A DNA stretch of 57,610 nucleotides, counting the filler, from Deltaproteobacteria bacterium (GTDB lineage: Bacteria; JAEEML01): NCBI GenBank assembly GCA_016283195.1. It is 3 parts of 3 records of this genome, joined end to end, with 100 filler letters (N's around TTAATTAATTAA, not from the genome) between each part and the next. Parts side by side here need not be neighbours in the genome. Positions count along the whole stretch, not along the records: positions 1 to 19,226 come from JAEEML010000137.1; 2 more parts are not named here. One strand, given 5' to 3'. The position numbers and the translations under genes were made by a program. The notes under the pieces are model-generated. The model did no database searches and had not been told where the DNA came from. It saw only the letters and a program-made list of their open reading frames with translations. Within the stretch, counting starts at the first letter, position 1; every line of letters begins with the position of its first letter. Below are positions 1 to 57,610 of this stretch, piece after piece.

Positions 1-806
1 CAGTACTTGGCGCCCGCTATGACCACCAAAAAGTCAAAATGACCGACTTTGAAGAAGCCAAAGACAAGGTGCTCATGGGCTCAGAACGCAAGAGCATGAT
101 TATCTCCGAAAAGGAGAAGATTAATACCGCTTATCACGAATCCGGCCATGCTATTGTGGCCAAACTTTTGCCCAATGCCGACCCAGTGCACAAGGTAACC
201 ATTATCCCGCGCGGGGCGGCTCTGGGCCTTACGCAGCAGCTGCCAACAGAAGATCGCTATAGCTATTCCGGCGACTATGCCCGCGATCAGCTGGTTATTC
301 TCCTGGGCGGCCGCGTGGCCGAAGAGCTGGTTTTAGGCGAGCAGACTACCGGAGCCGGCAACGATCTTAAACGGGCTACCGAGCTGGCCCGCAAGATGAT
401 TTGCGAATGGGGCATGAGCAAAAAGCTGGGCCCATTAACCTATGGGCAAAAAGAGGAAAGTCTCTTTTTGGGCCGCGATATTGCCCGCACCCAGGATTTT
501 TCCGAAGATACAGCCAAAATTATCGACGAAGAAGTGCGCCAGTTAATACTTGACGCCTATAACCGCGCCAAAGATCTTTTGACCGAAAATCGCGACCTCT
601 TGCGCCGTTTTGCCGAAGCTCTTTTAGAGTACGAAACCATCGATAGCGATGATATAAATACCCTAATGCAGGGCGGAAAATTAACGAGAAAACCGCCTAT
701 GCCCAAATTGCGTTCACCCGCTTCTTCAGCCGATAACGAAAAAAAGCCGCTTTTAGATTTGGGCGCTTTGCAACATCTGCCCGCCGGCCAGACTGCCGGT
801 ACCTAA
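1..806 (+). CDS. ftsH: ATP-dependent zinc metalloprotease FtsH, C-terminal part (5' truncated by window start)
   Basis: Peptidase M41 motifs AYHESGHA, VTIIPRG.ALG, GGRVAEE, GAGND; the frame is open upstream of the listed ATG at 39. Confidence 0.97.
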   Translation, partial: VLGARYDHQKVKMTDFEEAKDKVLMGSERKSMIISEKEKINTAYHESGHAIVAKLLPNADPVHKVTIIPRGAALGLTQQLPTEDRYSYSGDYARDQLVILLGGRVAEELVLGEQTTGAGNDLKRATELARKMICEWGMSKKLGPLTYGQKEESLFLGRDIARTQDFSEDTAKIIDEEVRQLILDAYNRAKDLLTENRDLLRRFAEALLEYETIDSDDINTLMQGGKLTRKPPMPKLRSPASSADNEKKPLLDLGALQHLPAGQTAGT

Positions 807-811
807 TTTAA

Positions 812-1834
812 ATGACTATAATATTACAGCTTTTTGCTTTACTTACTCTCCTTTCGTTTGTGGCCGGAGCTTTGGTACTGGGGGCTAAAAAAGCCCCAAA
901 ATATAGAACTATTGCTCTCCTTGCCGCTATTATTCTTGGCACTTTATATCTGCTGCTCCGCTGGATTTATGCCGGCCGACTGGAGCTCTCCCTGGCTATC
1001 AGCCAAAATCGCCTGGCTCCCGGTTTTTGGCCCTGGCTCAAAGTGGCTCTTAGTCACCCGCCCTTTACCAACCTTTTTGAAGTGCTTATTTCGCTTAGTT
1101 GGGCCCTCCTCATTTCGGCTCTGATTATTGAAAAACGCTATAAAATAAATCTCTTTGCTCCCTTGGCCTGTGCTGCGGCCATGCTGGCTCAGGGCGCGGC
1201 TTTTTGGGCGCTTGATAGCGCCATCGATCCTTTGGCTCCGGTGCTCAGATCCTGGTGGCTACACCTCCATGTGGCGGTTGCCGCTTTTAGTTATGCGGCA
1301 GCTATCGGGGCGGCGGTGAGCTCATTTCTGTATCTTTTAAAAGATGGTATTGCCCGCAAATGGCTCTATTTAAGCGCTATTTTGCTCAGCGCTTGCGGCG
1401 TTCTGGCCTTTGCTTTTGGCCAAAAACCTTGGAATATCATCTTTTTAATAAGTGCCCTGATAGTGAGCGCCATAATAGCTTGTGCCCTTATCTTTTATAA
1501 TAAAATAGGAAACTTAAATGTTTCTTTAACTGCTTTGCATACGCTTACCTCCCGTCTTGTCGCCCTTACTTTTATTACTCTGACGCTGGTTCTCGTTACC
1601 GGCTCCGTTTGGGCTCATTATTCCTGGGGCCGCTTTTGGAGCTGGGATCCCAAAGAAACCTGGACGCTCATTGCCTGGCTCTCCTATGCCGCTTACCTTT
1701 TTTTAAAAACGCGCCTTTCTCCCCGCCACCTCTCATATCTGGCTATGCTGGCTATTCTTATGGTTTTATTTGCCTTTTTGGGAGTTAACCTGGGCCTCTT
1801 CGGGGCCGGACTCCATGTTTACGGGCGCGGTTAG
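812..1834 (+). CDS. ccsA: Cytochrome c biogenesis protein CcsA/ResC (system II)
   Basis: WWD motif WGRFWSWDPKETW, conserved His in WLHLHV and GLHVYG, many TM helices. Confidence 0.9.
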   Translation: MTIILQLFALLTLLSFVAGALVLGAKKAPKYRTIALLAAIILGTLYLLLRWIYAGRLELSLAISQNRLAPGFWPWLKVALSHPPFTNLFEVLISLSWALLISALIIEKRYKINLFAPLACAAAMLAQGAAFWALDSAIDPLAPVLRSWWLHLHVAVAAFSYAAAIGAAVSSFLYLLKDGIARKWLYLSAILLSACGVLAFAFGQKPWNIIFLISALIVSAIIACALIFYNKIGNLNVSLTALHTLTSRLVALTFITLTLVLVTGSVWAHYSWGRFWSWDPKETWTLIAWLSYAAYLFLKTRLSPRHLSYLAMLAILMVLFAFLGVNLGLFGAGLHVYGRG

Positions 1835-2160
1835 TTGGTTTTGCGGATAATGGCTAATTTGGTTGGCTCACTGACCGTCAAATGATTGGCCAGGCGGTCA
1901 TACATTTTGCGGCCAACACCTTTGATGCGCATTAGTTCGCTGACTTTTCTAAATTCGCGCTTTTGGCGATACGCTATGATATCTTCCGCCTTTTTGGCAC
2001 CAATGCCCGGTAGTTGCATTAGCTCCAATTGACTGGCCGTATTGAGATTTATCACCCCCTGCATCACGGTATTATTAGAGGCTGCCAGAGCGTTTCCGCT
2101 ATTGATAAGCGCGCCGGCGCCTATGACTAAACCAAACAATAATGCTCTGAATTTATTCAT
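1831..2160 (-). CDS. comEA: ComEA-family helix-hairpin-helix DNA-binding protein
   Basis: Signal peptide, then INLNTAS..EL..LPGIG.KKA..II.YR and IKGVG HhH motifs; RBS AAGGAGG upstream. Confidence 0.92.
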   Translation of the reverse strand: MNKFRALLFGLVIGAGALINSGNALAASNNTVMQGVINLNTASQLELMQLPGIGAKKAEDIIAYRQKREFRKVSELMRIKGVGRKMYDRLANHLTVSEPTKLAIIRKTN

Positions 2161-2175
2161 AATATTCCTCCTTGC

Positions 2176-2415
2176 TCAGTCGATTTTTTTGCCGCTGCTA
2201 AGTTTTTCCGGGTCCAAATCGCGGATATGCAATTTAAAACTCTTGGGCGCCGCTTCCAGATAGACATTTAGCGACGCATCCTTGTTGACATAAGCGGTGC
2301 CCATGCGAATCCAAATCGGCTTGCCGTGACTGTTGCTGTCCACAATGGACCAAACACCCTTCATCTGCCCTTTGCCCTTGCTGCTGTTTTTGAATTCTTT
2401 TTTCATCTCTTCCAT
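2176..2415 (-). CDS. Small beta-rich hypothetical protein, possibly ssDNA-binding; first gene of the comEA operon
   Basis: Start reassigned to ATG 2415 because AAGGAG precedes it and the longer ORF start overlaps the sigma54 promoter; motif WIRMGTAYVNKDASLNVYLEAAP; 15 nt upstream of comEA on the same strand. Confidence 0.75.
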   Translation of the reverse strand: MEEMKKEFKNSSKGKGQMKGVWSIVDSNSHGKPIWIRMGTAYVNKDASLNVYLEAAPKSFKLHIRDLDPEKLSSGKKID

Positions 2416-2464
2416 GGCGTGCTCCTTTTTCCGCTCGCAGCGGTTATGTTCTGCCATGGATAAT

Positions 2465-2480
2465 TGCAAAAAGTGTGCCA
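2465..2480 (-). promoter_or_regulatory. sigma54 (RpoN) -24/-12 promoter
   Basis: Minus strand reads TGGCAC-ACTTT-TTGCA, a perfect TGGCAC-N5-TTGCW, 50 nt upstream of ATG 2415. Confidence 0.85.
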
Positions 2481-2546
2481 AGTGCCTTGAAAATAGACAT
2501 CTATATGAAATTATACAGTAAATGCTAAAAAGAACTGAGTTTTTCT

Positions 2547-2641
2547 AAAGTGTGCCAAAAGTGTGTCAGGTGTGTCAGAAGTGTATCAAAAGTGTGTCAG
2601 GTGTGTCAGAAGTGTATCAAAAGTGTGTCAGAAGTGTGTCA
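2547..2641. repeat. Tandem array of nine 9-11-bp GTGTGTCA-type units (candidate enhancer-binding-protein sites)
   Basis: Units aaagtgtgcca, aaagtgtgtca, ggtgtgtca, gaagtgtatca, aaagtgtgtca, ggtgtgtca, gaagtgtatca, aaagtgtgtca, gaagtgtgtca; includes an exact 31-bp duplication (2558-2588 / 2589-2619). Confidence 0.9.
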
Positions 2642-2666
2642 GGGAAGAGCAGCCGGTGGGAGATGA

Positions 2667-5600
2667 TTATTTATTTTTGGCTTCGATGGCTTTTTTGGTT
2701 TCATCGACAATGCCGGCCGCGCTCTTTTTGGTAACCGAGGCTTGGCCCTTGGCTTCCAGTTTAAAGCGCTCGGCTTTGTAATAAACATCAACAGCGTTGT
2801 TGTTTTCGCCGATTAAATTCAGGAAAGTGGCCATATTGATAAACATTTCATGTTCGTGCATCCGGCTTAATACCACGGCTGTAGGGCTGTGCTTGCGCCC
2901 GAATTTAGAGACGCCGTTAACCAGTTCTTTCATGGCTTCGGCGCTGTCGTTGCCACCTTTTTTAGCCCACTTGGCTTGGATTTTATCCATCTCGCGCATG
3001 AAGTTATTGGCATCGCTGATAAGGCCGATATCTTCAGCGATATCCCGGCCATCGGTTACAGCGGCATAATTTCTGGCATGCATGCGTTTAAAGGCGTCAT
3101 CATCGGAGTTTTCGTATTTAAGAATTGAGTAACTGGCCAAAAAGATCATGCAATCATCAGAACCGCTGCTGGGGCTTATTTTGTTGTATTCTTTAAGAAT
3201 TGCCTTGCGATCTTTTTCGGAGCGAGTTTCCCAGTACTTGGCTAAAAGTTTATAGCCCTTGGTAAGAGTGCCGATGGATACTTTGCTATCAGGATAGAGG
3301 TGTTTAAACTCTTTCTCGATCTTCTCTTTGGTGCTCTTAAGGAAAGCGCTGTCGTATTTTTTGGCCAGTTTTAAAGCCTGAGTATCCAGCGGCATAGCCC
3401 CGATAGCGGAGCGATTTTGCTCACCGGGAGGAATGGTCATATCTTCAAAAGCGGCCGTAGTCATTAAGAAAATTTCCCGATTTTTCATCGGTTGCCAATG
3501 CTTTAGCATTTCGGTGAAGGAGCTTAAAGAGCAGCCATATTGGATTTTGCCTTCTCCTTTGCCGTAACCGCTGATGACTTTGCTCTTGCCGTTTTCATCT
3601 CTCGTAATGGTTAAATTGAGTGATTTACAGAAGTTACGCCAATCCGCGGCTTCGTTCTTTTTGGTGGCTCTGTCTTTCATATCAAAAGAGCCTTGGAAGA
3701 AGACATCCACCAGCTCGTTTTTATCGCCGCTGGTTTTGTGCACGGCAAAGGCTTCCCAGTTAAAGGTAAAGCTCTCACCTTTGAAAATGGCATCTTTACC
3801 TTTTTTGGTATAATCTTTGCCATAAGAAGTGCAGGTGAGCAGCTCGCCGGTATCCAGGCGAATTTCAAAGTCGCTGTTGGTTTCTTTGAGCTCACTTTGC
3901 GATAAAAGCTCCAAAACAGAGAGTTTTAAATCGCCTTTTTTGATGGTTATAACGGAATTATCCACCTGTTTGGCTTTTAGCAAGTTAGCCTTCATGGCTG
4001 CTTCCGGTTTATAGAAGCGCACCAAACTGTTGAAGGCGGCCAAATGATCCGGGTTATCCATATTAAAGGGGCCGAAAGTAGCTTTTTCTTTATGCTCTTT
4101 GGCCACGCCGGCTTTGGCGCTAAAGGAGGCATTTAAGTACTCTTTAACCAATTTTTCAAGAGACTTGCAGGCCGCATCGCAGCCTTTTTTGCCGTATTTC
4201 TTGGTTAATTTACTGCCGCCTTCCAGCCAGTCGGTGATGGCGTTATATACACCAAATTCTTTTATCTCGGCACTGATGCCGACAGAAGCTTCCAGCCCCA
4301 TGGCAATAGAAGCTATATCTTCTTGCCAAAAGACTACTTCCGGGCCATTGGCGGTGATAGTAACTGTAGTGCCAAGTACTTTATTTTTTGAAGGATTAAT
4401 GGTGAAACCGGCTTTTAAGCTGGCGGTTAAGCCATCCATCAGCTTAACATCTTTGCCCACATTGGCTTCGCCTTTAATGGAAACGGCACCGGTACCGATA
4501 TGCGTCATGGTGGTGCCGACCGGCAGCTCTTTCCAAACGCTGTCATCGGTGATAGCGAGGCGCAGGGAGAGGGCGGTGGCATCGCCTATGGGGAGGGCGC
4601 CGTCGCCATCGGGAATGGAGATATCCACTTTTCTGGTGCCCAAAACATTCATACCGGCCGAAAGAGCGCCGATATTGCCGATATCCAGTTGGGCCAGCGG
4701 GAAGTCTTTATTGAGGCTAAAGAGGGAGCTAAAGTTATATTTGCCGTCTTTATGCTCGCGCCCGAGGTTAAAAGCCGCACCAAGCGGGGATTCAGTGGCA
4801 TCTACGCCCATCTGGACATTGGATTCGTTCTTCTTGATGAGCTTTTCTTTTTCTGGATTGCGCACATTTAAGGCGGCTATTGCTTCTAAAGCTTTTTCCG
4901 GAGCGCTGTTGTCGTTTATTTGCGCGAGACATTTATCGAGCGCCTTTTGGTGCTCCGGCTTAGAAGGATCAAGCTCATATACATAAATAGTGGTGGTGCT
5001 GTTTTTGAAATCGGCATTAAAGTTTATATCAACAGTTTCAATAACATCGGGGAATTTTACGCCGCTGGCGTTATCTGTTAAGCGGGTTTTGGTAACAGTG
5101 AGCGAGATGGTGCCGTTGTCATTATGTTTAAATTCCAGCTTATGCTCATTGTCCCAGCTGCCTTTAACCGAACCGCTGACAGCATTGTAAGCGCCGCTGC
5201 CGCCGACAGTGTGAACTTTTTTGCTGGTGACTCCGGCCAAATAGCCGGCATCGAGTGCCGGTTTCATGTTGCCCTGGCCGGCAGCGAGGAAGAGCTTGGC
5301 TTGCTTGGGATCGCTAAGATCAAACGGGCCGAAGGAGGTGGATACGGCTTTGTTGCGGCCGGTACTGGCGCTTATAGCCCGGTTTTTGAGACTCTTTTCA
5401 TCTACAATTTCTTTTAATTCTTTGGAAAGTTCGGCGTATTTTTTGTCGCCGAATTTCTTTTTCAGAGCTTTGCCGTCGTTTTGCAGATAATCGGCTACGG
5501 CATCGTAAATACCAAAGGAGGCAATATCTTCGGAGACCTTTAAATCGCTCGCTCTGGTGTGTTTAAAGGAGGCAGCTATATCTTCTTTGCGCTCCTGAAT

Positions 5601-8363
5601 AAGCGTTACAATAGGCCCTTTATCTGTTTGTTCGATATGCACAGTAGAGAGGTAATTGCCACTGGGATCGATAGTCCAAAGAGCTGCTTTTGTTGATTTT
5701 TCGGTAACTTTTTCCGCCGAATCTTTGTGGTTATTGGCGAGAGAAATACCGTGAGTAATATCGGTTGTTGTGCCCTTTGGAGCTGCCTTCCAGGCTTCCA
5801 ATTCCAAATTTGCCAGCTCATTGCTCAAAGTAACAACCCGGGTATTTTTTAATTCGGCACCGGGATCGGGCAGTTTTACTTTGGTAGAGACACTGTGGCC
5901 GGCTGTTAATTTGTCTTTGTCGCCTTCTTCGCCGCCTAAAGTGCCGGTGAGCTTTCTAAGGCCGCTCACAGTGTGCACATCATCTTTAAATTCATGGGCC
6001 AGTTGTAAATCGAGACCCAAGGGGCCTTCAGCCAGATTTACATCTATTTGGCCGGTAATAACCCGGTTTTTGGTTATTGTTTCCGCATCGGGATCGCGGA
6101 CTCCGAGGGCATCTATAGCGGAGAAATCAAGTTCAAAATCGCTGCTGTCGCCATAGCGATTGGCGATAGCCTTTTCCCAGGCCAGGCGGTGGGCCTCTTT
6201 GCTGAGGTCCATTTTGTAAATATTTACTTTGGTTACCCGGCCAGTGGTGCCGCCTTTAACTGCCAAATCTGAATTATCCAGATATTCACCGACAACATCA
6301 TTGCTTCTGGCGCCGGCAGATAATTCCTTAATAGTAGTATCGGTGACCGTGATGGTGAGTTTATCGCCGTCGCGATCCACTTTTACGGTGCGCTTGGTAT
6401 CTTTGCTTCTGGCAATATGGCTTTCGTGATTATCTATATCCAGCGAATGGGTGCGGCCTTTCTTGAGCCCGCCTGTTACCTCCTCCATGAGGCCGAGTTC
6501 CAAAGCCGGAGCCAGATTGAGATCGCCGGTCAGGCGATTAAAAGCATCTTTTTGTTTGGTATCGGCCAGAGCAAAGGGGCCAAAGGTGATTTCGTGCAAG
6601 CCTTCCAGTTCGCGGCCGGCAGAGAGGCGGATATTATAAGCCAGTTGCTCGCCGATAATAGTATCCAGTTCGGCTTTGATTTCGTCAAACTTGCCAGGAT
6701 ATTTGGCTTTTAGAGCTTTGCAATCGTCTTGCAAGTAATCTTCGATAGCTTCATAAAGGCCAAACTCTTTGACCTCGGTGGAAATATTATCGCTTGAAAT
6801 ATTGGTGGCTTTTATCTGGGCTAAAAGGGCCAATTTGTCCTGCTGGATAATTTTTACTTTCGGGCCGTCGGCTGTTTGCGTGACTTCAACGGTAATGGCC
6901 TGAGAGCCGCTGGGATCCAGTTGCCAAGCGCTGCTACCGGTGGTGGTAAGGCCGGCATCGCCGCCATAAGTAAGGGCGAGAGAAGCAGAGACCAAAGAGG
7001 TGAGCTTGGTGCCCTCCGGGGCAGTGCGCCAGGCTTCGGGTTTTAAGCGCGATAAATTAAAAGCCTGAGCCGAAGCTTGTTTTGGGGAAAGTTTGGCTTC
7101 TTTATCCGGCAAAACGAGAACATTGCTACGGGTGGCAGCCAGTTCTTTAAGGGAACTTTCGCCGTTGGCGGTTTTTAAATTAAGCAAACTGGAAATAGTG
7201 TATTTGCCGTCGTCATAAGTGCGGGAAATTTGCAGACCGCCGGCATTGGTACCGTATTCTGCCGAAATATCGAGCTTATCGGAAAATTTTCTCTTTTTGA
7301 TATCGCTGGCTTTGGCTTCATCGGCGCAGCCCAGATTTTTGAGCTCTTTGGTGCTGATACCGGGAATGAGCTTGTGCTTGCCGCCGGTCCAGGGCAGGGC
7401 TTTTTGCATAGCGGCCAGTTGTTTATCATCGTCTAAATTAACATTAAATACTTCGACTGTGGTGCGATCGAGAGATGAATCGCGCTTATAGGTGCCGGCA
7501 ATATTTTCCAAAAGTTCGCCGGTTTTTAAGTCGAGAGCGTGCTTATCTATACGTTGCTTTATAATAGTGAGCTGCACCTGACCGTCTTTGCCCCGCTCCA
7601 TGGTAACGGTGACTTTGGTGCGGCGATCTATTTCAGCGCTCTGATCTTCGGCCGAAAGAGCAATACCGCCGGCTAAAGTAAATGAGGCGGTAACCGCGGC
7701 ACCAAGAGGCAGTTCTTTGGCTCCTTTGGCGGTATAGGGGAGGTCTAAAGTAGTGGATTTTATGCGATCCCAAGTAGTTAAAAGCACCTGCTTGGTGGGC
7801 GTCTTTTTGGGATCTATGGCCATGGGCATTTGTACATCAATACCAATGCCGCCGATAATTTCACCGGATTTAATATAATCAACCGGAGTGGTGGCTGAGG
7901 CTTTCAGCTCCAGATTGATTTTGGAAGTGATGAGCATCGAGCCTTCGTGGGCTTCCATAAAGGCCTTTTGGTTGGCTGTAAGCCCCTTATCGAGGACTTC
8001 GAGATCCACATCGCCTTTTAAATCGAGCTTGTATTTTTCGGCTTCATCCAGCTTGAAAGTATTTTCAAAATCGGTCTTTATCTCGGTTTTGGTAAGGGGA
8101 AGAAGTTCTTTCATCCCCTTGTCCCACAAAGAAGCTATGGCGCTTTTCTTTTTTGGTTTGGCTGCTTTATCGGGTAGAGCTTTATCATCCGGGGTAGCTA
8201 CGGTTTTAGTTTCTCCGGCCGGAGCTGTTTCATACGCATCGCCGGCAGGCTTGGCAGCAGCTTTTGGAGCAGCTTTAGCGGCAGGCGCGGCTGCCGGTTT
8301 ATCATCGGTTTTAATTTCAGGATTATAGCCAATATTTCCCGCTGTACGAACTCCACTAACCAT
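2667..8363 (-). CDS. Giant (~1898 aa) hypothetical protein with three ~417-aa internal repeats; candidate secreted effector
   Basis: Long ORF; ATG 8363 has RBS AAAGGGAG; Ala/Pro/Lys-rich disordered N-terminus and no Sec signal; repeated motifs (E/S)FG(L/I/V)Y.A(I/V).D(Y/W)L and (T/S)FGPF about 1250 nt apart. Confidence 0.9.
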   Translation of the reverse strand: MVSGVRTAGNIGYNPEIKTDDKPAAAPAAKAAPKAAAKPAGDAYETAPAGETKTVATPDDKALPDKAAKPKKKSAIASLWDKGMKELLPLTKTEIKTDFENTFKLDEAEKYKLDLKGDVDLEVLDKGLTANQKAFMEAHEGSMLITSKINLELKASATTPVDYIKSGEIIGGIGIDVQMPMAIDPKKTPTKQVLLTTWDRIKSTTLDLPYTAKGAKELPLGAAVTASFTLAGGIALSAEDQSAEIDRRTKVTVTMERGKDGQVQLTIIKQRIDKHALDLKTGELLENIAGTYKRDSSLDRTTVEVFNVNLDDDKQLAAMQKALPWTGGKHKLIPGISTKELKNLGCADEAKASDIKKRKFSDKLDISAEYGTNAGGLQISRTYDDGKYTISSLLNLKTANGESSLKELAATRSNVLVLPDKEAKLSPKQASAQAFNLSRLKPEAWRTAPEGTKLTSLVSASLALTYGGDAGLTTTGSSAWQLDPSGSQAITVEVTQTADGPKVKIIQQDKLALLAQIKATNISSDNISTEVKEFGLYEAIEDYLQDDCKALKAKYPGKFDEIKAELDTIIGEQLAYNIRLSAGRELEGLHEITFGPFALADTKQKDAFNRLTGDLNLAPALELGLMEEVTGGLKKGRTHSLDIDNHESHIARSKDTKRTVKVDRDGDKLTITVTDTTIKELSAGARSNDVVGEYLDNSDLAVKGGTTGRVTKVNIYKMDLSKEAHRLAWEKAIANRYGDSSDFELDFSAIDALGVRDPDAETITKNRVITGQIDVNLAEGPLGLDLQLAHEFKDDVHTVSGLRKLTGTLGGEEGDKDKLTAGHSVSTKVKLPDPGAELKNTRVVTLSNELANLELEAWKAAPKGTTTDITHGISLANNHKDSAEKVTEKSTKAALWTIDPSGNYLSTVHIEQTDKGPIVTLIQERKEDIAASFKHTRASDLKVSEDIASFGIYDAVADYLQNDGKALKKKFGDKKYAELSKELKEIVDEKSLKNRAISASTGRNKAVSTSFGPFDLSDPKQAKLFLAAGQGNMKPALDAGYLAGVTSKKVHTVGGSGAYNAVSGSVKGSWDNEHKLEFKHNDNGTISLTVTKTRLTDNASGVKFPDVIETVDINFNADFKNSTTTIYVYELDPSKPEHQKALDKCLAQINDNSAPEKALEAIAALNVRNPEKEKLIKKNESNVQMGVDATESPLGAAFNLGREHKDGKYNFSSLFSLNKDFPLAQLDIGNIGALSAGMNVLGTRKVDISIPDGDGALPIGDATALSLRLAITDDSVWKELPVGTTMTHIGTGAVSIKGEANVGKDVKLMDGLTASLKAGFTINPSKNKVLGTTVTITANGPEVVFWQEDIASIAMGLEASVGISAEIKEFGVYNAITDWLEGGSKLTKKYGKKGCDAACKSLEKLVKEYLNASFSAKAGVAKEHKEKATFGPFNMDNPDHLAAFNSLVRFYKPEAAMKANLLKAKQVDNSVITIKKGDLKLSVLELLSQSELKETNSDFEIRLDTGELLTCTSYGKDYTKKGKDAIFKGESFTFNWEAFAVHKTSGDKNELVDVFFQGSFDMKDRATKKNEAADWRNFCKSLNLTITRDENGKSKVISGYGKGEGKIQYGCSLSSFTEMLKHWQPMKNREIFLMTTAAFEDMTIPPGEQNRSAIGAMPLDTQALKLAKKYDSAFLKSTKEKIEKEFKHLYPDSKVSIGTLTKGYKLLAKYWETRSEKDRKAILKEYNKISPSSGSDDCMIFLASYSILKYENSDDDAFKRMHARNYAAVTDGRDIAEDIGLISDANNFMREMDKIQAKWAKKGGNDSAEAMKELVNGVSKFGRKHSPTAVVLSRMHEHEMFINMATFLNLIGENNNAVDVYYKAERFKLEAKGQASVTKKSAAGIVDETKKAIEAKNK

Positions 8364-8398
8364 AGCATCTCCCTTTGGGCACAAAAAGGCCGAGGCTG

Positions 8399-8425
8399 TT
8401 ATCGGCTCTTTGCGTAAAAGGTTTA
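8399..8425 (-). promoter_or_regulatory. sigma28 (FliA/WhiG-family) promoter
   Basis: Minus strand TAAA (8425-8422), 15-nt spacer, GCCGATAA (8406-8399): exact sigma28 consensus, 36 nt upstream of ATG 8363. Confidence 0.85.
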
Positions 8426-8453
8426 CTTTTTTTTGCGGCTTTTGGCCAGTTTT

Positions 8454-10763
8454 TTATGCCTTGTCCAAGAGCCACTGTGGCAGGAGCGGTGAGGGATTAG
8501 GGCCGGAAAGACACCAAAGCTGGTGGGCGGCTCTCGTGAGCCCCACATGGAGAAAGTGGCGGGAAAAATCATCTTCCGGATAGGTATCGCTATTAACTTC
8601 CACTAAAATTACATAATCAAATTCGAGACCTTTGACCTGGCGGATTTCCGTAACATCAATGCCGGGACTAAAGGAAAAGTCTTCTCTTGCCACCAGGCGC
8701 AGTTTGGGCACTTCGGCTTTTTTTAGTGCGGCATAATATGTTTGGGCCTGCGGACTATGGCGGGCAATAATCGCTACACTGGCCATCGGCTCGCGCATCA
8801 TAAGGCCGCGCAGGGCGCCGGCCAAAAAATCTATGGCCTGGCCGGTGTCGGAAAAGCGATGCAATTCCACCGGGGCCCCATGGCGCGTGGCTTTTAACTG
8901 TTTGGGCGCACTTGCCCCCAAAACGGCCTGAGCTACTTCCATAATTTCGGCTGTTGAGCGGTAGGCCACAGCCAGTTGCTCCATGGTAACATCGCGCCCG
9001 CCCAGCTCGCGCAAAAATGGTTCCCAGCCTTTAAAGGAGCTTTCGGCAATAATAGCCTGGGCATCATCGCCGGCCAGGGTAATGGTGGCATCTTTAGCTG
9101 TGGAGCGCAGCATAACCCGCACTTCAAAAGGCGAAAAATCCTGCACTTCGTCCACCATCAGGTGGTTATATTCCATTTTGCCGCCTACTCCCGGCAGGCG
9201 CCCCACATTATGCTGATAAAGAGCCAGTAATATTGTGTTATCTTCCTGGTCGATGGCGGCCATATCCTCTTCATCAGTCTCTTCGGCCAGGGAATTGGCT
9301 TCTTCCACCAGGCGGGCATAGAGCTCTCTGTTCCAAGAGGCGATATTTTCAAAATCTTCGGCGGTAAATTCATCGGGAGCATATTGGGCCGAGAGATTTT
9401 TCAATTTTTGCGGTGAGGTAATAATATCGGCCCAGTCTTGAATAAGCCGCCGTTCGCCGTAAGGATAGCGTTCCAAAATATTTATGGCCGCGCCGATTAT
9501 TTGTGTGGGCAGATTTTTTAAATCGGGCACATTTTTGTGCTCGCGCCGGCCTTGCATAATCTCAATTAAGAGCTGGCGGCGCTGCTCATAGGGCAGGCGT
9601 TCCAAATTTTGCCAGCCGTTTATAATAGCCCGGCCGCCGTTATTATTCCCAAAGGCCCGCTCGAATTCTGCGGTAACCGTAGCGCTGCGCTCCTTTTCCA
9701 GAGCTACAATATATTTTATAATCAGCGGATGGCGTTTTAGGCGGGAGACGGCCGGCGGGGTGTCGCTGTTATAGCGGTCCGGCAGGCTTTTGGTGATGCG
9801 CTTTCGGGCCGCGTGGGCCCAGTCATGGTAGGTGGAAACTTTAATATTTTTTATGCCGAGTGCTGGTAAAACTTGCGAAGTATAAAGAGCCAGCGCTTTG
9901 TTGCCCACAATCACCAAAACTTTATCCGGCGTATAGCGCTTTTTATCGGCAAAGAGCAAATAAGCCACGCGGTGCAAAGCTACAGTGGTTTTGCCGCTAC
10001 CGGCGCTGCCGCGCACTACCAGAATGCCCGGCTCGTTATTGGTAATCAGGCCAAATTGGTTTTTATCAATAAGAGCCGATATTTCCGGCAAATGGTAATT
10101 GAGGCGCGGACGGCCGTCGGCGCCGATGCCCAAAATGGAGAGGCCCTGCGGGCGCACGGCTGTTCCCTGGCCGCCGGAGAGTTCTATGCTTTCCGGAGTG
10201 AGATTTTGCCAGCCGTCTTTTTTCTTTAAGAGAGTGATTCCCGAGGAAGCTATGCGCTTTAACTCGCCGGATTCTATACTTAAAGAGCGCCTTTTTATAA
10301 CTACGCCCTCTTTTGTTCTGTCGGCTACTTCTTCTTCGTAATCGTCGCCTTCGTCATAGCAGTAGTAAATTTTACTTACCGGGGCATTGCGCCAATCGAC
10401 AATTTTTATGCCAGATTCGGCATCTAAAAAGGTGTGCTTGCCGATGAGTACATCATGAAAGCGCCCCTCTTCTTTTAAGCGCAAATGGCCAAAATAGGGA
10501 TTTTGCGGATCAATAGGGATACTGGCTCCGCGCCCTCTTTGGGCGGCAATGGCCTGCAGGCGGGCCATCTGTTCCAAAAGCTGCGGCTGATCTTCCTCGC
10601 GCGCCTCGGCGAGAGCATCGCGCACAGTAATAAGGGCATCGTTGTAATCAACCATCTGGCCGTTATGTTCTTTGGGGGCTGTCAGGCGCTTAACCACTTT
10701 GCTGAGCAGGGCTTCTTCTTCGGTTATTATCTCCTTTGCTGCTTGAGATAAAGTAGCGCTCAC
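8454..10763 (-). CDS. helD: HelD/HelR-like UvrD-family (SF1) ATPase, RNA polymerase recycling motor
   Basis: N-terminal PYFG..., IG, IVDWRNAPVSKIYY; Walker A GSAGSGKTT then VALHRVAYLL; DEVQD; YRST; KGLEFD; TRA. Confidence 0.75.
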   Translation of the reverse strand: MSATLSQAAKEIITEEEALLSKVVKRLTAPKEHNGQMVDYNDALITVRDALAEAREEDQPQLLEQMARLQAIAAQRGRGASIPIDPQNPYFGHLRLKEEGRFHDVLIGKHTFLDAESGIKIVDWRNAPVSKIYYCYDEGDDYEEEVADRTKEGVVIKRRSLSIESGELKRIASSGITLLKKKDGWQNLTPESIELSGGQGTAVRPQGLSILGIGADGRPRLNYHLPEISALIDKNQFGLITNNEPGILVVRGSAGSGKTTVALHRVAYLLFADKKRYTPDKVLVIVGNKALALYTSQVLPALGIKNIKVSTYHDWAHAARKRITKSLPDRYNSDTPPAVSRLKRHPLIIKYIVALEKERSATVTAEFERAFGNNNGGRAIINGWQNLERLPYEQRRQLLIEIMQGRREHKNVPDLKNLPTQIIGAAINILERYPYGERRLIQDWADIITSPQKLKNLSAQYAPDEFTAEDFENIASWNRELYARLVEEANSLAEETDEEDMAAIDQEDNTILLALYQHNVGRLPGVGGKMEYNHLMVDEVQDFSPFEVRVMLRSTAKDATITLAGDDAQAIIAESSFKGWEPFLRELGGRDVTMEQLAVAYRSTAEIMEVAQAVLGASAPKQLKATRHGAPVELHRFSDTGQAIDFLAGALRGLMMREPMASVAIIARHSPQAQTYYAALKKAEVPKLRLVAREDFSFSPGIDVTEIRQVKGLEFDYVILVEVNSDTYPEDDFSRHFLHVGLTRAAHQLWCLSGPNPSPLLPQWLLDKA

Positions 10764-11019
10764 GCTAAACTCCTATAAAAGCGGGGAAAAATCCCCTAGA
10801 AGGAAAAGAATTAGCACGGCGCAATAGTTAGGGCAAGAGGAAAGCTGGAAAAATTGCGAAGATTTTCTGCCAGTTTGTTCTACCAACAAGTAGTACTAAA
10901 TTTATAGCTGCTACCAATAGCCAGTAGATTATTTTAGGTAATATTTCCATGGTGATTTAACTCTTTAACCAACAATATTTTGCCAATTGTGAATTCCGGA
11001 ATATAAGGTAACAATCAAG

Positions 11020-11619
11020 CTACAGGTCGTGCCTAAATTTCAGCGCGGCACCCAGAGTGGCGCTATCCACATATTCCAAGTAGCCGCCGCGCGGCAGGCC
11101 GCTCGCCAGGCGGGTGACTTTATTGACATAAGGCGCAGCCAGGCGGGCAATATAAAGGGCCGTTGTTTCGCCGCCGGTATCGGTATTGGTGGCAATGATG
11201 AGCTCGCTAACCTGGCCTTTTTCCAGCCTTTTTATCAAGCTGTCAATGGTTAGCGCCTCCGGACCCACGCCGTCTATCGGTGAGATGGCGCCGTGGAGCA
11301 CATGAAAGAGGCCGCGATAAAAATGGCTACGCTCAATAGCCAGCATATCCTGCACCTGCTCCACTACGCAAATGGTGCTTTTATCGCGCGATTCATCCTG
11401 GCAAATGGGGCAAAGATCGGCAGTAGTAAAAGTTTGGCACTCCTGGCAGCGGCGCACGTTATTTAAAACATCGCTAATAGCTGCCGAAAGTTCCAGCCCC
11501 TTTTCCGGCTGGCTGCGCAGGAGATGGTAAGTGAGCCTAAGGGCGCTTTTTTCGCCGATTCCCGGCAAAGTGCCAAAGGCTTTAACCAGCCGTTCAATGG
11601 GATCTTTTTGCAAAGTCAT
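11020..11619 (-). CDS. recR: Recombination mediator RecR
   Basis: LPGIGEKSA HhH, C4 zinc finger CQEC...CPIC, Toprim ICVVE, LHGAISPIDG. Confidence 0.97.
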   Translation of the reverse strand: MTLQKDPIERLVKAFGTLPGIGEKSALRLTYHLLRSQPEKGLELSAAISDVLNNVRRCQECQTFTTADLCPICQDESRDKSTICVVEQVQDMLAIERSHFYRGLFHVLHGAISPIDGVGPEALTIDSLIKRLEKGQVSELIIATNTDTGGETTALYIARLAAPYVNKVTRLASGLPRGGYLEYVDSATLGAALKFRHDL

Positions 11620-11621
11620 TA

Positions 11622-13562
11622 TTATTCCTCGGTGGAGAGGAAGGTGACGCCCAGCGCCTCGGCCTGGCGGGCTTTTTTGATAAAAGCTAAAAATTCGCCG
11701 TATTCTTCACTCTCGATGATGGGTTTTTTAATGACAAAACGGCGCTCAAAGCGGAAATATTTGCCGTCTTTTTTGTAATAAGAAGAGTATTCGCCGTATC
11801 CCGGAGCAAATAGATCAACCGGCAATGGCTGATCAACCTCATAGCCCACCGGGAGCTCAATCGAAAGCTTCATCTCCCACACAAGCGGGCCGCCGGTGGC
11901 CAGCTGGTAGCGCCTTTTATCTTTCCACAGATGGTGGTAAAGCTCGCCGGTAATTTGGTCGGCAGCAAATTTATATTCTTGATATTTAAGCTCTTTCATC
12001 GAGGCTTTGCAAGCGCCGGTAACGCGAATTGGAGCCGAGAGATTCTTTAAATCGGCCACTTCCCAGTTGGAAATATCCATGCTGGTGCCGCTATCGGCAA
12101 ATGCGGCCAAAAGGGCCTTTTTCTGCTCACTCTTGTTTTTAGAAAGAGCTTCGCGCAGCAGGCGGGCGGCCTCACCCTCGGCTTTCAAATTAAAAAAGCC
12201 CTCCAGTTCGCCGGTATTTTTAAGACGCATTTTAATATCAATAGCGCTACTGTTTTGTTCCGGCGTTGATAGCGGAAGATTAATAAATTCCGCATGTTCT
12301 TCATCTTTTATTAAAAGGCCTGCGCCGCCTTGTAACTCCCTTGGCAAAGTGGCAAAGCCGCATTTGGGGCAGCCCGGATCGAGGAAAGAATAGTCGGCCG
12401 CTCCGCCCTGTTTTTTTACGGCCACCACCACATGGGCAAAGGGGACCAAAGAGGGCATATCAATATTTATGAGCCGGCCGCCCGGCTTTATCACCAAAAC
12501 CGGGTAGGCTTCCAGGCCGCGTACTTTGAGAATGGCGGCGAAAAAAGCGGCCAAATCGCGTACGGAAGCCGGTTTCTTCTGCCCGATTTCGTTATAATCC
12601 ACCGGCCCGGCTTCCCAGATATATTCGGTGCTGACCGGTACCGCCTGCTCTTGTAACCAGCTGTAAAGAGCCGTTTCCGATTGTTCTCTGGAAATCCAAT
12701 CATGGGCAGTGTTGAGCTCGGTAAGGTGTTTGGTCTCTTTGAGATACCAGGCGCCTACATCCTCCCATTTGCGCATGATATCGCCGCTTTGTGCGCCGCT
12801 TTCTTTGGCCCGCACGCCCTGGAAAACCGGGGATACCCAAGCTCTAAGGCGCTGCAAATCGGGCATATTTTCTTCCGGATACAGCGGCGGTAAATCATTT
12901 TTTACCCACAAAAGGCGTTGCTGATTCTTTTCCAAATCGCGGCGGATAGGCTGTTCATCGGAGATAAATTGGCCGGTGCCGGAGCGGATATCCAAAAGAA
13001 TATCCGGTGTGGTGATAATGGCAAACTCGGCTCTTTTCACCGGCAGTTCGCTGCCCATGTTCCAGGTTGGAATATAACGGGCATCGTCAAAAGTGCGCAC
13101 ATATTGAAATTCTACCACCGCTCCCACTTCGGGGCCGGAAATTCTGGCAATAACCCGCCCCAGTTCCGGGCGAACAAGGCCCGGTTGATGCTGAATTTCA
13201 TTGCCGGCGAGCGCTTTTTCGCGCCCATCTGGATAGACAATGCGCCCGGAGAGACTAGTAATATTGCTGTGTGCAGAGGTGGGTAAAACAATGGTGGCAT
13301 AGCTAAAACCGCGCTCATTAAGAATCTTGTAACGCCGGTGGTGGGTGAGTACTGCCTGTGCACCATTTTTGCCATTCTGTGTCTTATAGGTTAAAGTAGC
13401 ATTATCCAGCAGCACCACTGCTGGCATATCCGGATAGTCATCGGCCTTGGGCATGGTGGCAAAATGAACTGGAGGAAAGCTAGACATGGTTCCGGCACAG
13501 GCATTTACGCCAAGTATGAAAGCGCCTAACACGGCGGATTTAAAGTATTTTGGAATATTCAT
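11622..13562 (-). CDS. DUF3857 / transglutaminase-like domain lipoprotein
   Basis: Lipobox VNAC after start at 13562 (RBS GGAG); DUF3857-like N-terminus (KILNERG, GAVVEFQY); TGase-like core (FAHVVVAV, FLDP); beta-rich C-terminus. Confidence 0.78.
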   Translation of the reverse strand: MNIPKYFKSAVLGAFILGVNACAGTMSSFPPVHFATMPKADDYPDMPAVVLLDNATLTYKTQNGKNGAQAVLTHHRRYKILNERGFSYATIVLPTSAHSNITSLSGRIVYPDGREKALAGNEIQHQPGLVRPELGRVIARISGPEVGAVVEFQYVRTFDDARYIPTWNMGSELPVKRAEFAIITTPDILLDIRSGTGQFISDEQPIRRDLEKNQQRLLWVKNDLPPLYPEENMPDLQRLRAWVSPVFQGVRAKESGAQSGDIMRKWEDVGAWYLKETKHLTELNTAHDWISREQSETALYSWLQEQAVPVSTEYIWEAGPVDYNEIGQKKPASVRDLAAFFAAILKVRGLEAYPVLVIKPGGRLINIDMPSLVPFAHVVVAVKKQGGAADYSFLDPGCPKCGFATLPRELQGGAGLLIKDEEHAEFINLPLSTPEQNSSAIDIKMRLKNTGELEGFFNLKAEGEAARLLREALSKNKSEQKKALLAAFADSGTSMDISNWEVADLKNLSAPIRVTGACKASMKELKYQEYKFAADQITGELYHHLWKDKRRYQLATGGPLVWEMKLSIELPVGYEVDQPLPVDLFAPGYGEYSSYYKKDGKYFRFERRFVIKKPIIESEEYGEFLAFIKKARQAEALGVTFLSTEE

Positions 13563-13619
13563 ATTAACTCCTGCGGCCAATTTTTTGCCAAGCCGTCAAT
13601 TTACTCATAGCATAAAACC

Positions 13620-14369
13620 ATGAGAACGAGAACTTTACAATCTGCCTCCTCATTAGTCAAAGCCTTCTTCCTGATTTTACCGGCTCTTTTTGGGGCTTCG
13701 TGCCAGGGAGGTGTGGCTCTTTCTCCAACTTTAAGCGGTGGCCTTTGGAACAGCGCTTTTATGGCTACAACATCGCCCAACGGTGCCAGGTTTACCAGTT
13801 GGCGCGAAGAACGCCAAAAGCGCAATAGAGCTGCTGCGCTGGAACAACTGGCCAGCAGTGAGTGTGCCCCGGAGAAGATAATAAAAACCGCCGCCGCCTA
13901 TAAAAACAGCGTGCCGCCGGAGAGTGAATTCGGCCGCAGCAGCCTGGATTTTATCAAAGGCGTTTATGAAAAAAGCTGTATGCCGCTTTTGCAACCCTTG
14001 CCAGGTTCGGAATATCAAGCAGCTTTGCCCGAAGGCCCCAGTCCCGGCTCGATTGTAATTCTCGGCAAGGGTGATAAGCGAGTGGCCGCTCTGGTGGAAA
14101 AATGCGATGCCGCCGGCACTTGCCAGCTTTTGGTGCGTTTGCCTGATAAAGTCCATGTGCTTAAATTTAATGCTCTTTATCCGAATGCCTATCGCAATAA
14201 AGGCGGAGAAGTTATCAATAGTCTCTTGAAATTACCCGGTAGCCAGCAAATTGCGACAGCCGGTGAATTATTGCTTGAAGCACATCAGGCTTATGATAAA
14301 AATAGTAAGGCGCCCGCAGAAACCGCCGGCGGAAATGCCGGAGCGGTAGCTTTTAACGATAATGATTAA
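13620..14369 (+). CDS. Hypothetical lipoprotein
   Basis: 249-aa ORF with signal peptide and lipobox-like GASC; divergent from the DUF3857 gene. Confidence 0.65.
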   Translation: MRTRTLQSASSLVKAFFLILPALFGASCQGGVALSPTLSGGLWNSAFMATTSPNGARFTSWREERQKRNRAAALEQLASSECAPEKIIKTAAAYKNSVPPESEFGRSSLDFIKGVYEKSCMPLLQPLPGSEYQAALPEGPSPGSIVILGKGDKRVAALVEKCDAAGTCQLLVRLPDKVHVLKFNALYPNAYRNKGGEVINSLLKLPGSQQIATAGELLLEAHQAYDKNSKAPAETAGGNAGAVAFNDND

Positions 14370-14418
14370 AGAAACGGTGTAGCCCCGGAGTGGGCCGCTG
14401 TTTTGTGTAGGACCGCCG

Positions 14419-15813
14419 ATGATACGTTTTTCCATTCATCTTGATCCGGAAAATAATATCACAAGGGTGAAGAGTTTTCCCGAAGGGCCGGAGCCTATTC
14501 TCATCGGCCGTGATAAAGATTGCCAGCTAAGGCTTCGTAATAATTCTGTTTCCCGGCACCATTGCCGCCTGGAGTTTTTTAATAATAATTATATTGTCGA
14601 AGACCTGGCCTCCACCCAGGGGACGCGCCTCAACGGCGAACCTTTAACGCCGCGTGTTTCGGTGCCGGTGCATCATGGCGATATTTTGCAAGTCGGCGAA
14701 CTTTCTATGCTTATTGCCATTTTGGAGGAGCCGGAATCGGCAGAGCAACTATCTAATGCCGCCCATCAGGCGGTGAGTAATCTTTTGGGCAAGTTTTTGC
14801 AAAGTCCTTCTTCGGATACTACCGCTTATTTAAAAATATTAAATGGTGATGACGAAGGGCTGAAATTTCTTCTTACAGATAAAAATTCCTGGAATATCGG
14901 CCGCCTGGAAGATAATGACTTTGTTATCCATGCCAGCTCAATCTCCCGGCAGCATGCCAGAATAACTTTGGATAGCGGCTCATATTATTTGCAAGATTTG
15001 GGCTCCACCAGCGGTACCACGGTAAATGGTGCCAATATCACCGGGCCCTATCATTTGGTGCATCTCGACCGCCTGACTTTCGGCGCGGTGAAGGTTATTT
15101 TCTTTGATCCCTCACAGGAACTTCTTTCGGCTCTTGAATATGTTGAGCAGGCCAGCGAATCCAGTGAGACTAAAGCCCTTAATATTAAAGAAAATGCCAC
15201 AGTTCCGCCGCATAATTCACCGGATGCTAAAGATGCTACCAACCCGGCATTTACTGAGCAAACCGCCGAAAATGAAGTCACCAGTCCCGGTACTGAGCCG
15301 GAGATTAGTGCTGACGCGGTAGCTAATGCTTTGGCCGAATCCACAGCGCAGGATTTTTCCGCTCAGCCGGAGCAAGAAGAGGCCGAGGAGGCTGAGGAGG
15401 GCGAAGAAGACGAAGAAATTGAGGAGGTTCCGCCGGCACCGGTGATTCCTGCGCCGGTTATGAGTGAAGCCACCGTCTCGGCTCGTTCTGTGCGTCATCA
15501 GCGCCGTGGTAGTGATAGAGGCGCTACCAAAGGGCATAATAACTTGGCCGGACAGCCGGCGCCGGTAAACGATGAGGATTCCTTGGGTGATGATTCAGAA
15601 GTAGATGATGATTTTTCTATAGATGAAGATATTCCTTCTGCTCCGCCGGTGGTTTCCGTTCCTTCCCAAGGGCCGGTAAAGACCAATGTCACCGCGCCAA
15701 CTATTGTGCGCAAAAAACGGCGGCGCTTGCCGGTTATGCCCATTGCTCTCATGCTTCTCTGCCTGACTGTAATGGTGTGCTGTCTCATCTTTTTTATTCT
15801 TAATAATACCTGA
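14419..15813 (+). CDS. Tandem FHA-domain membrane protein with acidic linker
   Basis: Two FHA signatures (IGR...VSRHH...DLASTQGT; IGR...ISRQHA...DLGSTSGTTVNG), Glu/Asp-rich region, C-terminal TM after KKRRR. Confidence 0.88.
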   Translation: MIRFSIHLDPENNITRVKSFPEGPEPILIGRDKDCQLRLRNNSVSRHHCRLEFFNNNYIVEDLASTQGTRLNGEPLTPRVSVPVHHGDILQVGELSMLIAILEEPESAEQLSNAAHQAVSNLLGKFLQSPSSDTTAYLKILNGDDEGLKFLLTDKNSWNIGRLEDNDFVIHASSISRQHARITLDSGSYYLQDLGSTSGTTVNGANITGPYHLVHLDRLTFGAVKVIFFDPSQELLSALEYVEQASESSETKALNIKENATVPPHNSPDAKDATNPAFTEQTAENEVTSPGTEPEISADAVANALAESTAQDFSAQPEQEEAEEAEEGEEDEEIEEVPPAPVIPAPVMSEATVSARSVRHQRRGSDRGATKGHNNLAGQPAPVNDEDSLGDDSEVDDDFSIDEDIPSAPPVVSVPSQGPVKTNVTAPTIVRKKRRRLPVMPIALMLLCLTVMVCCLIFFILNNT

Positions 15814-15892
15814 AAGCGGAGTTTAAAGAGCGCGTTTTTAACGCTTTTTTCGGCACCAATCTTTAAAGGCACTAGGTCTTCTATTTTTTTTA

Positions 15893-15921
15893 TTGACAAA
15901 TAATTTTAACCTCTTTATAAA
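15893..15921 (+). promoter_or_regulatory. sigma70 promoter of the tRNA-Met pair
   Basis: TTGACA-N17-TATAAA immediately upstream of the tRNAs. Confidence 0.8.
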
Positions 15922-15935
15922 GGCTCTGCTCTTGT

Positions 15936-16012
15936 GGCGATGTAGCCCAGCTGGTGAGAGCATGCGGCTCATACCCGCAGTGTCGAGGGTTCGATTCCCC
16001 CCATCGCCACCA
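15936..16012 (+). tRNA. tRNA-Met (CAT), elongator type
   Basis: Cloverleaf GGCGATG...CATCGCC-ACCA, anticodon loop CTCATAC, T-loop GTTCGATTC. Confidence 0.93.
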
Positions 16013-16017
16013 TCCGT

Positions 16018-16094
<77 letters not shown>

Positions 16095-16101
16095 ACCTTT
16101 T

Positions 16102-17211
16102 TTAAGTTAAATCAGTAAGTTCTGCCGCTTCCCAAAGATCAAATTCTTTTACCGCTGTGCGCCAGATGCGCATGCGATAACGCACTTCGGCATTATAGCT
16201 GCTGGTACCGAACGGGCCGATGCTTTTGGCGGCATCGCGGCGAAATTTTAGCTCATTGCTGCAATCGTTTATCAGAACATTGGGCCATTTTTCATGCTCG
16301 GCAATGGCCATAAGGCGCAAAGTGAGCTGGCGGCTTTTAATGGGCGAGATATAGCCGTGATGGTAGGCGTAAAGCGGCCCTTCCTCCGGCATACTGTCTA
16401 AATTTTGGTTATTAAGATGGAGTTCCGCCAGATTTATCTGCTCCACGCCGGTGGCTAAAATCCGCTCGCGTTTACCCATGAAATAATTAAAGAAATCTGT
16501 GTACATGGGCGATTCGATGCAGAGATGGGGAAAGAGCTTTCTGGCTATTTTCATGCGCTCTATTACTGTATCGGAACAGTGGGTGGCGGCCAGGTTAAAG
16601 CGCAGTTCATCAAGGCCGGCAGCGGCCAGCTCTTTTAAGGTTTTTTCATCGGCACTTATACCGTTGGTGTAAAGCCACTGATGGTAACCGAGGCTATGGA
16701 TGTGTTCAATTAAGGGGAGTATCTTTTGCGGCGACATGAGCGGCTCATAATAAACCCAGGCTACGCCGCGTACTTTTTGGCCTTGGAGCTCAAAAAAGAG
16801 CTTAATATCTCTGGCCGAAACCATTTGATGTTGCGCGCCGACCTGGAAGCGGTCATTAGCCAAAAAATCATCTTTTACTTTATGATAATAGCAAAAAGGG
16901 CAAGCGGCATTGCACTCGGCCGAAGAGCGGATTTGCGTCCATTTGCCGGCCAGGCAGCTGGTGCAGCCGGGCGTGAGCGGCCGTTCTTCCAGGCTCCAAA
17001 GGGCTTTATAACCTAAATTATCGCGGTGCAAGTGCGGCAGCTTTTTTTGCTCCTTGCGGATGATATTCATAACGAGGCGCTCTAAAAGGTCTTCTATTTG
17101 CTCGGTAAAAAAATCCTCTTCGCGCGAGGTATAACCATCTTTCGCACATTTTTCCTGAATATTATCGAGGACTTTTAACGCCTCCTCGCGGCTTAATTTT
17201 AATAAATACAT
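16102..17211 (-). CDS. Radical SAM protein of unknown function
   Basis: CxxxCxxC (CNAACPFC) preceded by an extra CxxC (GCTSC); LYTNG; AGLDELRFN. Confidence 0.88.
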   Translation of the reverse strand: MYLLKLSREEALKVLDNIQEKCAKDGYTSREEDFFTEQIEDLLERLVMNIIRKEQKKLPHLHRDNLGYKALWSLEERPLTPGCTSCLAGKWTQIRSSAECNAACPFCYYHKVKDDFLANDRFQVGAQHQMVSARDIKLFFELQGQKVRGVAWVYYEPLMSPQKILPLIEHIHSLGYHQWLYTNGISADEKTLKELAAAGLDELRFNLAATHCSDTVIERMKIARKLFPHLCIESPMYTDFFNYFMGKRERILATGVEQINLAELHLNNQNLDSMPEEGPLYAYHHGYISPIKSRQLTLRLMAIAEHEKWPNVLINDCSNELKFRRDAAKSIGPFGTSSYNAEVRYRMRIWRTAVKEFDLWEAAELTDLT

Positions 17212-17633
17212 TAGCGCCTCTTAAAGCTATGGCCACAAATAGGGGGCTCATTCTCGTTAAAGCGGATATCTCTTAAAATAAGGTGATTTTCGCTGACTTC
17301 ATAGCGGCCGCTTAGGTTAAGGTTGGGCTTTGCTGTGCCTTTGGTAATGGTAAAACTGATTTTAGCGGCAAAATCGCTGGCTCCGTCGGCTGCCGGCTCG
17401 GCGGTATATGTGCCCTTATAAACCAGTTGGCCATCGGTAAAACTTAAAGCAAAATCGCCGTTTTCGTTAAAGCGCAGCATGGAAATCGGGCGACTTGTTT
17501 CTATTTGCTGATAACTTTGGCAGGAGAGGCTTTTTTCTTCCTGCCAGCGCCCTACCAGGCGGCTATCGTCCGGACTGCAGGCGAAAATGGCCAAAGCAGG
17601 TAAAAAAGCCACAAATACTCTAAGATAAAACAT
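17211..17633 (-). CDS. Hypothetical lipoprotein (lipocalin-like beta-barrel candidate)
   Basis: Start reassigned to ATG 17633 (RBS GGAG); lipobox IFAC; LVGRW motif; stop overlaps the radical SAM start. Confidence 0.7.
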   Translation of the reverse strand: MFYLRVFVAFLPALAIFACSPDDSRLVGRWQEEKSLSCQSYQQIETSRPISMLRFNENGDFALSFTDGQLVYKGTYTAEPAADGASDFAAKISFTITKGTAKPNLNLSGRYEVSENHLILRDIRFNENEPPICGHSFKRR

Positions 17634-17830
17634 ATAAACTCCGTAGATAATTTGGTGCCCGTTTTCTATTTGCCGCTTTATGGCGGCTAAATAGCCAAGA
17701 GCCGGGACAATAATACTAGCAGGCGGCCGCTTTTGGCAAATCATCTTGGAATTTTTTGTACCAGGTTGCGCTATTTGAGGCGCTGGAAGGGGGAAAGAAA
17801 TGTGCTATACTGTCGTGAGGAGGTAGTGCA

Positions 17831-18094
17831 ATGGTAAGCATTCCCGCATATTATGATGGCAAAACAGTAAAGACCATAGGTGATTTCCCCTTTGTGAAGA
17901 ATCAGAAACTCATAATTACTGTTTTGGATGCCGCTTTTTCTGAGCATGAATTGCAGCCCAAAGACAAAAAAAACGACGCGTTATACCGTCTCTCATTGCT
18001 TGCTGATTTGCAAAAATATCGAGGGCGCCTATCGCCTGATTTCGATGCCGAAAAAGAACTGGCAGAGGCCAGAGAACAAAAATACGAAAAATGA
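17831..18094 (+). CDS. Putative antitoxin (AF2212/DUF104-like N-terminus)
   Basis: 87 aa, strong RBS GAGGAGG, IPAYYDG..V motif, ATGA overlap with the PIN gene. Confidence 0.7.
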   Translation: MVSIPAYYDGKTVKTIGDFPFVKNQKLIITVLDAAFSEHELQPKDKKNDALYRLSLLADLQKYRGRLSPDFDAEKELAEAREQKYEK

Positions 18095-18519
18095 ATATCT
18101 TAATAGATACGAATGTTTTGCTAGATTTTATTCAGCATAGGGAGCATTTTTCTGCTTCGGAGCAATTACTAACTCTTTGTGCCAAAAGAGAAGTTCATGG
18201 TTTCATGGCTGCTCATTCTGTGCCGAATATGTTTTATGTTTTGCGAAAAGACTTTTCTGATGAAGAGCGCCGTGAAATTCTGCTAGCGCTTGTAGAATTA
18301 ATCCCTGTGGTAAATATAGACCATGAAATGATAGAAGTAGCCTTAAAAAGAAAAAAATTTTCAGATTTTGAAGATTGCTTACAGGTAGAGTGCGCTAAAA
18401 AAATCGCGGCCGACTACATAATAACGCGAAATGTAACTGATTATACAGAATCAGAAGTCAAAGCTTTTTTACCTGATGAATTTTTAGATAAAATTGTGAG
18501 TGAAAAAAGTCTAAATTAA
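18091..18519 (+). CDS. PIN-domain toxin (VapC-like)
   Basis: ILIDTNVLLD, DFEDCLQ, IITRN..DY motifs. Confidence 0.92.
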   Translation: MNILIDTNVLLDFIQHREHFSASEQLLTLCAKREVHGFMAAHSVPNMFYVLRKDFSDEERREILLALVELIPVVNIDHEMIEVALKRKKFSDFEDCLQVECAKKIAADYIITRNVTDYTESEVKAFLPDEFLDKIVSEKSLN

Positions 18520-18628
18520 CCGCCTTATTGATGCGTATCCCACTTTAACCGGCGGCTATTTTTTGTTAAAAAGAGTGTGCCTCGTGTTTGGGCACCTAAG
18601 TAACTTTGCCGGATAAAGGGCTATTTTA

Positions 18629-19226
18629 ATGAAGATAATCGTAGTGGGTGCCGGCCAGCTCGGCCAGCTTTTAATTAGATTTTTTACTGAAGAAAATCAC
18701 GATGTTACCATCATAGACACCTCCAAAGAGCTGGTGGAAGAATTAACAGATAAATATGAGATAAACGGGGTTATAGGCAACGGCGCCGCCCCCTCAACGC
18801 TGGAAAGAGCCGGTGCTCATGCTGCCCGCCTTTTGGTGGCGGTGAGCGGCAGCGATGAGCTCAATTTGCTCTGTTCGCACCTCGCCAGGAAGCAAGGCGT
18901 GCCGCATATAATAGCCCGGGTGCGCTCGCAGGAATTTTTGCCGGAAAGCGAGGCTCTGGCTAAAAATCTGGGCATAAATCTCATAGTTAATCCGGAATAT
19001 GAAACAGCAGCCTCTATTGTGCGCGAGCTCAAATATCCCTCGCTCTTAAAGGTGGCGCCCTTTGGCGGCGGAGTGGTTAATTTAATTGAACTGGTGGTGG
19101 AAGAAGGCTCCAAGCTGATTGATCTCGAACTGAAATATTTAGGCCACCACCTAAAGGCGCGGGTTTTGGTTTCGGCGGCCATCAGAAACGGTGAGGCGCT
19201 TATCCCACGCGGCAATTTTAAAATTA
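18629..19226 (+). CDS. trkA: Trk potassium uptake NAD-binding subunit TrkA (3' truncated at contig end)
   Basis: MKIIVVGAGQLG RCK-N, SDELN, IARVR, IVNPE, RCK-C IPRG. Confidence 0.92.
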
Positions 19227-19326
19227 NNNNNNNNNNNNNNNNNNNNNNNNNNNNNNNNNNNNNNNNNNNNTTAATTAATTAANNNNNNNNNNNNNNNNNN
19301 NNNNNNNNNNNNNNNNNNNNNNNNNN
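19227..19326. other. Artificial contig junction
   Basis: N runs flanking the six-frame stop linker TTAATTAATTAA. Confidence 0.99.
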
Positions 19327-20376
19327 AATCACCATGGCTTTGGCTTTCACCGCCGTAATCACCGCTTCATGCTGCTGGGCCGCAAGAGTAATTTTCAGCT
19401 TTTCCTGCACCTCTTTTAAGGCGGATAACGGCTCTATGGGCCACTTTGGCGGCTTTCCCGCGATAATATTACCCAATAATTCGGCTGCAGTGCACTCCAG
19501 CTCATAATAATAGCTGGTATAGAGCGGCGTAGTCGGCAATACTTCGCCGCCCGGCCCCAAATCATTGGCATCGGCACAGAGTTTGCCGCTTTTCAGAGCG
19601 AGAGCTATTTGGTCCTGCACCATTTCCGGCGGCATATTTACCATAAAAGAGGCTTTTTCCACCAACTGCTCGCCGGTAAGATAAAGATGCCCCTCATCAC
19701 CGGCGGCATTTATCACTGCCTGTAAAGCGGCCACAATGCGCCGGGGGTCATTCTCCTCCATGCCCATGGAAAGAGCTATTTTATCGGCCGTGTGAAAGCC
19801 GATGCCGCGCACCTCTTCGGCCAAAACATAAGGATTATCGCGAATAATCCCCAAGGCTCTATGGCCAAAACGATGGTCTATTCTTAGCGCCTGGCCAATG
19901 CCGATATCATATTCCTGCAAAAAAACTATCAAATCCTGCAAATGGCGCTTTTCATGATAAGATTCAACTATTTGCTCGGCTTTTTTGGCGCCGATTTTGG
20001 GCACCTCTTTGAGGCGCTCCGGCTCATTCGCAATGATGCGCAAAGAGTCCGCGCCAAATACTTTTACAATGGCTTTGGCTGTAGCTTTGCCGATACCGCG
20101 CAGGAAGCCGGAGCCTAAATAGCCCTCAATGCCCTTTAAAGTGGTGGGGAGCTCCACGCGAAAAGATTCCAGCTTAAATTCTTTGCCCCACTGCACATCA
20201 TAGGCAAAATAGCCGGTGAGCTCCACCTCTTCACCGGCTTCCACCCCCACCAGGAGGCCGGTCACCACCAATTCGCTTTTTTGGTAATCAAAGACAAAAA
20301 CGCCCCAATTGGTAAGCTCGTTATAATAGCGCCGCCGGCGCAGCGTGGCTTTTATAGTCTGGAGATTATCAGTCAT
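19327..20376 (-). CDS. recD2: ATP-dependent RecD2-like DNA helicase (3' truncated)
   Basis: YLGSG..RGIG, HhH VPKIG.KKA, NPY.L...V.GIGF..AD.IA, GDEGH; truncated just before Walker A. Confidence 0.92.
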
Positions 20377-22495
20377 CCATGCCCTTGCGCTTTAAGAAAG
20401 CCTGAACATCGGCTTTTCTGCCCATAAAGTTTTCATAAAGTTCATCAGCCGGCCGGCTACCGCCCTTTTCCAAAATTTCATGGCGCAGACGGCTAGCCAC
20501 TTCGCGGTTAAAAATGCCCTCTTTTTGAAAGACGGAATAAACATCGGCATCTAAAACCTGGGTCCAAAGGTAGCTATAGTAGCCGGCCGAATAACCACCG
20601 GCAAAAACGTGGCGGAAATAAGGTGTGCGATAGCGAATGCCCACTTCCAGCGGCAATTTTTTCTCCTCCACCATTTTGGCTTCAAAAGCCATGGGGTCGC
20701 CGCTAAAAGGCTCGGTAATGGTATGCCAGGCCATATCCAGGTAGGCAGCGGCCATGAGCTCGGTAGTGATAAAGCCCTGGTTAAACACACGCGCCGCTTG
20801 CAATTTCTCTATTAATTCCGCAGGCATAGGCGAGCCGTCTTTATAATGTTTGGCATATACTTTGAGAAATTCCGGCTCCAAAACCCAGTTTTCCATGAGC
20901 TGCGAAGGCATTTCCACAAAATCGCGCGGCACATTGGTGCCAGCCTGGGAACGATATTTAGTATTTGAGAGAATGGCATGAATACCATGGCCCAGCTCGT
21001 GGAAGAGCGTCTCCACTTCATCGAGGCTCAAAAGCGCTGGAATATCGCCGCTCGGCGGAGTAAAATTATGCACATTGACAATCACCGGCGGAACGCGCTG
21101 GCCATTTACTATTTCCTCGGCCACCACATCGTTCATCCAGGCGCCGCCGCGCTTACTCTCCCTAGGGAAGGAATCCATGGAAAGAATGCCAAGTGTGCTG
21201 CCATCGCTGTCTTTTATTTCATAAATAACCACATCGGGGTGATAAATGGGCAAATCATGGCGTCTTTCAAAAGTAATGCCATAAAGGCGCTCGGCCAAAG
21301 TTAAGGCACCCTTGCGCACCTCTTCGAGGGCAAAATAGCTGCGCACTTCTTCATCATTAAGGCCCAGCTCACTCTGACGGCGTTTTTCCATATAATAAGA
21401 CCAATCCCAGGGCTCGGCTTTGCTGCCCTTCATCTCCGTGATTTTAGCCAAATCAGCCTGCGCGGCGGCTAGGGATTTTTCCCATATCGGATCCATCAGG
21501 CTGTAAACGCCGGCAGCATTTTTAGCCATATTTTTCGCGAGTACATAATCGGCATGGTGCGGATAGCCCAAAAGCTTAGCCCGCTCAAGGCGCAAATTGG
21601 CAATTTCCACCGCCAGAGCCTTATTATCTAATTCATTGTTATTATTGCCTTTATTTATATATGCCTTGTAAAGTGCTTCACGCATTTTGGCACTATCGGC
21701 AAAGCGCAACACCGGCTGAATACTGGGGTACTTCAAAGTAAAAGCCCAGCCGCTCTCGCCCTTGGCTTTGGCCGCTTCAGCCGCCTGATCGATGACAAAT
21801 TGCGGGAGCCCTGAGAGCTCTTTTTCATCTTTTACCAAATAATAATACTTATTTTCCTCAGCCAGCACATTATCGCCAAAAGTTAAAGTGGCACTGGAGA
21901 GGCGCCCGTTTATCTCTTTTAAACGGGCCTTTTCGGCTGCCCCGAGCGCTGCACCGCCGCGAATAAAGCCATCGTAATAATCGCTCAGTAACTTGTCATC
22001 AGCCGCATCAAGCTTAAGAGCATCTTTTTCTTTATAGAGCTTTTCAAGGCGCTTAAAGAGCGCTTCGTTCATGGAAATCTCATCTTCATGCGCCGAGAGC
22101 ATGGGCGAAATTTCCTGAGCCAGTTTTTGCAGATCATCATTGGTGTTCATGCTGAGAAGATTATAAAAAATACTGGCCACCCGCTCCAGCTCGCGGCCGC
22201 TATTCTCAAGAGCCACGACAGTATTCAAAAATGTCGGCTCTTCCTTATTAGAGGTAATAGCCGCAATTTCTTCTTCATGATGTTTCATGGCCAGAGTAAA
22301 GGCCGGTTTATACCAGGAAAGCTGATATTTATCCCATTCGGGAATCATAAACGGTGCCGGGGACGGTTTTAATAACATTTCAAAATCATTCATATTTTTC
22401 TCTGCCACTTTCGGTGAATCGGCCGTAACTCCTGTAGTTACACAGCCATTTAAAAGCATTAAAACAGAAAATCCTAAAACTTTGCGCACTTTCAT
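20369..22495 (-). CDS. dcp: M3A metallopeptidase (peptidyl-dipeptidase Dcp-like), lipoprotein
   Basis: HELGH zinc motif, KRGGAWM, DFVEMPSQ, GYSAGYYSYLW; lipobox LNGC. Confidence 0.92.
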   Translation of the reverse strand: MKVRKVLGFSVLMLLNGCVTTGVTADSPKVAEKNMNDFEMLLKPSPAPFMIPEWDKYQLSWYKPAFTLAMKHHEEEIAAITSNKEEPTFLNTVVALENSGRELERVASIFYNLLSMNTNDDLQKLAQEISPMLSAHEDEISMNEALFKRLEKLYKEKDALKLDAADDKLLSDYYDGFIRGGAALGAAEKARLKEINGRLSSATLTFGDNVLAEENKYYYLVKDEKELSGLPQFVIDQAAEAAKAKGESGWAFTLKYPSIQPVLRFADSAKMREALYKAYINKGNNNNELDNKALAVEIANLRLERAKLLGYPHHADYVLAKNMAKNAAGVYSLMDPIWEKSLAAAQADLAKITEMKGSKAEPWDWSYYMEKRRQSELGLNDEEVRSYFALEEVRKGALTLAERLYGITFERRHDLPIYHPDVVIYEIKDSDGSTLGILSMDSFPRESKRGGAWMNDVVAEEIVNGQRVPPVIVNVHNFTPPSGDIPALLSLDEVETLFHELGHGIHAILSNTKYRSQAGTNVPRDFVEMPSQLMENWVLEPEFLKVYAKHYKDGSPMPAELIEKLQAARVFNQGFITTELMAAAYLDMAWHTITEPFSGDPMAFEAKMVEEKKLPLEVGIRYRTPYFRHVFAGGYSAGYYSYLWTQVLDADVYSVFQKEGIFNREVASRLRHEILEKGGSRPADELYENFMGRKADVQAFLKRKGMDD

Positions 22496-22620
22496 ATTAC
22501 CTCCGGAAGGAAAAGCACAAACATACCATGGCTAGCAAAAACAGCCATGTTTTGCAAGAGGCCGCCGTGAAGAGCCGGAAAGGACCAGAGCTTTTTTATT
22601 AAAAAAATCGCTTTATGCCA

Positions 22621-22649
22621 TTGATTTACCATTTTTTTCACTTTATGCT
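22621..22649 (+). promoter_or_regulatory. Putative sigma70 promoter of the chaperone / HD-GYP operon
   Basis: TTGATT-N17-TATGCT, 47 nt before ATG 22696. Confidence 0.5.
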
Positions 22650-22695
22650 ACGGGGCAGTATTGATCGATCTCTCGTCGATCTAAGGAGCTTACCT

Positions 22696-23181
22696 ATGGG
22701 AAGTGCATCAGAAATTGATAGTACAGCCGGACAATATCTGGAATTTATGATTCACGGTTTTATGAATGGTCTCATCACTTTACAAGAGCTAGAGGGCATT
22801 AACGACCAAGAGATGGAAACAATTTACGCTCTCGGTTACAACTTTTTCACCTATGGCAAATATGAGGCCGCCAAAGACATTTTCACCGGGCTTACCGCCT
22901 ATGCCCCTTACACCAGCCACTATTGGCGCGCTCTTGGTGCCGTCAATCAGCAAGTTAAAGAATATTCCGACGCCATTGCCGCTTATGATATGGCTGTAGC
23001 CAACGATCCCAATGATGTGGTGAGTTATGTCTATAGAGGCGAGTGCAATATCCTCTCTTCCAATGTTGAAGCCGGCAAGGAAGATTTGCACAAAGTGCTT
23101 GAAATAGCTCCTAATTTTCCTGAATATCAACCTTGGATGCAGCGCGCTCAATTGCTTTTGCGCCTGCATGGGGAGGGCTGA
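22696..23181 (+). CDS. SycD/LcrH (class II) type III secretion chaperone, TPR protein
   Basis: Start at 22696 after TAAGGAG; G..TL..L.GI..QEMETIYALGYNFF..GKY..A..IF, YW.ALGA..Q..K.Y..A..AY and GEC pattern typical of SycD/LcrH/IpgC. Confidence 0.85.
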   Translation: MGSASEIDSTAGQYLEFMIHGFMNGLITLQELEGINDQEMETIYALGYNFFTYGKYEAAKDIFTGLTAYAPYTSHYWRALGAVNQQVKEYSDAIAAYDMAVANDPNDVVSYVYRGECNILSSNVEAGKEDLHKVLEIAPNFPEYQPWMQRAQLLLRLHGEG

Positions 23182-23192
23182 GGATTATTCAG

Positions 23193-24185
23193 ATGCTGGA
23201 GAGGCTAAAAGAATTTAACAGGCTATCTGCCGCCTTTAATCAGGCCCGTTCGCTTCCAACCTTGTCTGATGCCATCTTGGCTTGCTTAAAGCAGATGAAC
23301 GGTTGCGCCAGAGGCGGTGTTTGGCTGCGCCCTTATCGCAGCAATGAACCGGTGCTCATGGGCAGTTTCGGCTATGACGACGGCAGTTCGCCCATGCCCC
23401 AGGTGCACAATGCCTATAATTTGCTCTGTGCGCCTCTTTGTTACCGCGAAAGCATTTTGGGCTTTATTCAAGCCGAAGCACACGACAGCACCTCTTTTGA
23501 TGAACTAAGCCAGGAACTCTTTGCCACTCTGGCTAATCAAGCTGCCGTAGCTCTAGAAAACGCCCGTCTCTTTGCCGATGTGCAGGAAACTTATGTAGAA
23601 ACCATCAGCTCTCTGGCTAATGCCCTGGAAGCACGCGATAATTACACCAAAGGCCACTCCGAGCGGGTAACGCAATATAGCATGGCCATTGCCCAAGTTA
23701 TAAATCTGGAAAGCGAGCGTCTGCAAATTCTAAAACACGCCGCCATGCTTCACGACATTGGCAAAATTGGCATTAAAGATATTATTTTAAATAAAAACGG
23801 GCGTTTAACCCAAGACGAACGCGCAACTATCGAGCGCCATTCGGTACTTGGCGATTTGATACTCGGCCCCTGTACTTTTTTGGCCGGCGTGCAAAAAATT
23901 GTTCTCCACCACCATGAGCGCTATGACGGCCTCGGCTACCCAGAAGGGCTAAGCGGCGAAAATATTCCTTTGGAAGCGCGCATAATTGCCGTTGCCGATT
24001 CCTTTGACGCTATGACTTCCGATCGCCCTTATCGCCAGGCTCTATCTTTGAAACACGCTATTGAGGAATTGCAAAAAGGCGCCGGCACCCAATTTGATCC
24101 GGCCTTAGTAGAAGCTTTTCTCTCTTGGCTTAGCACCCACCATCTTCTTACCCACATCGCCGGCAAGGCTTCTGAAGCTGCTTAA
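23193..24185 (+). CDS. GAF + HD-GYP c-di-GMP phosphodiesterase
   Basis: GAF (ANQAAVALENARL), GHSERV, HDIGK, HHERYDG.GYP, IAVADSFDAMTS.RPYR; start at 23193 avoids overlap. Confidence 0.92.
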   Translation: MLERLKEFNRLSAAFNQARSLPTLSDAILACLKQMNGCARGGVWLRPYRSNEPVLMGSFGYDDGSSPMPQVHNAYNLLCAPLCYRESILGFIQAEAHDSTSFDELSQELFATLANQAAVALENARLFADVQETYVETISSLANALEARDNYTKGHSERVTQYSMAIAQVINLESERLQILKHAAMLHDIGKIGIKDIILNKNGRLTQDERATIERHSVLGDLILGPCTFLAGVQKIVLHHHERYDGLGYPEGLSGENIPLEARIIAVADSFDAMTSDRPYRQALSLKHAIEELQKGAGTQFDPALVEAFLSWLSTHHLLTHIAGKASEAA

Positions 24186-24285
24186 TTATTCTATAAATTA
24201 GCCCGGTTATCGTTTTATTACTTTTTTTTTAAAAAAAAGCTTGACTCTAGGAGCGCTTTTTAATACAACCGCCCTTGCCCTGAGT

Positions 24286-24361
<76 letters not shown>

Positions 24362-24373
24362 TATTTAAAATAT

Positions 24374-24401
24374 AAGCCCCGGTTTTCCGGGGTTTTTTTT
24401 T
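24374..24401 (+). terminator. Rho-independent terminator after tRNA-Phe
   Basis: AAGCCCCGG-TTTT-CCGGGGTTT hairpin followed by a T run. Confidence 0.85.
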
Positions 24402-24429
24402 ACCTTTTTTTCTTGCCGCGGAGCTTCTC

Positions 24430-24972
24430 ATGAGCACCTTAAACCTCTTTGCCGAAGAAATTGATACTACTGCCGAAATAGACCATTTGATCACCACCAT
24501 ATCAGCCGCAATAAATCTGGCTCCCAATAGACTCTTTTTGGCCCCGCATAGCGGCAAAGAGGAAGCTACAGACATCATCTTAGAGGAAATGCCCTACCCG
24601 CCTCCGGCCAATGAGGATCTCAAACCAAAGCGCACAATCACTATATGCTACTTTAAAGATAATAACGATGGAACAGTTCTTTTGGCCATAAAACCCGCCC
24701 ACCTTGCCCTACTTGCCATGCCGGAAAGCGCTGTTTTGGGAAAACGCACCCAATCCTGGCAACTGATTTCTTTTGCAAAAGATGATACCACCCTCTTAAC
24801 CTACATAAAAAGCTTAATTAAACTGATTATTGATAGCTATGAATCCGCTTCTGCATTTGGCTGTTGCAGCCGCTTTAAAGAGTGTGCGGCCGGCGGTTAC
24901 TGTATGCACGAAAATATTCTTTATGCCAAAGGCTGCTTTTACGGAAAAAAGTTTAAATCTGGCTGGGAATAA
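24430..24972 (+). CDS. Hypothetical protein with C-terminal Cys cluster
   Basis: 180-aa ORF with GGAG RBS; FGCCSRFKEC...CMH...GCFY C-terminal motif. Confidence 0.7.
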   Translation: MSTLNLFAEEIDTTAEIDHLITTISAAINLAPNRLFLAPHSGKEEATDIILEEMPYPPPANEDLKPKRTITICYFKDNNDGTVLLAIKPAHLALLAMPESAVLGKRTQSWQLISFAKDDTTLLTYIKSLIKLIIDSYESASAFGCCSRFKECAAGGYCMHENILYAKGCFYGKKFKSGWE

Positions 24973-24975
24973 TTA

Positions 24976-26199
24976 TTATTTGCCAGAGAGGCAATAGTTA
25001 CCGAGGCTGGGTGAGGCACCGCAGGTTTCTCCGCAAAGAGCACAATTACGCTCTAATATTTCGCCGTTTTCGCACCAGCGGGCAATACTGCCGGCACATT
25101 CACCGCTCCAATTGAGTTCGCCGCATAAGTTTTCACGGCACCGATAATCACCCTGCCCATCGGCCCGGCAAAATTTATTGGCTGCGGCACAATTCTCATA
25201 TTTTACTTCACCATTCTCACACCATCTGGCAATTGTGCCGTTTAATGTACATTCTCCCTTAGCGGTAAGATCCAAACAACCGGTTATTTTGCCTCCGGCC
25301 ACATCGCGCCTTTCAATCCAATCCAAGCTGTAATCTACCCGCGCATATTCATCTTCATCAACACAGGACATATCACCGCCGGAAACAGTGCCGACCACAC
25401 GCAAAATACCATCAGGCATGCGGTAAAGTGCCGGCCCGCCGGAATCGCCGGAACAAACAGAGCTCTCACCTTTACCGTCAACAGTAAAGTAGCCATCTTT
25501 AACTTTCACCACTTCTTCTGCGGTCCAAAAGCGCTTGGTATTGTCATCCATACCGCCACTGACAGTAGCGCCGTAACCAACATTTTGCACCTTTTCGCCA
25601 AGCAGGAATGAGATATCAAAAAAATTGAGCTCTATGGGTTTAATACCGGGCATTTTGGTTAAATCATCCTTTAAGATAAAAATGGACACATCGTTAACAC
25701 TGGATTCGTGGGCATCTTCATCCCAGTCAGGATAAGAATAATATTTTACTATTTCAAAAAGTTGCGGGCTATCAGCCATATCCTCGCCAATACCAAAGCT
25801 ATAATAAGCGGCCGGTTCAGGTTCATCCCAGCCGTATTCGGGAACAACACAATGAGCCGCACTGATAACAACATTTGGGGCCACTAAAGTGGCTGTGCAA
25901 ATATTGCTCCAGCCGTAATCTTCAAAATAATACATAAGAGCCCCAATGGCTCTCTTTTCCTCTGGAGAAATATCAAACATAGTGGCGTCGGTAGAGCCGT
26001 TAACTATATTCAGTTTTCTGGCTTCTTTTACTTTCTGCGCCAAACAGGCTTTAGACAAATCCGGCGCTTCATCAGCTCCATTAGCAGCACCTTTGGCAGA
26101 TGAGGTATTCCCAGGTAAATCAGATTCTAAATCAGTCCTGGAACAAGCGCCCAATACCATCATCAAAGCAGGCAACATTAAAAACGATAATATCCGCAT
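24976..26199 (-). CDS. S1 (chymotrypsin-fold) serine protease lipoprotein with Cys-rich C-terminal repeats
   Basis: Lipobox LGAC, IVNG activation site, SAAHC, NDVSI, GDSGGP; two GEC...IARWCENGE...NCA repeats. Confidence 0.92.
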   Translation of the reverse strand: MRILSFLMLPALMMVLGACSRTDLESDLPGNTSSAKGAANGADEAPDLSKACLAQKVKEARKLNIVNGSTDATMFDISPEEKRAIGALMYYFEDYGWSNICTATLVAPNVVISAAHCVVPEYGWDEPEPAAYYSFGIGEDMADSPQLFEIVKYYSYPDWDEDAHESSVNDVSIFILKDDLTKMPGIKPIELNFFDISFLLGEKVQNVGYGATVSGGMDDNTKRFWTAEEVVKVKDGYFTVDGKGESSVCSGDSGGPALYRMPDGILRVVGTVSGGDMSCVDEDEYARVDYSLDWIERRDVAGGKITGCLDLTAKGECTLNGTIARWCENGEVKYENCAAANKFCRADGQGDYRCRENLCGELNWSGECAGSIARWCENGEILERNCALCGETCGASPSLGNYCLSGK

Positions 26200-26346
26200 T
26201 TTTTCTCCTGTTCTGCCAAAGGCAAAACCAAAAAACTAAATTAAAGAGTATCACCCATAACAAGATGGAAACAAGATCAAAGAGGCCATTTTTTTCAAGT
26301 GCACTTCAAATAAAATTGGTTGATTGATGAATCAGATGAAGGAATT

Positions 26347-26433
26347 TGGTGCCGAGGGAGGGAATCGAACCCTCACGAGCTTTCGCCCAGAGGATTTTAA
26401 GTCCTCTGCGTCTACCGGTTCCGCCACCACGGC
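26347..26433 (-). tRNA. tRNA-Leu (TAA)
   Basis: Minus strand GCCGTGGTGGCGGAA...AGAGGACTTAAAATCCTCT...GTTCGATTCCCTCCCTCGGCACCA with long variable arm; TTGACA-N17-TAGCAA upstream. Confidence 0.95.
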
Positions 26434-26595
26434 ACCTAGGGCTTGCTTGCTAGCACCTCTTGCCGGTTTTGTCAAGAGATGAAAGAGGCACATTGTGAAA
26501 AATTCTTATTTTGGCCATAAATTTTATATCAATCGCGCAATCTGCTATAAGGTCTTTGGCCGTTTTTATGGCCATGACAGGTAGGAGAATTATTT

Positions 26596-27594
26596 ATGCG
26601 GCTTTTAGTCACCGGTGCAGCCGGTTTTATTGGCAGTGAATATGTGCGTCAGGCCGTTAAATTGGGCCATGAGTGCATTGTTATTGACAAACTCACCTAT
26701 TGCGGCGATGTGGCCCGCATAGCCCAGGAAGTTGATAGCGGCGCGGCCACTTTTTATCAGACTGATATTTGCAACCGCGAATTTGTGGAATATATTTTTA
26801 AAAAGCATCAGCCTGAAGCGGTAATGCATCTGGCCGCCGAAAGCCATGTTGACCGCTCCATTATGGATGCTTCACCATTTATTGATTCTAATGTTCGCGG
26901 TACCCAGGTGCTCCTGGATACGGCGCTCAAAACCCCATCAATAAAGCGCTTTGTCAATATGGCGACCGACGAAGTATATGGCGATTTGGGAGAAACGGGC
27001 TTTTTCACCGAAGAAACGCCGCTCTCCCCTTCCAGCCCTTACTCGGTGAGCAAAGCGGCCGCCGATATGCTGGGCCGGGCTTACTATCGCACTCATGGCT
27101 TGCCGGTGGTAACTGTGCGCGCCTCTAACAATTACGGCCCTTGGCAATTTCCAGAAAAATTATTGCCGGTTGTAGTGGTAAAAGCCTTAAATAACGAGAA
27201 GATACCGGTTTACGGCCAAGGGCTCAACATTAGAGAATGGCTCAATGTCAGCGATGCGGCTGAGGCCCTTTTGGCCCTCACCTTAAAGGGCAAGCCCGGA
27301 GAAGCCTATAATGTCGGCAGCGGCGACGAAAGGCGCAATATTGAGGTGGTAAAAGCCATTTTGGCCATTTTGGGTAAGCCGGAAAGCCTCATCACCTATG
27401 TGCAAGACCGCCCCGGGCACGATTTCCGCTATAGTTTAAAAACCGATAAAATCGCCCATGAAATAGGCTGGAAAGCCAGGATAAATTTTGAAAAAGGGCT
27501 GGAAGATACCGTGCATTGGTATGTGGATAATATGGCCTGGGTAAACGAAAAGCTGGATTATCTCCGCAATTATTGGCAGAAAGTTTACAAATGA
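26596..27594 (+). CDS. rfbB: dTDP-glucose 4,6-dehydratase
   Basis: TGAAGFIG, DKLTY, AAESHVDRS, TDEVYG, YSVSK, NNYGP, DRPGHD. Confidence 0.96.
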   Translation: MRLLVTGAAGFIGSEYVRQAVKLGHECIVIDKLTYCGDVARIAQEVDSGAATFYQTDICNREFVEYIFKKHQPEAVMHLAAESHVDRSIMDASPFIDSNVRGTQVLLDTALKTPSIKRFVNMATDEVYGDLGETGFFTEETPLSPSSPYSVSKAAADMLGRAYYRTHGLPVVTVRASNNYGPWQFPEKLLPVVVVKALNNEKIPVYGQGLNIREWLNVSDAAEALLALTLKGKPGEAYNVGSGDERRNIEVVKAILAILGKPESLITYVQDRPGHDFRYSLKTDKIAHEIGWKARINFEKGLEDTVHWYVDNMAWVNEKLDYLRNYWQKVYK

Positions 27595-28820
27595 TGCGCA
27601 AGATAGACCAAAAAAAGCTAGTTTATATTGTAAATCTTTCCAATGAGTTAGCCGGCATATACGATTTGGATATGCTATTGCAAAAGCTGCTGGAAAAGGC
27701 CAGAAAATTTGCCTTGGCCGATGCCGGATCCATTTATATTAAGGAAGGCGAATTGCTAAAATTCAGCGCCTCGCAAAATGAAACTATGCAAGCGCGCCTG
27801 GGCGATGGCAAAAAACTGCCCTTCACTTCTTTTACCATTCCCATCAATAATTCCAGTATTGTGGGCTATGTGGCCGGCAATGGCAAAATTGTCAACTTGA
27901 AAGATGCCTATCGCATCCCGGCCAAGGTGCCTTATAAGCTGAGTAAAAGCTTTGATAAACTCAATAATTATCGCACAAAATCTATGCTCACTATTCCTTG
28001 CAAAAACGGCCAGGGCAGTGTCATCGGCGTTTTGCAATTAATCAACGCGCGGGATAAAAAAGGCAATATTATTCCCTTTGATAAAGCCGATTTGGATCTA
28101 TATGGTCATTTTGCTTACAATGCGGCCATTGCCCTCGAAAGAGCTAAATTATTGCGCACATTTATTTTGCGGACCATCGGTATGTCCGAGCTGCGCGACC
28201 CGGCGGAAACCGGCGCCCATGTCAATCGCGTTGGCGCTTATGCGGTGGAAATATACGATACCTGGGCGCAAAAGAAAAAGCTCAGCTCGCAGATTATCGA
28301 GCAACAAAAAGATGTTTTGCGTATTGCCGCCATGCTGCATGATGTCGGCAAGGTGGCCATTTCTGATATAATTTTGAAAAAGCCCGGACGCTTTACTCCG
28401 GAAGAATATGAGATTATGAAGGCGCATACTTATCTGGGCGCCAAACTCTTTAATGACCCCTCTTCCACTTTTGATATAGCGGCCAGAGATGTTATTTTAA
28501 ACCACCACGAACGCTGGGATGGCCGGGGTTACCCGGGCTATATAGATGCCGACGGCAAACCGCTGGAAGGTAAAACTCAACCTGACGGCAAGCCAATAGG
28601 CAAAAAAGGCGAGGAAATTCCGCTATTTGGCCGCATTGTAGCCATTGCCGATGTCTTTGATGCCTTAAGCAGCCGCCGCGTTTACAAAGACGCCTGGAGC
28701 GATGATGATGTTTTAAAGGAAATAAAAGAACAGGCCGGCCACCAATTCGATCCGGAATTGGTTGAAGCCTTTCTTGAATCCTGGGACCAAATAAAATCAA
28801 TTAGAAAGCAATATCAATAA
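27591..28820 (+). CDS. GAF + HD-GYP c-di-GMP phosphodiesterase
   Basis: GAF (YRTKSML, GVLQLIN), ETGAHV.RV, HDVGK, HHERWDG.GYP, IADVFDAL; ATGA overlap with rfbB. Confidence 0.92.
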   Translation: MMRKIDQKKLVYIVNLSNELAGIYDLDMLLQKLLEKARKFALADAGSIYIKEGELLKFSASQNETMQARLGDGKKLPFTSFTIPINNSSIVGYVAGNGKIVNLKDAYRIPAKVPYKLSKSFDKLNNYRTKSMLTIPCKNGQGSVIGVLQLINARDKKGNIIPFDKADLDLYGHFAYNAAIALERAKLLRTFILRTIGMSELRDPAETGAHVNRVGAYAVEIYDTWAQKKKLSSQIIEQQKDVLRIAAMLHDVGKVAISDIILKKPGRFTPEEYEIMKAHTYLGAKLFNDPSSTFDIAARDVILNHHERWDGRGYPGYIDADGKPLEGKTQPDGKPIGKKGEEIPLFGRIVAIADVFDALSSRRVYKDAWSDDDVLKEIKEQAGHQFDPELVEAFLESWDQIKSIRKQYQ

Positions 28821-28842
28821 TTGCAATTAGTTAGAGATTATC

Positions 28843-30021
28843 ATGGTAATAAGCGGCCTGGAAAATTTTCTTACTGACAGCTCTTTTCGCCGTGGTTTAA
28901 AACGGGTGGCTCTCCTGGTTAATTACACCGCTGTCGATAGCCACCTAAACCATGCCATCCCCCTTATCAAGAAATTAAAAGATATTGAAATTGTGCGGAT
29001 TTTTAGCCCGGAGCACGGGCTTTGGGGCACAAGTCAGGATATGGATAGCGTGGCCGATTCCCATGACCCACTCTCCGGTTGCCCGGTTTTTAGCCTCTAT
29101 GGCACAAGCGAGGAATCTTTAGCCCCCTCGCCCGATCTTTTAAAAGATATCGATGCTCTTATTTGCGATATTCAGGATGTGGGCAGCCGCTATTATACCT
29201 ATGCGGCCTCCATTGTGCTCACTATGAAAGTTTGCGCCCAGGTGGGCCTGCCTTGCCTGGTTTTGGATCGCCCCAATCCCCTTGGCGGCCTTGCTATCGA
29301 GGGCAATTATATTGAGCCCGCCCTCACCTCCTTTGTGGGCACCATCAATGTGCCAGAGCGCCACGGGCTAACCATGGGCGAGCTGGCAAATTTCTATAAT
29401 ATCACTAAGTTAAATGGAGCCTGCCGCCTCACCGTTGTGCCCATGATCGGCTATAAGCGCAATATGTGGTTTGACGAATGCGGCCTCCCCTGGATTTATC
29501 CCTCACCCAATATGCCCACTTTGGAGGCGGCTATTATCTACCCCGGCGGCTGTCTTTTTGAGGCCACCAATTGCAGCGAAGGTCGGGGCACTACCAAGCC
29601 GTTTGAGCTCTTTGGCGCCCCATTTATCGATGCCTTTGCCCTAGCCGATGCTTTAAACAAAATGGACTTAAAAGGCGTTTATTTTCGGGCACATCACTTT
29701 ATGCCCACTTTTCAAAAACAGGCTATGAAAATCTGCGGCGGTGTGGAAATTCATGTAACCGACAGGCAGATTTTTAAGCCTCTTAAATGTGGCCTGGCTG
29801 TTATTTATCAAACCAAAAAGCTCTGGCCGCATGATTTTGCCTGGCGCACAAAAGTTTATGAATTTCGCCAAGATGTGCCGGCTATGGATTTACTTTGCGG
29901 CACAAACGCCGTGCGCCTTACCATTGATAGCGGCGCTTCATTTGCCGAAGTATATAACAGTGCTTTGGCGCCAACTGACGAGGCTAATCAACAACATCGA
30001 GAGGCCTGGCTTTATAAATAA
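28843..30021 (+). CDS. DUF1343 family exo-beta-N-acetylmuramidase NamZ-like
   Basis: FSPEHG, SLYG, DIQDVGSRYYTY, DRPNPLGG, HGLTMGE, PSPNMPT, SEGRGTT.PFE. Confidence 0.9.
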   Translation: MVISGLENFLTDSSFRRGLKRVALLVNYTAVDSHLNHAIPLIKKLKDIEIVRIFSPEHGLWGTSQDMDSVADSHDPLSGCPVFSLYGTSEESLAPSPDLLKDIDALICDIQDVGSRYYTYAASIVLTMKVCAQVGLPCLVLDRPNPLGGLAIEGNYIEPALTSFVGTINVPERHGLTMGELANFYNITKLNGACRLTVVPMIGYKRNMWFDECGLPWIYPSPNMPTLEAAIIYPGGCLFEATNCSEGRGTTKPFELFGAPFIDAFALADALNKMDLKGVYFRAHHFMPTFQKQAMKICGGVEIHVTDRQIFKPLKCGLAVIYQTKKLWPHDFAWRTKVYEFRQDVPAMDLLCGTNAVRLTIDSGASFAEVYNSALAPTDEANQQHREAWLYK

Positions 30022-30584
30022 TGCGTACTTTCAAGAAAATAGCCCTCTATGGCGGCGCATTTGACCCCCCTCACCTTGGTCATCAGTTCACTTTGCTTTA
30101 CCTCATAAGTTGCACCCAGCATGATGAAATATGGCTTCTGCCGGCTTATAATCACCCCTTTGGCAAAAAAATGGTTCCTTTTGATTTGCGCTGCCAAATG
30201 TGCGAATTACTCGCCGCCCCGCTTAGCCCTAAAGTGCTGGTCTCGCGTGTGGAAGCCGAGCCGGAGTGCGATGGCCGCACTTACAATACTGTGCGCTATT
30301 TACAGGAAAAATACCCCGACTGCCGCTTTTCTTTTGTTTTGGGGGCCGATAATCTGGCCCAAAGCCATAAGTGGTACAAATGGGAAGAGCTCTCAAAACT
30401 TACTGATTTTATTATTATAGGTCGCGGAGCTATTCCGCAAATAGATGCCATTACTCTGCCCGATATCAGTAGCACCCTGGTGCGCTCGCTACTCGCCGGA
30501 GGTAAGGCACCAAAAACCTTGGTTCCGCAAAATATTTTGCAATTTATCGCCGAAAAGCACCTTTACAGCGAGCCGCAAAAATAA
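30021..30584 (+). CDS. nadD: Nicotinate-nucleotide adenylyltransferase
   Basis: GGAFDPPHLGH (HxGH), GADN, W..W, ISST. Confidence 0.9.
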   Translation: MRTFKKIALYGGAFDPPHLGHQFTLLYLISCTQHDEIWLLPAYNHPFGKKMVPFDLRCQMCELLAAPLSPKVLVSRVEAEPECDGRTYNTVRYLQEKYPDCRFSFVLGADNLAQSHKWYKWEELSKLTDFIIIGRGAIPQIDAITLPDISSTLVRSLLAGGKAPKTLVPQNILQFIAEKHLYSEPQK

Positions 30585-30651
30585 AATCGCGCCGCCAAGC
30601 CAGGCAAATAGATATACATAAAAGAAGTTAGGGATAAAAAGAGCCTTAAGC

Positions 30652-32898
30652 TCAGGATTTTTTAGGCTTCTTACCGTTATTGGCCGGCTTCGGCGGTTTC
30701 CTATCGAATAAATAAATTTCCTGCTCCTGCCCATCGCGGCTGATAAGCACTTTCACCCTTTTAGCCGGTCGCTTCTTTTCCCACTTGGCTAAATATTTGG
30801 CCGCTTCCAAGAGACCTTCGGTCGGCTTATCATCCAAAGAGATAATAACATCACCGGCCTTTAAACCGGCCTGACCGGCAGGAGATTTTGGAGCCACAGC
30901 CAAAACAACCGCCCCATTAACCGTTCCGTGCAGCCAAACCAAAGAAGGCATAAAATGCGTTACCGTTAAACCAAGCGCTTTATAGGCTTTCTTGTCAAAA
31001 TAATATTCGCCCTTAAAATTGCGCGGATTTAATATGCCATGAACTTTTAAATCGTAATACTCGCTCCGCCGGCCATCTTTATATTCCGCATATTTGGCCC
31101 AATAAGTGGCAAAATCATCATATAATTCCGGGAAACGGGCCTCAATCATAGCGCTCACGGCTTGAGCGCGTGCGGTAATAAGCTCCTCGGCAGCGGCTTT
31201 GGCCTCCTCCCCTTCCGCCTGCTCTAAAGCCTTCATAGCTTTAGTGCGTGCGTCCAGGGCCGGAAGCGCCACCACCTTTTTAAAGGGCTGATTGACGGCA
31301 GCTGCTAAATAATAAGAGACAACATCATCAGTCAAAAGCGCCCGCAACAAAGCAGCCGCTTCACCCAAATTACTATAGCTCCGCAAGGTGCGCGTAAAGT
31401 GAAACTCTTTGGGTGAGATGCGCTCAAATGGGGGATCGTCAATCCACACCGGTTTTTCGGGGCTACTCGTTTCCAAAAGTTTCGGCTCACCGGGCTCAAT
31501 TTTTTCTATATGAGCCAGTGGCAAAATGTCACTCCCGCCATCACCGGTTTTATCCAAAGATGGCGCCGTCTTGTCTTGTTGCGATCCACTAAATCCAGGC
31601 AAGGAAATATGCCCATAATAACAGCTACTTCCAACCCAGCCAATAGCTCCTGCCGCCGCCATAGCCAGGCAAAGAGTAAGCTTACCGATTCCTGCGGCAT
31701 GCTTAGGCTCTCGCTGATAAATAGCTGTATCCTCCGAATAGGTATATAATATTTTCTCCATAGAGTTGCGGACAGCTATCATTGAGTCCGGGCGCTTCGC
31801 CGGATCCTTCTCCAGCATTTTAAAGACCAGATTACGCAACTCCGGCGGCATAGCGGCAGCCACTTCATCGCTAAAGGGCGTGGGCGGTTGCAAATTAACA
31901 GCCATGAGCTGAGCGGCTGGAGAATTAGCCATAATGGGTAAATTGCCGGAAAGCATCACATAAAACATCACACCGAGGGAATATATATCTGTGTGATAAT
32001 CAATAGGAATTCCCTGTGCCTGCTCTGGTGACATATAGCTTGGTGTGCCAAAAACAGTGCCCAGCCTTGTCAAAGTGGGCTCTTTGCCATCGTTGGAAAC
32101 AACCTTGGCAATGCCAAAATCGAGTATTTTGGGCAAAAGGCGGTCATTCACCGGCTGGAGAATAATATTTTCCGGCTTAAGATCGCGGTGCACCACCTTG
32201 GCACTATGAGCCACTGCCAAAGCATCGGCCATTTTACTGCCCAGTTCACACACCTCGCGCCAGCCCAGCTTACCGTGAATACGCAGATATTTCTGCAAAG
32301 TAAGGCCATCGACAAATTCCATGGCCAAATACATCATATTGTTGCTAGTACAACCAAAATTATAGGTTTGCACAATGCCGGGGTGTTTTAAATTGCTGGC
32401 GGCTTTGGCCTCGCGGTAAAAGCGCTGCACCATCTCGGTATTATTCCCCAGTTCCGGAAGCAAAAATTTTACGGCTGCCTGGCGATCCATGGTCACTTGT
32501 TGAGCCAAATAAACTGTGCCCATGCCGCCTTCGCCAAGAAGCTTTTCCAGCTTGTATTGGCCTAAAATTGTCTGGCCAATCATGGCTTTGGGGTCAATAT
32601 TATCTGCCGGAACATCGGCGGCAGCCTCTGGCTTTTCTTCCGCCGGAGCCGATTCTTTTTTCTGATATTGCTCATCGAGCCCGGGAATGGTCCAGCCGGC
32701 TTCGTCCGGTTTATAACTTTCATCAGGAGCACGATTTAAAGCGCTGCCTTCGGGATCAACTTTAACAGTATCCTGAGGGACATTCATCGACAGCGTTTCC
32801 GATTCTTCATCCAAAACCATGACATTCTCGTTGCCACTCATGGCATCTTCGCTGTCATTAATTACATTTTCACTACCGTCTTCGGGGATTTGAGACAT
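30652..32898 (-). CDS. Transmembrane Ser/Thr protein kinase with C-terminal PDZ domain
   Basis: LGEGGMG, AVK, HRDLKPEN, DFG, GTPSYMSPEQ; one TM; SPA..AGLKAGDVI PDZ signature. Confidence 0.92.
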   Translation of the reverse strand: MSQIPEDGSENVINDSEDAMSGNENVMVLDEESETLSMNVPQDTVKVDPEGSALNRAPDESYKPDEAGWTIPGLDEQYQKKESAPAEEKPEAAADVPADNIDPKAMIGQTILGQYKLEKLLGEGGMGTVYLAQQVTMDRQAAVKFLLPELGNNTEMVQRFYREAKAASNLKHPGIVQTYNFGCTSNNMMYLAMEFVDGLTLQKYLRIHGKLGWREVCELGSKMADALAVAHSAKVVHRDLKPENIILQPVNDRLLPKILDFGIAKVVSNDGKEPTLTRLGTVFGTPSYMSPEQAQGIPIDYHTDIYSLGVMFYVMLSGNLPIMANSPAAQLMAVNLQPPTPFSDEVAAAMPPELRNLVFKMLEKDPAKRPDSMIAVRNSMEKILYTYSEDTAIYQREPKHAAGIGKLTLCLAMAAAGAIGWVGSSCYYGHISLPGFSGSQQDKTAPSLDKTGDGGSDILPLAHIEKIEPGEPKLLETSSPEKPVWIDDPPFERISPKEFHFTRTLRSYSNLGEAAALLRALLTDDVVSYYLAAAVNQPFKKVVALPALDARTKAMKALEQAEGEEAKAAAEELITARAQAVSAMIEARFPELYDDFATYWAKYAEYKDGRRSEYYDLKVHGILNPRNFKGEYYFDKKAYKALGLTVTHFMPSLVWLHGTVNGAVVLAVAPKSPAGQAGLKAGDVIISLDDKPTEGLLEAAKYLAKWEKKRPAKRVKVLISRDGQEQEIYLFDRKPPKPANNGKKPKKS

Positions 32899-32952
32899 AG
32901 CGCCTCCTAAGTTTTAATTTTGTGTGGGGATAAGTAAAGCAAATTCTTTACA

Positions 32953-34008
32953 TCAAATAGCGCGTTCGATTTTGGCATTTTTGCGCAAATTCTCAATATA
33001 TTCACGCATTTTGCTTTGCATTTCGCGATCTTTTAGCTGCTTGGCAACACCCTCTTTGACTTCATCGAACGGCACCATGCCGGCCGCTTTGTGATCGGTT
33101 AATTTGATGATGTGGTAACCAAATTGGGTTTCCACCAAACCGCTAATCTCACCGGGTTTCAGAGCCAAGCAAGCATCTTCAAAGGGTTTTACCATCTGGC
33201 CTTTGCCAAAGTAGCCTAAATCACCGCCCTGAGCGGCGCTGGGGCAATTGGAAAACTCTTTGGCCAGAGCGGCAAAGTCACCGCCGGCTTTTACTTTTTT
33301 CAAAATATCTTCGGCTTTGGCTTTGGCTTCATCTTTTTTGGCTTTGTCTTCCTGATTGTCGACTTTTACCAAAATATGGCTGGCTTTTAATTGCTCAGGC
33401 CTATTGAATTGGTCGGTATGAGCATCATAAAAAGCCTTCACCGCCGCGTCATCTATAGCTACTTTAGCCTCAACTTCGGCTTTGACCAGCTGATCGATGA
33501 TGTTGCCTTCGGCAATTTGTTTTTTCAAAGTATCCAAATCAAAAGAGGATTCCTTCAAAAAGTTAAGGAACTCTTCCTCAGAGGGGAAACGACCTTTAAG
33601 CTCTTGCAATTCTTTATTAACCTGCTCTTCCGAGGCCACAAAATTATGCTTTTTGGCTTCTTGGAATAAAAGCTCGCGCTCAATAAGTTTGCCCAAAAAC
33701 ATCAGGCGCATTTCCTGAACTTTTTCAGCCGGAGCGCCCATTTTTTGCAACCTGTTGGCAATCGGAGCAAATTCTCTGTCTAAATCAGCGGCAGTAAATA
33801 CTTTGTCGTTAACAACAGCAACTTTCATATTGGGATCCTCTGCTTTCTTGTCTGTAGAAGCGTCAGCCGCTTTAGCCTCTCCCGCAGCCGAGGCCATAGA
33901 CGGAGCTGCCACCTGGTTTTCCTTATTTTGTGGTGCCTTATCTTTTTGGCATGATGGCAAAAGAGGTAAAGTAAGTAACAATGAGAAAATAGCAACTTTT
34001 TTAAACAT
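32953..34008 (-). CDS. Parvulin-type peptidyl-prolyl isomerase lipoprotein (PrsA/SurA-like)
   Basis: Start at 34008; lipobox LPSC; ASHILVK, FAALAKEFS, GGDLG.F, TQFGYHII. Confidence 0.92.
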   Translation of the reverse strand: MFKKVAIFSLLLTLPLLPSCQKDKAPQNKENQVAAPSMASAAGEAKAADASTDKKAEDPNMKVAVVNDKVFTAADLDREFAPIANRLQKMGAPAEKVQEMRLMFLGKLIERELLFQEAKKHNFVASEEQVNKELQELKGRFPSEEEFLNFLKESSFDLDTLKKQIAEGNIIDQLVKAEVEAKVAIDDAAVKAFYDAHTDQFNRPEQLKASHILVKVDNQEDKAKKDEAKAKAEDILKKVKAGGDFAALAKEFSNCPSAAQGGDLGYFGKGQMVKPFEDACLALKPGEISGLVETQFGYHIIKLTDHKAAGMVPFDEVKEGVAKQLKDREMQSKMREYIENLRKNAKIERAI

Positions 34009-34198
34009 TTTCGTTTCCTTTCCGCTGGCGGCGTAAATCAACCTAAGCCGCAACAAACGCGGCGCAACCTAGCACACTTTAGCCGGACTGCCAATAGGGT
34101 ATTCAATTTTGGCTTGACAAAATATCAATCCGCTAGAGTATGGTTGCTATGTTGGTCTATCTGCCGCCGTCTTTACCGGCGAAGAGAGGTTAATTTAG

Positions 34199-34573
34199 AT
34201 GCAAGTTCCTGAAAATCTTAAGTATTCCGACAAACATCATTGGTTTCGCGCGGCCGATGGCGCCGTGGGCATTACCGATTATGCGCAAAAAAAGCTGGGC
34301 ACCATTGTCTATGTCGATTTACCACAAGTCGGCACTACCATTAAACAGGGTGAGTCCTGCGGTTCCATTGAATCAACTAAAGCTAATTCCGATTTATACG
34401 CGCCGGTTAGCGGCAAAATTGTTAAAATAAATGAAGAAGTCGTTGATGACCCGGAGCCGATTAACTCTTCTCCTTATGAAAAAGGCTGGCTTTTTGTCAT
34501 CGAGACCGCCGGCGACGCTGAAGCTACCGCACTTTTAAGCAGCAGCCAATATGCCGCTTTAACCGGCGCATAA
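34199..34573 (+). CDS. gcvH: Glycine cleavage system H protein
   Basis: VGITDYAQ..LG.IVYVDLP, lipoyl-Lys in ESTKA, IN.SPY..GW. Confidence 0.95.
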   Translation: MQVPENLKYSDKHHWFRAADGAVGITDYAQKKLGTIVYVDLPQVGTTIKQGESCGSIESTKANSDLYAPVSGKIVKINEEVVDDPEPINSSPYEKGWLFVIETAGDAEATALLSSSQYAALTGA

Positions 34574-34600
34574 TTATAACTAGCTTACTGGGAGTTAGCC

Positions 34601-35611
34601 ATGTGGACACACCTGCTTCTCACGGCCATGTTGGCTATACCGCATGGTCAAATAGCTTTTGTATTAAACGATGGTACCCAGAGTGACATATATCTCATCT
34701 GGGCCGACGGACGTGGGCTTAAATCGATCACTTCCACCATCAGCGCCGACGAAGCCGCCCCGCGCTGGTCGCCCTCCGGCCGCATCATCGCCTACTCCAC
34801 TAGCAGCGAAGGTAATTCCGGCATCAACCTTTTTCTTTTGGACAGCAACCGCACCATCAAAGTAAGCAGTGGCAACTCCGCAGATATGTTTCCCTCCTTT
34901 TTTCCCAACGGCACCATGCTGACTTTTGAGCGCTGGTCCGGCGGGGAACAAACTTATTCCAACCTCATCACCTCTACTCTATACGGCACCAACCAACAAG
35001 TCTTGTTACCGGAGGTCTTTCGCCATAGTTGGTCGCCGGTCAACGGGCAATTAATGTTCATCTCCCCCAAAGGCCTGGTAACCACCAACCGGCGCGGGGA
35101 GAAGGAAACGGTGCTTTTGCAACAAAATGTCAATGTTTTACAAGCCGAGTGGTCACCCAACGATTTGCTTATCGCTTTCATTGGGGTAACAAACGGGCAA
35201 AGCAACATCTATACCATTTCTTCGAATGGAAAAAACATCAAGAATATCACCCGCTCCAACAATATTGAGGAAGAAATCACCTGGGCTCCTACCGGCGATC
35301 GCATAGCTTATGTCACCAGGCCCGATCCCAAAACCATCACCAACGAGCAGGAGATGAAAAAACGGGCCATCCGCATCATTGATTTAAAAACCAGGAAGCG
35401 CACCACCTTAACCGACGGCACTTCCGAATGTTATTCACCCACTTGGGCCCCCGATGGCACCGGCCTCGCCTTTGTTTGCTGCTATGTCACTACTTCCTGC
35501 CAACTTTATGTAGCCGATGTGGCAGCCAACACTATGCGCGCTATTACCACAGCTGGCGGGCGCATCAGCGACCCCAAGTGGTCACCGGAATTAGTCTTTA
35601 AGAATAATTGA
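34601..35611 (+). CDS. Secreted TolB-like beta-propeller (PD40 repeats)
   Basis: Signal peptide; repeated P.WSP.G..IA(F/Y) units. Confidence 0.85.
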   Translation: MWTHLLLTAMLAIPHGQIAFVLNDGTQSDIYLIWADGRGLKSITSTISADEAAPRWSPSGRIIAYSTSSEGNSGINLFLLDSNRTIKVSSGNSADMFPSFFPNGTMLTFERWSGGEQTYSNLITSTLYGTNQQVLLPEVFRHSWSPVNGQLMFISPKGLVTTNRRGEKETVLLQQNVNVLQAEWSPNDLLIAFIGVTNGQSNIYTISSNGKNIKNITRSNNIEEEITWAPTGDRIAYVTRPDPKTITNEQEMKKRAIRIIDLKTRKRTTLTDGTSECYSPTWAPDGTGLAFVCCYVTTSCQLYVADVAANTMRAITTAGGRISDPKWSPELVFKNN

Positions 35612-35615
35612 TGCC

Positions 35616-36395
35616 CTACCCCAGAGCCACATCGAGCGCCATCATCACACTAAAACCGGCAGCAAAGGCAATAACGCCGATATTGGAATGTTCTCCGGCC
35701 GACATTTCGGGAATGAGTTCCTCCACCACCACATAGAGCATAGCGCCGGCAGCAAAAGATAAAAGATAAGGCATAGCCGGCACAACCAGCCCGGCGATGA
35801 GAATGGTAAGCCCTCCAAAAAGCGGCTCAACCGCGCCGGAAAGTACACCAAGCACAAATGATTTAGGCTTGCTCTTGCCCTCCGCATAGAGCGGCATGGA
35901 AATAATGGCGCCCTCAGGAAAATTTTGGATGGCAATGCCCAGCGCCAGGGCCAGCGCTCCGCCGGTGGTAATATTGGCCGTGCCGTTTAAAAGCCCGGCA
36001 TAGACAACCCCCACTGCCATGCCCTCAGGAATATTGTGCAAAGTAACAGCCAGCACCATCATGGCCGTTCTGGTGAGCCGACTTTTAGGGCCCTCAACCT
36101 GGTCGATGCTGCGGTGCAGGTGAGGAATAATGTGGTCCAGTAAAAGCAAAAATAAAATACCCAGCCAAAAGCCGGTAAAAGCCGGAAGGAAAGCCAGCTG
36201 CCCCAAGGGCTCCTCCTGTTCAATGGCCGGCACCAAAAGGCTCCAAATGGAGGCCGCCACCATCACCCCGGCCGCAAAACCGGAAAGCGCCCGTTGCACA
36301 CTGCGCTTTAAATCTTTCTTTAAACAAAAGACACAGGCCGCACCAAGTGCCGTCCCCAGAAATGGCAATAAAAGCCCGATAGTTACTTCTCTCAT
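35616..36395 (-). CDS. ZIP-family metal transporter (ZupT/GufA-like)
   Basis: FAAGVM, LHNIPEGMAVG, IQNFPEG, FAAGAM.YVVVEELIPE. Confidence 0.93.
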   Translation of the reverse strand: MREVTIGLLLPFLGTALGAACVFCLKKDLKRSVQRALSGFAAGVMVAASIWSLLVPAIEQEEPLGQLAFLPAFTGFWLGILFLLLLDHIIPHLHRSIDQVEGPKSRLTRTAMMVLAVTLHNIPEGMAVGVVYAGLLNGTANITTGGALALALGIAIQNFPEGAIISMPLYAEGKSKPKSFVLGVLSGAVEPLFGGLTILIAGLVVPAMPYLLSFAAGAMLYVVVEELIPEMSAGEHSNIGVIAFAAGFSVMMALDVALG

Positions 36396-36458
36396 CGTTT
36401 TATAAATCTCCTGTAAAGCTGCTCAAAAAAGATTTTTTCACAAAGATTATCAGCAGTT

Positions 36459-38546
36459 TTACAGCACAGGCTTCATGGCCTTTACGCAAAAAGCCACAGT
36501 AGAAGCATTATGCAATAGAGCTGCCAGCGATGGCGATATTATACCAAGGAGGCCAAGAAGCATAAATGAAGTATTAACAGCTACGATATTGCGGTTATTA
36601 TTGTCGATTTTGGCCATAAGACGAGAGCCGAGCAAACGAGTTTTATAAAGGCTCTCAAGGCCATCATCACCGGCAAGAATTATATCTGCCGTTTCTCCGG
36701 TGATGTCGGCACAGTTGCCCATGGCAATGCCGGTGTCGGCCACTGCCAGAGCCGGCGCGTCGTTGATGCCGTCGCCAATCATAATCACCTTGTGGCCGTC
36801 TTTTTTATGTTGCTCGATAAATTTGAATTTATCTTCCGGCAGCGCCCGGCTTATATAGTGATCTATTCCGGCAAGCGCCGCTGCACTTCTCGCTGCGCCT
36901 TCATCATCACCGGTAATCATCACGCATTCTTCAACACCCGCCGCATGCAATTTTCTTATAACCGCCGCCGCATTGGGACGCACCGGATCGTTAATGGCAA
37001 AAATGGCTATCAGCTCTTTCTCCTCGGCCAGGTATAAAAGCGATTCGCCTTTATCTAGCGCCTCTTTTTGAATATTTTTCAGCTCCGCCGGCGCCGCCAC
37101 TTTTTCATCATCAAAAACAAAATGGTAGCTGCCGATAATCAGTTTATGGCCCGCAAGCTGCGTGGCAATGCCATGCGCCACTATATATTCAACTTTGGCA
37201 TGCTCCTCAGGGTGTAAAATTTCCCGCCTCTTGGCCTCATTAACCACCGCATTAGCCACAGGGTGCGCAAAATGCTCTTCAAGACAAGCGGCAATGGCCA
37301 GCACTTCATCTTCACTGCGCCCGCCGAAAGGTATAATGCGGACAAGCTGCGGCGTAGCGGCAGTTAGCGTGCCGGTTTTATCAAAGACAACGGTATCGGC
37401 CAGAGAAGCATCTTCCAAAAACTTGCCGCCTTTGACAACAATCCCATTTTCCGCCGCCTCCTTCATGGCGCTTAAAACCGCTATCGGAGAAGCCAGCTTC
37501 ATGGCGCAGGAATAATCAACCATCAGTGTGGCCATGACTTTAGCTATATCGCCGGTCAAAAGAAATACGCCGAGTGACAGCAAGAAATTATACTTAACCA
37601 GCGCATCGGCCAAGCGCTCGGAACGCACCTGCGACGACACTTTGAGCTGCTGGGAATTGTCAATCATGGCCAATATGTTCTGCACTTTTGTTTGACTACC
37701 CACCGCCCGCACTTCAACAAAAAGCTCGCCTTCCTGCACAATAGTGCCGGCAAAAACCGAGCTCCCGGCCCATTTTTCCACCGCCAGCGGCTCGCCGGTG
37801 ATGGAGGCCTGATTGATAAGACCTTCGCCGCGCAAAACCATGCCGTCAACCGGGATCATATTACCGGTGCGCACCGCCACCACATCGCCTTTTTTGATAA
37901 CGGAAAGCGGCACTGTTTTTTCTAAATTTCCTTCTACTTTCTGCACTTTATCATTTTGCGACAGCAGGCGGCCAGCTAAGTCGGAATATGATTTTTTCCT
38001 GGTGAATTCTTCTATCGTATCGCCGATATTTAAGAGGAAATTGATATTTGCAGCGGTTTTGGTGTCGCCGGTAATGAGGGCCATGGAGATGGCTGTGGCA
38101 TCCAGCACTTCCGATTTAAAGAGCTGGCCGCCGGCCGCCGTTTCCACCCCTTTAAGTATCCTTGAGCCCATGGAATAAACGCTTAGCGCCAAGTGCAGTG
38201 GCGGTGGCAGAAGGCGCTTTAAATAGTGCATGGCCGTCATAAGCGCCAAATCAAACAAAAGGCTGTCTTCTTTTTTCGGCTCCTCCACCGCCTCAAGCAT
38301 TTCCTTATTATTCAGGTATTTGTCCGAAAGCGCCATAAAATAGGCCATGATATGCTTTTCGGAAAGCTTTTTTGTGTCATACAAAATAAGGAATGAACCG
38401 GTGGTGTAATTTACGCTCACCGCCGTCATTCCCTCCTGCACTTCCAGCAAGCTACGGGCCAGAGCCGCCTGCCGCCTGGTGATTTTTGCCCGGTCATAAC
38501 GCACACGGATGCGCCCGGGCAGAGAATGTTTTATGCTAAAATTCAT
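36459..38546 (-). CDS. Heavy-metal P1B-type ATPase (YSCA intramembrane motif)
   Basis: HSLPGRIR N-terminus, ITGE, DYSCA, DKTGT, HP, GDGINDAPAL, HNAST. Confidence 0.93.
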   Translation of the reverse strand: MNFSIKHSLPGRIRVRYDRAKITRRQAALARSLLEVQEGMTAVSVNYTTGSFLILYDTKKLSEKHIMAYFMALSDKYLNNKEMLEAVEEPKKEDSLLFDLALMTAMHYLKRLLPPPLHLALSVYSMGSRILKGVETAAGGQLFKSEVLDATAISMALITGDTKTAANINFLLNIGDTIEEFTRKKSYSDLAGRLLSQNDKVQKVEGNLEKTVPLSVIKKGDVVAVRTGNMIPVDGMVLRGEGLINQASITGEPLAVEKWAGSSVFAGTIVQEGELFVEVRAVGSQTKVQNILAMIDNSQQLKVSSQVRSERLADALVKYNFLLSLGVFLLTGDIAKVMATLMVDYSCAMKLASPIAVLSAMKEAAENGIVVKGGKFLEDASLADTVVFDKTGTLTAATPQLVRIIPFGGRSEDEVLAIAACLEEHFAHPVANAVVNEAKRREILHPEEHAKVEYIVAHGIATQLAGHKLIIGSYHFVFDDEKVAAPAELKNIQKEALDKGESLLYLAEEKELIAIFAINDPVRPNAAAVIRKLHAAGVEECVMITGDDEGAARSAAALAGIDHYISRALPEDKFKFIEQHKKDGHKVIMIGDGINDAPALAVADTGIAMGNCADITGETADIILAGDDGLESLYKTRLLGSRLMAKIDNNNRNIVAVNTSFMLLGLLGIISPSLAALLHNASTVAFCVKAMKPVL

Positions 38547-38561
38547 GGCTGGCCCTTTCGA

Positions 38562-38774
38562 TTAGGCCTTTTGGGCCTCGGCATCGCGTTCGGCTTTTAC
38601 GTCTTCGGCATCTTCTTTAATGTTTTCAAAATACTTTTGGGCATCATCGCGCAGCTGCATACCGCCGGCCACAATGGTGGCACAGCCTTTTTTGAAGGTG
38701 GCTGTTTTGACTATAGCGGCCACGGCAAAACCGGCTACCATACCCCAAAGAAATCTTTTTGTGCTCTCGTTCAT
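38562..38774 (-). CDS. Small membrane-anchored protein associated with P1B ATPases (DUF6110/DUF1490-like)
   Basis: 70 aa, RBS AAGGAGG, N-terminal hydrophobic helix, ENIKEDAED tail; directly upstream of the ATPase. Confidence 0.7.
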   Translation of the reverse strand: MNESTKRFLWGMVAGFAVAAIVKTATFKKGCATIVAGGMQLRDDAQKYFENIKEDAEDVKAERDAEAQKA

Positions 38775-38790
38775 TTTATCCTCCTTAAAA

Positions 38791-38827
38791 AATTAGTTAG
38801 TGCTAAATCTTATTAGCACGGCTAATT
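38791..38827. promoter_or_regulatory. Palindromic operator, probably for a metal-responsive (DtxR/MntR-type) repressor
   Basis: AATTAG-TTA-GTGCTAA-ATCTTA-TTAGCAC-GG-CTAATT imperfect palindrome immediately upstream of the RBS. Confidence 0.6.
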
Positions 38828-38999
38828 AAATATACCTTTCAGTATTAAATGCAACTAAAAAATTGGGGGGGAGAGAGGGCGAGCTAGGTAGTGATTAAGA
38901 AAATTTATCAATAGATTTGCCCTTGTTTAGGTGGGCAATCGCCATTATTATGGGCATGACCAGTGCCCATATTGGCCGGGTAGCGAGGTTGGATGACGC

Positions 39000-40122
39000 A
39001 TGGCAGAGCCTAGCAAAAAGGAATTATCAGAAACCGATATTCGCACAATTTATATTACTCCGGCCATCACAAACGCCGGCTGGGTTATGGGCAGTCAGGT
39101 TAGAGAAGAAGAATCGTTTACCGCTGGTCGCATTTTTGTTAAGGGCAAGTTGGCAGTACGTGGTCAACGAAAAAGAGCAGACTATGTTCTTTATTATAAA
39201 CCCAATATGCCTGTGGCTGTCGTAGAAGCTAAGGACAACAACCATTATATAAGTGATGGTATTCAGCAAGCTCTTTCCTATGCCGAAACTTTGGATGTTC
39301 CTCTCGCTATTAGCAGTAATGGCGATGGTTTCTTTATTCGCTACCGGGGAAATTCTGGCCCCAAAAATGAAAAGGGGGAGCCCATTGCTGTAGAAGAGCG
39401 CGCTTTGGAACACTTTCCAACCCGTGAAGAAATCTGGAATTGTTACAAACGATATAAAGGGCTCGATACACCAGAAACGGAATCTATTGCTACGCAAGAT
39501 TATTTTTATGACAGCGAGGGCTATAAACCGCGTTATTACCAGCAAATTGCCATCAATCGCACGGTAGAAGCAATTGCCAAAGGACAAAAGCGCATTCTTT
39601 TGGTGATGGCAACAGGAACCGGCAAAACTTTTACCGCTTTCCAGATTATTTGGCGCTTATGGAAAAGCGGCTGGACAAAGAATAAGGCGAGTGGCAAGAC
39701 CCCACGCATTTTATTCCTGGCCGATCGCGAAAACTTAATTACCCAAACCAAACGCGGCGATTTCAAGCATTTTAAAGATAAGATGACTATCGTTCGCCAC
39801 AAACAGATAGATAAAGCCTTTGAAATATACCTTGCTCTTTATCAGGGGCTTACCAATTATGATGAAGATGCTGATGCTTATAGGGAATTTTCGCCGGATT
39901 TTTTCGACTTGGTTGTGGTGGATGAGTGTCATCGTGGCAGCGCCGCCGAAAATAGTGCCTGGCGAAAAATTTTGGATTACTTTAAAAGCGCTACGCATAT
40001 CGGTATGACTGCAACCCCGAAGGAAACAAAAGAAATCTCTTCAACTGAGTATTTTGGCGATCCTATATATACTTATTCGTTAAAGCAGGGAATCGATGCC
40101 GGATTCCTCGCTCCTTACAAAG
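39000..40122 (+). CDS. hsdR: Type I restriction enzyme R subunit (EcoEI-like), 3' truncated
   Basis: ADY...VVEAK nuclease motif, RYYQ, ATGTGKT, DECH, TATP, YSLKQGI..GFL. Confidence 0.93.
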
Positions 40123-40222
40123 NNNNNNNNNNNNNNNNNNNNNNNNNNNNNNNNNNNNNNNNNNNNTTAATTAATTAANNNNNNNNNNNNNNNNNNNNNN
40201 NNNNNNNNNNNNNNNNNNNNNN
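40123..40222. other. Artificial contig junction
   Basis: N runs flanking TTAATTAATTAA. Confidence 0.99.
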
Positions 40223-40280
40223 AAAGCTGGCTTTTAACTAATATCACCATCAATTTGCCGATAAGCAAAAACCAGTCTTG

Positions 40281-40952
40281 TTATAGCGTCCGCGCCGCCG
40301 TAACCACCCGCACTTCTTTGGGCTCCGCCGTTAAAATAGCCGCCACCATGGCTTCGGCTGTTGCCATGGTGGTCATAACATCGTCAAAAATAGTCACCAC
40401 CCGCCCGCGCAGCACTTCCGGTGTAAGGAGCATGAAAGCTCCTTGGGCATTTTTCAGGCGCTCTTCACGAGAAAGGCGCGACTGAGCCCGGCGGTGGCGG
40501 CGAGCAACAGCTCTATAATTAACAGCTATAGGCCGCATTTTCGCCGCCTCGGCCAAAATAAGCTCACACTGGTTAAAGCCGCGCATAAAGCGGCGGCGGT
40601 GCGATATGGGCACCGGCAGTACAATATCGGCGCCGGTAAGTAAATAGCGCGGGCAATTAGTCTCCATAATAATCGCCGCCAGAGCCCTGGCCGCCGCCAT
40701 ATTTTGCGAAAATTTTAGCGCCCTTATAAGGCGCGTCATTATAGTTATATAAGGGCCGCTACTGGCCGCGAGAACACCGGAAGGCAGCGTCATAAGCGAA
40801 TCTTCTTCATTAAAAAGCGCTAACTCCTCCAGGCACCTTTCGCAAAGCATAAAGCGGCTTTTATCATTAAGCAAAGAGCGGCAAGAGACGCACAAAGGCG
40901 GAAAGAAAAACGAGCTTAGGGAAGCTGTAAGAGAAGATATAGGGGAAATCAA
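40281..40952 (-). CDS. comF: ComF-family competence protein (zinc ribbon + PRTase domain)
   Basis: CVSC...CERC, PVP...R..RGFNQ, Q..L..EER..N..GAF, DDVMTT; TTG start uncertain. Confidence 0.88.
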   Translation of the reverse strand: MISPISSLTASLSSFFFPPLCVSCRSLLNDKSRFMLCERCLEELALFNEEDSLMTLPSGVLAASSGPYITIMTRLIRALKFSQNMAAARALAAIIMETNCPRYLLTGADIVLPVPISHRRRFMRGFNQCELILAEAAKMRPIAVNYRAVARRHRRAQSRLSREERLKNAQGAFMLLTPEVLRGRVVTIFDDVMTTMATAEAMVAAILTAEPKEVRVVTAARTL

Positions 40953-40953
40953 T

Positions 40954-42513
40954 TTAGTCTGCTTGGCGTTTCAAAAAGACAACAAGGCGCTTTAACTCTT
41001 CGTTAATACGAATATAATCCGGCTTGCCCACTTCAGAAGCGATGGTTTTTTCCATATCGGCAATACCGCTTTTGTCTTTGAATTTAAAGAGCGACCAAAT
41101 AGCAGCGCGGCGCACATCTTCGTCTTCATCGGCAGTAGCTTTAACAAGAGCCGGCACAGCGCTCTTATCATTAAGGCGGCCGAGCTCATAAGCGGCTTTA
41201 TTGCGCACTCTGGCATCGCCATCTGAGAGTTTTTTGAGCCAGCAAGCGCTATCTTTGTTACACTCGCCGGCAGCCACAAGACGCACCCGCTCATTGGCAG
41301 TGATACGTTTAACAGCTTCAACCGCCGCGGCATCATTAGAGGAAAAACCGGCGGCAAACTTATCAAGAGCGGCTAAATCTTTGCCTTCACCGAGCTGGGT
41401 ATAAGCTTTAATAACCACGCGCTTGGCATCGGCAGTGCCGGTATTAGCGGCATCCAGCAAGGCATCTACCACCGATCTATCGCTAATGCTGTTTATAGCC
41501 ATAGCATAGAATTCACGCGCTGAGGCATCCTGCTCATCACCTACGGCATCCGAAAGCAGCTGAGCCGATTCACTGCCACCAACCTTTTCCAAAGCGATGG
41601 TAATACTGCGCTTAATAAGGGGTTTTAACTGGAAGGATTCGTCGCTCATGGCGTCATATTTTTTGTATAAAGCCAAAAGCTTCTTTTCTATGCCTTCCGG
41701 GCGCAAATCGCCTAAAACTTCAATGGCTTTAACTTCAATAACTCCGGGCACATAGTTATATTGAGCAGCCATTTTTTGAATTTCTTCGTTTTTGCCGTCC
41801 AAAAGGTCGATAAGAGCCGGCACAGCGGCATCACCCACTTGGAAAAGAGCAAAACTGGCATAAGGATACAAACTGCTACCACGCTCGATAAAGAGGGCTT
41901 TAATCAAAACAGGAATGGCCGATTTATCACCAATATCACCCAGAGCTTCCACAGCGGTGCGGCGGATATTGGCATTTTCATCTTCCATCGCCACTTTGGA
42001 GAGAGCCGGCACAGCGCGGGCATCACCGATATTGCCGAGAGCCCGGCAGGCGGCTTTGCGAATATAAGGATCACCAGCATCAAGAAGAGCGATACCCACA
42101 TCAACACCCTCTTTGGCTTTTAAAATGCCAAGAGCTTCGATAATTTTTTCATTAGCTCTATTTACGGCTTTGCTTCTTTTATCAGCGCCAGAGCCCACAG
42201 CGGTATCCACCATGGCCACCAAATCGGGCACAGCGGAGAGGTCGCCGGCTTCAGCAAGGGCCGAGGCGGCACCCGCCCTATATTTTAGTTGATCTTTAGA
42301 TGTAAGAATAGCGCGGAGTTCCGGCACAGCTTTTAACTGACCAAGTTTTTGCAGGGCTTCATTTTGCACTTGCGGGTCCTGCTGGCGCGGATCATTTAAG
42401 ATTTGCAACCAGTAAGCCGGTTTTTGCTGATCGCGTTCTTTACAACCACCAATGGTGAGTAAAGCCAGCGGCAAAACCATTACTTTCATCCAATTTTTTA
42501 CACTCAAGTTCAT
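40954..42513 (-). CDS. HEAT/PBS-lyase repeat lipoprotein
   Basis: Start 42513 after AAGGAGGG; lipobox IGGC; repeated R..A..ALG.IGD..A(V/I)P.L units. Confidence 0.88.
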   Translation of the reverse strand: MNLSVKNWMKVMVLPLALLTIGGCKERDQQKPAYWLQILNDPRQQDPQVQNEALQKLGQLKAVPELRAILTSKDQLKYRAGAASALAEAGDLSAVPDLVAMVDTAVGSGADKRSKAVNRANEKIIEALGILKAKEGVDVGIALLDAGDPYIRKAACRALGNIGDARAVPALSKVAMEDENANIRRTAVEALGDIGDKSAIPVLIKALFIERGSSLYPYASFALFQVGDAAVPALIDLLDGKNEEIQKMAAQYNYVPGVIEVKAIEVLGDLRPEGIEKKLLALYKKYDAMSDESFQLKPLIKRSITIALEKVGGSESAQLLSDAVGDEQDASAREFYAMAINSISDRSVVDALLDAANTGTADAKRVVIKAYTQLGEGKDLAALDKFAAGFSSNDAAAVEAVKRITANERVRLVAAGECNKDSACWLKKLSDGDARVRNKAAYELGRLNDKSAVPALVKATADEDEDVRRAAIWSLFKFKDKSGIADMEKTIASEVGKPDYIRINEELKRLVVFLKRQAD

Positions 42514-42602
42514 ATCTTCCCTCCTTAAGTTTGCGGATAGAACAGAACTAGGCCCCATTACTAGCAATTTTCAAAGCGCTCGTCAATGCTGTAAAGCAGC
42601 TT

Positions 42603-43475
42603 TCAATCTCTAACTTTACAAAGAGCGGCCACGGCCTCGGGAATCGGCATCAAAAAGCCGTTCTTTATAAATTGCACCTCGGTCAACATATCGGTACACA
42701 CTGTGCCGGCGGCATCTATAATACGCTGATCAAGAATAAAGGTAGTCTCGTTAAAGGGCCGATATCCCACCAAAACTTCCAACTTATCACCAATATGACT
42801 GGCATTCATATAACGATTTATCTGGCGTTTTATTTTCAGGGGATTATTAGCGAGCCACAAAGATAACCTACTTGAATCTATAGCTTTTTTCAATGATTCA
42901 GCAAACGCTCTTTCGCAAAAATTAAAATAAGCCACATGATAAGTAATGCCCTGGGCATCGGTGTTTTCGTAATAAACCCGCACCGGCATTTTAAATGAAT
43001 AATGCTCACTCTTACCAAAAGGCACCGGCACCAGCATGGGCTCAAAGTGGGGCAAAGTTTCCCGGCTGGCCGGCAACTCCTCAGGGACCGGCACCAGTTC
43101 GCGCTCCATATTTAAAAACAGTAGCTCCACAATGGCTTCGGCCAGGAGGTCACCGTTTAAATTTTTCACTTGCTGCAAAAAAGCGGCGCGGTGCGAGGAA
43201 GTTTTATGGAGCGAAGAAATAATATTGAGCTCCTCCCCCATGTGGCCGGCAGCTAAAAAACGGGCCGATATTTTATAAACATTTATTATATATTTTGTAA
43301 GCCAGCTATCATTTAAGCCCAGAGAAAGGCAAATTTTTTCAATAGCTTCGAAGCGGCCTCTATCCATAAAACGCAGGTAGGCCTGGGGGGTGACTTCACA
43401 GTTATGATCGACATCATAACCATAAACCGTCACCGGCAGACAAAAAACTTGCCCAGCTGAGAGCTCGCGCTCCAT
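42603..43475 (-). CDS. Tandem hot-dog-fold acyl thioesterase (two YbgC/4HBT-like domains)
   Basis: VTVYGYDVDHN...Y..F..RGR and VRVYYENTDAQGITYH..YF.F.ERA; TAATG coupling to the PKS stop. Confidence 0.85.
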   Translation of the reverse strand: MERELSAGQVFCLPVTVYGYDVDHNCEVTPQAYLRFMDRGRFEAIEKICLSLGLNDSWLTKYIINVYKISARFLAAGHMGEELNIISSLHKTSSHRAAFLQQVKNLNGDLLAEAIVELLFLNMERELVPVPEELPASRETLPHFEPMLVPVPFGKSEHYSFKMPVRVYYENTDAQGITYHVAYFNFCERAFAESLKKAIDSSRLSLWLANNPLKIKRQINRYMNASHIGDKLEVLVGYRPFNETTFILDQRIIDAAGTVCTDMLTEVQFIKNGFLMPIPEAVAALCKVRD

Positions 43476-46400
43476 TATTCAGCCTGCCCAATGGTTTTTA
43501 AAACCAATTTGTCGATAGTAAAGAGCAAGCGGCCGCCAGGTTCGCGCACTGCCACATCCATAGTGGCTCCATCGATATCCATTTGATAAAGCTTTAAAAT
43601 ACAAATAGCTTCTTTAGTACTAACCGGCGCATGGCTTTGCATCAGACCAAATTCATAAGGCACAGCCATCACATTTTTAACTTGCATTACCCAAGCTGCC
43701 GCCGCTTGTACCGCCATATCGGCCATTACCGGGTCAATCACCATTTCAGAGGGCAGATTGATAAGAGCACGCGCCGATTCGGTTAGCACCATAAGAGCAA
43801 GGCAACTATCATTATCAAAAGTAAGCGCCTTGATTCCCCGGAAGATGGGGCCGGTTTTAAGCGATGAAGAGAAGTGACTGTCGAGCAATTGATAGAAGGT
43901 CACTTCAGCACTTTGTGCTTCTTTTGCGAGCTGTTTTATCTCTTTTGGGAGCGCTTTTAACTGGCTGGCCGGCGTATTTTCCTCTCTTGGCAGCAATTTG
44001 GCGCTGGCATAAGAAAGGTTTAAAAGCGCCTTTTCGGGCAAATTGGGCCGCTCTTTCGGCAACAGCACCAATTCATCACCATTACGCACCACCTCTACGG
44101 CAAAGTTTTCCTCGCGCACCCAAAGTGGGCGGCGAATATGAATATTGCCTAAAACAAAGCCAGTTTTTTTAGCTGCTTCGGCAAAAATCTCGGCAATAAA
44201 GGTGCCCGGGGCCACCGGTTTTAGCTGCACGCGGTGTTGCTCCAGATAAACGTCCTCGGAGCTCACAAAATTGGCCACGGCATTGCCATCGCCGGGCTGA
44301 GCTTCTAAGAGCGCACTCCGCGGACGTGCCGAAGAGGCAAGGGGCAAAATCGGCCGCGTATCGGCAAAAGCCGAAGCGGCATTTAAGGCGGATAGCACCT
44401 GCCAATTGCTGCCGGTAACGCCATTCATATAAAGAGCCACACCGGAGGGCACATCAAGCGGCACGAGGCCGGATTCGGCAAAACGTTTGGCCTCGGCAGC
44501 GGTCACCATGCCGGTGCCTACCCAGGCTGTCCATTGAATGGAGCGCGCTGCCAAATTGGGATAACGGGCCGCCAGCCATCTTGTAAAGCTATCGAGTAAA
44601 TCGTTAGAGAGCGCATAATCGGTTTGGCCGGCATTGCCAAAGAGACCGGCAATGGAGCTAAATACCGAAAGTAATTTAAGCTTACCGATATCCAAAGTGG
44701 CTATAATATCCAGCATGGGGCTAAGTTTGGTGCGCAGTGTAGCGGTGATTTGCTCATCGCTCAAATCGGCCAAAAGGTGCGATTTTTGGACTCCGGCGCC
44801 GTGGACAATACCCTTTATGCCGTACTTAGCATCAATTTCTTTAAGGAAAGCGGTAAATTCTACGGAATCAGTCACATCAATACGCCGATATTCGGCGCTG
44901 ATACCCAAAGCGGCTGCCCGCTCCAAATTGTTATTTACTTCCCACTCGGTGCGCATAGCAGCCGAACGCCGCTTGGCTTCACCCAGGTTAGCCACCTCTT
45001 TGTTGCGCACCAGATTCATTTCAAAATTGCGCAAATAAGTATCTAAATTTTCTTTAGGCGTAGAAAGCCAGCTTTCACCGCGTAAAAGCTTGGTACGACC
45101 AGTTAAAACCAGGCGACAACCGGTAGCTTCGGCCAGTGCCAAAACACATTCAAAAACAATGCCGCGCGCGCCGCCGGTAACCACCAAAGTATCATCGCGC
45201 TCTAAAATGGGCCGATATTCACGGCTGGCACCAAGCTTTGTAAGCACAGGTTTTACCAGGCCGTATTGGCTATAACCAAGCTCAAAGCTCTTGCTTTCAT
45301 AAGGCAAGACGCTCTTTAGGGCATCTATCCAGTTATCGCCGCCATCTAAAAGCAGGAAGGAAGAAGTGGTGATTTCGCGGCGCAGACAACGCACAAAGCC
45401 GGCCGGGAAAGAGGCCACAAGAGCATCATAAGCTCCTTCGCTACCAAAAGCACCGTCCATGGCGATGGGCACAATAACTCGCCTGGCTTGTTTTTGCAGC
45501 TCCGGCGCCAAGGCTTTAAAGACATCATAAATAGTGCTTGTTTCCTTTAAAATGGCTGTAACCAGCTCCTGGCCCTGTCCTTTTTGGCTATAAAGATCGC
45601 GATGAGCCGCATAAATGATAGTATCGTGATCTTTAACCATAGCGCCAAGCTGAACAGAACTATTATTTAATAATTCCGCTGTCTTAATAACTGTGGTTTT
45701 GATCTTTTGCGCCTCTATTTGCGAGACAAATTTACCAACCCATGGTTTTCTCGTGCTCACAATAATAAGCACTTTACGGCACTTTTGCGGAATTAAATCA
45801 CCGGGCTCCACCGGCACAGCGGTGCTCACAAAAAGCTGATTAGGACTTTTAAGCAGAGCTTCTTTATGGCGCTCCGGCAAAGTAAAGGGCTCAGCACTTA
45901 GCGGTTTTGCTCTATCGGCCAGAGGAGCGACCAGCGGCCTTGCGGCAGCAGAAGCCGGAGCAGTTTCAGCAGCAGCTCCGCGGCCGGCCTTTTCGAGGCC
46001 TGCGGCCATGGCCGCTATGGTAGCTTTGCCCTCGGGGCGCACTGTGGGATCCAGCTGGTAATCTTTGACAAGGCCCATCCATATTTCGGCTCTTTGCACG
46101 GAATCTATACCAAGATCGGCCTCGAGTTCCAAATTATCTTCCAGCATTTCCAGCGGATAGCCGGTGCTCTCCACTAAGCGCTCTTTGACTAGCGAGGCCC
46201 ACTCGGCTGCACTCTTAGCACTTGAGGCGCTCTCCGCCGCCGCTATAGTAGTATCTGGGGCGGCGGCGGAAATGGCGGCAGCCGGAGCTATAGCTTGAGC
46301 AGCAGCGCTACCAGCCGCAGCTTGTCCGGCGGCGGCGCCGACATTAGCCGCCTGGGTGGCGCCGCCGCGGCCGGCCTTTTCAAGGCCTTCGGCCATGGCC

Positions 46401-49400
46401 GCTATAGTGGCTTTGCCCTCCGGGCGCACTGTGGGATCCAGCTGATAATCTTTGACGAGACCCATCCATATTTCGGCTCTTTGCACGGAATCTATGCCGA
46501 GATCGGCCTCGAGTTCCAAATTATCTTCCAGCATTTCCAGCGGATAGCCGGTGCTCTCCACTAAGCGCTCTTTGACAAGCGTTGCCCACTCGGCTGCACT
46601 CTTAGCACTTGAGGCGCCCTCCGCCGCCGCTATAGTAGTATCTGGGGCGGCGGCGGAAGCAGGAGCTAAAGCCACCGGTTTGGCAGCAAAATTATCGGCT
46701 CTACTTTCCGGCATAGCTGCCTGACTAATAGCAACTGTATTCTGAGCACTCTGTCCCATAGGCAATGAAGCCCGCGCTGCCGGAGCGGCAGGAGCTTCAA
46801 GAGCAGCTAATTCACTAATATTTACAAATTGTTGCAAATAGCGCTGGCGCACTTCTTCCAATAAATGAAGCACCGCCGGTTCGCTGGCCCGCATATATTC
46901 CAAAAATTCGCTACTGAACATGCCAGGCAAATTCTTGCGATCGGCCGCCGAAGAGACATGGCCATAAACCATCATAATAGCCAAAGCGCGATTGAATATC
47001 TCGCGATCACCCAATTTGGGATGAATAGTGGGGAAAGCTATATGCTCACGGCCTTCCAAAATAGAATCCACCATTTTGCTGAGCGACCAACCGGGGCCAA
47101 CTTCTATATAATGGTGAGCGCCATTATCATATAACTTATTGATATCACGCACTAAATTAATCGGTGTAACCAGTTGTGAGCCCAAATGGCGAGCCAGTGA
47201 CTCACTATTCAAATTATCGGGCTCAATAAAGGCACCAGTAACTGTTGACAAAATCGGCACCAGCGGCTTTTCGCAAGGGAGGCGCGCAATATCGGCTTCA
47301 AAAGCAGCACGCACCGGCGCCATATAGGGCGAATGGAAAGCGGAAGCAATGGGGAGCAATTTGACATCAGCGCCCATAGCTTCGGCCTCGGGAATAATCT
47401 TTTTAATAGCCGCCAGATCACCGGCTACAATAAATCTTGTAGGCGCATTAATATTGGTAAGATATACTTTATCACCGGCTTTAGCCAAAATGGCATCGCG
47501 AACTTCCGCTGGGCATATCAGGCTAAGCATACCCAATTCTGGCCCACGTTTAGTAATCTCTTCGGTGGCTTTGATGCGGGCCACAATGGCTTTTAAAGCG
47601 GTTTCAAGAGACCAAACACCGGCAAAAGTCAAAGCCGAAATCTCACCAAAACTCTGGCCGATAAGATATCTGGGCTTTACTCCCATGGCCGTAAGCACCT
47701 GGGCCATGCCCTGCTCCACGGCAAAGAGCGAAAGCTGAGCGCCCACTAAAGAGCCCAGTTCTTTAACAATTTGCGGGTCATTGGGGTTACCGTAAATATG
47801 GGCCAAAAGGTCAAAACCAAATTCGGCCATAGTGAGCTCTTGGACTTCATCCAGCACAGCCCTAAATATTGGATTTTCTTCATAAAGGAAGCGCCCCATA
47901 CCAATATAATGCGTCCCTTGGCCGGGAAAACAGAAGGTAAGAGGCTCGCGGCTGTCATCATAAAGTGCCGCCATATATACGCCTTGGGCGGCCAGTGGTT
48001 TTAAATCGGCACCGGCCATGAGCATGCGGATCACCGTCATAAGTTTACTGCGCAATTCGTCTTGATCTTTAAAGCTGACAGCCAAACGGTGATTGGCCTT
48101 TAAACCTTCGGAGACAAAGAGCGGAATGGGTGATTTTTGCATGGCGTGGCCGATAGCCAGCGGCATATCTTCAAGGCGCTCGGAAACAGCCAAAAAGACA
48201 TTATTACCAGCAATATCATCGGCACGCATAGAGCTGCCCTGACGCTTGGTATAAGCTATAGCCGGAGTAGCGGAAGCAGCCTTTAAAAGAGCCAGTTTTC
48301 CGGCACCGGCAGGCGCTGCTGCCTCATTATTTTTAGGAGCCTCTTTTTTGCTCTCGTTTAGAGCTTCCGGAGTGCTGACAATAACTACATATTCCGCACC
48401 GCCAAGCCCCAGGCTGGTAACCGCACCGGAAGTCATTTTAGCTGACATATCAGTGGTTTGATTTATCGGCAAAGCTAGTTCTTTAGTGGCGCTTAGCTCC
48501 GGGCGCAGCTTTTCCAAATTGCGAATTCCCGGCGCTTTATGATTCTTTAAAGCTAGGACAGTGCTTAAAAGCGAAGTAGCGCCAGAACCGCCGTAAAGAT
48601 GGCCGACATGCGATTTAACCGCTGTGATATAAACAGGTTCATCGGACTTTTGCGGGCGGAATTTTTGGGCAATAACTTTAGCTTCCACAATATCGGAAAC
48701 TTTGTTACCACTGCCATGGGTCTCCACTACGCCAATAGTACTTGGATCAACATGGGCCTTTAAAAGGGCTTTATCGGCAGCATAACCAAGAGCAGCCTCG
48801 CTGGGAGCCACCAAACTCTTGCCATATACCTCGGAAGCTCCGCCAACATTGCGAATAACAGCCAGAATTTCATCACCATCGCGCTTGGCATCAGCCAGGC
48901 GTTTTAAGAGAAAAAAGACGCCGCCTTCACTGATTAAAAAGCCGTCGCCCCGCTCATCATAAGGGCGGGCCACCTCTTTGGCTACAGCCCCCAGAGCGCA
49001 AACTCCGCAAGTAAAGCTAAAGCTGGTCTGGCGATTAAGGCCGCCACTCAAAACCATATCAACATCGCCGAACATGAGCTGATACATGGCCGGAACCAAA
49101 GCAGCTACGCCCGATGAACAAGCAGTATCTATGGTAAAATTGGGGCCGATGCAGTTGAGCTTATTAGCCACCCGGCCGGCGGTAATATTGGCCATCCAAC
49201 CAGGAAGGGTATGCTCGGTTACGCGCGGGCTTTCGTCATGCACCTCTTTTTTAGCTACGTTAAGAGCCTTTTCCAAAAGATCGGCGCTGATTTCTCCGGC
49301 AGTGGCAGTATGGCTCAAAACATAATTATATTCGTCAGATACCATTGGCCGCTGAATGGTTGGATAATAATCATCATGCATAGAGCCCAGGCAGACAGCC

Positions 49401-51178
49401 ACATTCTTTTGCGCTTTAAATTCCAGCCCTTTCTGCTCAAAGAGGCGATCGGCCAAATCCAGAGCTAAAAACTGGGTGGGTGAAATTTGGTCAAAAGATT
49501 TGGGCAGCATCTTATAGCGCAGGCAATCCACCTTGTAATCATCAAGAGTAGCTACCATTTTGGTAGTAATACGCTCATTTTCCGGCCCGGCGTCCACATG
49601 CTCGCTCCAGGAGAGCTTTTTGGCATCAATCGGCTTAAAGACATCTTTGCCAGAAGATATATTTTGCCAAAAAGTATCGGGAGTTACCGCTCCTGGCAGG
49701 CGCACTGAGGTGCCCACAATAGCCATTTCGCGCGCTACTTCACGGCGGGGCGGCGGCATAGTATAACTTTCGCGCTGCTCTAAAATAGTATGGTAATTAG
49801 CTCCGCCAAAACCGCTGCTGGTAACAGCGGCATAGCGGCTGCCATCTTCCTGCGGCTGCCAGGGCAAGAGCTCGGTGGGCACTTTTAGCTTATCACAAGG
49901 CCGGGTAACCCGTGGCGTGAGCTCTTTAAAACGCGGCAAATGGGGCACTTTACCATGCTCCATAGCGAGAACCGCTTTAATAAGCCCGGCCACACCAGCC
50001 GCTGCTTTAAGGTGACCAATTTGCGCCTTAACGCTACCTAAATAGAGAGGATTACTGGATTTTCTCTTTTCATCGCGGCCATAAGCCATAGAGATGGCAT
50101 CATATTCATTAGCATCGCCGACAACAGTAGAAGTGGCGTGAGCTTCGATATATTGCACTTGATGCGGCTCAACTTCGGCATGGCGAAGAGCAGCCTTTAA
50201 AGCCCGCGCCCGCCCTTCGGCAGAAGGAGCATATATAGCTTGGCCGGAACCATCGCTGGAGGAACCGATGCCGCGAATAACAGCATGAATTTTGTTGCCG
50301 TCTCTTAGGGCATCTTCCAGGCGCTTTAAAACCACAATACCGCAGCCTTCACCGATAACAAGGCCGTTGGCCGAGGCGTCAAAGGGGTTGCTCCAGCCAT
50401 TGGGGCTAAGACCGCCAACTTTAGAAAAGCCAATATAAATCGCCGGGTTAGTGCCAAGATCCGTACCACCGGTAACCGCTATGTTGGCATCGCCGGCCAT
50501 AAGAGCCTGGCAGGCAATATCCAGAGCCACAAAAGATGAACCGCAAGCGGCATCCACCGTCATATTAAAGCCGTGAATACCAAAAACCTGCGCCACACGG
50601 TTAGATACCGATGAAGGCACCGCCCCAACCGCCGCTATGGAAGAGTTCCAAACGTGGCCGTGGCTCTTGATCCCAGCGGTAAAATCATCGAAAAGGCGGT
50701 TAATAATATGTTCCGGAACACCGCCGGCTCTAAGTTCACGACTTACTTTATTAAAATAGTGCTGCCGGTCCAAAAAGGCCGTGGCATGAGCAAAGCCGTC
50801 AACGCCGCTACTGCCGATAACGGTAACGCCCTCTTTCAGCTCCGGAGAAAAGAAGTCCAGACCGGCATCTCTTAAAGCCTCTTTGGTGGCTTCCAAAGTA
50901 ATGGGCTGCGCCGGATCCACTTCCTGCATAGCTCTTGGCGGCAAGCGGTATTCCTTATAAGGAAATTCAAAACCGGAAATAAAAGCCCCCATCATGGTGT
51001 AAGTTTTACCTTCCGCCTTCTGATCGGGGTTATAATAGTGCCGCATATGCCAAATAGACTCTGGCATTTCCTTTATATATGAATCACCGCTGACTATATT
51101 TTCCCAATATTTACGGACATTATTGGCCTCAGGCACAACACAGCCCATACCTATAATGGCGATATCGTAACGCGCCAT
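43475..51178 (-). CDS. Type I polyketide/fatty-acid synthase, probably iterative: KS-KS-AT-ACP-ACP-KR-DH
   Basis: KS1 DAACGSS/EAHATS/GHL; KS2 DTACSSG/ETHGSG/GHL; AT FPGQG, GQSFG, AFHS; two LGIDS ACPs; KR TGGARGI, HGAG, YALSN; DH HRVQLKPVAP and DMAVQ. Confidence 0.93.
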   Translation of the reverse strand: MARYDIAIIGMGCVVPEANNVRKYWENIVSGDSYIKEMPESIWHMRHYYNPDQKAEGKTYTMMGAFISGFEFPYKEYRLPPRAMQEVDPAQPITLEATKEALRDAGLDFFSPELKEGVTVIGSSGVDGFAHATAFLDRQHYFNKVSRELRAGGVPEHIINRLFDDFTAGIKSHGHVWNSSIAAVGAVPSSVSNRVAQVFGIHGFNMTVDAACGSSFVALDIACQALMAGDANIAVTGGTDLGTNPAIYIGFSKVGGLSPNGWSNPFDASANGLVIGEGCGIVVLKRLEDALRDGNKIHAVIRGIGSSSDGSGQAIYAPSAEGRARALKAALRHAEVEPHQVQYIEAHATSTVVGDANEYDAISMAYGRDEKRKSSNPLYLGSVKAQIGHLKAAAGVAGLIKAVLAMEHGKVPHLPRFKELTPRVTRPCDKLKVPTELLPWQPQEDGSRYAAVTSSGFGGANYHTILEQRESYTMPPPRREVAREMAIVGTSVRLPGAVTPDTFWQNISSGKDVFKPIDAKKLSWSEHVDAGPENERITTKMVATLDDYKVDCLRYKMLPKSFDQISPTQFLALDLADRLFEQKGLEFKAQKNVAVCLGSMHDDYYPTIQRPMVSDEYNYVLSHTATAGEISADLLEKALNVAKKEVHDESPRVTEHTLPGWMANITAGRVANKLNCIGPNFTIDTACSSGVAALVPAMYQLMFGDVDMVLSGGLNRQTSFSFTCGVCALGAVAKEVARPYDERGDGFLISEGGVFFLLKRLADAKRDGDEILAVIRNVGGASEVYGKSLVAPSEAALGYAADKALLKAHVDPSTIGVVETHGSGNKVSDIVEAKVIAQKFRPQKSDEPVYITAVKSHVGHLYGGSGATSLLSTVLALKNHKAPGIRNLEKLRPELSATKELALPINQTTDMSAKMTSGAVTSLGLGGAEYVVIVSTPEALNESKKEAPKNNEAAAPAGAGKLALLKAASATPAIAYTKRQGSSMRADDIAGNNVFLAVSERLEDMPLAIGHAMQKSPIPLFVSEGLKANHRLAVSFKDQDELRSKLMTVIRMLMAGADLKPLAAQGVYMAALYDDSREPLTFCFPGQGTHYIGMGRFLYEENPIFRAVLDEVQELTMAEFGFDLLAHIYGNPNDPQIVKELGSLVGAQLSLFAVEQGMAQVLTAMGVKPRYLIGQSFGEISALTFAGVWSLETALKAIVARIKATEEITKRGPELGMLSLICPAEVRDAILAKAGDKVYLTNINAPTRFIVAGDLAAIKKIIPEAEAMGADVKLLPIASAFHSPYMAPVRAAFEADIARLPCEKPLVPILSTVTGAFIEPDNLNSESLARHLGSQLVTPINLVRDINKLYDNGAHHYIEVGPGWSLSKMVDSILEGREHIAFPTIHPKLGDREIFNRALAIMMVYGHVSSAADRKNLPGMFSSEFLEYMRASEPAVLHLLEEVRQRYLQQFVNISELAALEAPAAPAARASLPMGQSAQNTVAISQAAMPESRADNFAAKPVALAPASAAAPDTTIAAAEGASSAKSAAEWATLVKERLVESTGYPLEMLEDNLELEADLGIDSVQRAEIWMGLVKDYQLDPTVRPEGKATIAAMAEGLEKAGRGGATQAANVGAAAGQAAAGSAAAQAIAPAAAISAAAPDTTIAAAESASSAKSAAEWASLVKERLVESTGYPLEMLEDNLELEADLGIDSVQRAEIWMGLVKDYQLDPTVRPEGKATIAAMAAGLEKAGRGAAAETAPASAAARPLVAPLADRAKPLSAEPFTLPERHKEALLKSPNQLFVSTAVPVEPGDLIPQKCRKVLIIVSTRKPWVGKFVSQIEAQKIKTTVIKTAELLNNSSVQLGAMVKDHDTIIYAAHRDLYSQKGQGQELVTAILKETSTIYDVFKALAPELQKQARRVIVPIAMDGAFGSEGAYDALVASFPAGFVRCLRREITTSSFLLLDGGDNWIDALKSVLPYESKSFELGYSQYGLVKPVLTKLGASREYRPILERDDTLVVTGGARGIVFECVLALAEATGCRLVLTGRTKLLRGESWLSTPKENLDTYLRNFEMNLVRNKEVANLGEAKRRSAAMRTEWEVNNNLERAAALGISAEYRRIDVTDSVEFTAFLKEIDAKYGIKGIVHGAGVQKSHLLADLSDEQITATLRTKLSPMLDIIATLDIGKLKLLSVFSSIAGLFGNAGQTDYALSNDLLDSFTRWLAARYPNLAARSIQWTAWVGTGMVTAAEAKRFAESGLVPLDVPSGVALYMNGVTGSNWQVLSALNAASAFADTRPILPLASSARPRSALLEAQPGDGNAVANFVSSEDVYLEQHRVQLKPVAPGTFIAEIFAEAAKKTGFVLGNIHIRRPLWVREENFAVEVVRNGDELVLLPKERPNLPEKALLNLSYASAKLLPREENTPASQLKALPKEIKQLAKEAQSAEVTFYQLLDSHFSSSLKTGPIFRGIKALTFDNDSCLALMVLTESARALINLPSEMVIDPVMADMAVQAAAAWVMQVKNVMAVPYEFGLMQSHAPVSTKEAICILKLYQMDIDGATMDVAVREPGGRLLFTIDKLVLKTIGQAE
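45978..46658. repeat. Intragenic 294-bp direct repeat encoding the two ACP domains (45978-46271 and 46365-46658)
   Basis: Manual alignment gives about 14 mismatches in 294 nt; offset 387 nt (in frame). Confidence 0.92.
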
Positions 51179-51244
51179 AGTATTTCCTCTCTATGTGAGA
51201 TCAAGATGCAGCTTCAGTAAAATAAGGCCGCAAATTACAGCTAT

Positions 51245-51273
51245 CATCTAGTCAATTTAATAAACCATGTCAA
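51245..51273 (-). promoter_or_regulatory. Putative sigma70 promoter for the PKS
   Basis: Minus strand TTGACA-N17-TAGATG in the 99-nt gap upstream of the PKS start. Confidence 0.45.
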
Positions 51274-51277
51274 CAGG

Positions 51278-53221
51278 CTATTGGTATTGCTGCCATCCCC
51301 CGCCACAGCTAAACATATAAGTCCGCCCGGCCAAAGGATATTGCAAGGCGTCAACAGCATCGCGCTTATTTAAAAGATTATCCACCCAAAAGGCGCAGCG
51401 CAGGCCAAAGGGGAAGCGGCCATCAAGCCCCAGAGAAAGTAAAATGCGCCCCTCCTCAATAAGATTATTCAGGCGATCCAAAACCATGCGGCTCTGATAA
51501 TTGCCTCTAGTCCAAGGGGTCAAAATAATGTCCCTGTCTTTGCCAAAGGACCAAACAGTTATATCGTAACCCAATTTAAAGGCCCCTTTGTGTCGCGGAT
51601 GGCCGGGAAGTTCCAAGCCGCCGTTTAAACCGAAACGAGTAACAGTATAGCTATAACTCGCCGCCCAGGTGAGGTACCACTTTCCGGAAAATTCCGCCTC
51701 AAAACCGTAAGCGCGGCTTTTAGGAAAATTCTGCGCCTCAATCAGCGAGGCCGTAACCGGCACAAAAAGGATAATATTTTCCTGAAAGCGATGGAAAGCG
51801 GCCAGCTCAGCTCTAAGCTTTTTATGTTTTAAAAAAAGGCCGCCGGAAATTTCCCAGGAGCTCTCTTCTTTTAAATCAGGATTGGGCCTTAGCCCCTCCT
51901 GAAAGAGGTAAAGCTCATAAAAAGAGGGGAAACGCACACCGCGTCCTCCTTTAATAAATATTGATATTTCTTCTATTTTTTCTTTATCTTTTACAAATTT
52001 CCAGCGCACTCCGCCATCCGGCAAAAATTTTAACAGCTCATTTGTGCCGCCAATGGCCAGAGCCAGGTTAAAAAGTAAACGCTCTCTAAAAAAATTCAGG
52101 CGGTCAAAAACAGTCAGATGGTATTCAAAGCGACCGGTTTTTAAATAACTGCCTCCGGCTAAGAGCTGCGTTGTTCCGAACTGGGCATTTAAACCGAGAC
52201 GCTGTGTTTTATGGGGCGCAAAATCGGCGCCTAAATCCAGCCTGGCGCTTATAAGGCGGTCTAAATTATTCTGCTTTTTGCCAAAAGCCGGATGCTCATC
52301 CACAAAATGGAGGCGCTCAAAACTATAATAGCCGTTTACTGTAAAACGGGGGGTATAACGAAGCGCCGGGCGTAAATTCAGATTGGTGCCGATAATATGT
52401 TTAAAAGTGCTTTGCCGGGCAGTAAAGCTCTCCAGCTGATTGGGGCCGGGCAGGCCGCGCTTCCCGGCCGTAAGATGAGTAAATGCCTTAAAACGGCTCT
52501 GGCCGCGCAGCTTTTGGCCAATAGTCAGAGTGGCTCCCAGCTGACGGCCGTCGTTATTGGTGCGCAGGCGCTTAAGACCGTTATCATCAAGATAAGCAAA
52601 ATCGCCCTGCCAGCGCCGTGCTCCCAGGCTAATCTGGACCCCGCCGCTTTGCCAAAAAAAGCGCCCGCTACCGCTTAGGGCAACGGTGCCCAAAGAGCCG
52701 GCGGTAAGTTCGATATCCACCTTATTTTTTTTGTTTTCTGCGGCAAAAAGGTCGGAGCCGAAAAGTTCTACGCTACCGGCCATGGCTCCGCTGCCGTAAA
52801 GCGCTCCCTCCCCGCCGCGCAGCACCATAAATTCACTTAAATCGCCAAATAAAAAGAGGCTCAAATCGGCGCCGCCACCCAGGGCGGAATTGAGCGGCAC
52901 TCCATTATATAATATAAGTAGCTGCTCCGCCGAAGCTCCCCGCAAAGTCAAAATCTGCCTTTGCCCCGGGCCAAGAGAATTAGCTCCCAGCCCGGCCACC
53001 TCTTTTAACTGGGCCATAAAACGCGTTGGCTCCGCACTTTCTACTTTTTCGGCTCTTAGCGAAGTGACGCTGTGACGATAGCTCTCTTCCTCAAGCTCCG
53101 CCGGGGCCTCGGCTGTCACCGTGATGGTTTCGCTATAGCTAAAAGGCTCTTCACTGGCCGCATCAGCCGCAGTCTGAGCCAAACCAATTATGTTGATTAA
53201 AAGAGGGAAAAGCGCCAGCAC
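51278..53221 (-). CDS. TonB-dependent outer-membrane receptor (BtuB-like)
   Basis: Signal peptide, TonB box ETITVTA, plug LRGA..EQ....NGVPLN and RGG.GALYGSGAMAG, PSF.ELY, NPDLKEE, NLLN, GRTY. Confidence 0.9.
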   Translation of the reverse strand: MLALFPLLINIIGLAQTAADAASEEPFSYSETITVTAEAPAELEEESYRHSVTSLRAEKVESAEPTRFMAQLKEVAGLGANSLGPGQRQILTLRGASAEQLLILYNGVPLNSALGGGADLSLFLFGDLSEFMVLRGGEGALYGSGAMAGSVELFGSDLFAAENKKNKVDIELTAGSLGTVALSGSGRFFWQSGGVQISLGARRWQGDFAYLDDNGLKRLRTNNDGRQLGATLTIGQKLRGQSRFKAFTHLTAGKRGLPGPNQLESFTARQSTFKHIIGTNLNLRPALRYTPRFTVNGYYSFERLHFVDEHPAFGKKQNNLDRLISARLDLGADFAPHKTQRLGLNAQFGTTQLLAGGSYLKTGRFEYHLTVFDRLNFFRERLLFNLALAIGGTNELLKFLPDGGVRWKFVKDKEKIEEISIFIKGGRGVRFPSFYELYLFQEGLRPNPDLKEESSWEISGGLFLKHKKLRAELAAFHRFQENIILFVPVTASLIEAQNFPKSRAYGFEAEFSGKWYLTWAASYSYTVTRFGLNGGLELPGHPRHKGAFKLGYDITVWSFGKDRDIILTPWTRGNYQSRMVLDRLNNLIEEGRILLSLGLDGRFPFGLRCAFWVDNLLNKRDAVDALQYPLAGRTYMFSCGGGWQQYQ

Positions 53222-53228
53222 TATATTA

Positions 53229-54053
53229 TTAAGCGTGTTCCAGATTGCGATTTAGAGCCTTCATTTGCGCGGTGGTGGCCGTCTCTACTTTGATAGATCT
53301 GATAGCCGCATTTAAAGCTTCGCTATCGCCGCTTTCATCGGCCAGCGCCTTTTCCAAACCGAGTTTTAGATCTTTGGCTTCATCGCGGATTAGTTTTAAT
53401 TGATCGAGGTAGTTAGTCTCTTGTTCTTTTAATTCGGCCATATTCTTTTGGCGATTTTGGACACTAGAGAGGCGGGTTTCCAGCACTGATTTATTACCGC
53501 TGCCGCTTGCCAACTCGGCATTAAGCGCCGCTTCTTCTGCGGCTAGTTTGGCTTCATCTTCCTGAGAAAGAGCCTGGCTAATAGTAGCTAAAGCCTTGGA
53601 TATGGCCGCGCTTTGCTCGCGGAGTTTGCCAATAGCCTCATCTACCTGCTCGCGCCGTTCCGGCATTTTGGCGGCACTGGCGGCCAGAGCTGTAAGAGCG
53701 GCGTTTACTTCCTGGCTCAAATCACCGAGCTGACCGAGTTTCTTTTTCACCCCCAGGCCCTGGCCTTTACCGGGGTTGGCATCCAGCTCGGCAATGCGCT
53801 TTTTATCCATCATGTCGCTATGATTAAAAGAATAGCGGAGGAATGCCCCCGCACCAACTTCAAGAGCCAGCAGCATAGTGGTAATTATAATCCATATCAA
53901 ACCAAATCCTATGGTTAATCCCACTATGCCACAGGCACCGATGGTAACCACCAGACCGGCCATCCAGGCCACTTTGGCAAATTTGCGCATTGTCTTACGA
54001 GATTCAATAACCTGACGCAAGCGATCCTGTTCTGTTGTTCTTTCAGCCATCAT
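53229..54053 (-). CDS. Hypothetical membrane protein with long coiled coil
   Basis: Two N-terminal hydrophobic segments followed by a heptad-rich helical region; 7 nt upstream of the receptor gene. Confidence 0.75.
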   Translation of the reverse strand: MMAERTTEQDRLRQVIESRKTMRKFAKVAWMAGLVVTIGACGIVGLTIGFGLIWIIITTMLLALEVGAGAFLRYSFNHSDMMDKKRIAELDANPGKGQGLGVKKKLGQLGDLSQEVNAALTALAASAAKMPERREQVDEAIGKLREQSAAISKALATISQALSQEDEAKLAAEEAALNAELASGSGNKSVLETRLSSVQNRQKNMAELKEQETNYLDQLKLIRDEAKDLKLGLEKALADESGDSEALNAAIRSIKVETATTAQMKALNRNLEHA

Positions 54054-54243
54054 CCGCTCCTTATATATTTATTATGCAATGGTTACTTGCCAATGCTGTC
54101 CGCTAAGTAGTAATCACATTGGCTTTTGTCTGCAACCAATTTTTTAAATTTAGCCAAAGTAGAGCCTTAAAAACGGCCGCTTTTTTGACTAAAAAAAGCA
54201 CTGACCTATATTTTAGGCGATGTTTTTCTTTGGGAGGGGAACC

Positions 54244-55065
54244 ATGAAAACAACTATCGCCGATTTCACCAAAGCCTATAGCCTTATGTATGGACCGACC
54301 GGCGAAAGCCCGGCCACGCTTTTAAAACGGCTATCAAGCCAGGATTTAAAGAAAACATTCCGCCACAAAGCCATGGAATGTCACCCGGACAGAGCCAGTA
54401 TCAACCATGCCGATTCGGCAAAACTTGATAATAATTTCAAGGAGATAAATTGGGCTTACCAAGTTTTAAAAGAGGCTCTTGAAAATAGCTCGGCCCTCTT
54501 TGCCGCCCCGGCGCCGCAGCCGGCCGCAGCGGCCACTACTTACGGTGCCCAGGCCGGTTACAGCTATGGCTACGCTTATAATTACGGTTACCCACACAAT
54601 TATAATTATGCTCATAGCAGCACAGCCCAGGCAGCTTATAACAGTTATTCGCAAGCCAAACCGGCCGATGACCATTTTTGGTGCGGCGCCATGCCCAAAC
54701 AGCGCCTGCCCTTTGGCCAGTTTTTATATTATAGTGGCAAAATTTCCTGGAATACCCTTTTGGAAGCCCTCGATTGGCAGGAAAATCAGCGCCCCAAATT
54801 CGGGCAAATCGCTCTTGAGGGGCAGCTTCTCTCCCCCGGCGCTTTAAGCCGCCTTTTGAGCCATCGCTATCGCGGCGAAAAAATCGGCGATGCGGCCATG
54901 CGCCTGGGCTACCTCTCGCCGCGCATGAAAGAGGCCGTTTTAAATATCCAAAAACATCGCCAACCGGCCCTCGGGCAATATTTTTTAGATCGCGGGCTTC
55001 TAAGCCAAGAAGAACTGGGCCGCTGCCTTTGGCAGCAGCGTCAGCACAACAACATGGCAGTATAA
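54244..55065 (+). CDS. J-domain (DnaJ) protein with C-terminal MshEN-like repeats
   Basis: Start 54244 after GGGAGGGG; LKK.FR.KA..CHPD...FKEINWAYQVL; four (F/I/L)G....G.(I/L)S...L..(L)..Q repeats. Confidence 0.82.
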   Translation: MKTTIADFTKAYSLMYGPTGESPATLLKRLSSQDLKKTFRHKAMECHPDRASINHADSAKLDNNFKEINWAYQVLKEALENSSALFAAPAPQPAAAATTYGAQAGYSYGYAYNYGYPHNYNYAHSSTAQAAYNSYSQAKPADDHFWCGAMPKQRLPFGQFLYYSGKISWNTLLEALDWQENQRPKFGQIALEGQLLSPGALSRLLSHRYRGEKIGDAAMRLGYLSPRMKEAVLNIQKHRQPALGQYFLDRGLLSQEELGRCLWQQRQHNNMAV

Positions 55066-55088
55066 CTTGCTGAATTTTAGGGAAAATA

Positions 55089-56522
55089 ATGAGCGATTTT
55101 GTTTGCAAACGTTATAGTGCCGATGAAGCAAAGAGCCTTTTTGCCAGGCAAAAAGCGCGGCGCTGGCAAGTGGCGCAGCGCGGCGCCAAAGAGCGCGTGG
55201 CAGTGCTCAAAAAACTCCTAAATGTTATAAAAGAGGAGACTCCGGCTCTTTGCGCAGCCATAAATGCCGATTTTGGCAAACATCCGGACGAAAGCCGCCT
55301 CACCGAAGTTCTCGCCACTCAGGAAGAGTTACATTTTACCATAAAACATTTAGCACACTGGATGCGCCCTTTGCATGTGCCAACTCCGCTGGTGCTCTTT
55401 GGCAGCAAAAGCCATGTGCAATACGAGCCCAAGGGCAATGTGCTCATCTTTTCGCCTTGGAATTATCCTTTTAATTTGGCCATAAATCCCCTCATCGCCG
55501 CTGTTTCCGCCGGCAACTGCGTAATGTTGCGCCCCTCGGAAAAGAGCCAGGAAACAGCTAAAATCATTCAAAAAATAGTTTCCAAAGTCTTTTCGGAAGA
55601 TGAAGTGGCGGTGGTACTCGGTGACCGGGAAACAGCCGATGCCCTTTTGGAGCTACCCTTTGATCACTTCTTTTTCACCGGCAGCCCCAAAGTTGGACAA
55701 AAAGTGATGACGGCGGCGGCCAAGCATTTTGCCTCCGTCACTCTGGAGCTGGGCGGCAAGTCGCCAGTTATTGTGGATAAATCGGCTAATTTAGAGCAGG
55801 CGGCCAGGCGCCTCACCTGGGGGAAGTTTATCAATGCCGGGCAAACCTGCGTAGCACCGGATTATCTCTTATTGGACGAAGCGGCAGCCGATAAATTTTT
55901 GCCACTTTTAAAGCAGAATATTGCCCGCTCCTATGGCGAAAGCGCCGAAGATCAGCTCAAAAGCCCATCACTTGCCAGCTTAGTTAATGTAGCCAGCGGC
56001 GAGCGCCTTTATAAGTTAATAAATGATAGCGTAGCCGCCGGCGCCAGGATTTACTGCGGCGGCGAGTTCACCAGTGATAAGCGCCGCCTAGCGCCTACTA
56101 TTGTCAGCGGCATTAATCCCAATATGGCACTTATGAGCGAAGAGATCTTTGGGCCCATTCTGCCGGTTATTACTTATAAAGACATTTCCGAGGCTATTAA
56201 TATTATAGAGAGCCGCCCCAAGCCGCTGGCTTTATATCTCTTTGCCCATGACAAAAACGTGATTAAACGCATTTACAGCGAAACAACTTCCGGCGGCAGT
56301 TGCTTAAATAACGCCATTTTGCACCTTGTAAACAGCCACATGCCCTTTGGCGGCGTGGGCATGAGCGGCCTGGGCCACTACCATGGGGAATATGGCTTTA
56401 GAAATATGTCACACGAGCGCGCTATTCTTAGCCAGGGCTCTTTCAATGCCATTGATTTTATCGCCCCGCCCTACACCGAGAAAAAATCACGCCTCATTGA
56501 TTTCATGATGAAAATTTTCTAG
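55089..56522 (+). CDS. Aldehyde dehydrogenase (ALDH3 / fatty or coniferyl aldehyde class)
   Basis: PWNYP, FTGS, LELGGKSP, NAGQTCVAPDY, EEIFGP, PFGGVG.SG.G.YHG. Confidence 0.93.
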   Translation: MSDFVCKRYSADEAKSLFARQKARRWQVAQRGAKERVAVLKKLLNVIKEETPALCAAINADFGKHPDESRLTEVLATQEELHFTIKHLAHWMRPLHVPTPLVLFGSKSHVQYEPKGNVLIFSPWNYPFNLAINPLIAAVSAGNCVMLRPSEKSQETAKIIQKIVSKVFSEDEVAVVLGDRETADALLELPFDHFFFTGSPKVGQKVMTAAAKHFASVTLELGGKSPVIVDKSANLEQAARRLTWGKFINAGQTCVAPDYLLLDEAAADKFLPLLKQNIARSYGESAEDQLKSPSLASLVNVASGERLYKLINDSVAAGARIYCGGEFTSDKRRLAPTIVSGINPNMALMSEEIFGPILPVITYKDISEAINIIESRPKPLALYLFAHDKNVIKRIYSETTSGGSCLNNAILHLVNSHMPFGGVGMSGLGHYHGEYGFRNMSHERAILSQGSFNAIDFIAPPYTEKKSRLIDFMMKIF

Positions 56523-56536
56523 GACGTGCCTTTTTT

Positions 56537-56602
56537 TGACACAATCTGACACAAAGTGACATTTTTTGTCACCCAAAGCACAAATTTGTCATAGTTTGTC
56601 AC
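56537..56602. promoter_or_regulatory. 10-bp-phased TGACA/TGTCA array, candidate PilR-type upstream activating sequence
   Basis: TGACA at 56537, 56547, 56557; TGTCA at 56567, 56587, 56597; central palindrome GTGACA-N5-TGTCAC (56556-56572). Confidence 0.7.
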
Positions 56603-56680
56603 GCAACAACCGGCACCCTCTCCGGCTCAGAGCTCCCACCCATAAACCATCTTTGCCCTAACCCCATCTCTGACCTCAGC

Positions 56681-56906
56681 CCTCACCCCCTAACCCCCTC
56701 TCCATTTTTTTGACCTCACCCCCTAACCCCCTCTCCATTTTTACAAATAGAGAGGGAAAACTTGTTGAAAACATATGGATATCTTACAAACTTCTTACCC
56801 TCTCCATCGTCCAGATGGAGAGGGTGGCGCGGCAGCGCCGGGTGAGGTGCGGCGGGGTGAGGGAAGTAAAAAATGGAGAGGGTGGGCGCAGCAGGCGACC
56901 GTGTGA
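56681..56906. repeat. BoxC-like intergenic repeat cluster (CCTCACCCC...CCCTCTCCA / TGGAGAGGG...GGGTGAGG)
   Basis: 29-bp direct repeat at 56681-56709 and 56714-56742; perfect 12-bp hairpin ACCCTCTCCATC-N5-GATGGAGAGGGT at 56797-56825; inverted copies to the right. Confidence 0.7.
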
Positions 56907-56961
56907 AGTGCAGCGGGAGAGGTCCAAGAGTTTAGCCGCAAAATGGGCCCAAAATTTGTCT

Positions 56962-56977
56962 TGGCACAGTTCTTGCA
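56962..56977 (+). promoter_or_regulatory. sigma54 -24/-12 promoter of pilA
   Basis: TGGCAC-AGTTC-TTGCA, 59 nt upstream of the pilin ATG. Confidence 0.9.
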
Positions 56978-57035
56978 TTATAAAAGGCCGTGCTACACCG
57001 GCGGCGCCTTAACAGCCGCGAAAAAGGAGATTAGC

Positions 57036-57566
57036 ATGAAGAAGTTAGCAAAAGGTTTTACTCTCGTCGAACTCATGATCGTTGTCGCCATCATCGGTAT
57101 TCTTTCCGCCGTGGCTATCCCCAACTTCATGCGGTTCCAAGCCAAGTCCCGCCAATCTGAAGCCAAAACCAACTTGAAGGGCTTCCACACCTCTATGGTG
57201 AGCTACTTTGCCGAGAAGAACAAATATCCGACAGCCGATGCCGCCGGTCTCAAAGCGGTTGGTTTCAAGACCGAGGGCAACAACATCTATAGCTACAGCC
57301 TGCTTGGTGCTAATGATGTTCCCGATGCTAATGGTGCCAAACCCGCTTGTAGCGGCGGCGCTGCTATGACTGCTGCTAATAGCACAAATGGTACCTTCGT
57401 CTCTATCGGTTGCGGCAATGTTGACAATGATGACTTCATCGATGGTTGGTCCATTAACTCTCACGGCTGCCTCGCCAATGGTCTTTTGGCTGTTGATGAC
57501 CTCGGTTCAAAATGTGTAACAGCTGTTGATACCGAATCTTCTAATGATGTCACCAACGATGCATAA
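57036..57566 (+). CDS. pilA: Type IVa major pilin
   Basis: Start 57036 after AAGGAG; class III signal MKKLAKG|FTLVELMIVVAIIGILSAVAIPNF, SRQSEAK.NL; four Cys in the head domain. Confidence 0.93.
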   Translation: MKKLAKGFTLVELMIVVAIIGILSAVAIPNFMRFQAKSRQSEAKTNLKGFHTSMVSYFAEKNKYPTADAAGLKAVGFKTEGNNIYSYSLLGANDVPDANGAKPACSGGAAMTAANSTNGTFVSIGCGNVDNDDFIDGWSINSHGCLANGLLAVDDLGSKCVTAVDTESSNDVTNDA

Positions 57567-57586
57567 TCCTAGTATCTAATGGATAC

Positions 57587-57610
57587 AAAAAAGGGGGGGC
57601 TTAGGCCCCC
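57587..57610 (+). terminator. Probable Rho-independent terminator after pilA (cut by window end)
   Basis: AAAAAA-GGGGGGGC-TTAG-GCCCCC hairpin. Confidence 0.65.

Follow-up and report, generated by a model that had tools for sequence, protein, structure and literature searches.

A giant protein of a non-flagellated gut bacterium as a candidate substrate of its Myxococcota-type type III system

The window analysed here, 57,610 nucleotides long, consists of three N-joined contigs (1–19226, 19327–40122 and 40223–57610) from an uncultured animal-gut bacterium without a flagellum. One of its genes encodes a giant protein. On balance we favour reading this protein, from sequence comparisons, as a substrate of the genome's non-flagellar, Myxococcota-type type III system, with a promoter for a FliA/WhiG-like sigma factor and a beta-rich body. 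The giant is probably exported, because it shares its start peptide and a promoter element with likely type III substrates.

In the mechanism that we propose, the FliA/WhiG-like sigma factor would read a TAAAC-N15-CCGATAA promoter 35 nt ahead of the ATG. The upstream helicase gene would have its terminator hairpin in the same letters, and transcripts begun at the promoter would be without the hairpin's 5' arm. The first ~100 residues would serve, uncleaved, as a module for export or for chaperone binding, made up of an uncharged start, a linker, a D-x-Y-E motif at residue 42 and an L-P pair. The body exported with it would consist of three ~415-aa repeats and a helical end domain.

The giant gene and its genome

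The open frame spans 2667–8384 and gives 1,898 aa when counted from the ATG at 8363, in agreement with the ~1898 aa of the preliminary description of this DNA. Judged by its substitution pattern, the giant gene is a real coding gene, since 32 of the 37 listed in-frame substitutions against related-strain contigs fall on third codon positions. The 37 are those among the rows listed, with 84 further rows outside the count, and the strain contigs, which come from four DNA runs, are short and of low depth. The DNA runs found to contain this sequence were animal-gut metagenomes, and no RNA run containing it was listed. The genome is rated 100% complete, and its SctV and several other families resemble Myxococcota.

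The protein begins with MVSGVRTAGNIGYNPEIKTDDKP, followed by an Ala/Pro/Lys tract that closes, as described earlier, with GDAYE (residues 41–45). Its start is polar and uncharged, the first acidic residue being at position 16, with no hydrophobic core and no Sec/Tat features. A Kyte-Doolittle scan of the whole protein found no signal-like hydrophobic stretch (top 19-residue window 1.62, at residue 218), which bears out the earlier statement that a Sec/Tat signal is missing. The absence of a flagellin domain was likewise upheld: Pfam returned DUF569 alone (E = 0.22), NCBIfam a single 15-bit rodZ match, and the PDB sequence search nothing at E ≤ 1.

Table 1 Features of the giant gene and of related loci; coordinates count along the window.
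Feature	Position	Strand	Remarks
Coding sequence, 1,898-aa giant	2667–8363	−	stop codon 2667–2669; third-codon-position bias of strain differences
Ribosome-binding site GGGAG	8369–8373	−	5 nt ahead of ATG; read from sequence
Sigma28-type promoter match	8399–8425	−	TAAA 8425–8422, 15-nt spacer, GCCGATAA 8406–8399
Terminator-like hairpin, ~13 pairs, then CUUUUUGU	8380–8414	−	directly after UvrD-like helicase gene; overlaps −10
Putative N-terminal module, residues 1–100	8064–8363	−	motif matches, 10-sequence alignment, leave-one-out HMM E = 0.047
Internal repeat 1, residues ~205–620	6504–7751	−	
Internal repeat 2, residues ~621–1035	5259–6503	−	28% identity to repeat 1
Internal repeat 3, residues ~1036–1450	4014–5258	−	27% identity to repeat 1
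C-terminal region, residues ~1451–1898	2670–4013	−	beta strands, then all-helical domain ~2670–3566
LcrH/SycD-family type III chaperone gene	22615–23181	+	TIGR02552 117.1 bits, cut-off 104.8; other contig
−10 heptamers of other genes	C57_10936 −42, C161 −42, C64 −45, C140 −44, C27 −38		upstream of start codon

Type III apparatus and sigma factor

The genome encodes a non-flagellar export apparatus. Its sole FHIPEP gene scored as SctV (TIGR01399, 835.8 bits, cut-off 692) and missed FlhA (691.6 bits, cut-off 772). Among at least 120 matches listed, this SctV shared 75–84% identity with its counterparts in MAGs labelled Myxococcota, Myxococcales or Deltaproteobacteria. SctU, SctR, a lipoprotein SctJ, SctQ and FliH/SctL were also found, together with an SctN fragment at a contig end (373.5 bits across model positions 197–438). 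No dedicated SctC was detected in the genome, whose three secretins scored as PilQ, as GspD and as unassigned.

Searches of the genome for Flagellin_N (PF00669), Flg_bb_rod (PF00460) and FlgM gave zero matches. The giant as a flagellar late substrate was rejected for want of PF00669 and PF00460 matches in the genome and of a flagellin or axial domain in the protein itself. A 235-aa sigma factor, encoded at C153:11399–12106, had FliA/WhiG as its best family, with 150.8 bits against a cut-off of 189.6 bits; its homologues, at 40–54% identity, occurred in 181 of the 301 sampled Myxococcota genomes. Of the two gene sets on which the preliminary description's effector regulon depends, a type III apparatus is present, and so is a FliA/WhiG-like sigma gene, with a score below the FliA/WhiG cut-off.

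The SycD/LcrH gene that had been placed at 22696, on a different contig from the giant, is real and above its NCBIfam cut-off (Table 1); it is part of the genome's type III system. On contig C57, five genes with products beginning MS/MV-S-x-[IV]-[GSN]-S come after the gene for a 1,020-aa protein that has five LcrH/SycD units. One of these products has three hydrophobic segments and one has a weak SseD match. A needle-like ending, ...SN.xK.L.DTA.A.I..IG, was seen in six proteins, five of which have a similar start. The start peptide marks translocator-like and needle-like proteins adjoining LcrH/SycD chaperones.

A start peptide shared with the giant and a weakly matching N-terminal module

Among 14,022 candidate starts, the start regex matched 15 where 4.5 were expected, and 14 of these 15 were ATG starts with a ribosome site. 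Among 1,788 genes, the start motif occurred in 40 and D-[STAI]-[LFIY]-E-[KTS] in 13, and the two coincided in eight where 0.29 were expected; both regexes had been widened after the giant was seen, by R at position 6 and by T after D-A-Y-E. In all eight proteins, the giant included, D-x-[LFIY]-E, a broadened form of the D-x-(F/Y)-E motif suggested earlier, lies at residue 40–48 (42 in the giant).

The likeness extends over ~100 residues. In the giant this stretch comprises the MVSGV start, the Ala/Pro/Lys linker, D42-A-Y-E, L-P at 63–64 and SLWDKG near residue 88, and across the 10 module sequences M1, D42 and P64 are invariant. With the giant left out of the seed, an HMM of the module ranked it second among non-seed proteins, as a weak match (12.1 bits; Table 1). 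When a matrix was derived from the five proteins of the translocator operon alone, the giant was not among its top 40 genes.

We propose that residues 1–100 of the giant are a putative export or chaperone-binding signal. Start peptides of the class are rich in Ser, Asn, Gly and Ile, with no acidic residue in at least the first 12 positions, and a start of this kind is the composition of type III signals. None of the start-peptide proteins has a Sec-type hydrophobic signal. Both points, and the recurrence of the first seven residues on otherwise unrelated translocator- or needle-like proteins beside LcrH/SycD chaperones, argue against a different reading that we consider unlikely, in which the module defines a lineage-specific paralogous family that takes another route or stays intracellular, unconnected to type III export. 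On that view the module could serve in anchoring, assembly or regulation. This reading draws on the distribution of the family: all 10 members come from the host genome, and the module profile found nothing in the 301 sampled Myxococcota genomes while recovering 10 of 10 seeds in its own genome as a positive control. Moreover, seven members have the C-terminal tail P-x-PDP-x-L-x-x-D-x-DN in common, which makes them paralogues rather than separate bearers of one signal. Next to module members no gene for a class I chaperone came to light, which also points towards the paralogue family, as does the lack of a dedicated SctC.

The promoter match and the hairpin

The exact TAAA-N15-GCCGATAA reported before the giant ORF is indeed there, as the single copy in the window. 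By chance 0.04 copies were expected, and 4 of 100 shuffles contained at least one. The motif sits in the 90 intergenic nt that separate the giant's ATG from the stop codon of a UvrD-like helicase gene (8454). Its closeness to the ATG was stated correctly, but the distance from the last A is 35 nt and not 36.

Genome-wide, the canonical 12-letter motif was not enriched, with 9 copies observed and 6.6 expected from the 792 genomic copies of GCCGATAA. Eight of the nine were in coding DNA, the giant's being the sole intergenic copy. In 1,438 upstream regions, matches to at least 10 of the 12 letters numbered 100 forward and 94 reverse, and exact matches one in each orientation. A canonical-motif regulon was rejected because of this lack of enrichment and the near-equal counts in the two directions.

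A looser −10 behaved differently. [GC]CGATA[AT] was found 65 to 30 nt ahead of the start codon in 6 of 13 start-motif genes, here those with products beginning M-[VIS]-[SG]-x-[IV], versus 37 of 1,761 others (Fisher p = 2.1e-7). Five N-motif genes other than the giant's have this −10 class at −38 to −53 (Table 1). The fuller pattern TAGCA[AC]C-N14-16-[GC][CT]GATA[AT] has eight genomic copies, six of them ahead of genes, and all six products carry a family-type start; a scrambled control gave 0. TAGCAAC-type boxes lie on C64, C161, C140, C4 and C141. In the giant gene, the CCGATAA heptamer begins 42 nt ahead of the ATG, and AAC-N15-CCGATAA matches the spacing of the family's TAGCAAC-N15-[GC]CGATAA, with a −35 unlike the TAGCAAC of other members. 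Of the sigma28 regulon envisaged in the preliminary description, the association between start peptide and −10 stands, whereas the canonical motif is unenriched and the −35 elsewhere is TAGCAAC. The check proposed earlier, whether genes behind such promoters share an N-terminus, is positive in a modified form, with genes behind the looser −10 enriched for a common N-terminal peptide.

The hairpin in the gap folds at an MFE of −15.7 kcal/mol (z = −3.71), and 0 of 200 shuffles folded equally well. GCCGA of the −10 forms the 5' arm of its 13 pairs, so that the same letters could double as the terminator of the helicase gene. The promoter match may be a by-product of that terminator, a reading to which we give somewhat low probability: GCCGA would be a stem arm, TAA the loop and TAAA part of an A-rich spacer. 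Transcription of the giant gene would then come from read-through or a different promoter, and the protein may still be secreted. The stable fold with a T run after it would fit, as would the abundance of the octamer, a full motif no commoner than expected and the balanced orientation of exact upstream matches. The place of the heptamer is harder to reconcile with a by-product, since −42 is where it also stands, or nearly so, in C57_10936, C161, C64, C140 and C27, and so is the AAC-N15 spacing of the family promoter. By an arithmetic estimate, a 2.1% background combined with the rare N-terminal similarity would leave ~0.04 genes by chance.

The body of the giant and its relatives

Beyond the module, the body consists of three ~415-aa beta-rich repeats and a helical end. 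For repeat 3 the prediction is an antiparallel arrangement of long beta strands into which helices are inserted. From a structure model built on 12 sequences, we have fair confidence that the body would form a beta sheet of very large size, curved or barrel-like in shape. The top Foldseek match of the model was the 36-strand SprA (E = 3.8e-4), and 50 of the 50 structural neighbours listed were membrane beta-barrels (Z 7.3–10.6). Such matches would suit a porin- or translocon-like beta-barrel in the producer's own outer membrane, which would get into the periplasm along some unconventional path before BAM inserts it. We give this reading little credence, as the neighbours align poorly (rmsd ~10 Å, TM-score 0.1–0.2), the model has few sequences behind it, and a signal peptide is missing from the giant. 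In addition, the predicted strands have a Kyte-Doolittle mean of only 0.62 on their more hydrophobic side, and many of them are rich in Lys, Glu and Asn. An outer-membrane barrel was not accepted from fold likeness on the grounds of the signal peptide, the hydrophobic face and the rmsd.

For the exported giant that we favour, our guess for the body is a scaffold or pore-like factor that associates with the envelope or a membrane and works outside the cytoplasm. Taken by itself, the C-terminal helical domain (pLDDT 74.8) had no Foldseek match at E ≤ 0.001, its best VIA hit having Z 6.5. The fold search suggests no function for the body, which has no known fold partner that would point to one.

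The relatives found were rare Myxococcota hypotheticals only. A 302-aa metagenome fragment was 70% identical to the C-terminal region. Word-indexed searches returned the giant alone, both with the protein as query and with profile A2, which missed the known relatives too. The giant was matched in 0 of 60 other genomes, all of them related at the 'same domain' level only, and a pattern search with profile A3 gave 131 pattern matches, none confirmed. ORF calls and N-terminal translations around three Myxococcota homologues showed housekeeping-like neighbourhoods with nothing type III-like.

Relation to known systems

Type III signals are known for lacking a conserved sequence, and a sequence-conserved one would therefore be unusual. 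The effectors of the HrpL regulon of Pseudomonas syringae are recognised by an alternative-sigma box together with N-terminal compositional rules, and the candidates of our host are likewise recognised jointly by a sigma box and the N-terminus. HrpL, unlike the host's factor, belongs to the ECF sigma factors and recognises another box, and its effectors share composition only, whereas the host has a conserved start peptide and a fixed motif around residue 42.

Chlamydia combines sigma28 with a scattered non-flagellar type III system in a non-flagellated bacterium. The host is similar in having a FliA-family alternative sigma alongside a dispersed injectisome-type system, and differs in that its SctV groups with Myxococcota sequences. 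We are not aware that the chlamydial sigma28 regulon has been tied to any conserved export peptide. The excerpted literature on Chlamydia relates to sigma54 and type III effectors (PMC7482065).

Close systems are the needleless T3SS* of Myxococcus xanthus and the 'Myxo' class of non-flagellar type III systems. The M. xanthus system is described in excerpt as having neither needle nor translocon, and the delivery route of Myxococcota-type systems is still debated (PMC12075869, PMC3459982). The excerpted text of one source mentions 'potential' effectors alone and names no substrate of Myxococcota-type systems (PMC12075869). Our host resembles T3SS* in the SctV identities given above (among the matches listed), in yielding no dedicated SctC and in having no flagellar genes. 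Unlike T3SS*, it has LcrH/SycD chaperones, translocator-like and weakly needle-like proteins; it comes from animal-gut metagenomes, and its N-terminal module was not found in the 301 Myxococcota genomes sampled.

In Campylobacter jejuni, according to the excerpts cited, the flagellar type III system also exports non-flagellar proteins, and there is a sigma28 late regulon (PMC2764114, PMC5223770). As in a sigma28 (FliA) late regulon, the host has putative TAAA-N15-GCCGATAA-type promoters before genes of predicted type III substrates with N-terminal signals. In contrast to that regulon in flagellated bacteria, it gave no flagellum, flagellin or FlgM matches, its sigma factor falls below the FliA/WhiG cut-off, and its usual −35 is TAGCAAC.

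From this genome a concrete list for testing can be drawn up, made of a recognisable start peptide, a further motif in a fixed place, a box in the promoter and candidate substrates, the latter ranging from translocator-like proteins to the 1,898-aa giant. A broader reading, which we put forward as a tentative possibility, is that flagellar 'late gene' logic has been kept without a flagellum, with a FliA-like-sigma regulon of at least two dozen substrates and an exported barrel-like sheet of the giant on an envelope. If true, a regulon of FliA type in a bacterium that lacks flagella would be relevant to the origin of injectisomes from flagella. The substrates of such a regulon would share an M-V/S-S-x-I-G/S... 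start, and ten of them, including the giant, the ~100-aa module with its fixed Asp 42. The giant's beta sheet would be built in or on the envelope of a target or of the producer.

The giant's top language-model neighbours were AWR (RipA) effectors of Ralstonia (0.84 and 0.83, below the 0.9 threshold; low recognition value, 1124). No AWR match to the giant appeared among the Pfam and NCBIfam matches, and we take the likeness as a lead only. Like the giant, AWR effectors are large and signal-less, at ~1,000–1,100 aa.

Type III apparatus and sigma factor

A type III export apparatus, which the preliminary description presupposed, is encoded in the genome (3.22 Mb in 190 contigs, three of them, joined by N, at positions 1–19226, 19327–40122 and 40223–57610 here). 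The sole FHIPEP gene scored 835.8 bits as SctV (cut-off 692) and 691.6 as FlhA (cut-off 772). Also recognized were SctU, SctR, an SctQ of the FliM/FliN type, a weak SctP-like gene, an SctN fragment lying at the end of a contig, and a lipoprotein SctJ gene, after which come a FliG_C-like gene and FliH/SctL. From the three secretins, one was PilQ, one GspD and one unassigned by score, and none reached the SctC cut-off. An SctD-like protein lies on the contig of the giant, the candidate type III substrate (see table).

Flagellin_N, Flg_bb_rod and FlgM had no matches in the genome (rated 100% complete, 4.18% contamination). The FliG_C-like gene and the SctQ, which matched FliM too, are flagellar-switch-like parts in a genome without flagellar genes. 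The SctV shared 75–84% identity with its counterparts in MAGs that bear a Myxococcota, Myxococcales or Deltaproteobacteria label; all 60 nearest comparison genomes were related at the “same domain” level only, and thus the compared collection contained no close kin.

For the sigma28-family factor, also presupposed, there is a candidate of 235 aa. Its best family was FliA/WhiG, but with 150.8 bits it stayed below the cut-off of 189.6. Of the 301 Myxococcota genomes sampled, 181 (the unpublished G256 among them) had homologues with 40–54% identity.

Features of the type III system, the giant and other loci
Feature	Position	Strand	Remarks
Giant CDS	ATG 8363 to 2667	-	1,898 residues; GGGAG ribosome site at ATG
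TAAA-N15-GCCGATAA	8425-8399	-	exact; 0.04 expected; at least one match in 4/100 shuffles
Tandem array	2548-2642		31-nt unit x3 or 11-nt AAGTGTGTCAG x9
Two-FHA-domain protein, 464 aa	14419-15813		same contig as giant; SctD/YscD cytoplasmic domain PF16697 104.8 bits; full SctD E=0.0018
FliG_C-like gene	G000 C141:31155-32204 (L012:1156-2205)		between SctJ and FliH/SctL; PF01706 27.5 bits, over cut-off
LcrH/SycD multi-unit gene	G000 C57:13939-17001 (L009)		five chaperone units and SctY-like stretch; heads operon of five translocator-like genes
Six needle-like proteins, 268-619 aa	G000 C130:29119-34050, C13:1864-5120, C94:3973-4779		C-terminal helix ...LSN.xK.L.DTA.A.I..IG
PfaA-type loci	43475-51178; G000 C57:18559-32897		polyunsaturated fatty acid or polyketide synthase
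RecD2-type helicase gene	19279-20376		apparently cut by contig C188 end
Type I restriction HsdR gene	39000-40178		apparently cut by contig C188 end

The giant and its start peptide

Third codon positions accounted for 32 of the 37 listed in-frame differences from related-strain contigs (at least 37 in all); this marks the giant gene as genuine and subject to purifying selection. The protein starts with MVSGVRTAGNIGYNPEIK; then comes the Ala/Pro/Lys tract described before, and taken there to be disordered, which closes with GDAYE (residues 41–45). The absence of a Sec/Tat signal and of a recognizable flagellin domain also held: we found no hydrophobic signal-like stretch, and Pfam, NCBIfam and PDB-sequence searches gave no match of any weight. 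The tandem array just 3′ of the stop codon had 11- and 22-nt deletions in contigs from other runs, and therefore its copy number differs among strains.

Several large signal-less proteins encoded behind CCGATAA, a −10-type heptamer, had alike N-termini. Among 14,022 candidate starts, 15 had the start pattern M-[VIS]-[SG]-[SAGI]-[IVSG]-[GNSRF]-[STGQNI], against 4.5 expected; 14 of them, including the giant's, have an ATG and a ribosome site. The proposed test for a shared N-terminus and a D-x-(F/Y)-E-type motif was positive in an altered form. D-[STAI]-[LFIY]-E-[KTS] within residues 21–100 (13 of 1,788 genes) and the start motif (40 of 1,788) coincided in eight genes versus 0.29 expected, with D-x-x-E always at residue 40–48 (D42-A-Y-E in the giant). 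Ten proteins aligned across ~100 residues, with M1, D42 and P64 invariant. A profile of this N-module retrieved exactly these ten in its own genome, and nothing in 301 Myxococcota genomes. Counting against the giant's membership, the profile built without it gave it E=0.047 (12.1 bits), second of the non-seed proteins; a matrix from the five C57 proteins only left it outside the top 40; and one position in each of the two patterns had been broadened after its sequence had been seen. Seven members (contigs C150, C55, C4, C64) shared a very C-terminal tail, ...P-x-PDP-x-L-x-x-D-x-DN, possibly an additional signal for sorting or processing.

On contig C57, a 1,020-aa protein of LcrH/SycD units (TIGR02552, 256.6 bits) precedes five start-peptide genes (MSVGSFNSS, MSISGISNS, MVSAVGSS, MVSSINSN, MVGSVGSS), one with three hydrophobic segments and two with one; one gave a weak SseD match. 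We know of no comparable fused multi-chaperone. The six needle-like proteins, five of them with a similar start, end in a motif akin to the needle-protein C-terminus (weak matches: PF09392 E=3.5e-5, TIGR02105 E=0.0017, each under its cut-off). A possible role for them is as subunits of a filament or needle extension, in a system class described as needleless.

Probable promoter of the giant

The exact sigma28-type match reported upstream of the giant was confirmed. It falls in the 90 nt that separate the stop codon of a UvrD-like helicase gene from the giant's ATG. Genome-wide there were 792 copies of GCCGATAA, and nine of the full motif versus 6.6 expected, eight in coding DNA; across 1,438 upstream regions, sites agreeing in 10 or more of the 12 letters numbered 100 forward and 94 reverse. 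Since these counts are unremarkable, the perfect match could, judged from them alone, be chance. Moreover, its −10 letters GCCGA form the 5′ arm of a ~13-pair hairpin followed by CUUUUUGU (−15.7 kcal/mol, z=−3.71; none of 200 shuffles equalled it), which looks like the helicase-gene terminator.

The sigma28-controlled effector regulon proposed earlier received partial support: the canonical motif was not enriched, but [GC]CGATA[AT] at −65 to −30 preceded 6 of 13 start-motif genes, compared with 37 among 1,761 other genes (Fisher p=2.1e-7). Several of these 37 start similarly (the C31 pair, C16, C140, C141, C61). The usual family box was TAGCA[AC]C-N14-16-[GC][CT]GATA[AT], with eight genome copies and none of its scrambled version; six of the eight precede genes, all six with start-motif-like N-termini. 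In the giant, AAAC replaces GCAAC, the 15-nt spacing is unchanged, and the heptamer lies at −42, as in C57_10936 and C161. Because of this spacing, the heptamer position and the start-motif/−10 association, we take the site to be a genuine promoter, probably functional, that overlaps a terminator. A transcript begun there would be without the hairpin's 5′ arm.

Body of the giant

The body comprises three ~415-residue repeats (27–28% mutual identity) and a ~450-residue C-terminal part. An exhaustive HMMER search of residues 699–1898 against 1.84 billion representatives gave seven matches at E≤0.001: fragments of 302 aa (70% identity) and 156 aa, and five proteins of 636–1,251 aa (21–26% identity). 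Those named were hypothetical proteins from Myxococcota MAGs. Relatives align across one repeat and the C-terminal part. The body profile matched 8 of 301 Myxococcota genomes, strongly in three. In three genomes examined, the neighbouring ORFs looked ordinary, judged from ORF calls and N-terminal translations alone.

AlphaFold2 (residues 1036–1898, 12 sequences; pLDDT 78.2, pTM 0.60) predicted runs of antiparallel strands, 10–25 residues long and interspersed with helical inserts, followed by a helical domain that by itself had no informative structural neighbour. The best Foldseek match of the model was the SprA barrel (E=3.8e-4, TM 0.20/0.10), and in VIA all 50 listed matches were membrane barrels (Z 7.3–10.6, rmsd ~10 Å). 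We did not take this likeness as a sign of a membrane barrel, because for a lipid-facing one the modelled strands are too polar (mean hydrophobic face 0.62). Language-model neighbours bearing the name “Awr type III effector family” reached 0.84, under the threshold.

Going beyond gene content, motifs and statistics, we infer that the giant is, by a modest balance, a probable type III substrate. The arrangement would work like that of flagella, where a late sigma28-type regulon feeds the type III export gate. In Campylobacter, according to PMC2764114 and PMC5223770, such a regulon and type III export also serve non-flagellar proteins. Unlike in both, flagellar genes are absent from the genome here, and the apparatus belongs to the Myxococcota kind; passages of PMC12075869 and PMC3459982 describe for that kind no needle, translocon or secretin, and only “potential” effectors.

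Elsewhere, the genome carries two PfaA-type loci, the one on C57 adjoined by PfaD, and the apparently truncated RecD2-type and HsdR genes.

What the first reader, a model, noticed from the sequence alone, without database searches (positions are those of the whole stretch)
42603..51178. Two-gene biosynthetic system: double-KS PKS plus hot-dog thioesterase, no enoyl reductase
Seen: KS-KS-AT-ACP-ACP-KR-DH in one polypeptide, both KS domains retaining Cys-His-His (KS1 ~51178-49780, KS2 ~49730-48370), coupled by TAATG to a thioesterase. No ER/PfaD, PfaB/C, PPTase or tailoring genes lie in the flanking DNA. Established: PfaA is KS-MAT-ACPn-KR-DH; PfaC has KS plus a Cys-less CLF; enediyne PKSE (KS-AT-ACP-KR-DH-PPTase) with a hot-dog thioesterase releases linear polyenes. 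I do not recognise this layout as any of those. Inference: a minimal iterative synthase making a conjugated polyene or unusual lipid, with the two KS domains perhaps dividing priming and elongation or chain-length ranges.
Basis: partly seen in the sequence, partly recalled or inferred. Interest (0 to 1): 0.85.

Follow-up and report, generated by a model that had tools for sequence, protein, structure and literature searches.

The report
Double-ketosynthase lipid synthase with thioesterase
A giant enzyme with two working chain-building heads and its partner thioesterase are real, and they form the core of a conserved but unstudied lipid-making gene set that is scattered across this uncultured gut bacterium's genome.

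Summary
Window 43475-51178(-) encodes a 2567-aa KS-KS-AT-ACP2-KR-DH protein. It overlaps by one base (TAATG) a 290-aa tandem hot-dog thioesterase gene at 42603-43475(-). Both KS domains keep Cys-His-His in 49 of 49 homologues. An AlphaFold model of the KS-KS part superposes on the PfaC KS-CLF didomain (6riw, TM 0.81), so KS2 sits where a dead chain-length factor normally sits.

It is not a self-contained two-gene system. In 21 of 21 related loci that include DNA next to a complete synthase, the thioesterase comes with a CrtI-family flavoprotein, usually fused to it. These loci commonly also hold a PlsC-type acyltransferase, a HAD hydrolase, a 294-aa protein that I model as an LpxM/PatA-type acyltransferase, and an HpnN-like RND exporter. 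All five exist in this genome, on other contigs.

A complete, separate pfa cluster and one Sfp-type PPTase also lie elsewhere. The "window" is three contigs joined by N spacers, so the true flank is only 17.4 kb.

Best reading: the core of an uncharacterised PUFA-synthase-like pathway that makes an unsaturated acyl chain for an exported membrane lipid. All relatives are metagenome bins, and I found no published description. I rate it a new variant of a known kind, with moderate-to-high interest.

The parts
43475..51178 (-). Iterative type I synthase gene, 2567 aa: KS1-KS2-AT-ACP-ACP-KR-DH
   Evidence: ORF, translation, Pfam, domain map. About 50 full-length homologues at 43-56% identity.
49769..51178 (-). 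KS1 (aa 1-470) with C212, H347 and H389
   Evidence: KS1 domains form their own clade with 100% support.
48374..49738 (-). KS2 (aa 481-935) with C687, H821, H860 and K855. It occupies the position of the chain-length factor in PfaC.
   Evidence: Catalytic residues invariant in 49 of 49. Separate clade, sister to degenerate second KS domains of other synthases. The didomain model matches 6riw at TM 0.81.
46994..47953 (-). Acyltransferase domain (aa 1076-1395) with GQSFGE (S1176), R1201 and AFH(S) 1280-1283. I recall this as the malonyl-type signature.
   Evidence: Pfam. Invariant residues.
45977..46603 (-). Two tandem ACP domains (aa 1526-1605 and 1655-1734) with the DLGIDS motif. The copy number may be under-assembled.
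   Evidence: 294-nt repeat, 95% identical, spacing 387 nt. One search shows a joint that goes back 386 in run X7. Relatives have 2-5 ACPs.
44504..45208 (-). Ketoreductase domain (aa 1991-2225). K2151, S2175, Y2188 and N2192 are invariant.
43478..44293 (-). PKS-type dehydratase (aa 2296-2567). H2315, P2324, G2325, D2487 and Q2491 are invariant.
42603..43475 (-). Tandem hot-dog thioesterase, 290 aa. The C-terminal half carries the YbgC-type YYENTD...YH motif. The N-terminal half is degenerate at that motif.
   Evidence: Pfam and NCBIfam (TIGR00051: 72.6 bits against a cut-off of 68.7). PDB hits to YbgC and to the 'ORF6 thioesterase' 3r87. The protein equals the C-terminal 275 residues of the 770-866-aa flavoprotein-thioesterase fusions of relatives. 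Motif conservation.

Best explanation
These two genes are the core synthase and the off-loading or editing thioesterase of a conserved, uncharacterised secondary-lipid pathway of the PUFA-synthase type.

Shown:
- The domain order, and intact catalytic residues in every domain.
- KS1 and KS2 are anciently diverged. They are predicted to pack as one intramolecular pseudo-dimer like PfaC KS-CLF, but with a full Cys-His-His(-Lys) set in the 'CLF' half.
- The thioesterase has one catalytic-looking half and one degenerate half.
- Relatives keep a fixed gene set around the pair, and this genome holds every member of that set on other contigs.

Inferred:
- A malonyl-specific AT loads the tandem ACPs.
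- The KS1/KS2 pseudo-dimer extends the chain iteratively, with the two active sites probably taking different chain lengths or steps. KR and DH leave a 2-enoyl unit in each round.
- With no ER in the protein, the chain stays polyunsaturated (polyene-like) unless a partner reduces it.
- The CrtI-family flavoprotein is fused to the thioesterase in relatives and separate here (contig C91). It desaturates, isomerises or saturates double bonds of the long unsaturated chain.
- The PlsC-type and LpxM/PatA-type acyltransferases, together with the HAD hydrolase, build the chain into a glycero- or glyco-lipid.
- The HpnN-like RND pump moves that lipid to the outer membrane.
- A single Sfp-type PPTase on contig C37 would activate the ACPs.
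For: Architecture and residues. Both KS triads are invariant in 49 of 49.

KS pseudo-dimer:
- P0001 residues 5-880 align colinearly with 6riw_A residues 3-856.
- The AF2 didomain model has pLDDT 91.4 and pTM 0.94.
- The Foldseek top hit is 6riw, 'PfaC Keto synthase-Chain length factor', at E 9e-62 and TMq 0.81. Every other listed hit has TMq 0.43 or less, the size of a single KS.
- In the KS tree, KS1 and KS2 are separate 100% clades. KS2 is sister (97%) to second KS domains that have lost their His residues.

Gene set in relatives:
- 41 family loci were found.
- All 21 with DNA beside a complete synthase carry the flavoprotein and thioesterase: 18 fused by BLAST, L033 fused by Pfam, L035 an 842-aa ORF at that position, and L042 split.
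- One protein, P0013 (3559 aa), fuses the synthase, flavoprotein and thioesterase.
- Across the 42 loci counted (the 41 family loci plus the window's own contig), many of them cut by contig ends, HAD was seen in 19, PlsC in 12, the 294-aa protein in 13 and MMPL in 8.

Own genome:
- PlsC (58% identity) and HAD (39%) are adjacent on C177.
- The flavoprotein is on C91 (33-37% identity).
- The 294-aa protein is on C167 (52%).
- The HpnN-like pump is on C73 (42% over 770 aa).

The 294-aa protein: model pLDDT 90.6, with best folds LpxM (E 1.5e-10) and PatA (TMt 0.73).

Co-occurrence of the 294-aa protein: strong matches (361-476 bits) in 4 of 5 synthase-holding genomes where I had not seen it next to the synthase. 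None was above 41 bits in 40 unrelated genomes, where 3 had weak hits.

Independence from pfa: the C57 cluster is complete. PfaD is over its cut-off in 1 of 5 other holders.

PPTase: one hit, in a 270-aa ORF.
Against: - No product, expression or activity data exist for any member.
- In this genome the partner genes sit among housekeeping genes. Their link to the synthase rests on orthology to clustered relatives, not on local context.
- The flavoprotein is only 33-37% identical to the fused forms, and a second CrtI-like gene exists on C96.
- One of five holders (G042) showed no 294-aa protein. The completeness of that genome is unknown.
- The roles of the flavoprotein, of each KS and of the thioesterase (release versus editing) are inferred.
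- A thioesterase together with ACP-dependent acyltransferases is partly redundant and is not explained.
- An ER acting in trans (PfaD on C57, the PfaD-like fragment on C91, or FabI/K) is not excluded, so the chain could be saturated.
- The AF2 pseudo-dimer may lean on learned PfaC-like structures.
Confidence: 0.6

Rival explanations
1. This is a self-sufficient two-gene system like the enediyne PKSE plus its hot-dog thioesterase, and it releases a free linear conjugated polyene or polyenoic acid with no further processing.
For: There is KR and DH but no ER. The thioesterase gene is translationally coupled. No partner gene lies on the 17.4-kb contig. The pair is intact, with all catalytic residues.
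Against: All 21 informative related loci add a CrtI-family flavoprotein, and most add acyltransferases, a HAD hydrolase and a pump. Orthologues of all five are kept in this 3.2-Mb genome. The 294-aa acyltransferase-like protein tracks the synthase across genomes. The synthase has no C-terminal PPTase, and it has two KS and tandem ACPs, unlike PKSE.
Confidence: 0.15
2. The synthase is an accessory module of the genome's PUFA pathway. It borrows the PfaD enoyl reductase and the FabA-type dehydratases of the pfa cluster on contig C57, and together they make ordinary long-chain PUFA.
For: The genome has a pfa cluster of PfaD, KS-AT-ACPn, KR-DH and KS-CLF-AT-FabA2, with PfaD at 599 bits. A second PfaD-like fragment lies 2 kb from the CrtI-like gene at the end of C91. 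The KS-KS part resembles PfaC KS-CLF. The N-terminal half of the thioesterase matches the pfa-linked 'ORF6 thioesterase' 3r87.
Against: The C57 cluster has every domain of its own and resembles the split 'Type D' layout described in PMC3098273 (section read). PfaD is over its cut-off in only 1 of 5 other genomes with this synthase. No FabA or ER gene belongs to the conserved neighbourhood.
Confidence: 0.1
3. The synthase makes a special long saturated or hydroxylated acyl chain. The LpxM/PatA-like enzyme transfers this chain straight from the ACP to a glycolipid such as lipid A. This would be analogous to the rhizobial AcpXL/FabF1XL/FabF2XL/LpxXL very-long-chain fatty acid system, which I recall from memory. 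Reduction would be supplied in trans, and the thioesterase would only edit.
For: The 294-aa protein has an LpxM/PatA fold and co-occurs tightly with the synthase. There are two KS and dedicated ACPs. An exporter of the hopanoid/sterol-transporter type is present.
Against: No ER lies in the protein or in the conserved gene set. A CrtI-family enzyme, whose nearest solved relatives act on carotenoid polyenes (4rep, 4dgk), fits an unsaturated chain better. The acceptor lipid is unknown.
Confidence: 0.12
4. The double KS is an assembly artefact or chimera of two different synthase genes in a metagenome bin.
For: The genome is a 190-contig bin with 4.18% contamination. No public contig laid on the gene bridged the KS1-KS2 junction.
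Against: The same KS-KS-AT-ACPn-KR-DH order occurs in 49 full-length proteins from many independent assemblies. KS1 and KS2 are 28% identical, so no repeat could mislead an assembler. The reading frame is open for 2567 codons. KS1 and KS2 trees are congruent clades.
Confidence: 0.02

Closest known systems
PfaC KS-CLF didomain of bacterial PUFA synthases (PDB 6riw)
   Same: The two thiolase-fold domains lie in one chain. They align colinearly, and the predicted pseudo-dimer geometry is the same, with TMq 0.81 over 961 columns.
   Different: I recall that the CLF half of PfaC lacks the catalytic Cys. Here the second half keeps Cys-His-His-Lys in 49 of 49. The didomain is followed by AT-ACPn-KR-DH rather than by AT and FabA dehydratases. 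Identity to 6riw is only 23%.
PfaA (KS-MAT-ACPn-KR-DH) of PUFA synthases
   Same: The back half, AT-tandem ACP-KR-PS-DH, is the PfaA layout. The best NCBIfam models include TIGR02813.
   Different: There are two KS domains. The score is 784.7 bits against a cut-off of 1010.1. The conserved gene set has no partner PfaC, PfaD or FabA domains.
Enediyne PKSE (KS-AT-ACP-KR-DH-PPTase) with its hot-dog thioesterase (recalled)
   Same: It is iterative, has KR and DH without ER, and is coupled to a 4HBT-type hot-dog thioesterase.
   Different: There is no PPTase domain. There are two KS and two or more ACPs. The thioesterase is a tandem hot-dog, usually fused to a flavoprotein. No enediyne cassette genes were seen.
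Aryl-polyene, xanthomonadin and flexirubin gene clusters (recalled; only the search listing of PMC8253772 was seen)
   Same: The accessory logic is the same: a polyene-making KS/KR/DH system plus a thioesterase, lipid acyltransferases and an MMPL/RND exporter, giving an outer-membrane polyene lipid.
   Different: Those are dissociated type II systems with an aryl starter and no CrtI-family flavoprotein. This one is a single type I polypeptide with an AT.
Other KS-KS-AT-ACPn-KR synthases found here (P0076, P0098; P0106, P0108 and P0121 of the Desulfoluna type)
   Same: They have two N-terminal KS-like domains before AT-ACPn-KR. KS2 is sister to the second domain of P0106, P0108 and P0121.
   Different: Identity is 24-39%. 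In P0106, P0108 and P0121 the second domain has lost its His residues. They are longer proteins with extra domains. They are also uncharacterised as far as my searches went.

Membership tests
PfaA (TIGR02813 omega_3_PfaA) | Whole-protein score over the curated cut-off | tested here: not met
   784.7 bits against a cut-off of 1010.1.
PfaA (TIGR02813 omega_3_PfaA) | A single N-terminal KS followed by MAT-ACPn-KR-DH | tested here: not met
   There are two KS domains. The rest of the order is met.
PfaC / KS-CLF proteins | KS plus a second KS-like domain packed as a pseudo-dimer | tested here: met
   The model matches 6riw at TMq 0.81 and E 9e-62. This is a prediction, not a solved structure.
PfaC / KS-CLF proteins | The second domain lacks the catalytic Cys (a true chain-length factor) | tested here: not met
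   C687, H821 and H860 are invariant in 49 of 49.
PfaC / KS-CLF proteins | Tandem FabA-type dehydratase/isomerase domains | tested here: not met
   P0001 has no PF07977. The genome's own PfaC-like protein on C57 has two.
Enediyne PKSE | An integrated C-terminal PPTase domain, with a single KS and a single ACP | tested here: not met
   P0001 has no PF01648, and it has two KS and two ACPs.
YbgC/FadM 4HBT thioesterases (TIGR00051) | Score over the cut-off, and the N-terminal catalytic Asp motif (role of the Asp recalled) | tested here: met
   72.6 bits against a cut-off of 68.7. The YYE(D/N)TD...YH motif is present in the C-terminal half of 19 of 20 aligned proteins, and the N-terminal half is degenerate. 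The equivalog thio_ybgC is not met, at 103 bits against 141.
Conserved KS-KS synthase gene set (defined in this report) | KS-KS-AT-ACPn-KR-DH with both KS triads intact | tested here: met
Conserved KS-KS synthase gene set (defined in this report) | A CrtI-family flavoprotein fused or adjacent to the thioesterase | tested here: not met
   The window's contig has the thioesterase only. A CrtI-family gene of 33-37% identity lies on contig C91. L042 shows a similar split form, but still within the cluster.
Conserved KS-KS synthase gene set (defined in this report) | PlsC, HAD, an LpxM/PatA-like protein and an HpnN-like pump present in the genome | tested here: met
   All are found, on contigs C177, C167 and C73, and none is beside the synthase.
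Heterocyst glycolipid synthase (Hgl) type | HglE/HglC/HglD domain split and a KS phylogeny grouping with Hgl proteins | not tested
PMC3098273 describes hglC as KS-CLF-AT on a separate gene.

The most novel reading that the evidence does not exclude
This is a new class of bacterial envelope lipid. Its acyl chain would be a polyketide polyene built by a synthase with two catalytically active ketosynthases in one KS-CLF-like pseudo-dimer. A carotenoid-type (CrtI-family) flavoenzyme, physically tied to the release domain, would then tailor the chain. In effect this would be a carotenoid-like pigment or membrane modulator made from malonyl units, then anchored by LpxM/PatA-like and PlsC-like acyltransferases and exported by an HpnN-like pump, in uncultured anaerobes of several phyla.
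Probability: 0.25. Interest if true: 0.8.

Novelty: new variant of a known kind. Interest (0 to 1): 0.6.

Why it matters
If the reading holds, it has three consequences.

1. The 'chain-length factor' position of KS-CLF pairs can hold a fully equipped second active site. That makes the long-debated division of labour between paired ketosynthases directly testable with two Cys mutants in one polypeptide.
2. It links polyketide chain building to carotenoid-type flavin chemistry through a recurrent flavoprotein-thioesterase fusion, which has no described precedent that I could find.
3. It points to an unknown envelope lipid. That lipid would be made by uncultured Myxococcota-, Bacteroidota-, Spirochaetota- and Sumerlaeota-labelled bins and by this gut organism, which is the only member of its phylum among the genomes held.

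It also shows that a 'minimal two-gene cluster' in a fragmented bin can be the visible part of a dispersed pathway.

Tried and rejected
- Read support for the KS1-KS2 junction. The index found only small shares (0.26 or less) in animal gut metagenomes. The laid contigs were 151-570 bases long, and none bridged 49,730-49,780. This gives no verdict either way.
- TRF found no tandem repeat in the ACP region. The repeat finder did find one.
- Profile search of 1.84 billion representatives with the KS-KS alignment. The list was swamped by giant multi-KS synthases. Only 8 of the best 150 were single-stretch didomain matches, so it gives no usable family size.
- The aldehyde dehydrogenase at 55089-56522 clustered with genes near two related loci, but it is only 25% identical to the L011 one. 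I reject it as part of the system.
- The HEAT-repeat and ComF genes downstream, and the TonB receptor upstream, have no counterpart beside related synthases. I treat them as unrelated neighbours.
- L035 first looked like a triple fusion because an antisense ORF masked it. It is the usual three-gene order.
- Earlier-findings look-ups returned nothing.
- Literature searches covered 'KS-KS-AT'; PKS + phytoene desaturase + thioesterase + MMPL; KS-CLF-AT variants; tandem or two KS domains; and hglE-KS. None gave a paper describing this architecture or gene set. The 20 cluster types of PMC3098273 (sections 6-7 read) do not include it in the text; its figures were not visible.
- antiSMASH/MIBiG and NaPDoS were not available.
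- The promoter and terminator scan was not above shuffles in any useful way.

Full report
**What is there.** The minus strand of window 43475-51178 is one open frame of 2567 codons. It overlaps by one base (TAATG) a 290-codon frame at 42603-43475. In the large protein Pfam finds two complete ketosynthases, an acyltransferase, phosphopantetheine-binding sites, a ketoreductase and a PKS-type dehydratase. It finds no enoyl reductase, FabA or PPTase domain. The small protein has two 4HBT_2 hot-dog stretches.

Cutting the protein by self-similarity gives KS1 1-470, KS2 481-935, AT 1076-1395, ACP 1526-1605 and 1655-1734, KR 1991-2225 and DH 2296-2567. No curated NCBIfam model reaches its cut-off. 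PKS_plus_SDR scores 808 bits against 1740, and PfaA scores 784.7 against 1010.1. The thioesterase passes only the broad YbgC/FadM model, at 72.6 against 68.7.

**Is the double KS real?** KS1 and KS2 share only 28% protein identity, so no DNA repeat could have misled an assembler. A search of 5.8 billion proteins returned about 50 full-length homologues (2332-3559 aa, 43-56% identity) with the same Pfam content. All come from metagenome bins, and none carries a functional name. In an alignment of 49 of them, the Cys, both His of KS1, the Cys, both His of KS2 and the AT serine are each present in 49 of 49. A 41-row alignment also keeps these residues:
- the KS2 lysine (K855);
- the KR residues K2151, S2175, Y2188 and N2192;
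- the DH residues H2315, P2324, G2325, D2487 and Q2491;
- the ACP DLGxDS serine;
- the AT residues R1201 and AFH.

The catalytic roles of these residues are recalled textbook knowledge. Public contigs laid on the gene were too short to bridge the KS1-KS2 junction, so there is no read-level proof. The recurrence of the architecture in independent assemblies makes a chimera very unlikely.

The ACP region is a 294-nt direct repeat (95% identical, spacing 387 nt). One contig of run X7 shows a joint that goes back 386 bases there. Relatives have 2-5 ACPs. The two ACPs in the window may therefore be an under-count.

**What kind of double KS is it?** Against solved structures, residues 5-880 align colinearly with chain 6riw_A residues 3-856. 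An AlphaFold2 model of residues 1-935, built on 23 homologues, has mean pLDDT 91.4 and pTM 0.94. Its best Foldseek match is 6riw, 'PfaC Keto synthase-Chain length factor', at E 9e-62, TMq 0.81 and TMt 0.82 over 961 columns. All other listed matches cover one KS only, with TMq 0.43 or less.

In a tree of 58 KS domains, the family's KS1 and KS2 are separate clades (100% each). KS2 is sister (97%) to the second KS-like domain of three longer synthases (P0106, P0108, P0121), in which the His residues are lost. KS2 therefore occupies the chain-length-factor position of a KS-CLF pseudo-dimer, but it has kept a full catalytic set under long-term selection. They are predicted to be the two halves of one dimer-like unit with two different active sites.

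**The window is not one piece of DNA.** It is contig C186 (1-19226), an N spacer, C188 (19327-40122), an N spacer and C189 (40223-57610). The synthase lies on C189, which is 17,388 bases long. On that contig the neighbours are as follows:
- downstream, a HEAT-repeat protein and ComF;
- upstream, a TonB-dependent receptor, an unknown protein, a DnaJ-domain protein, an aldehyde dehydrogenase and a pilin.

None of these recurs next to related synthases. The aldehyde dehydrogenase is only 25% identical to the one near L011.

**The conserved gene set in relatives.** A scan of one genome per species returned 41 loci of the family (L003-L043, 43-56% identity). All are from bins. Their NCBI labels are Myxococcota 22, Pseudomonadota 8, none 5, Bacteroidota 3, Spirochaetota 2 and Sumerlaeota 1. 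Several of these labels, especially 'uncultured Enterobacterales', look unreliable.

I called ORFs and clustered them. Of the 21 loci that include DNA next to a complete synthase, every one has a CrtI-family flavoprotein together with the tandem hot-dog thioesterase:
- 18 are one 636-866-aa fusion by BLAST;
- L033 is a fusion by Pfam;
- L035 has an 842-aa ORF at that position, which I did not domain-check;
- L042 has separate genes, of 336 and 549 aa.

One protein, P0013 (3559 aa), fuses synthase, flavoprotein and thioesterase. The window's thioesterase aligns with residues 554-828 of the L022 fusion. It is the release half without the flavoprotein.

Further recurrent genes were counted across 42 loci (the 41 family loci plus the window's own contig), many of them truncated:
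- a HAD hydrolase directly upstream of the synthase, in 19 loci;
- a PlsC-type acyltransferase, in 12;
- a 292-298-aa protein with no family match, in 13;
- an MMPL/RND pump of the HpnN type, in 8.

The family-less protein folds with pLDDT 90.6. Its best structural matches are the lipid A secondary acyltransferase LpxM (5knk, E 1.5e-10, TMq 0.65) and the mycobacterial PatA (TMt 0.73). The flavoprotein's nearest solved relatives are a gamma-carotene desaturase (4rep) and phytoene desaturase CrtI (4dgk). Its best NCBIfam models are crtI_fam and carotenoid isomerase, both below their cut-offs.

**The same genes in this genome.** A tblastn search of the related proteins against the laid genome finds all of them, each on another contig and among housekeeping genes:
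- PlsC (58%) and HAD (39%), adjacent and in the usual order, on C177;
- the flavoprotein (627 aa, 33-37% over about 500 residues) on C91;
- the LpxM/PatA-like protein (52%) on C167;
- the HpnN-like pump (42% over 770 residues) on C73.

The LpxM/PatA-like protein tracks the synthase. It is found at 361-476 bits in 4 of 5 holder genomes where I had not seen it beside the synthase. One of those hits lies on the synthase contig itself. In 40 unrelated genomes without the synthase, nothing scores above 41 bits, and 3 have weak hits. The pair in the window is therefore the visible core of a dispersed pathway, not a minimal system.

Contig C57 carries a complete pfa cluster: a PfaD-like ER (599 bits, over its cut-off), KS-AT-ACPn, KR-DH and KS-CLF-AT-FabA-FabA. 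This is the split layout that PMC3098273 calls Type D (passages and sections 6-7 read). Because that cluster has its own KS, AT, ACP, KR and DH domains, the window's synthase is not its missing part. PfaD is over its cut-off in only 1 of 5 other holder genomes (their completeness is unknown).

A PfaD-like fragment of 272 aa, cut by the contig end, lies 2 kb from the CrtI-like gene on C91. I cannot say whether that is meaningful. One PPTase gene (a 270-aa ORF, so Sfp-sized) lies on C37.

**How it most likely works.** What is shown is the anatomy, the conserved residues, the predicted pseudo-dimer, the conserved partners and their presence in this genome. The rest is inferred.
- A malonyl-type AT loads the tandem ACPs.
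- The KS1/KS2 unit extends the chain. KR and DH give an enoyl unit in each round.
- With no ER, the chain stays polyunsaturated unless a partner reduces it.
- The CrtI-family enzyme, whose relatives handle long polyenes, desaturates, isomerises or saturates it.
- In the thioesterase, the C-terminal half keeps the YbgC-type motif in 19 of 20 aligned proteins, while the N-terminal half is degenerate. It releases or edits the chain.
- The two acyltransferases and the HAD hydrolase place the chain in a polar lipid.
- The HpnN-like pump carries that lipid outward.

The accessory logic resembles aryl-polyene clusters (recalled). I put 0.6 on this system-level reading. The nature of the chain (conjugated polyene, skipped polyene or reduced) is open.

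**Rivals.**
- A self-sufficient PKSE-like pair that releases a free polyene: 0.15.
- A helper of the C57 PUFA pathway: 0.10.
- A maker of a saturated or hydroxy very-long chain that is passed straight to a glycolipid by the LpxM/PatA-like enzyme: 0.12.
- A misassembly: 0.02.

Evidence for and against each is given in the Rival explanations section.

**Novelty.** Six full-text searches and my reading of the 2011 census of pfa-like clusters found no description of a KS-KS-AT-ACPn-KR-DH synthase with both KS active, or of a CrtI-thioesterase fusion beside a synthase. The library lacks most subscription journals, and I could not run antiSMASH or MIBiG, so prior description is not excluded. The parts all belong to known kinds. 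The combination and the active 'CLF' are new as far as I could see, so I rate it a new variant of a known kind with interest 0.6.

Noticed in passing
window 19227-19326 and 40123-40222: The window is three contigs (C186, C188, C189) joined by spacers of 44 N, 12 bases and 44 N. The ORF 39000-40178 (N-terminal part of a type I restriction R subunit) runs into the spacer and is cut by the contig end.
   Followed up: yes
G000 contig C57 (L001 4369-18707): A complete, separate pfa cluster: a PfaD-like ER, KS-AT-ACPn, KR-DH and KS-CLF-AT-FabA-FabA. This is the split 'Type D' layout of PMC3098273.
   Followed up: partly
whole genome G000: the genome search found no genome of the same phylum in the held set of one genome per species; all 40 'relatives' were 'same domain' only. 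Near-identical fragments occur at low share in animal gut metagenomes of several studies.
   Followed up: partly
G000 contig C96 (L087 9762-16441): A second lipid locus. It holds a CrtI-like flavoprotein (497 aa) next to a 1286-aa fusion of an MMPL pump, a PlsC acyltransferase and a methyltransferase, followed by phosphatidylserine decarboxylase.
   Followed up: no
G000 contig C91 (L084 10027-10842): A PfaD-family fragment (221 bits, residues 4-188 of the model) runs off the contig end, 2 kb from the CrtI-family gene that I assign to the pathway. A rubredoxin-type pyridine nucleotide oxidoreductase lies between them.
   Followed up: no
L026, L037, L038, L039, L040, L041: Bins that hold a full-length synthase also encode free-standing KS-KS proteins of about 1000 aa (50-53% identical to residues 1-1000). 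These sit in unrelated contexts (histidine kinases, a GT4 glycosyltransferase, a methyltransferase, a PilZ protein). Matching AT-ACPn-KR-DH-only proteins exist (P0062-P0064).
   Followed up: partly
G000 contigs C181, C137, C160: Further KS loci. C181 has a KS-ACP protein followed by a 2293-aa NRPS. C137 has a type II-like set of GT2, FabG and two KS-like genes. C160 has a 717-aa fused KS / Ketoacyl-synt_2 protein.
   Followed up: no
window 45977-46663: The ACP repeat unit number may vary or be collapsed. A contig of run X7 joins 46663 back to 46278, and another contig shows a 3-base insertion and a 9-base deletion near 46744-46782.
   Followed up: partly
window 2667-8384 (-): A 1905-aa ORF on contig C186 and several other large ORFs in the first two contigs were not examined.
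   Followed up: no
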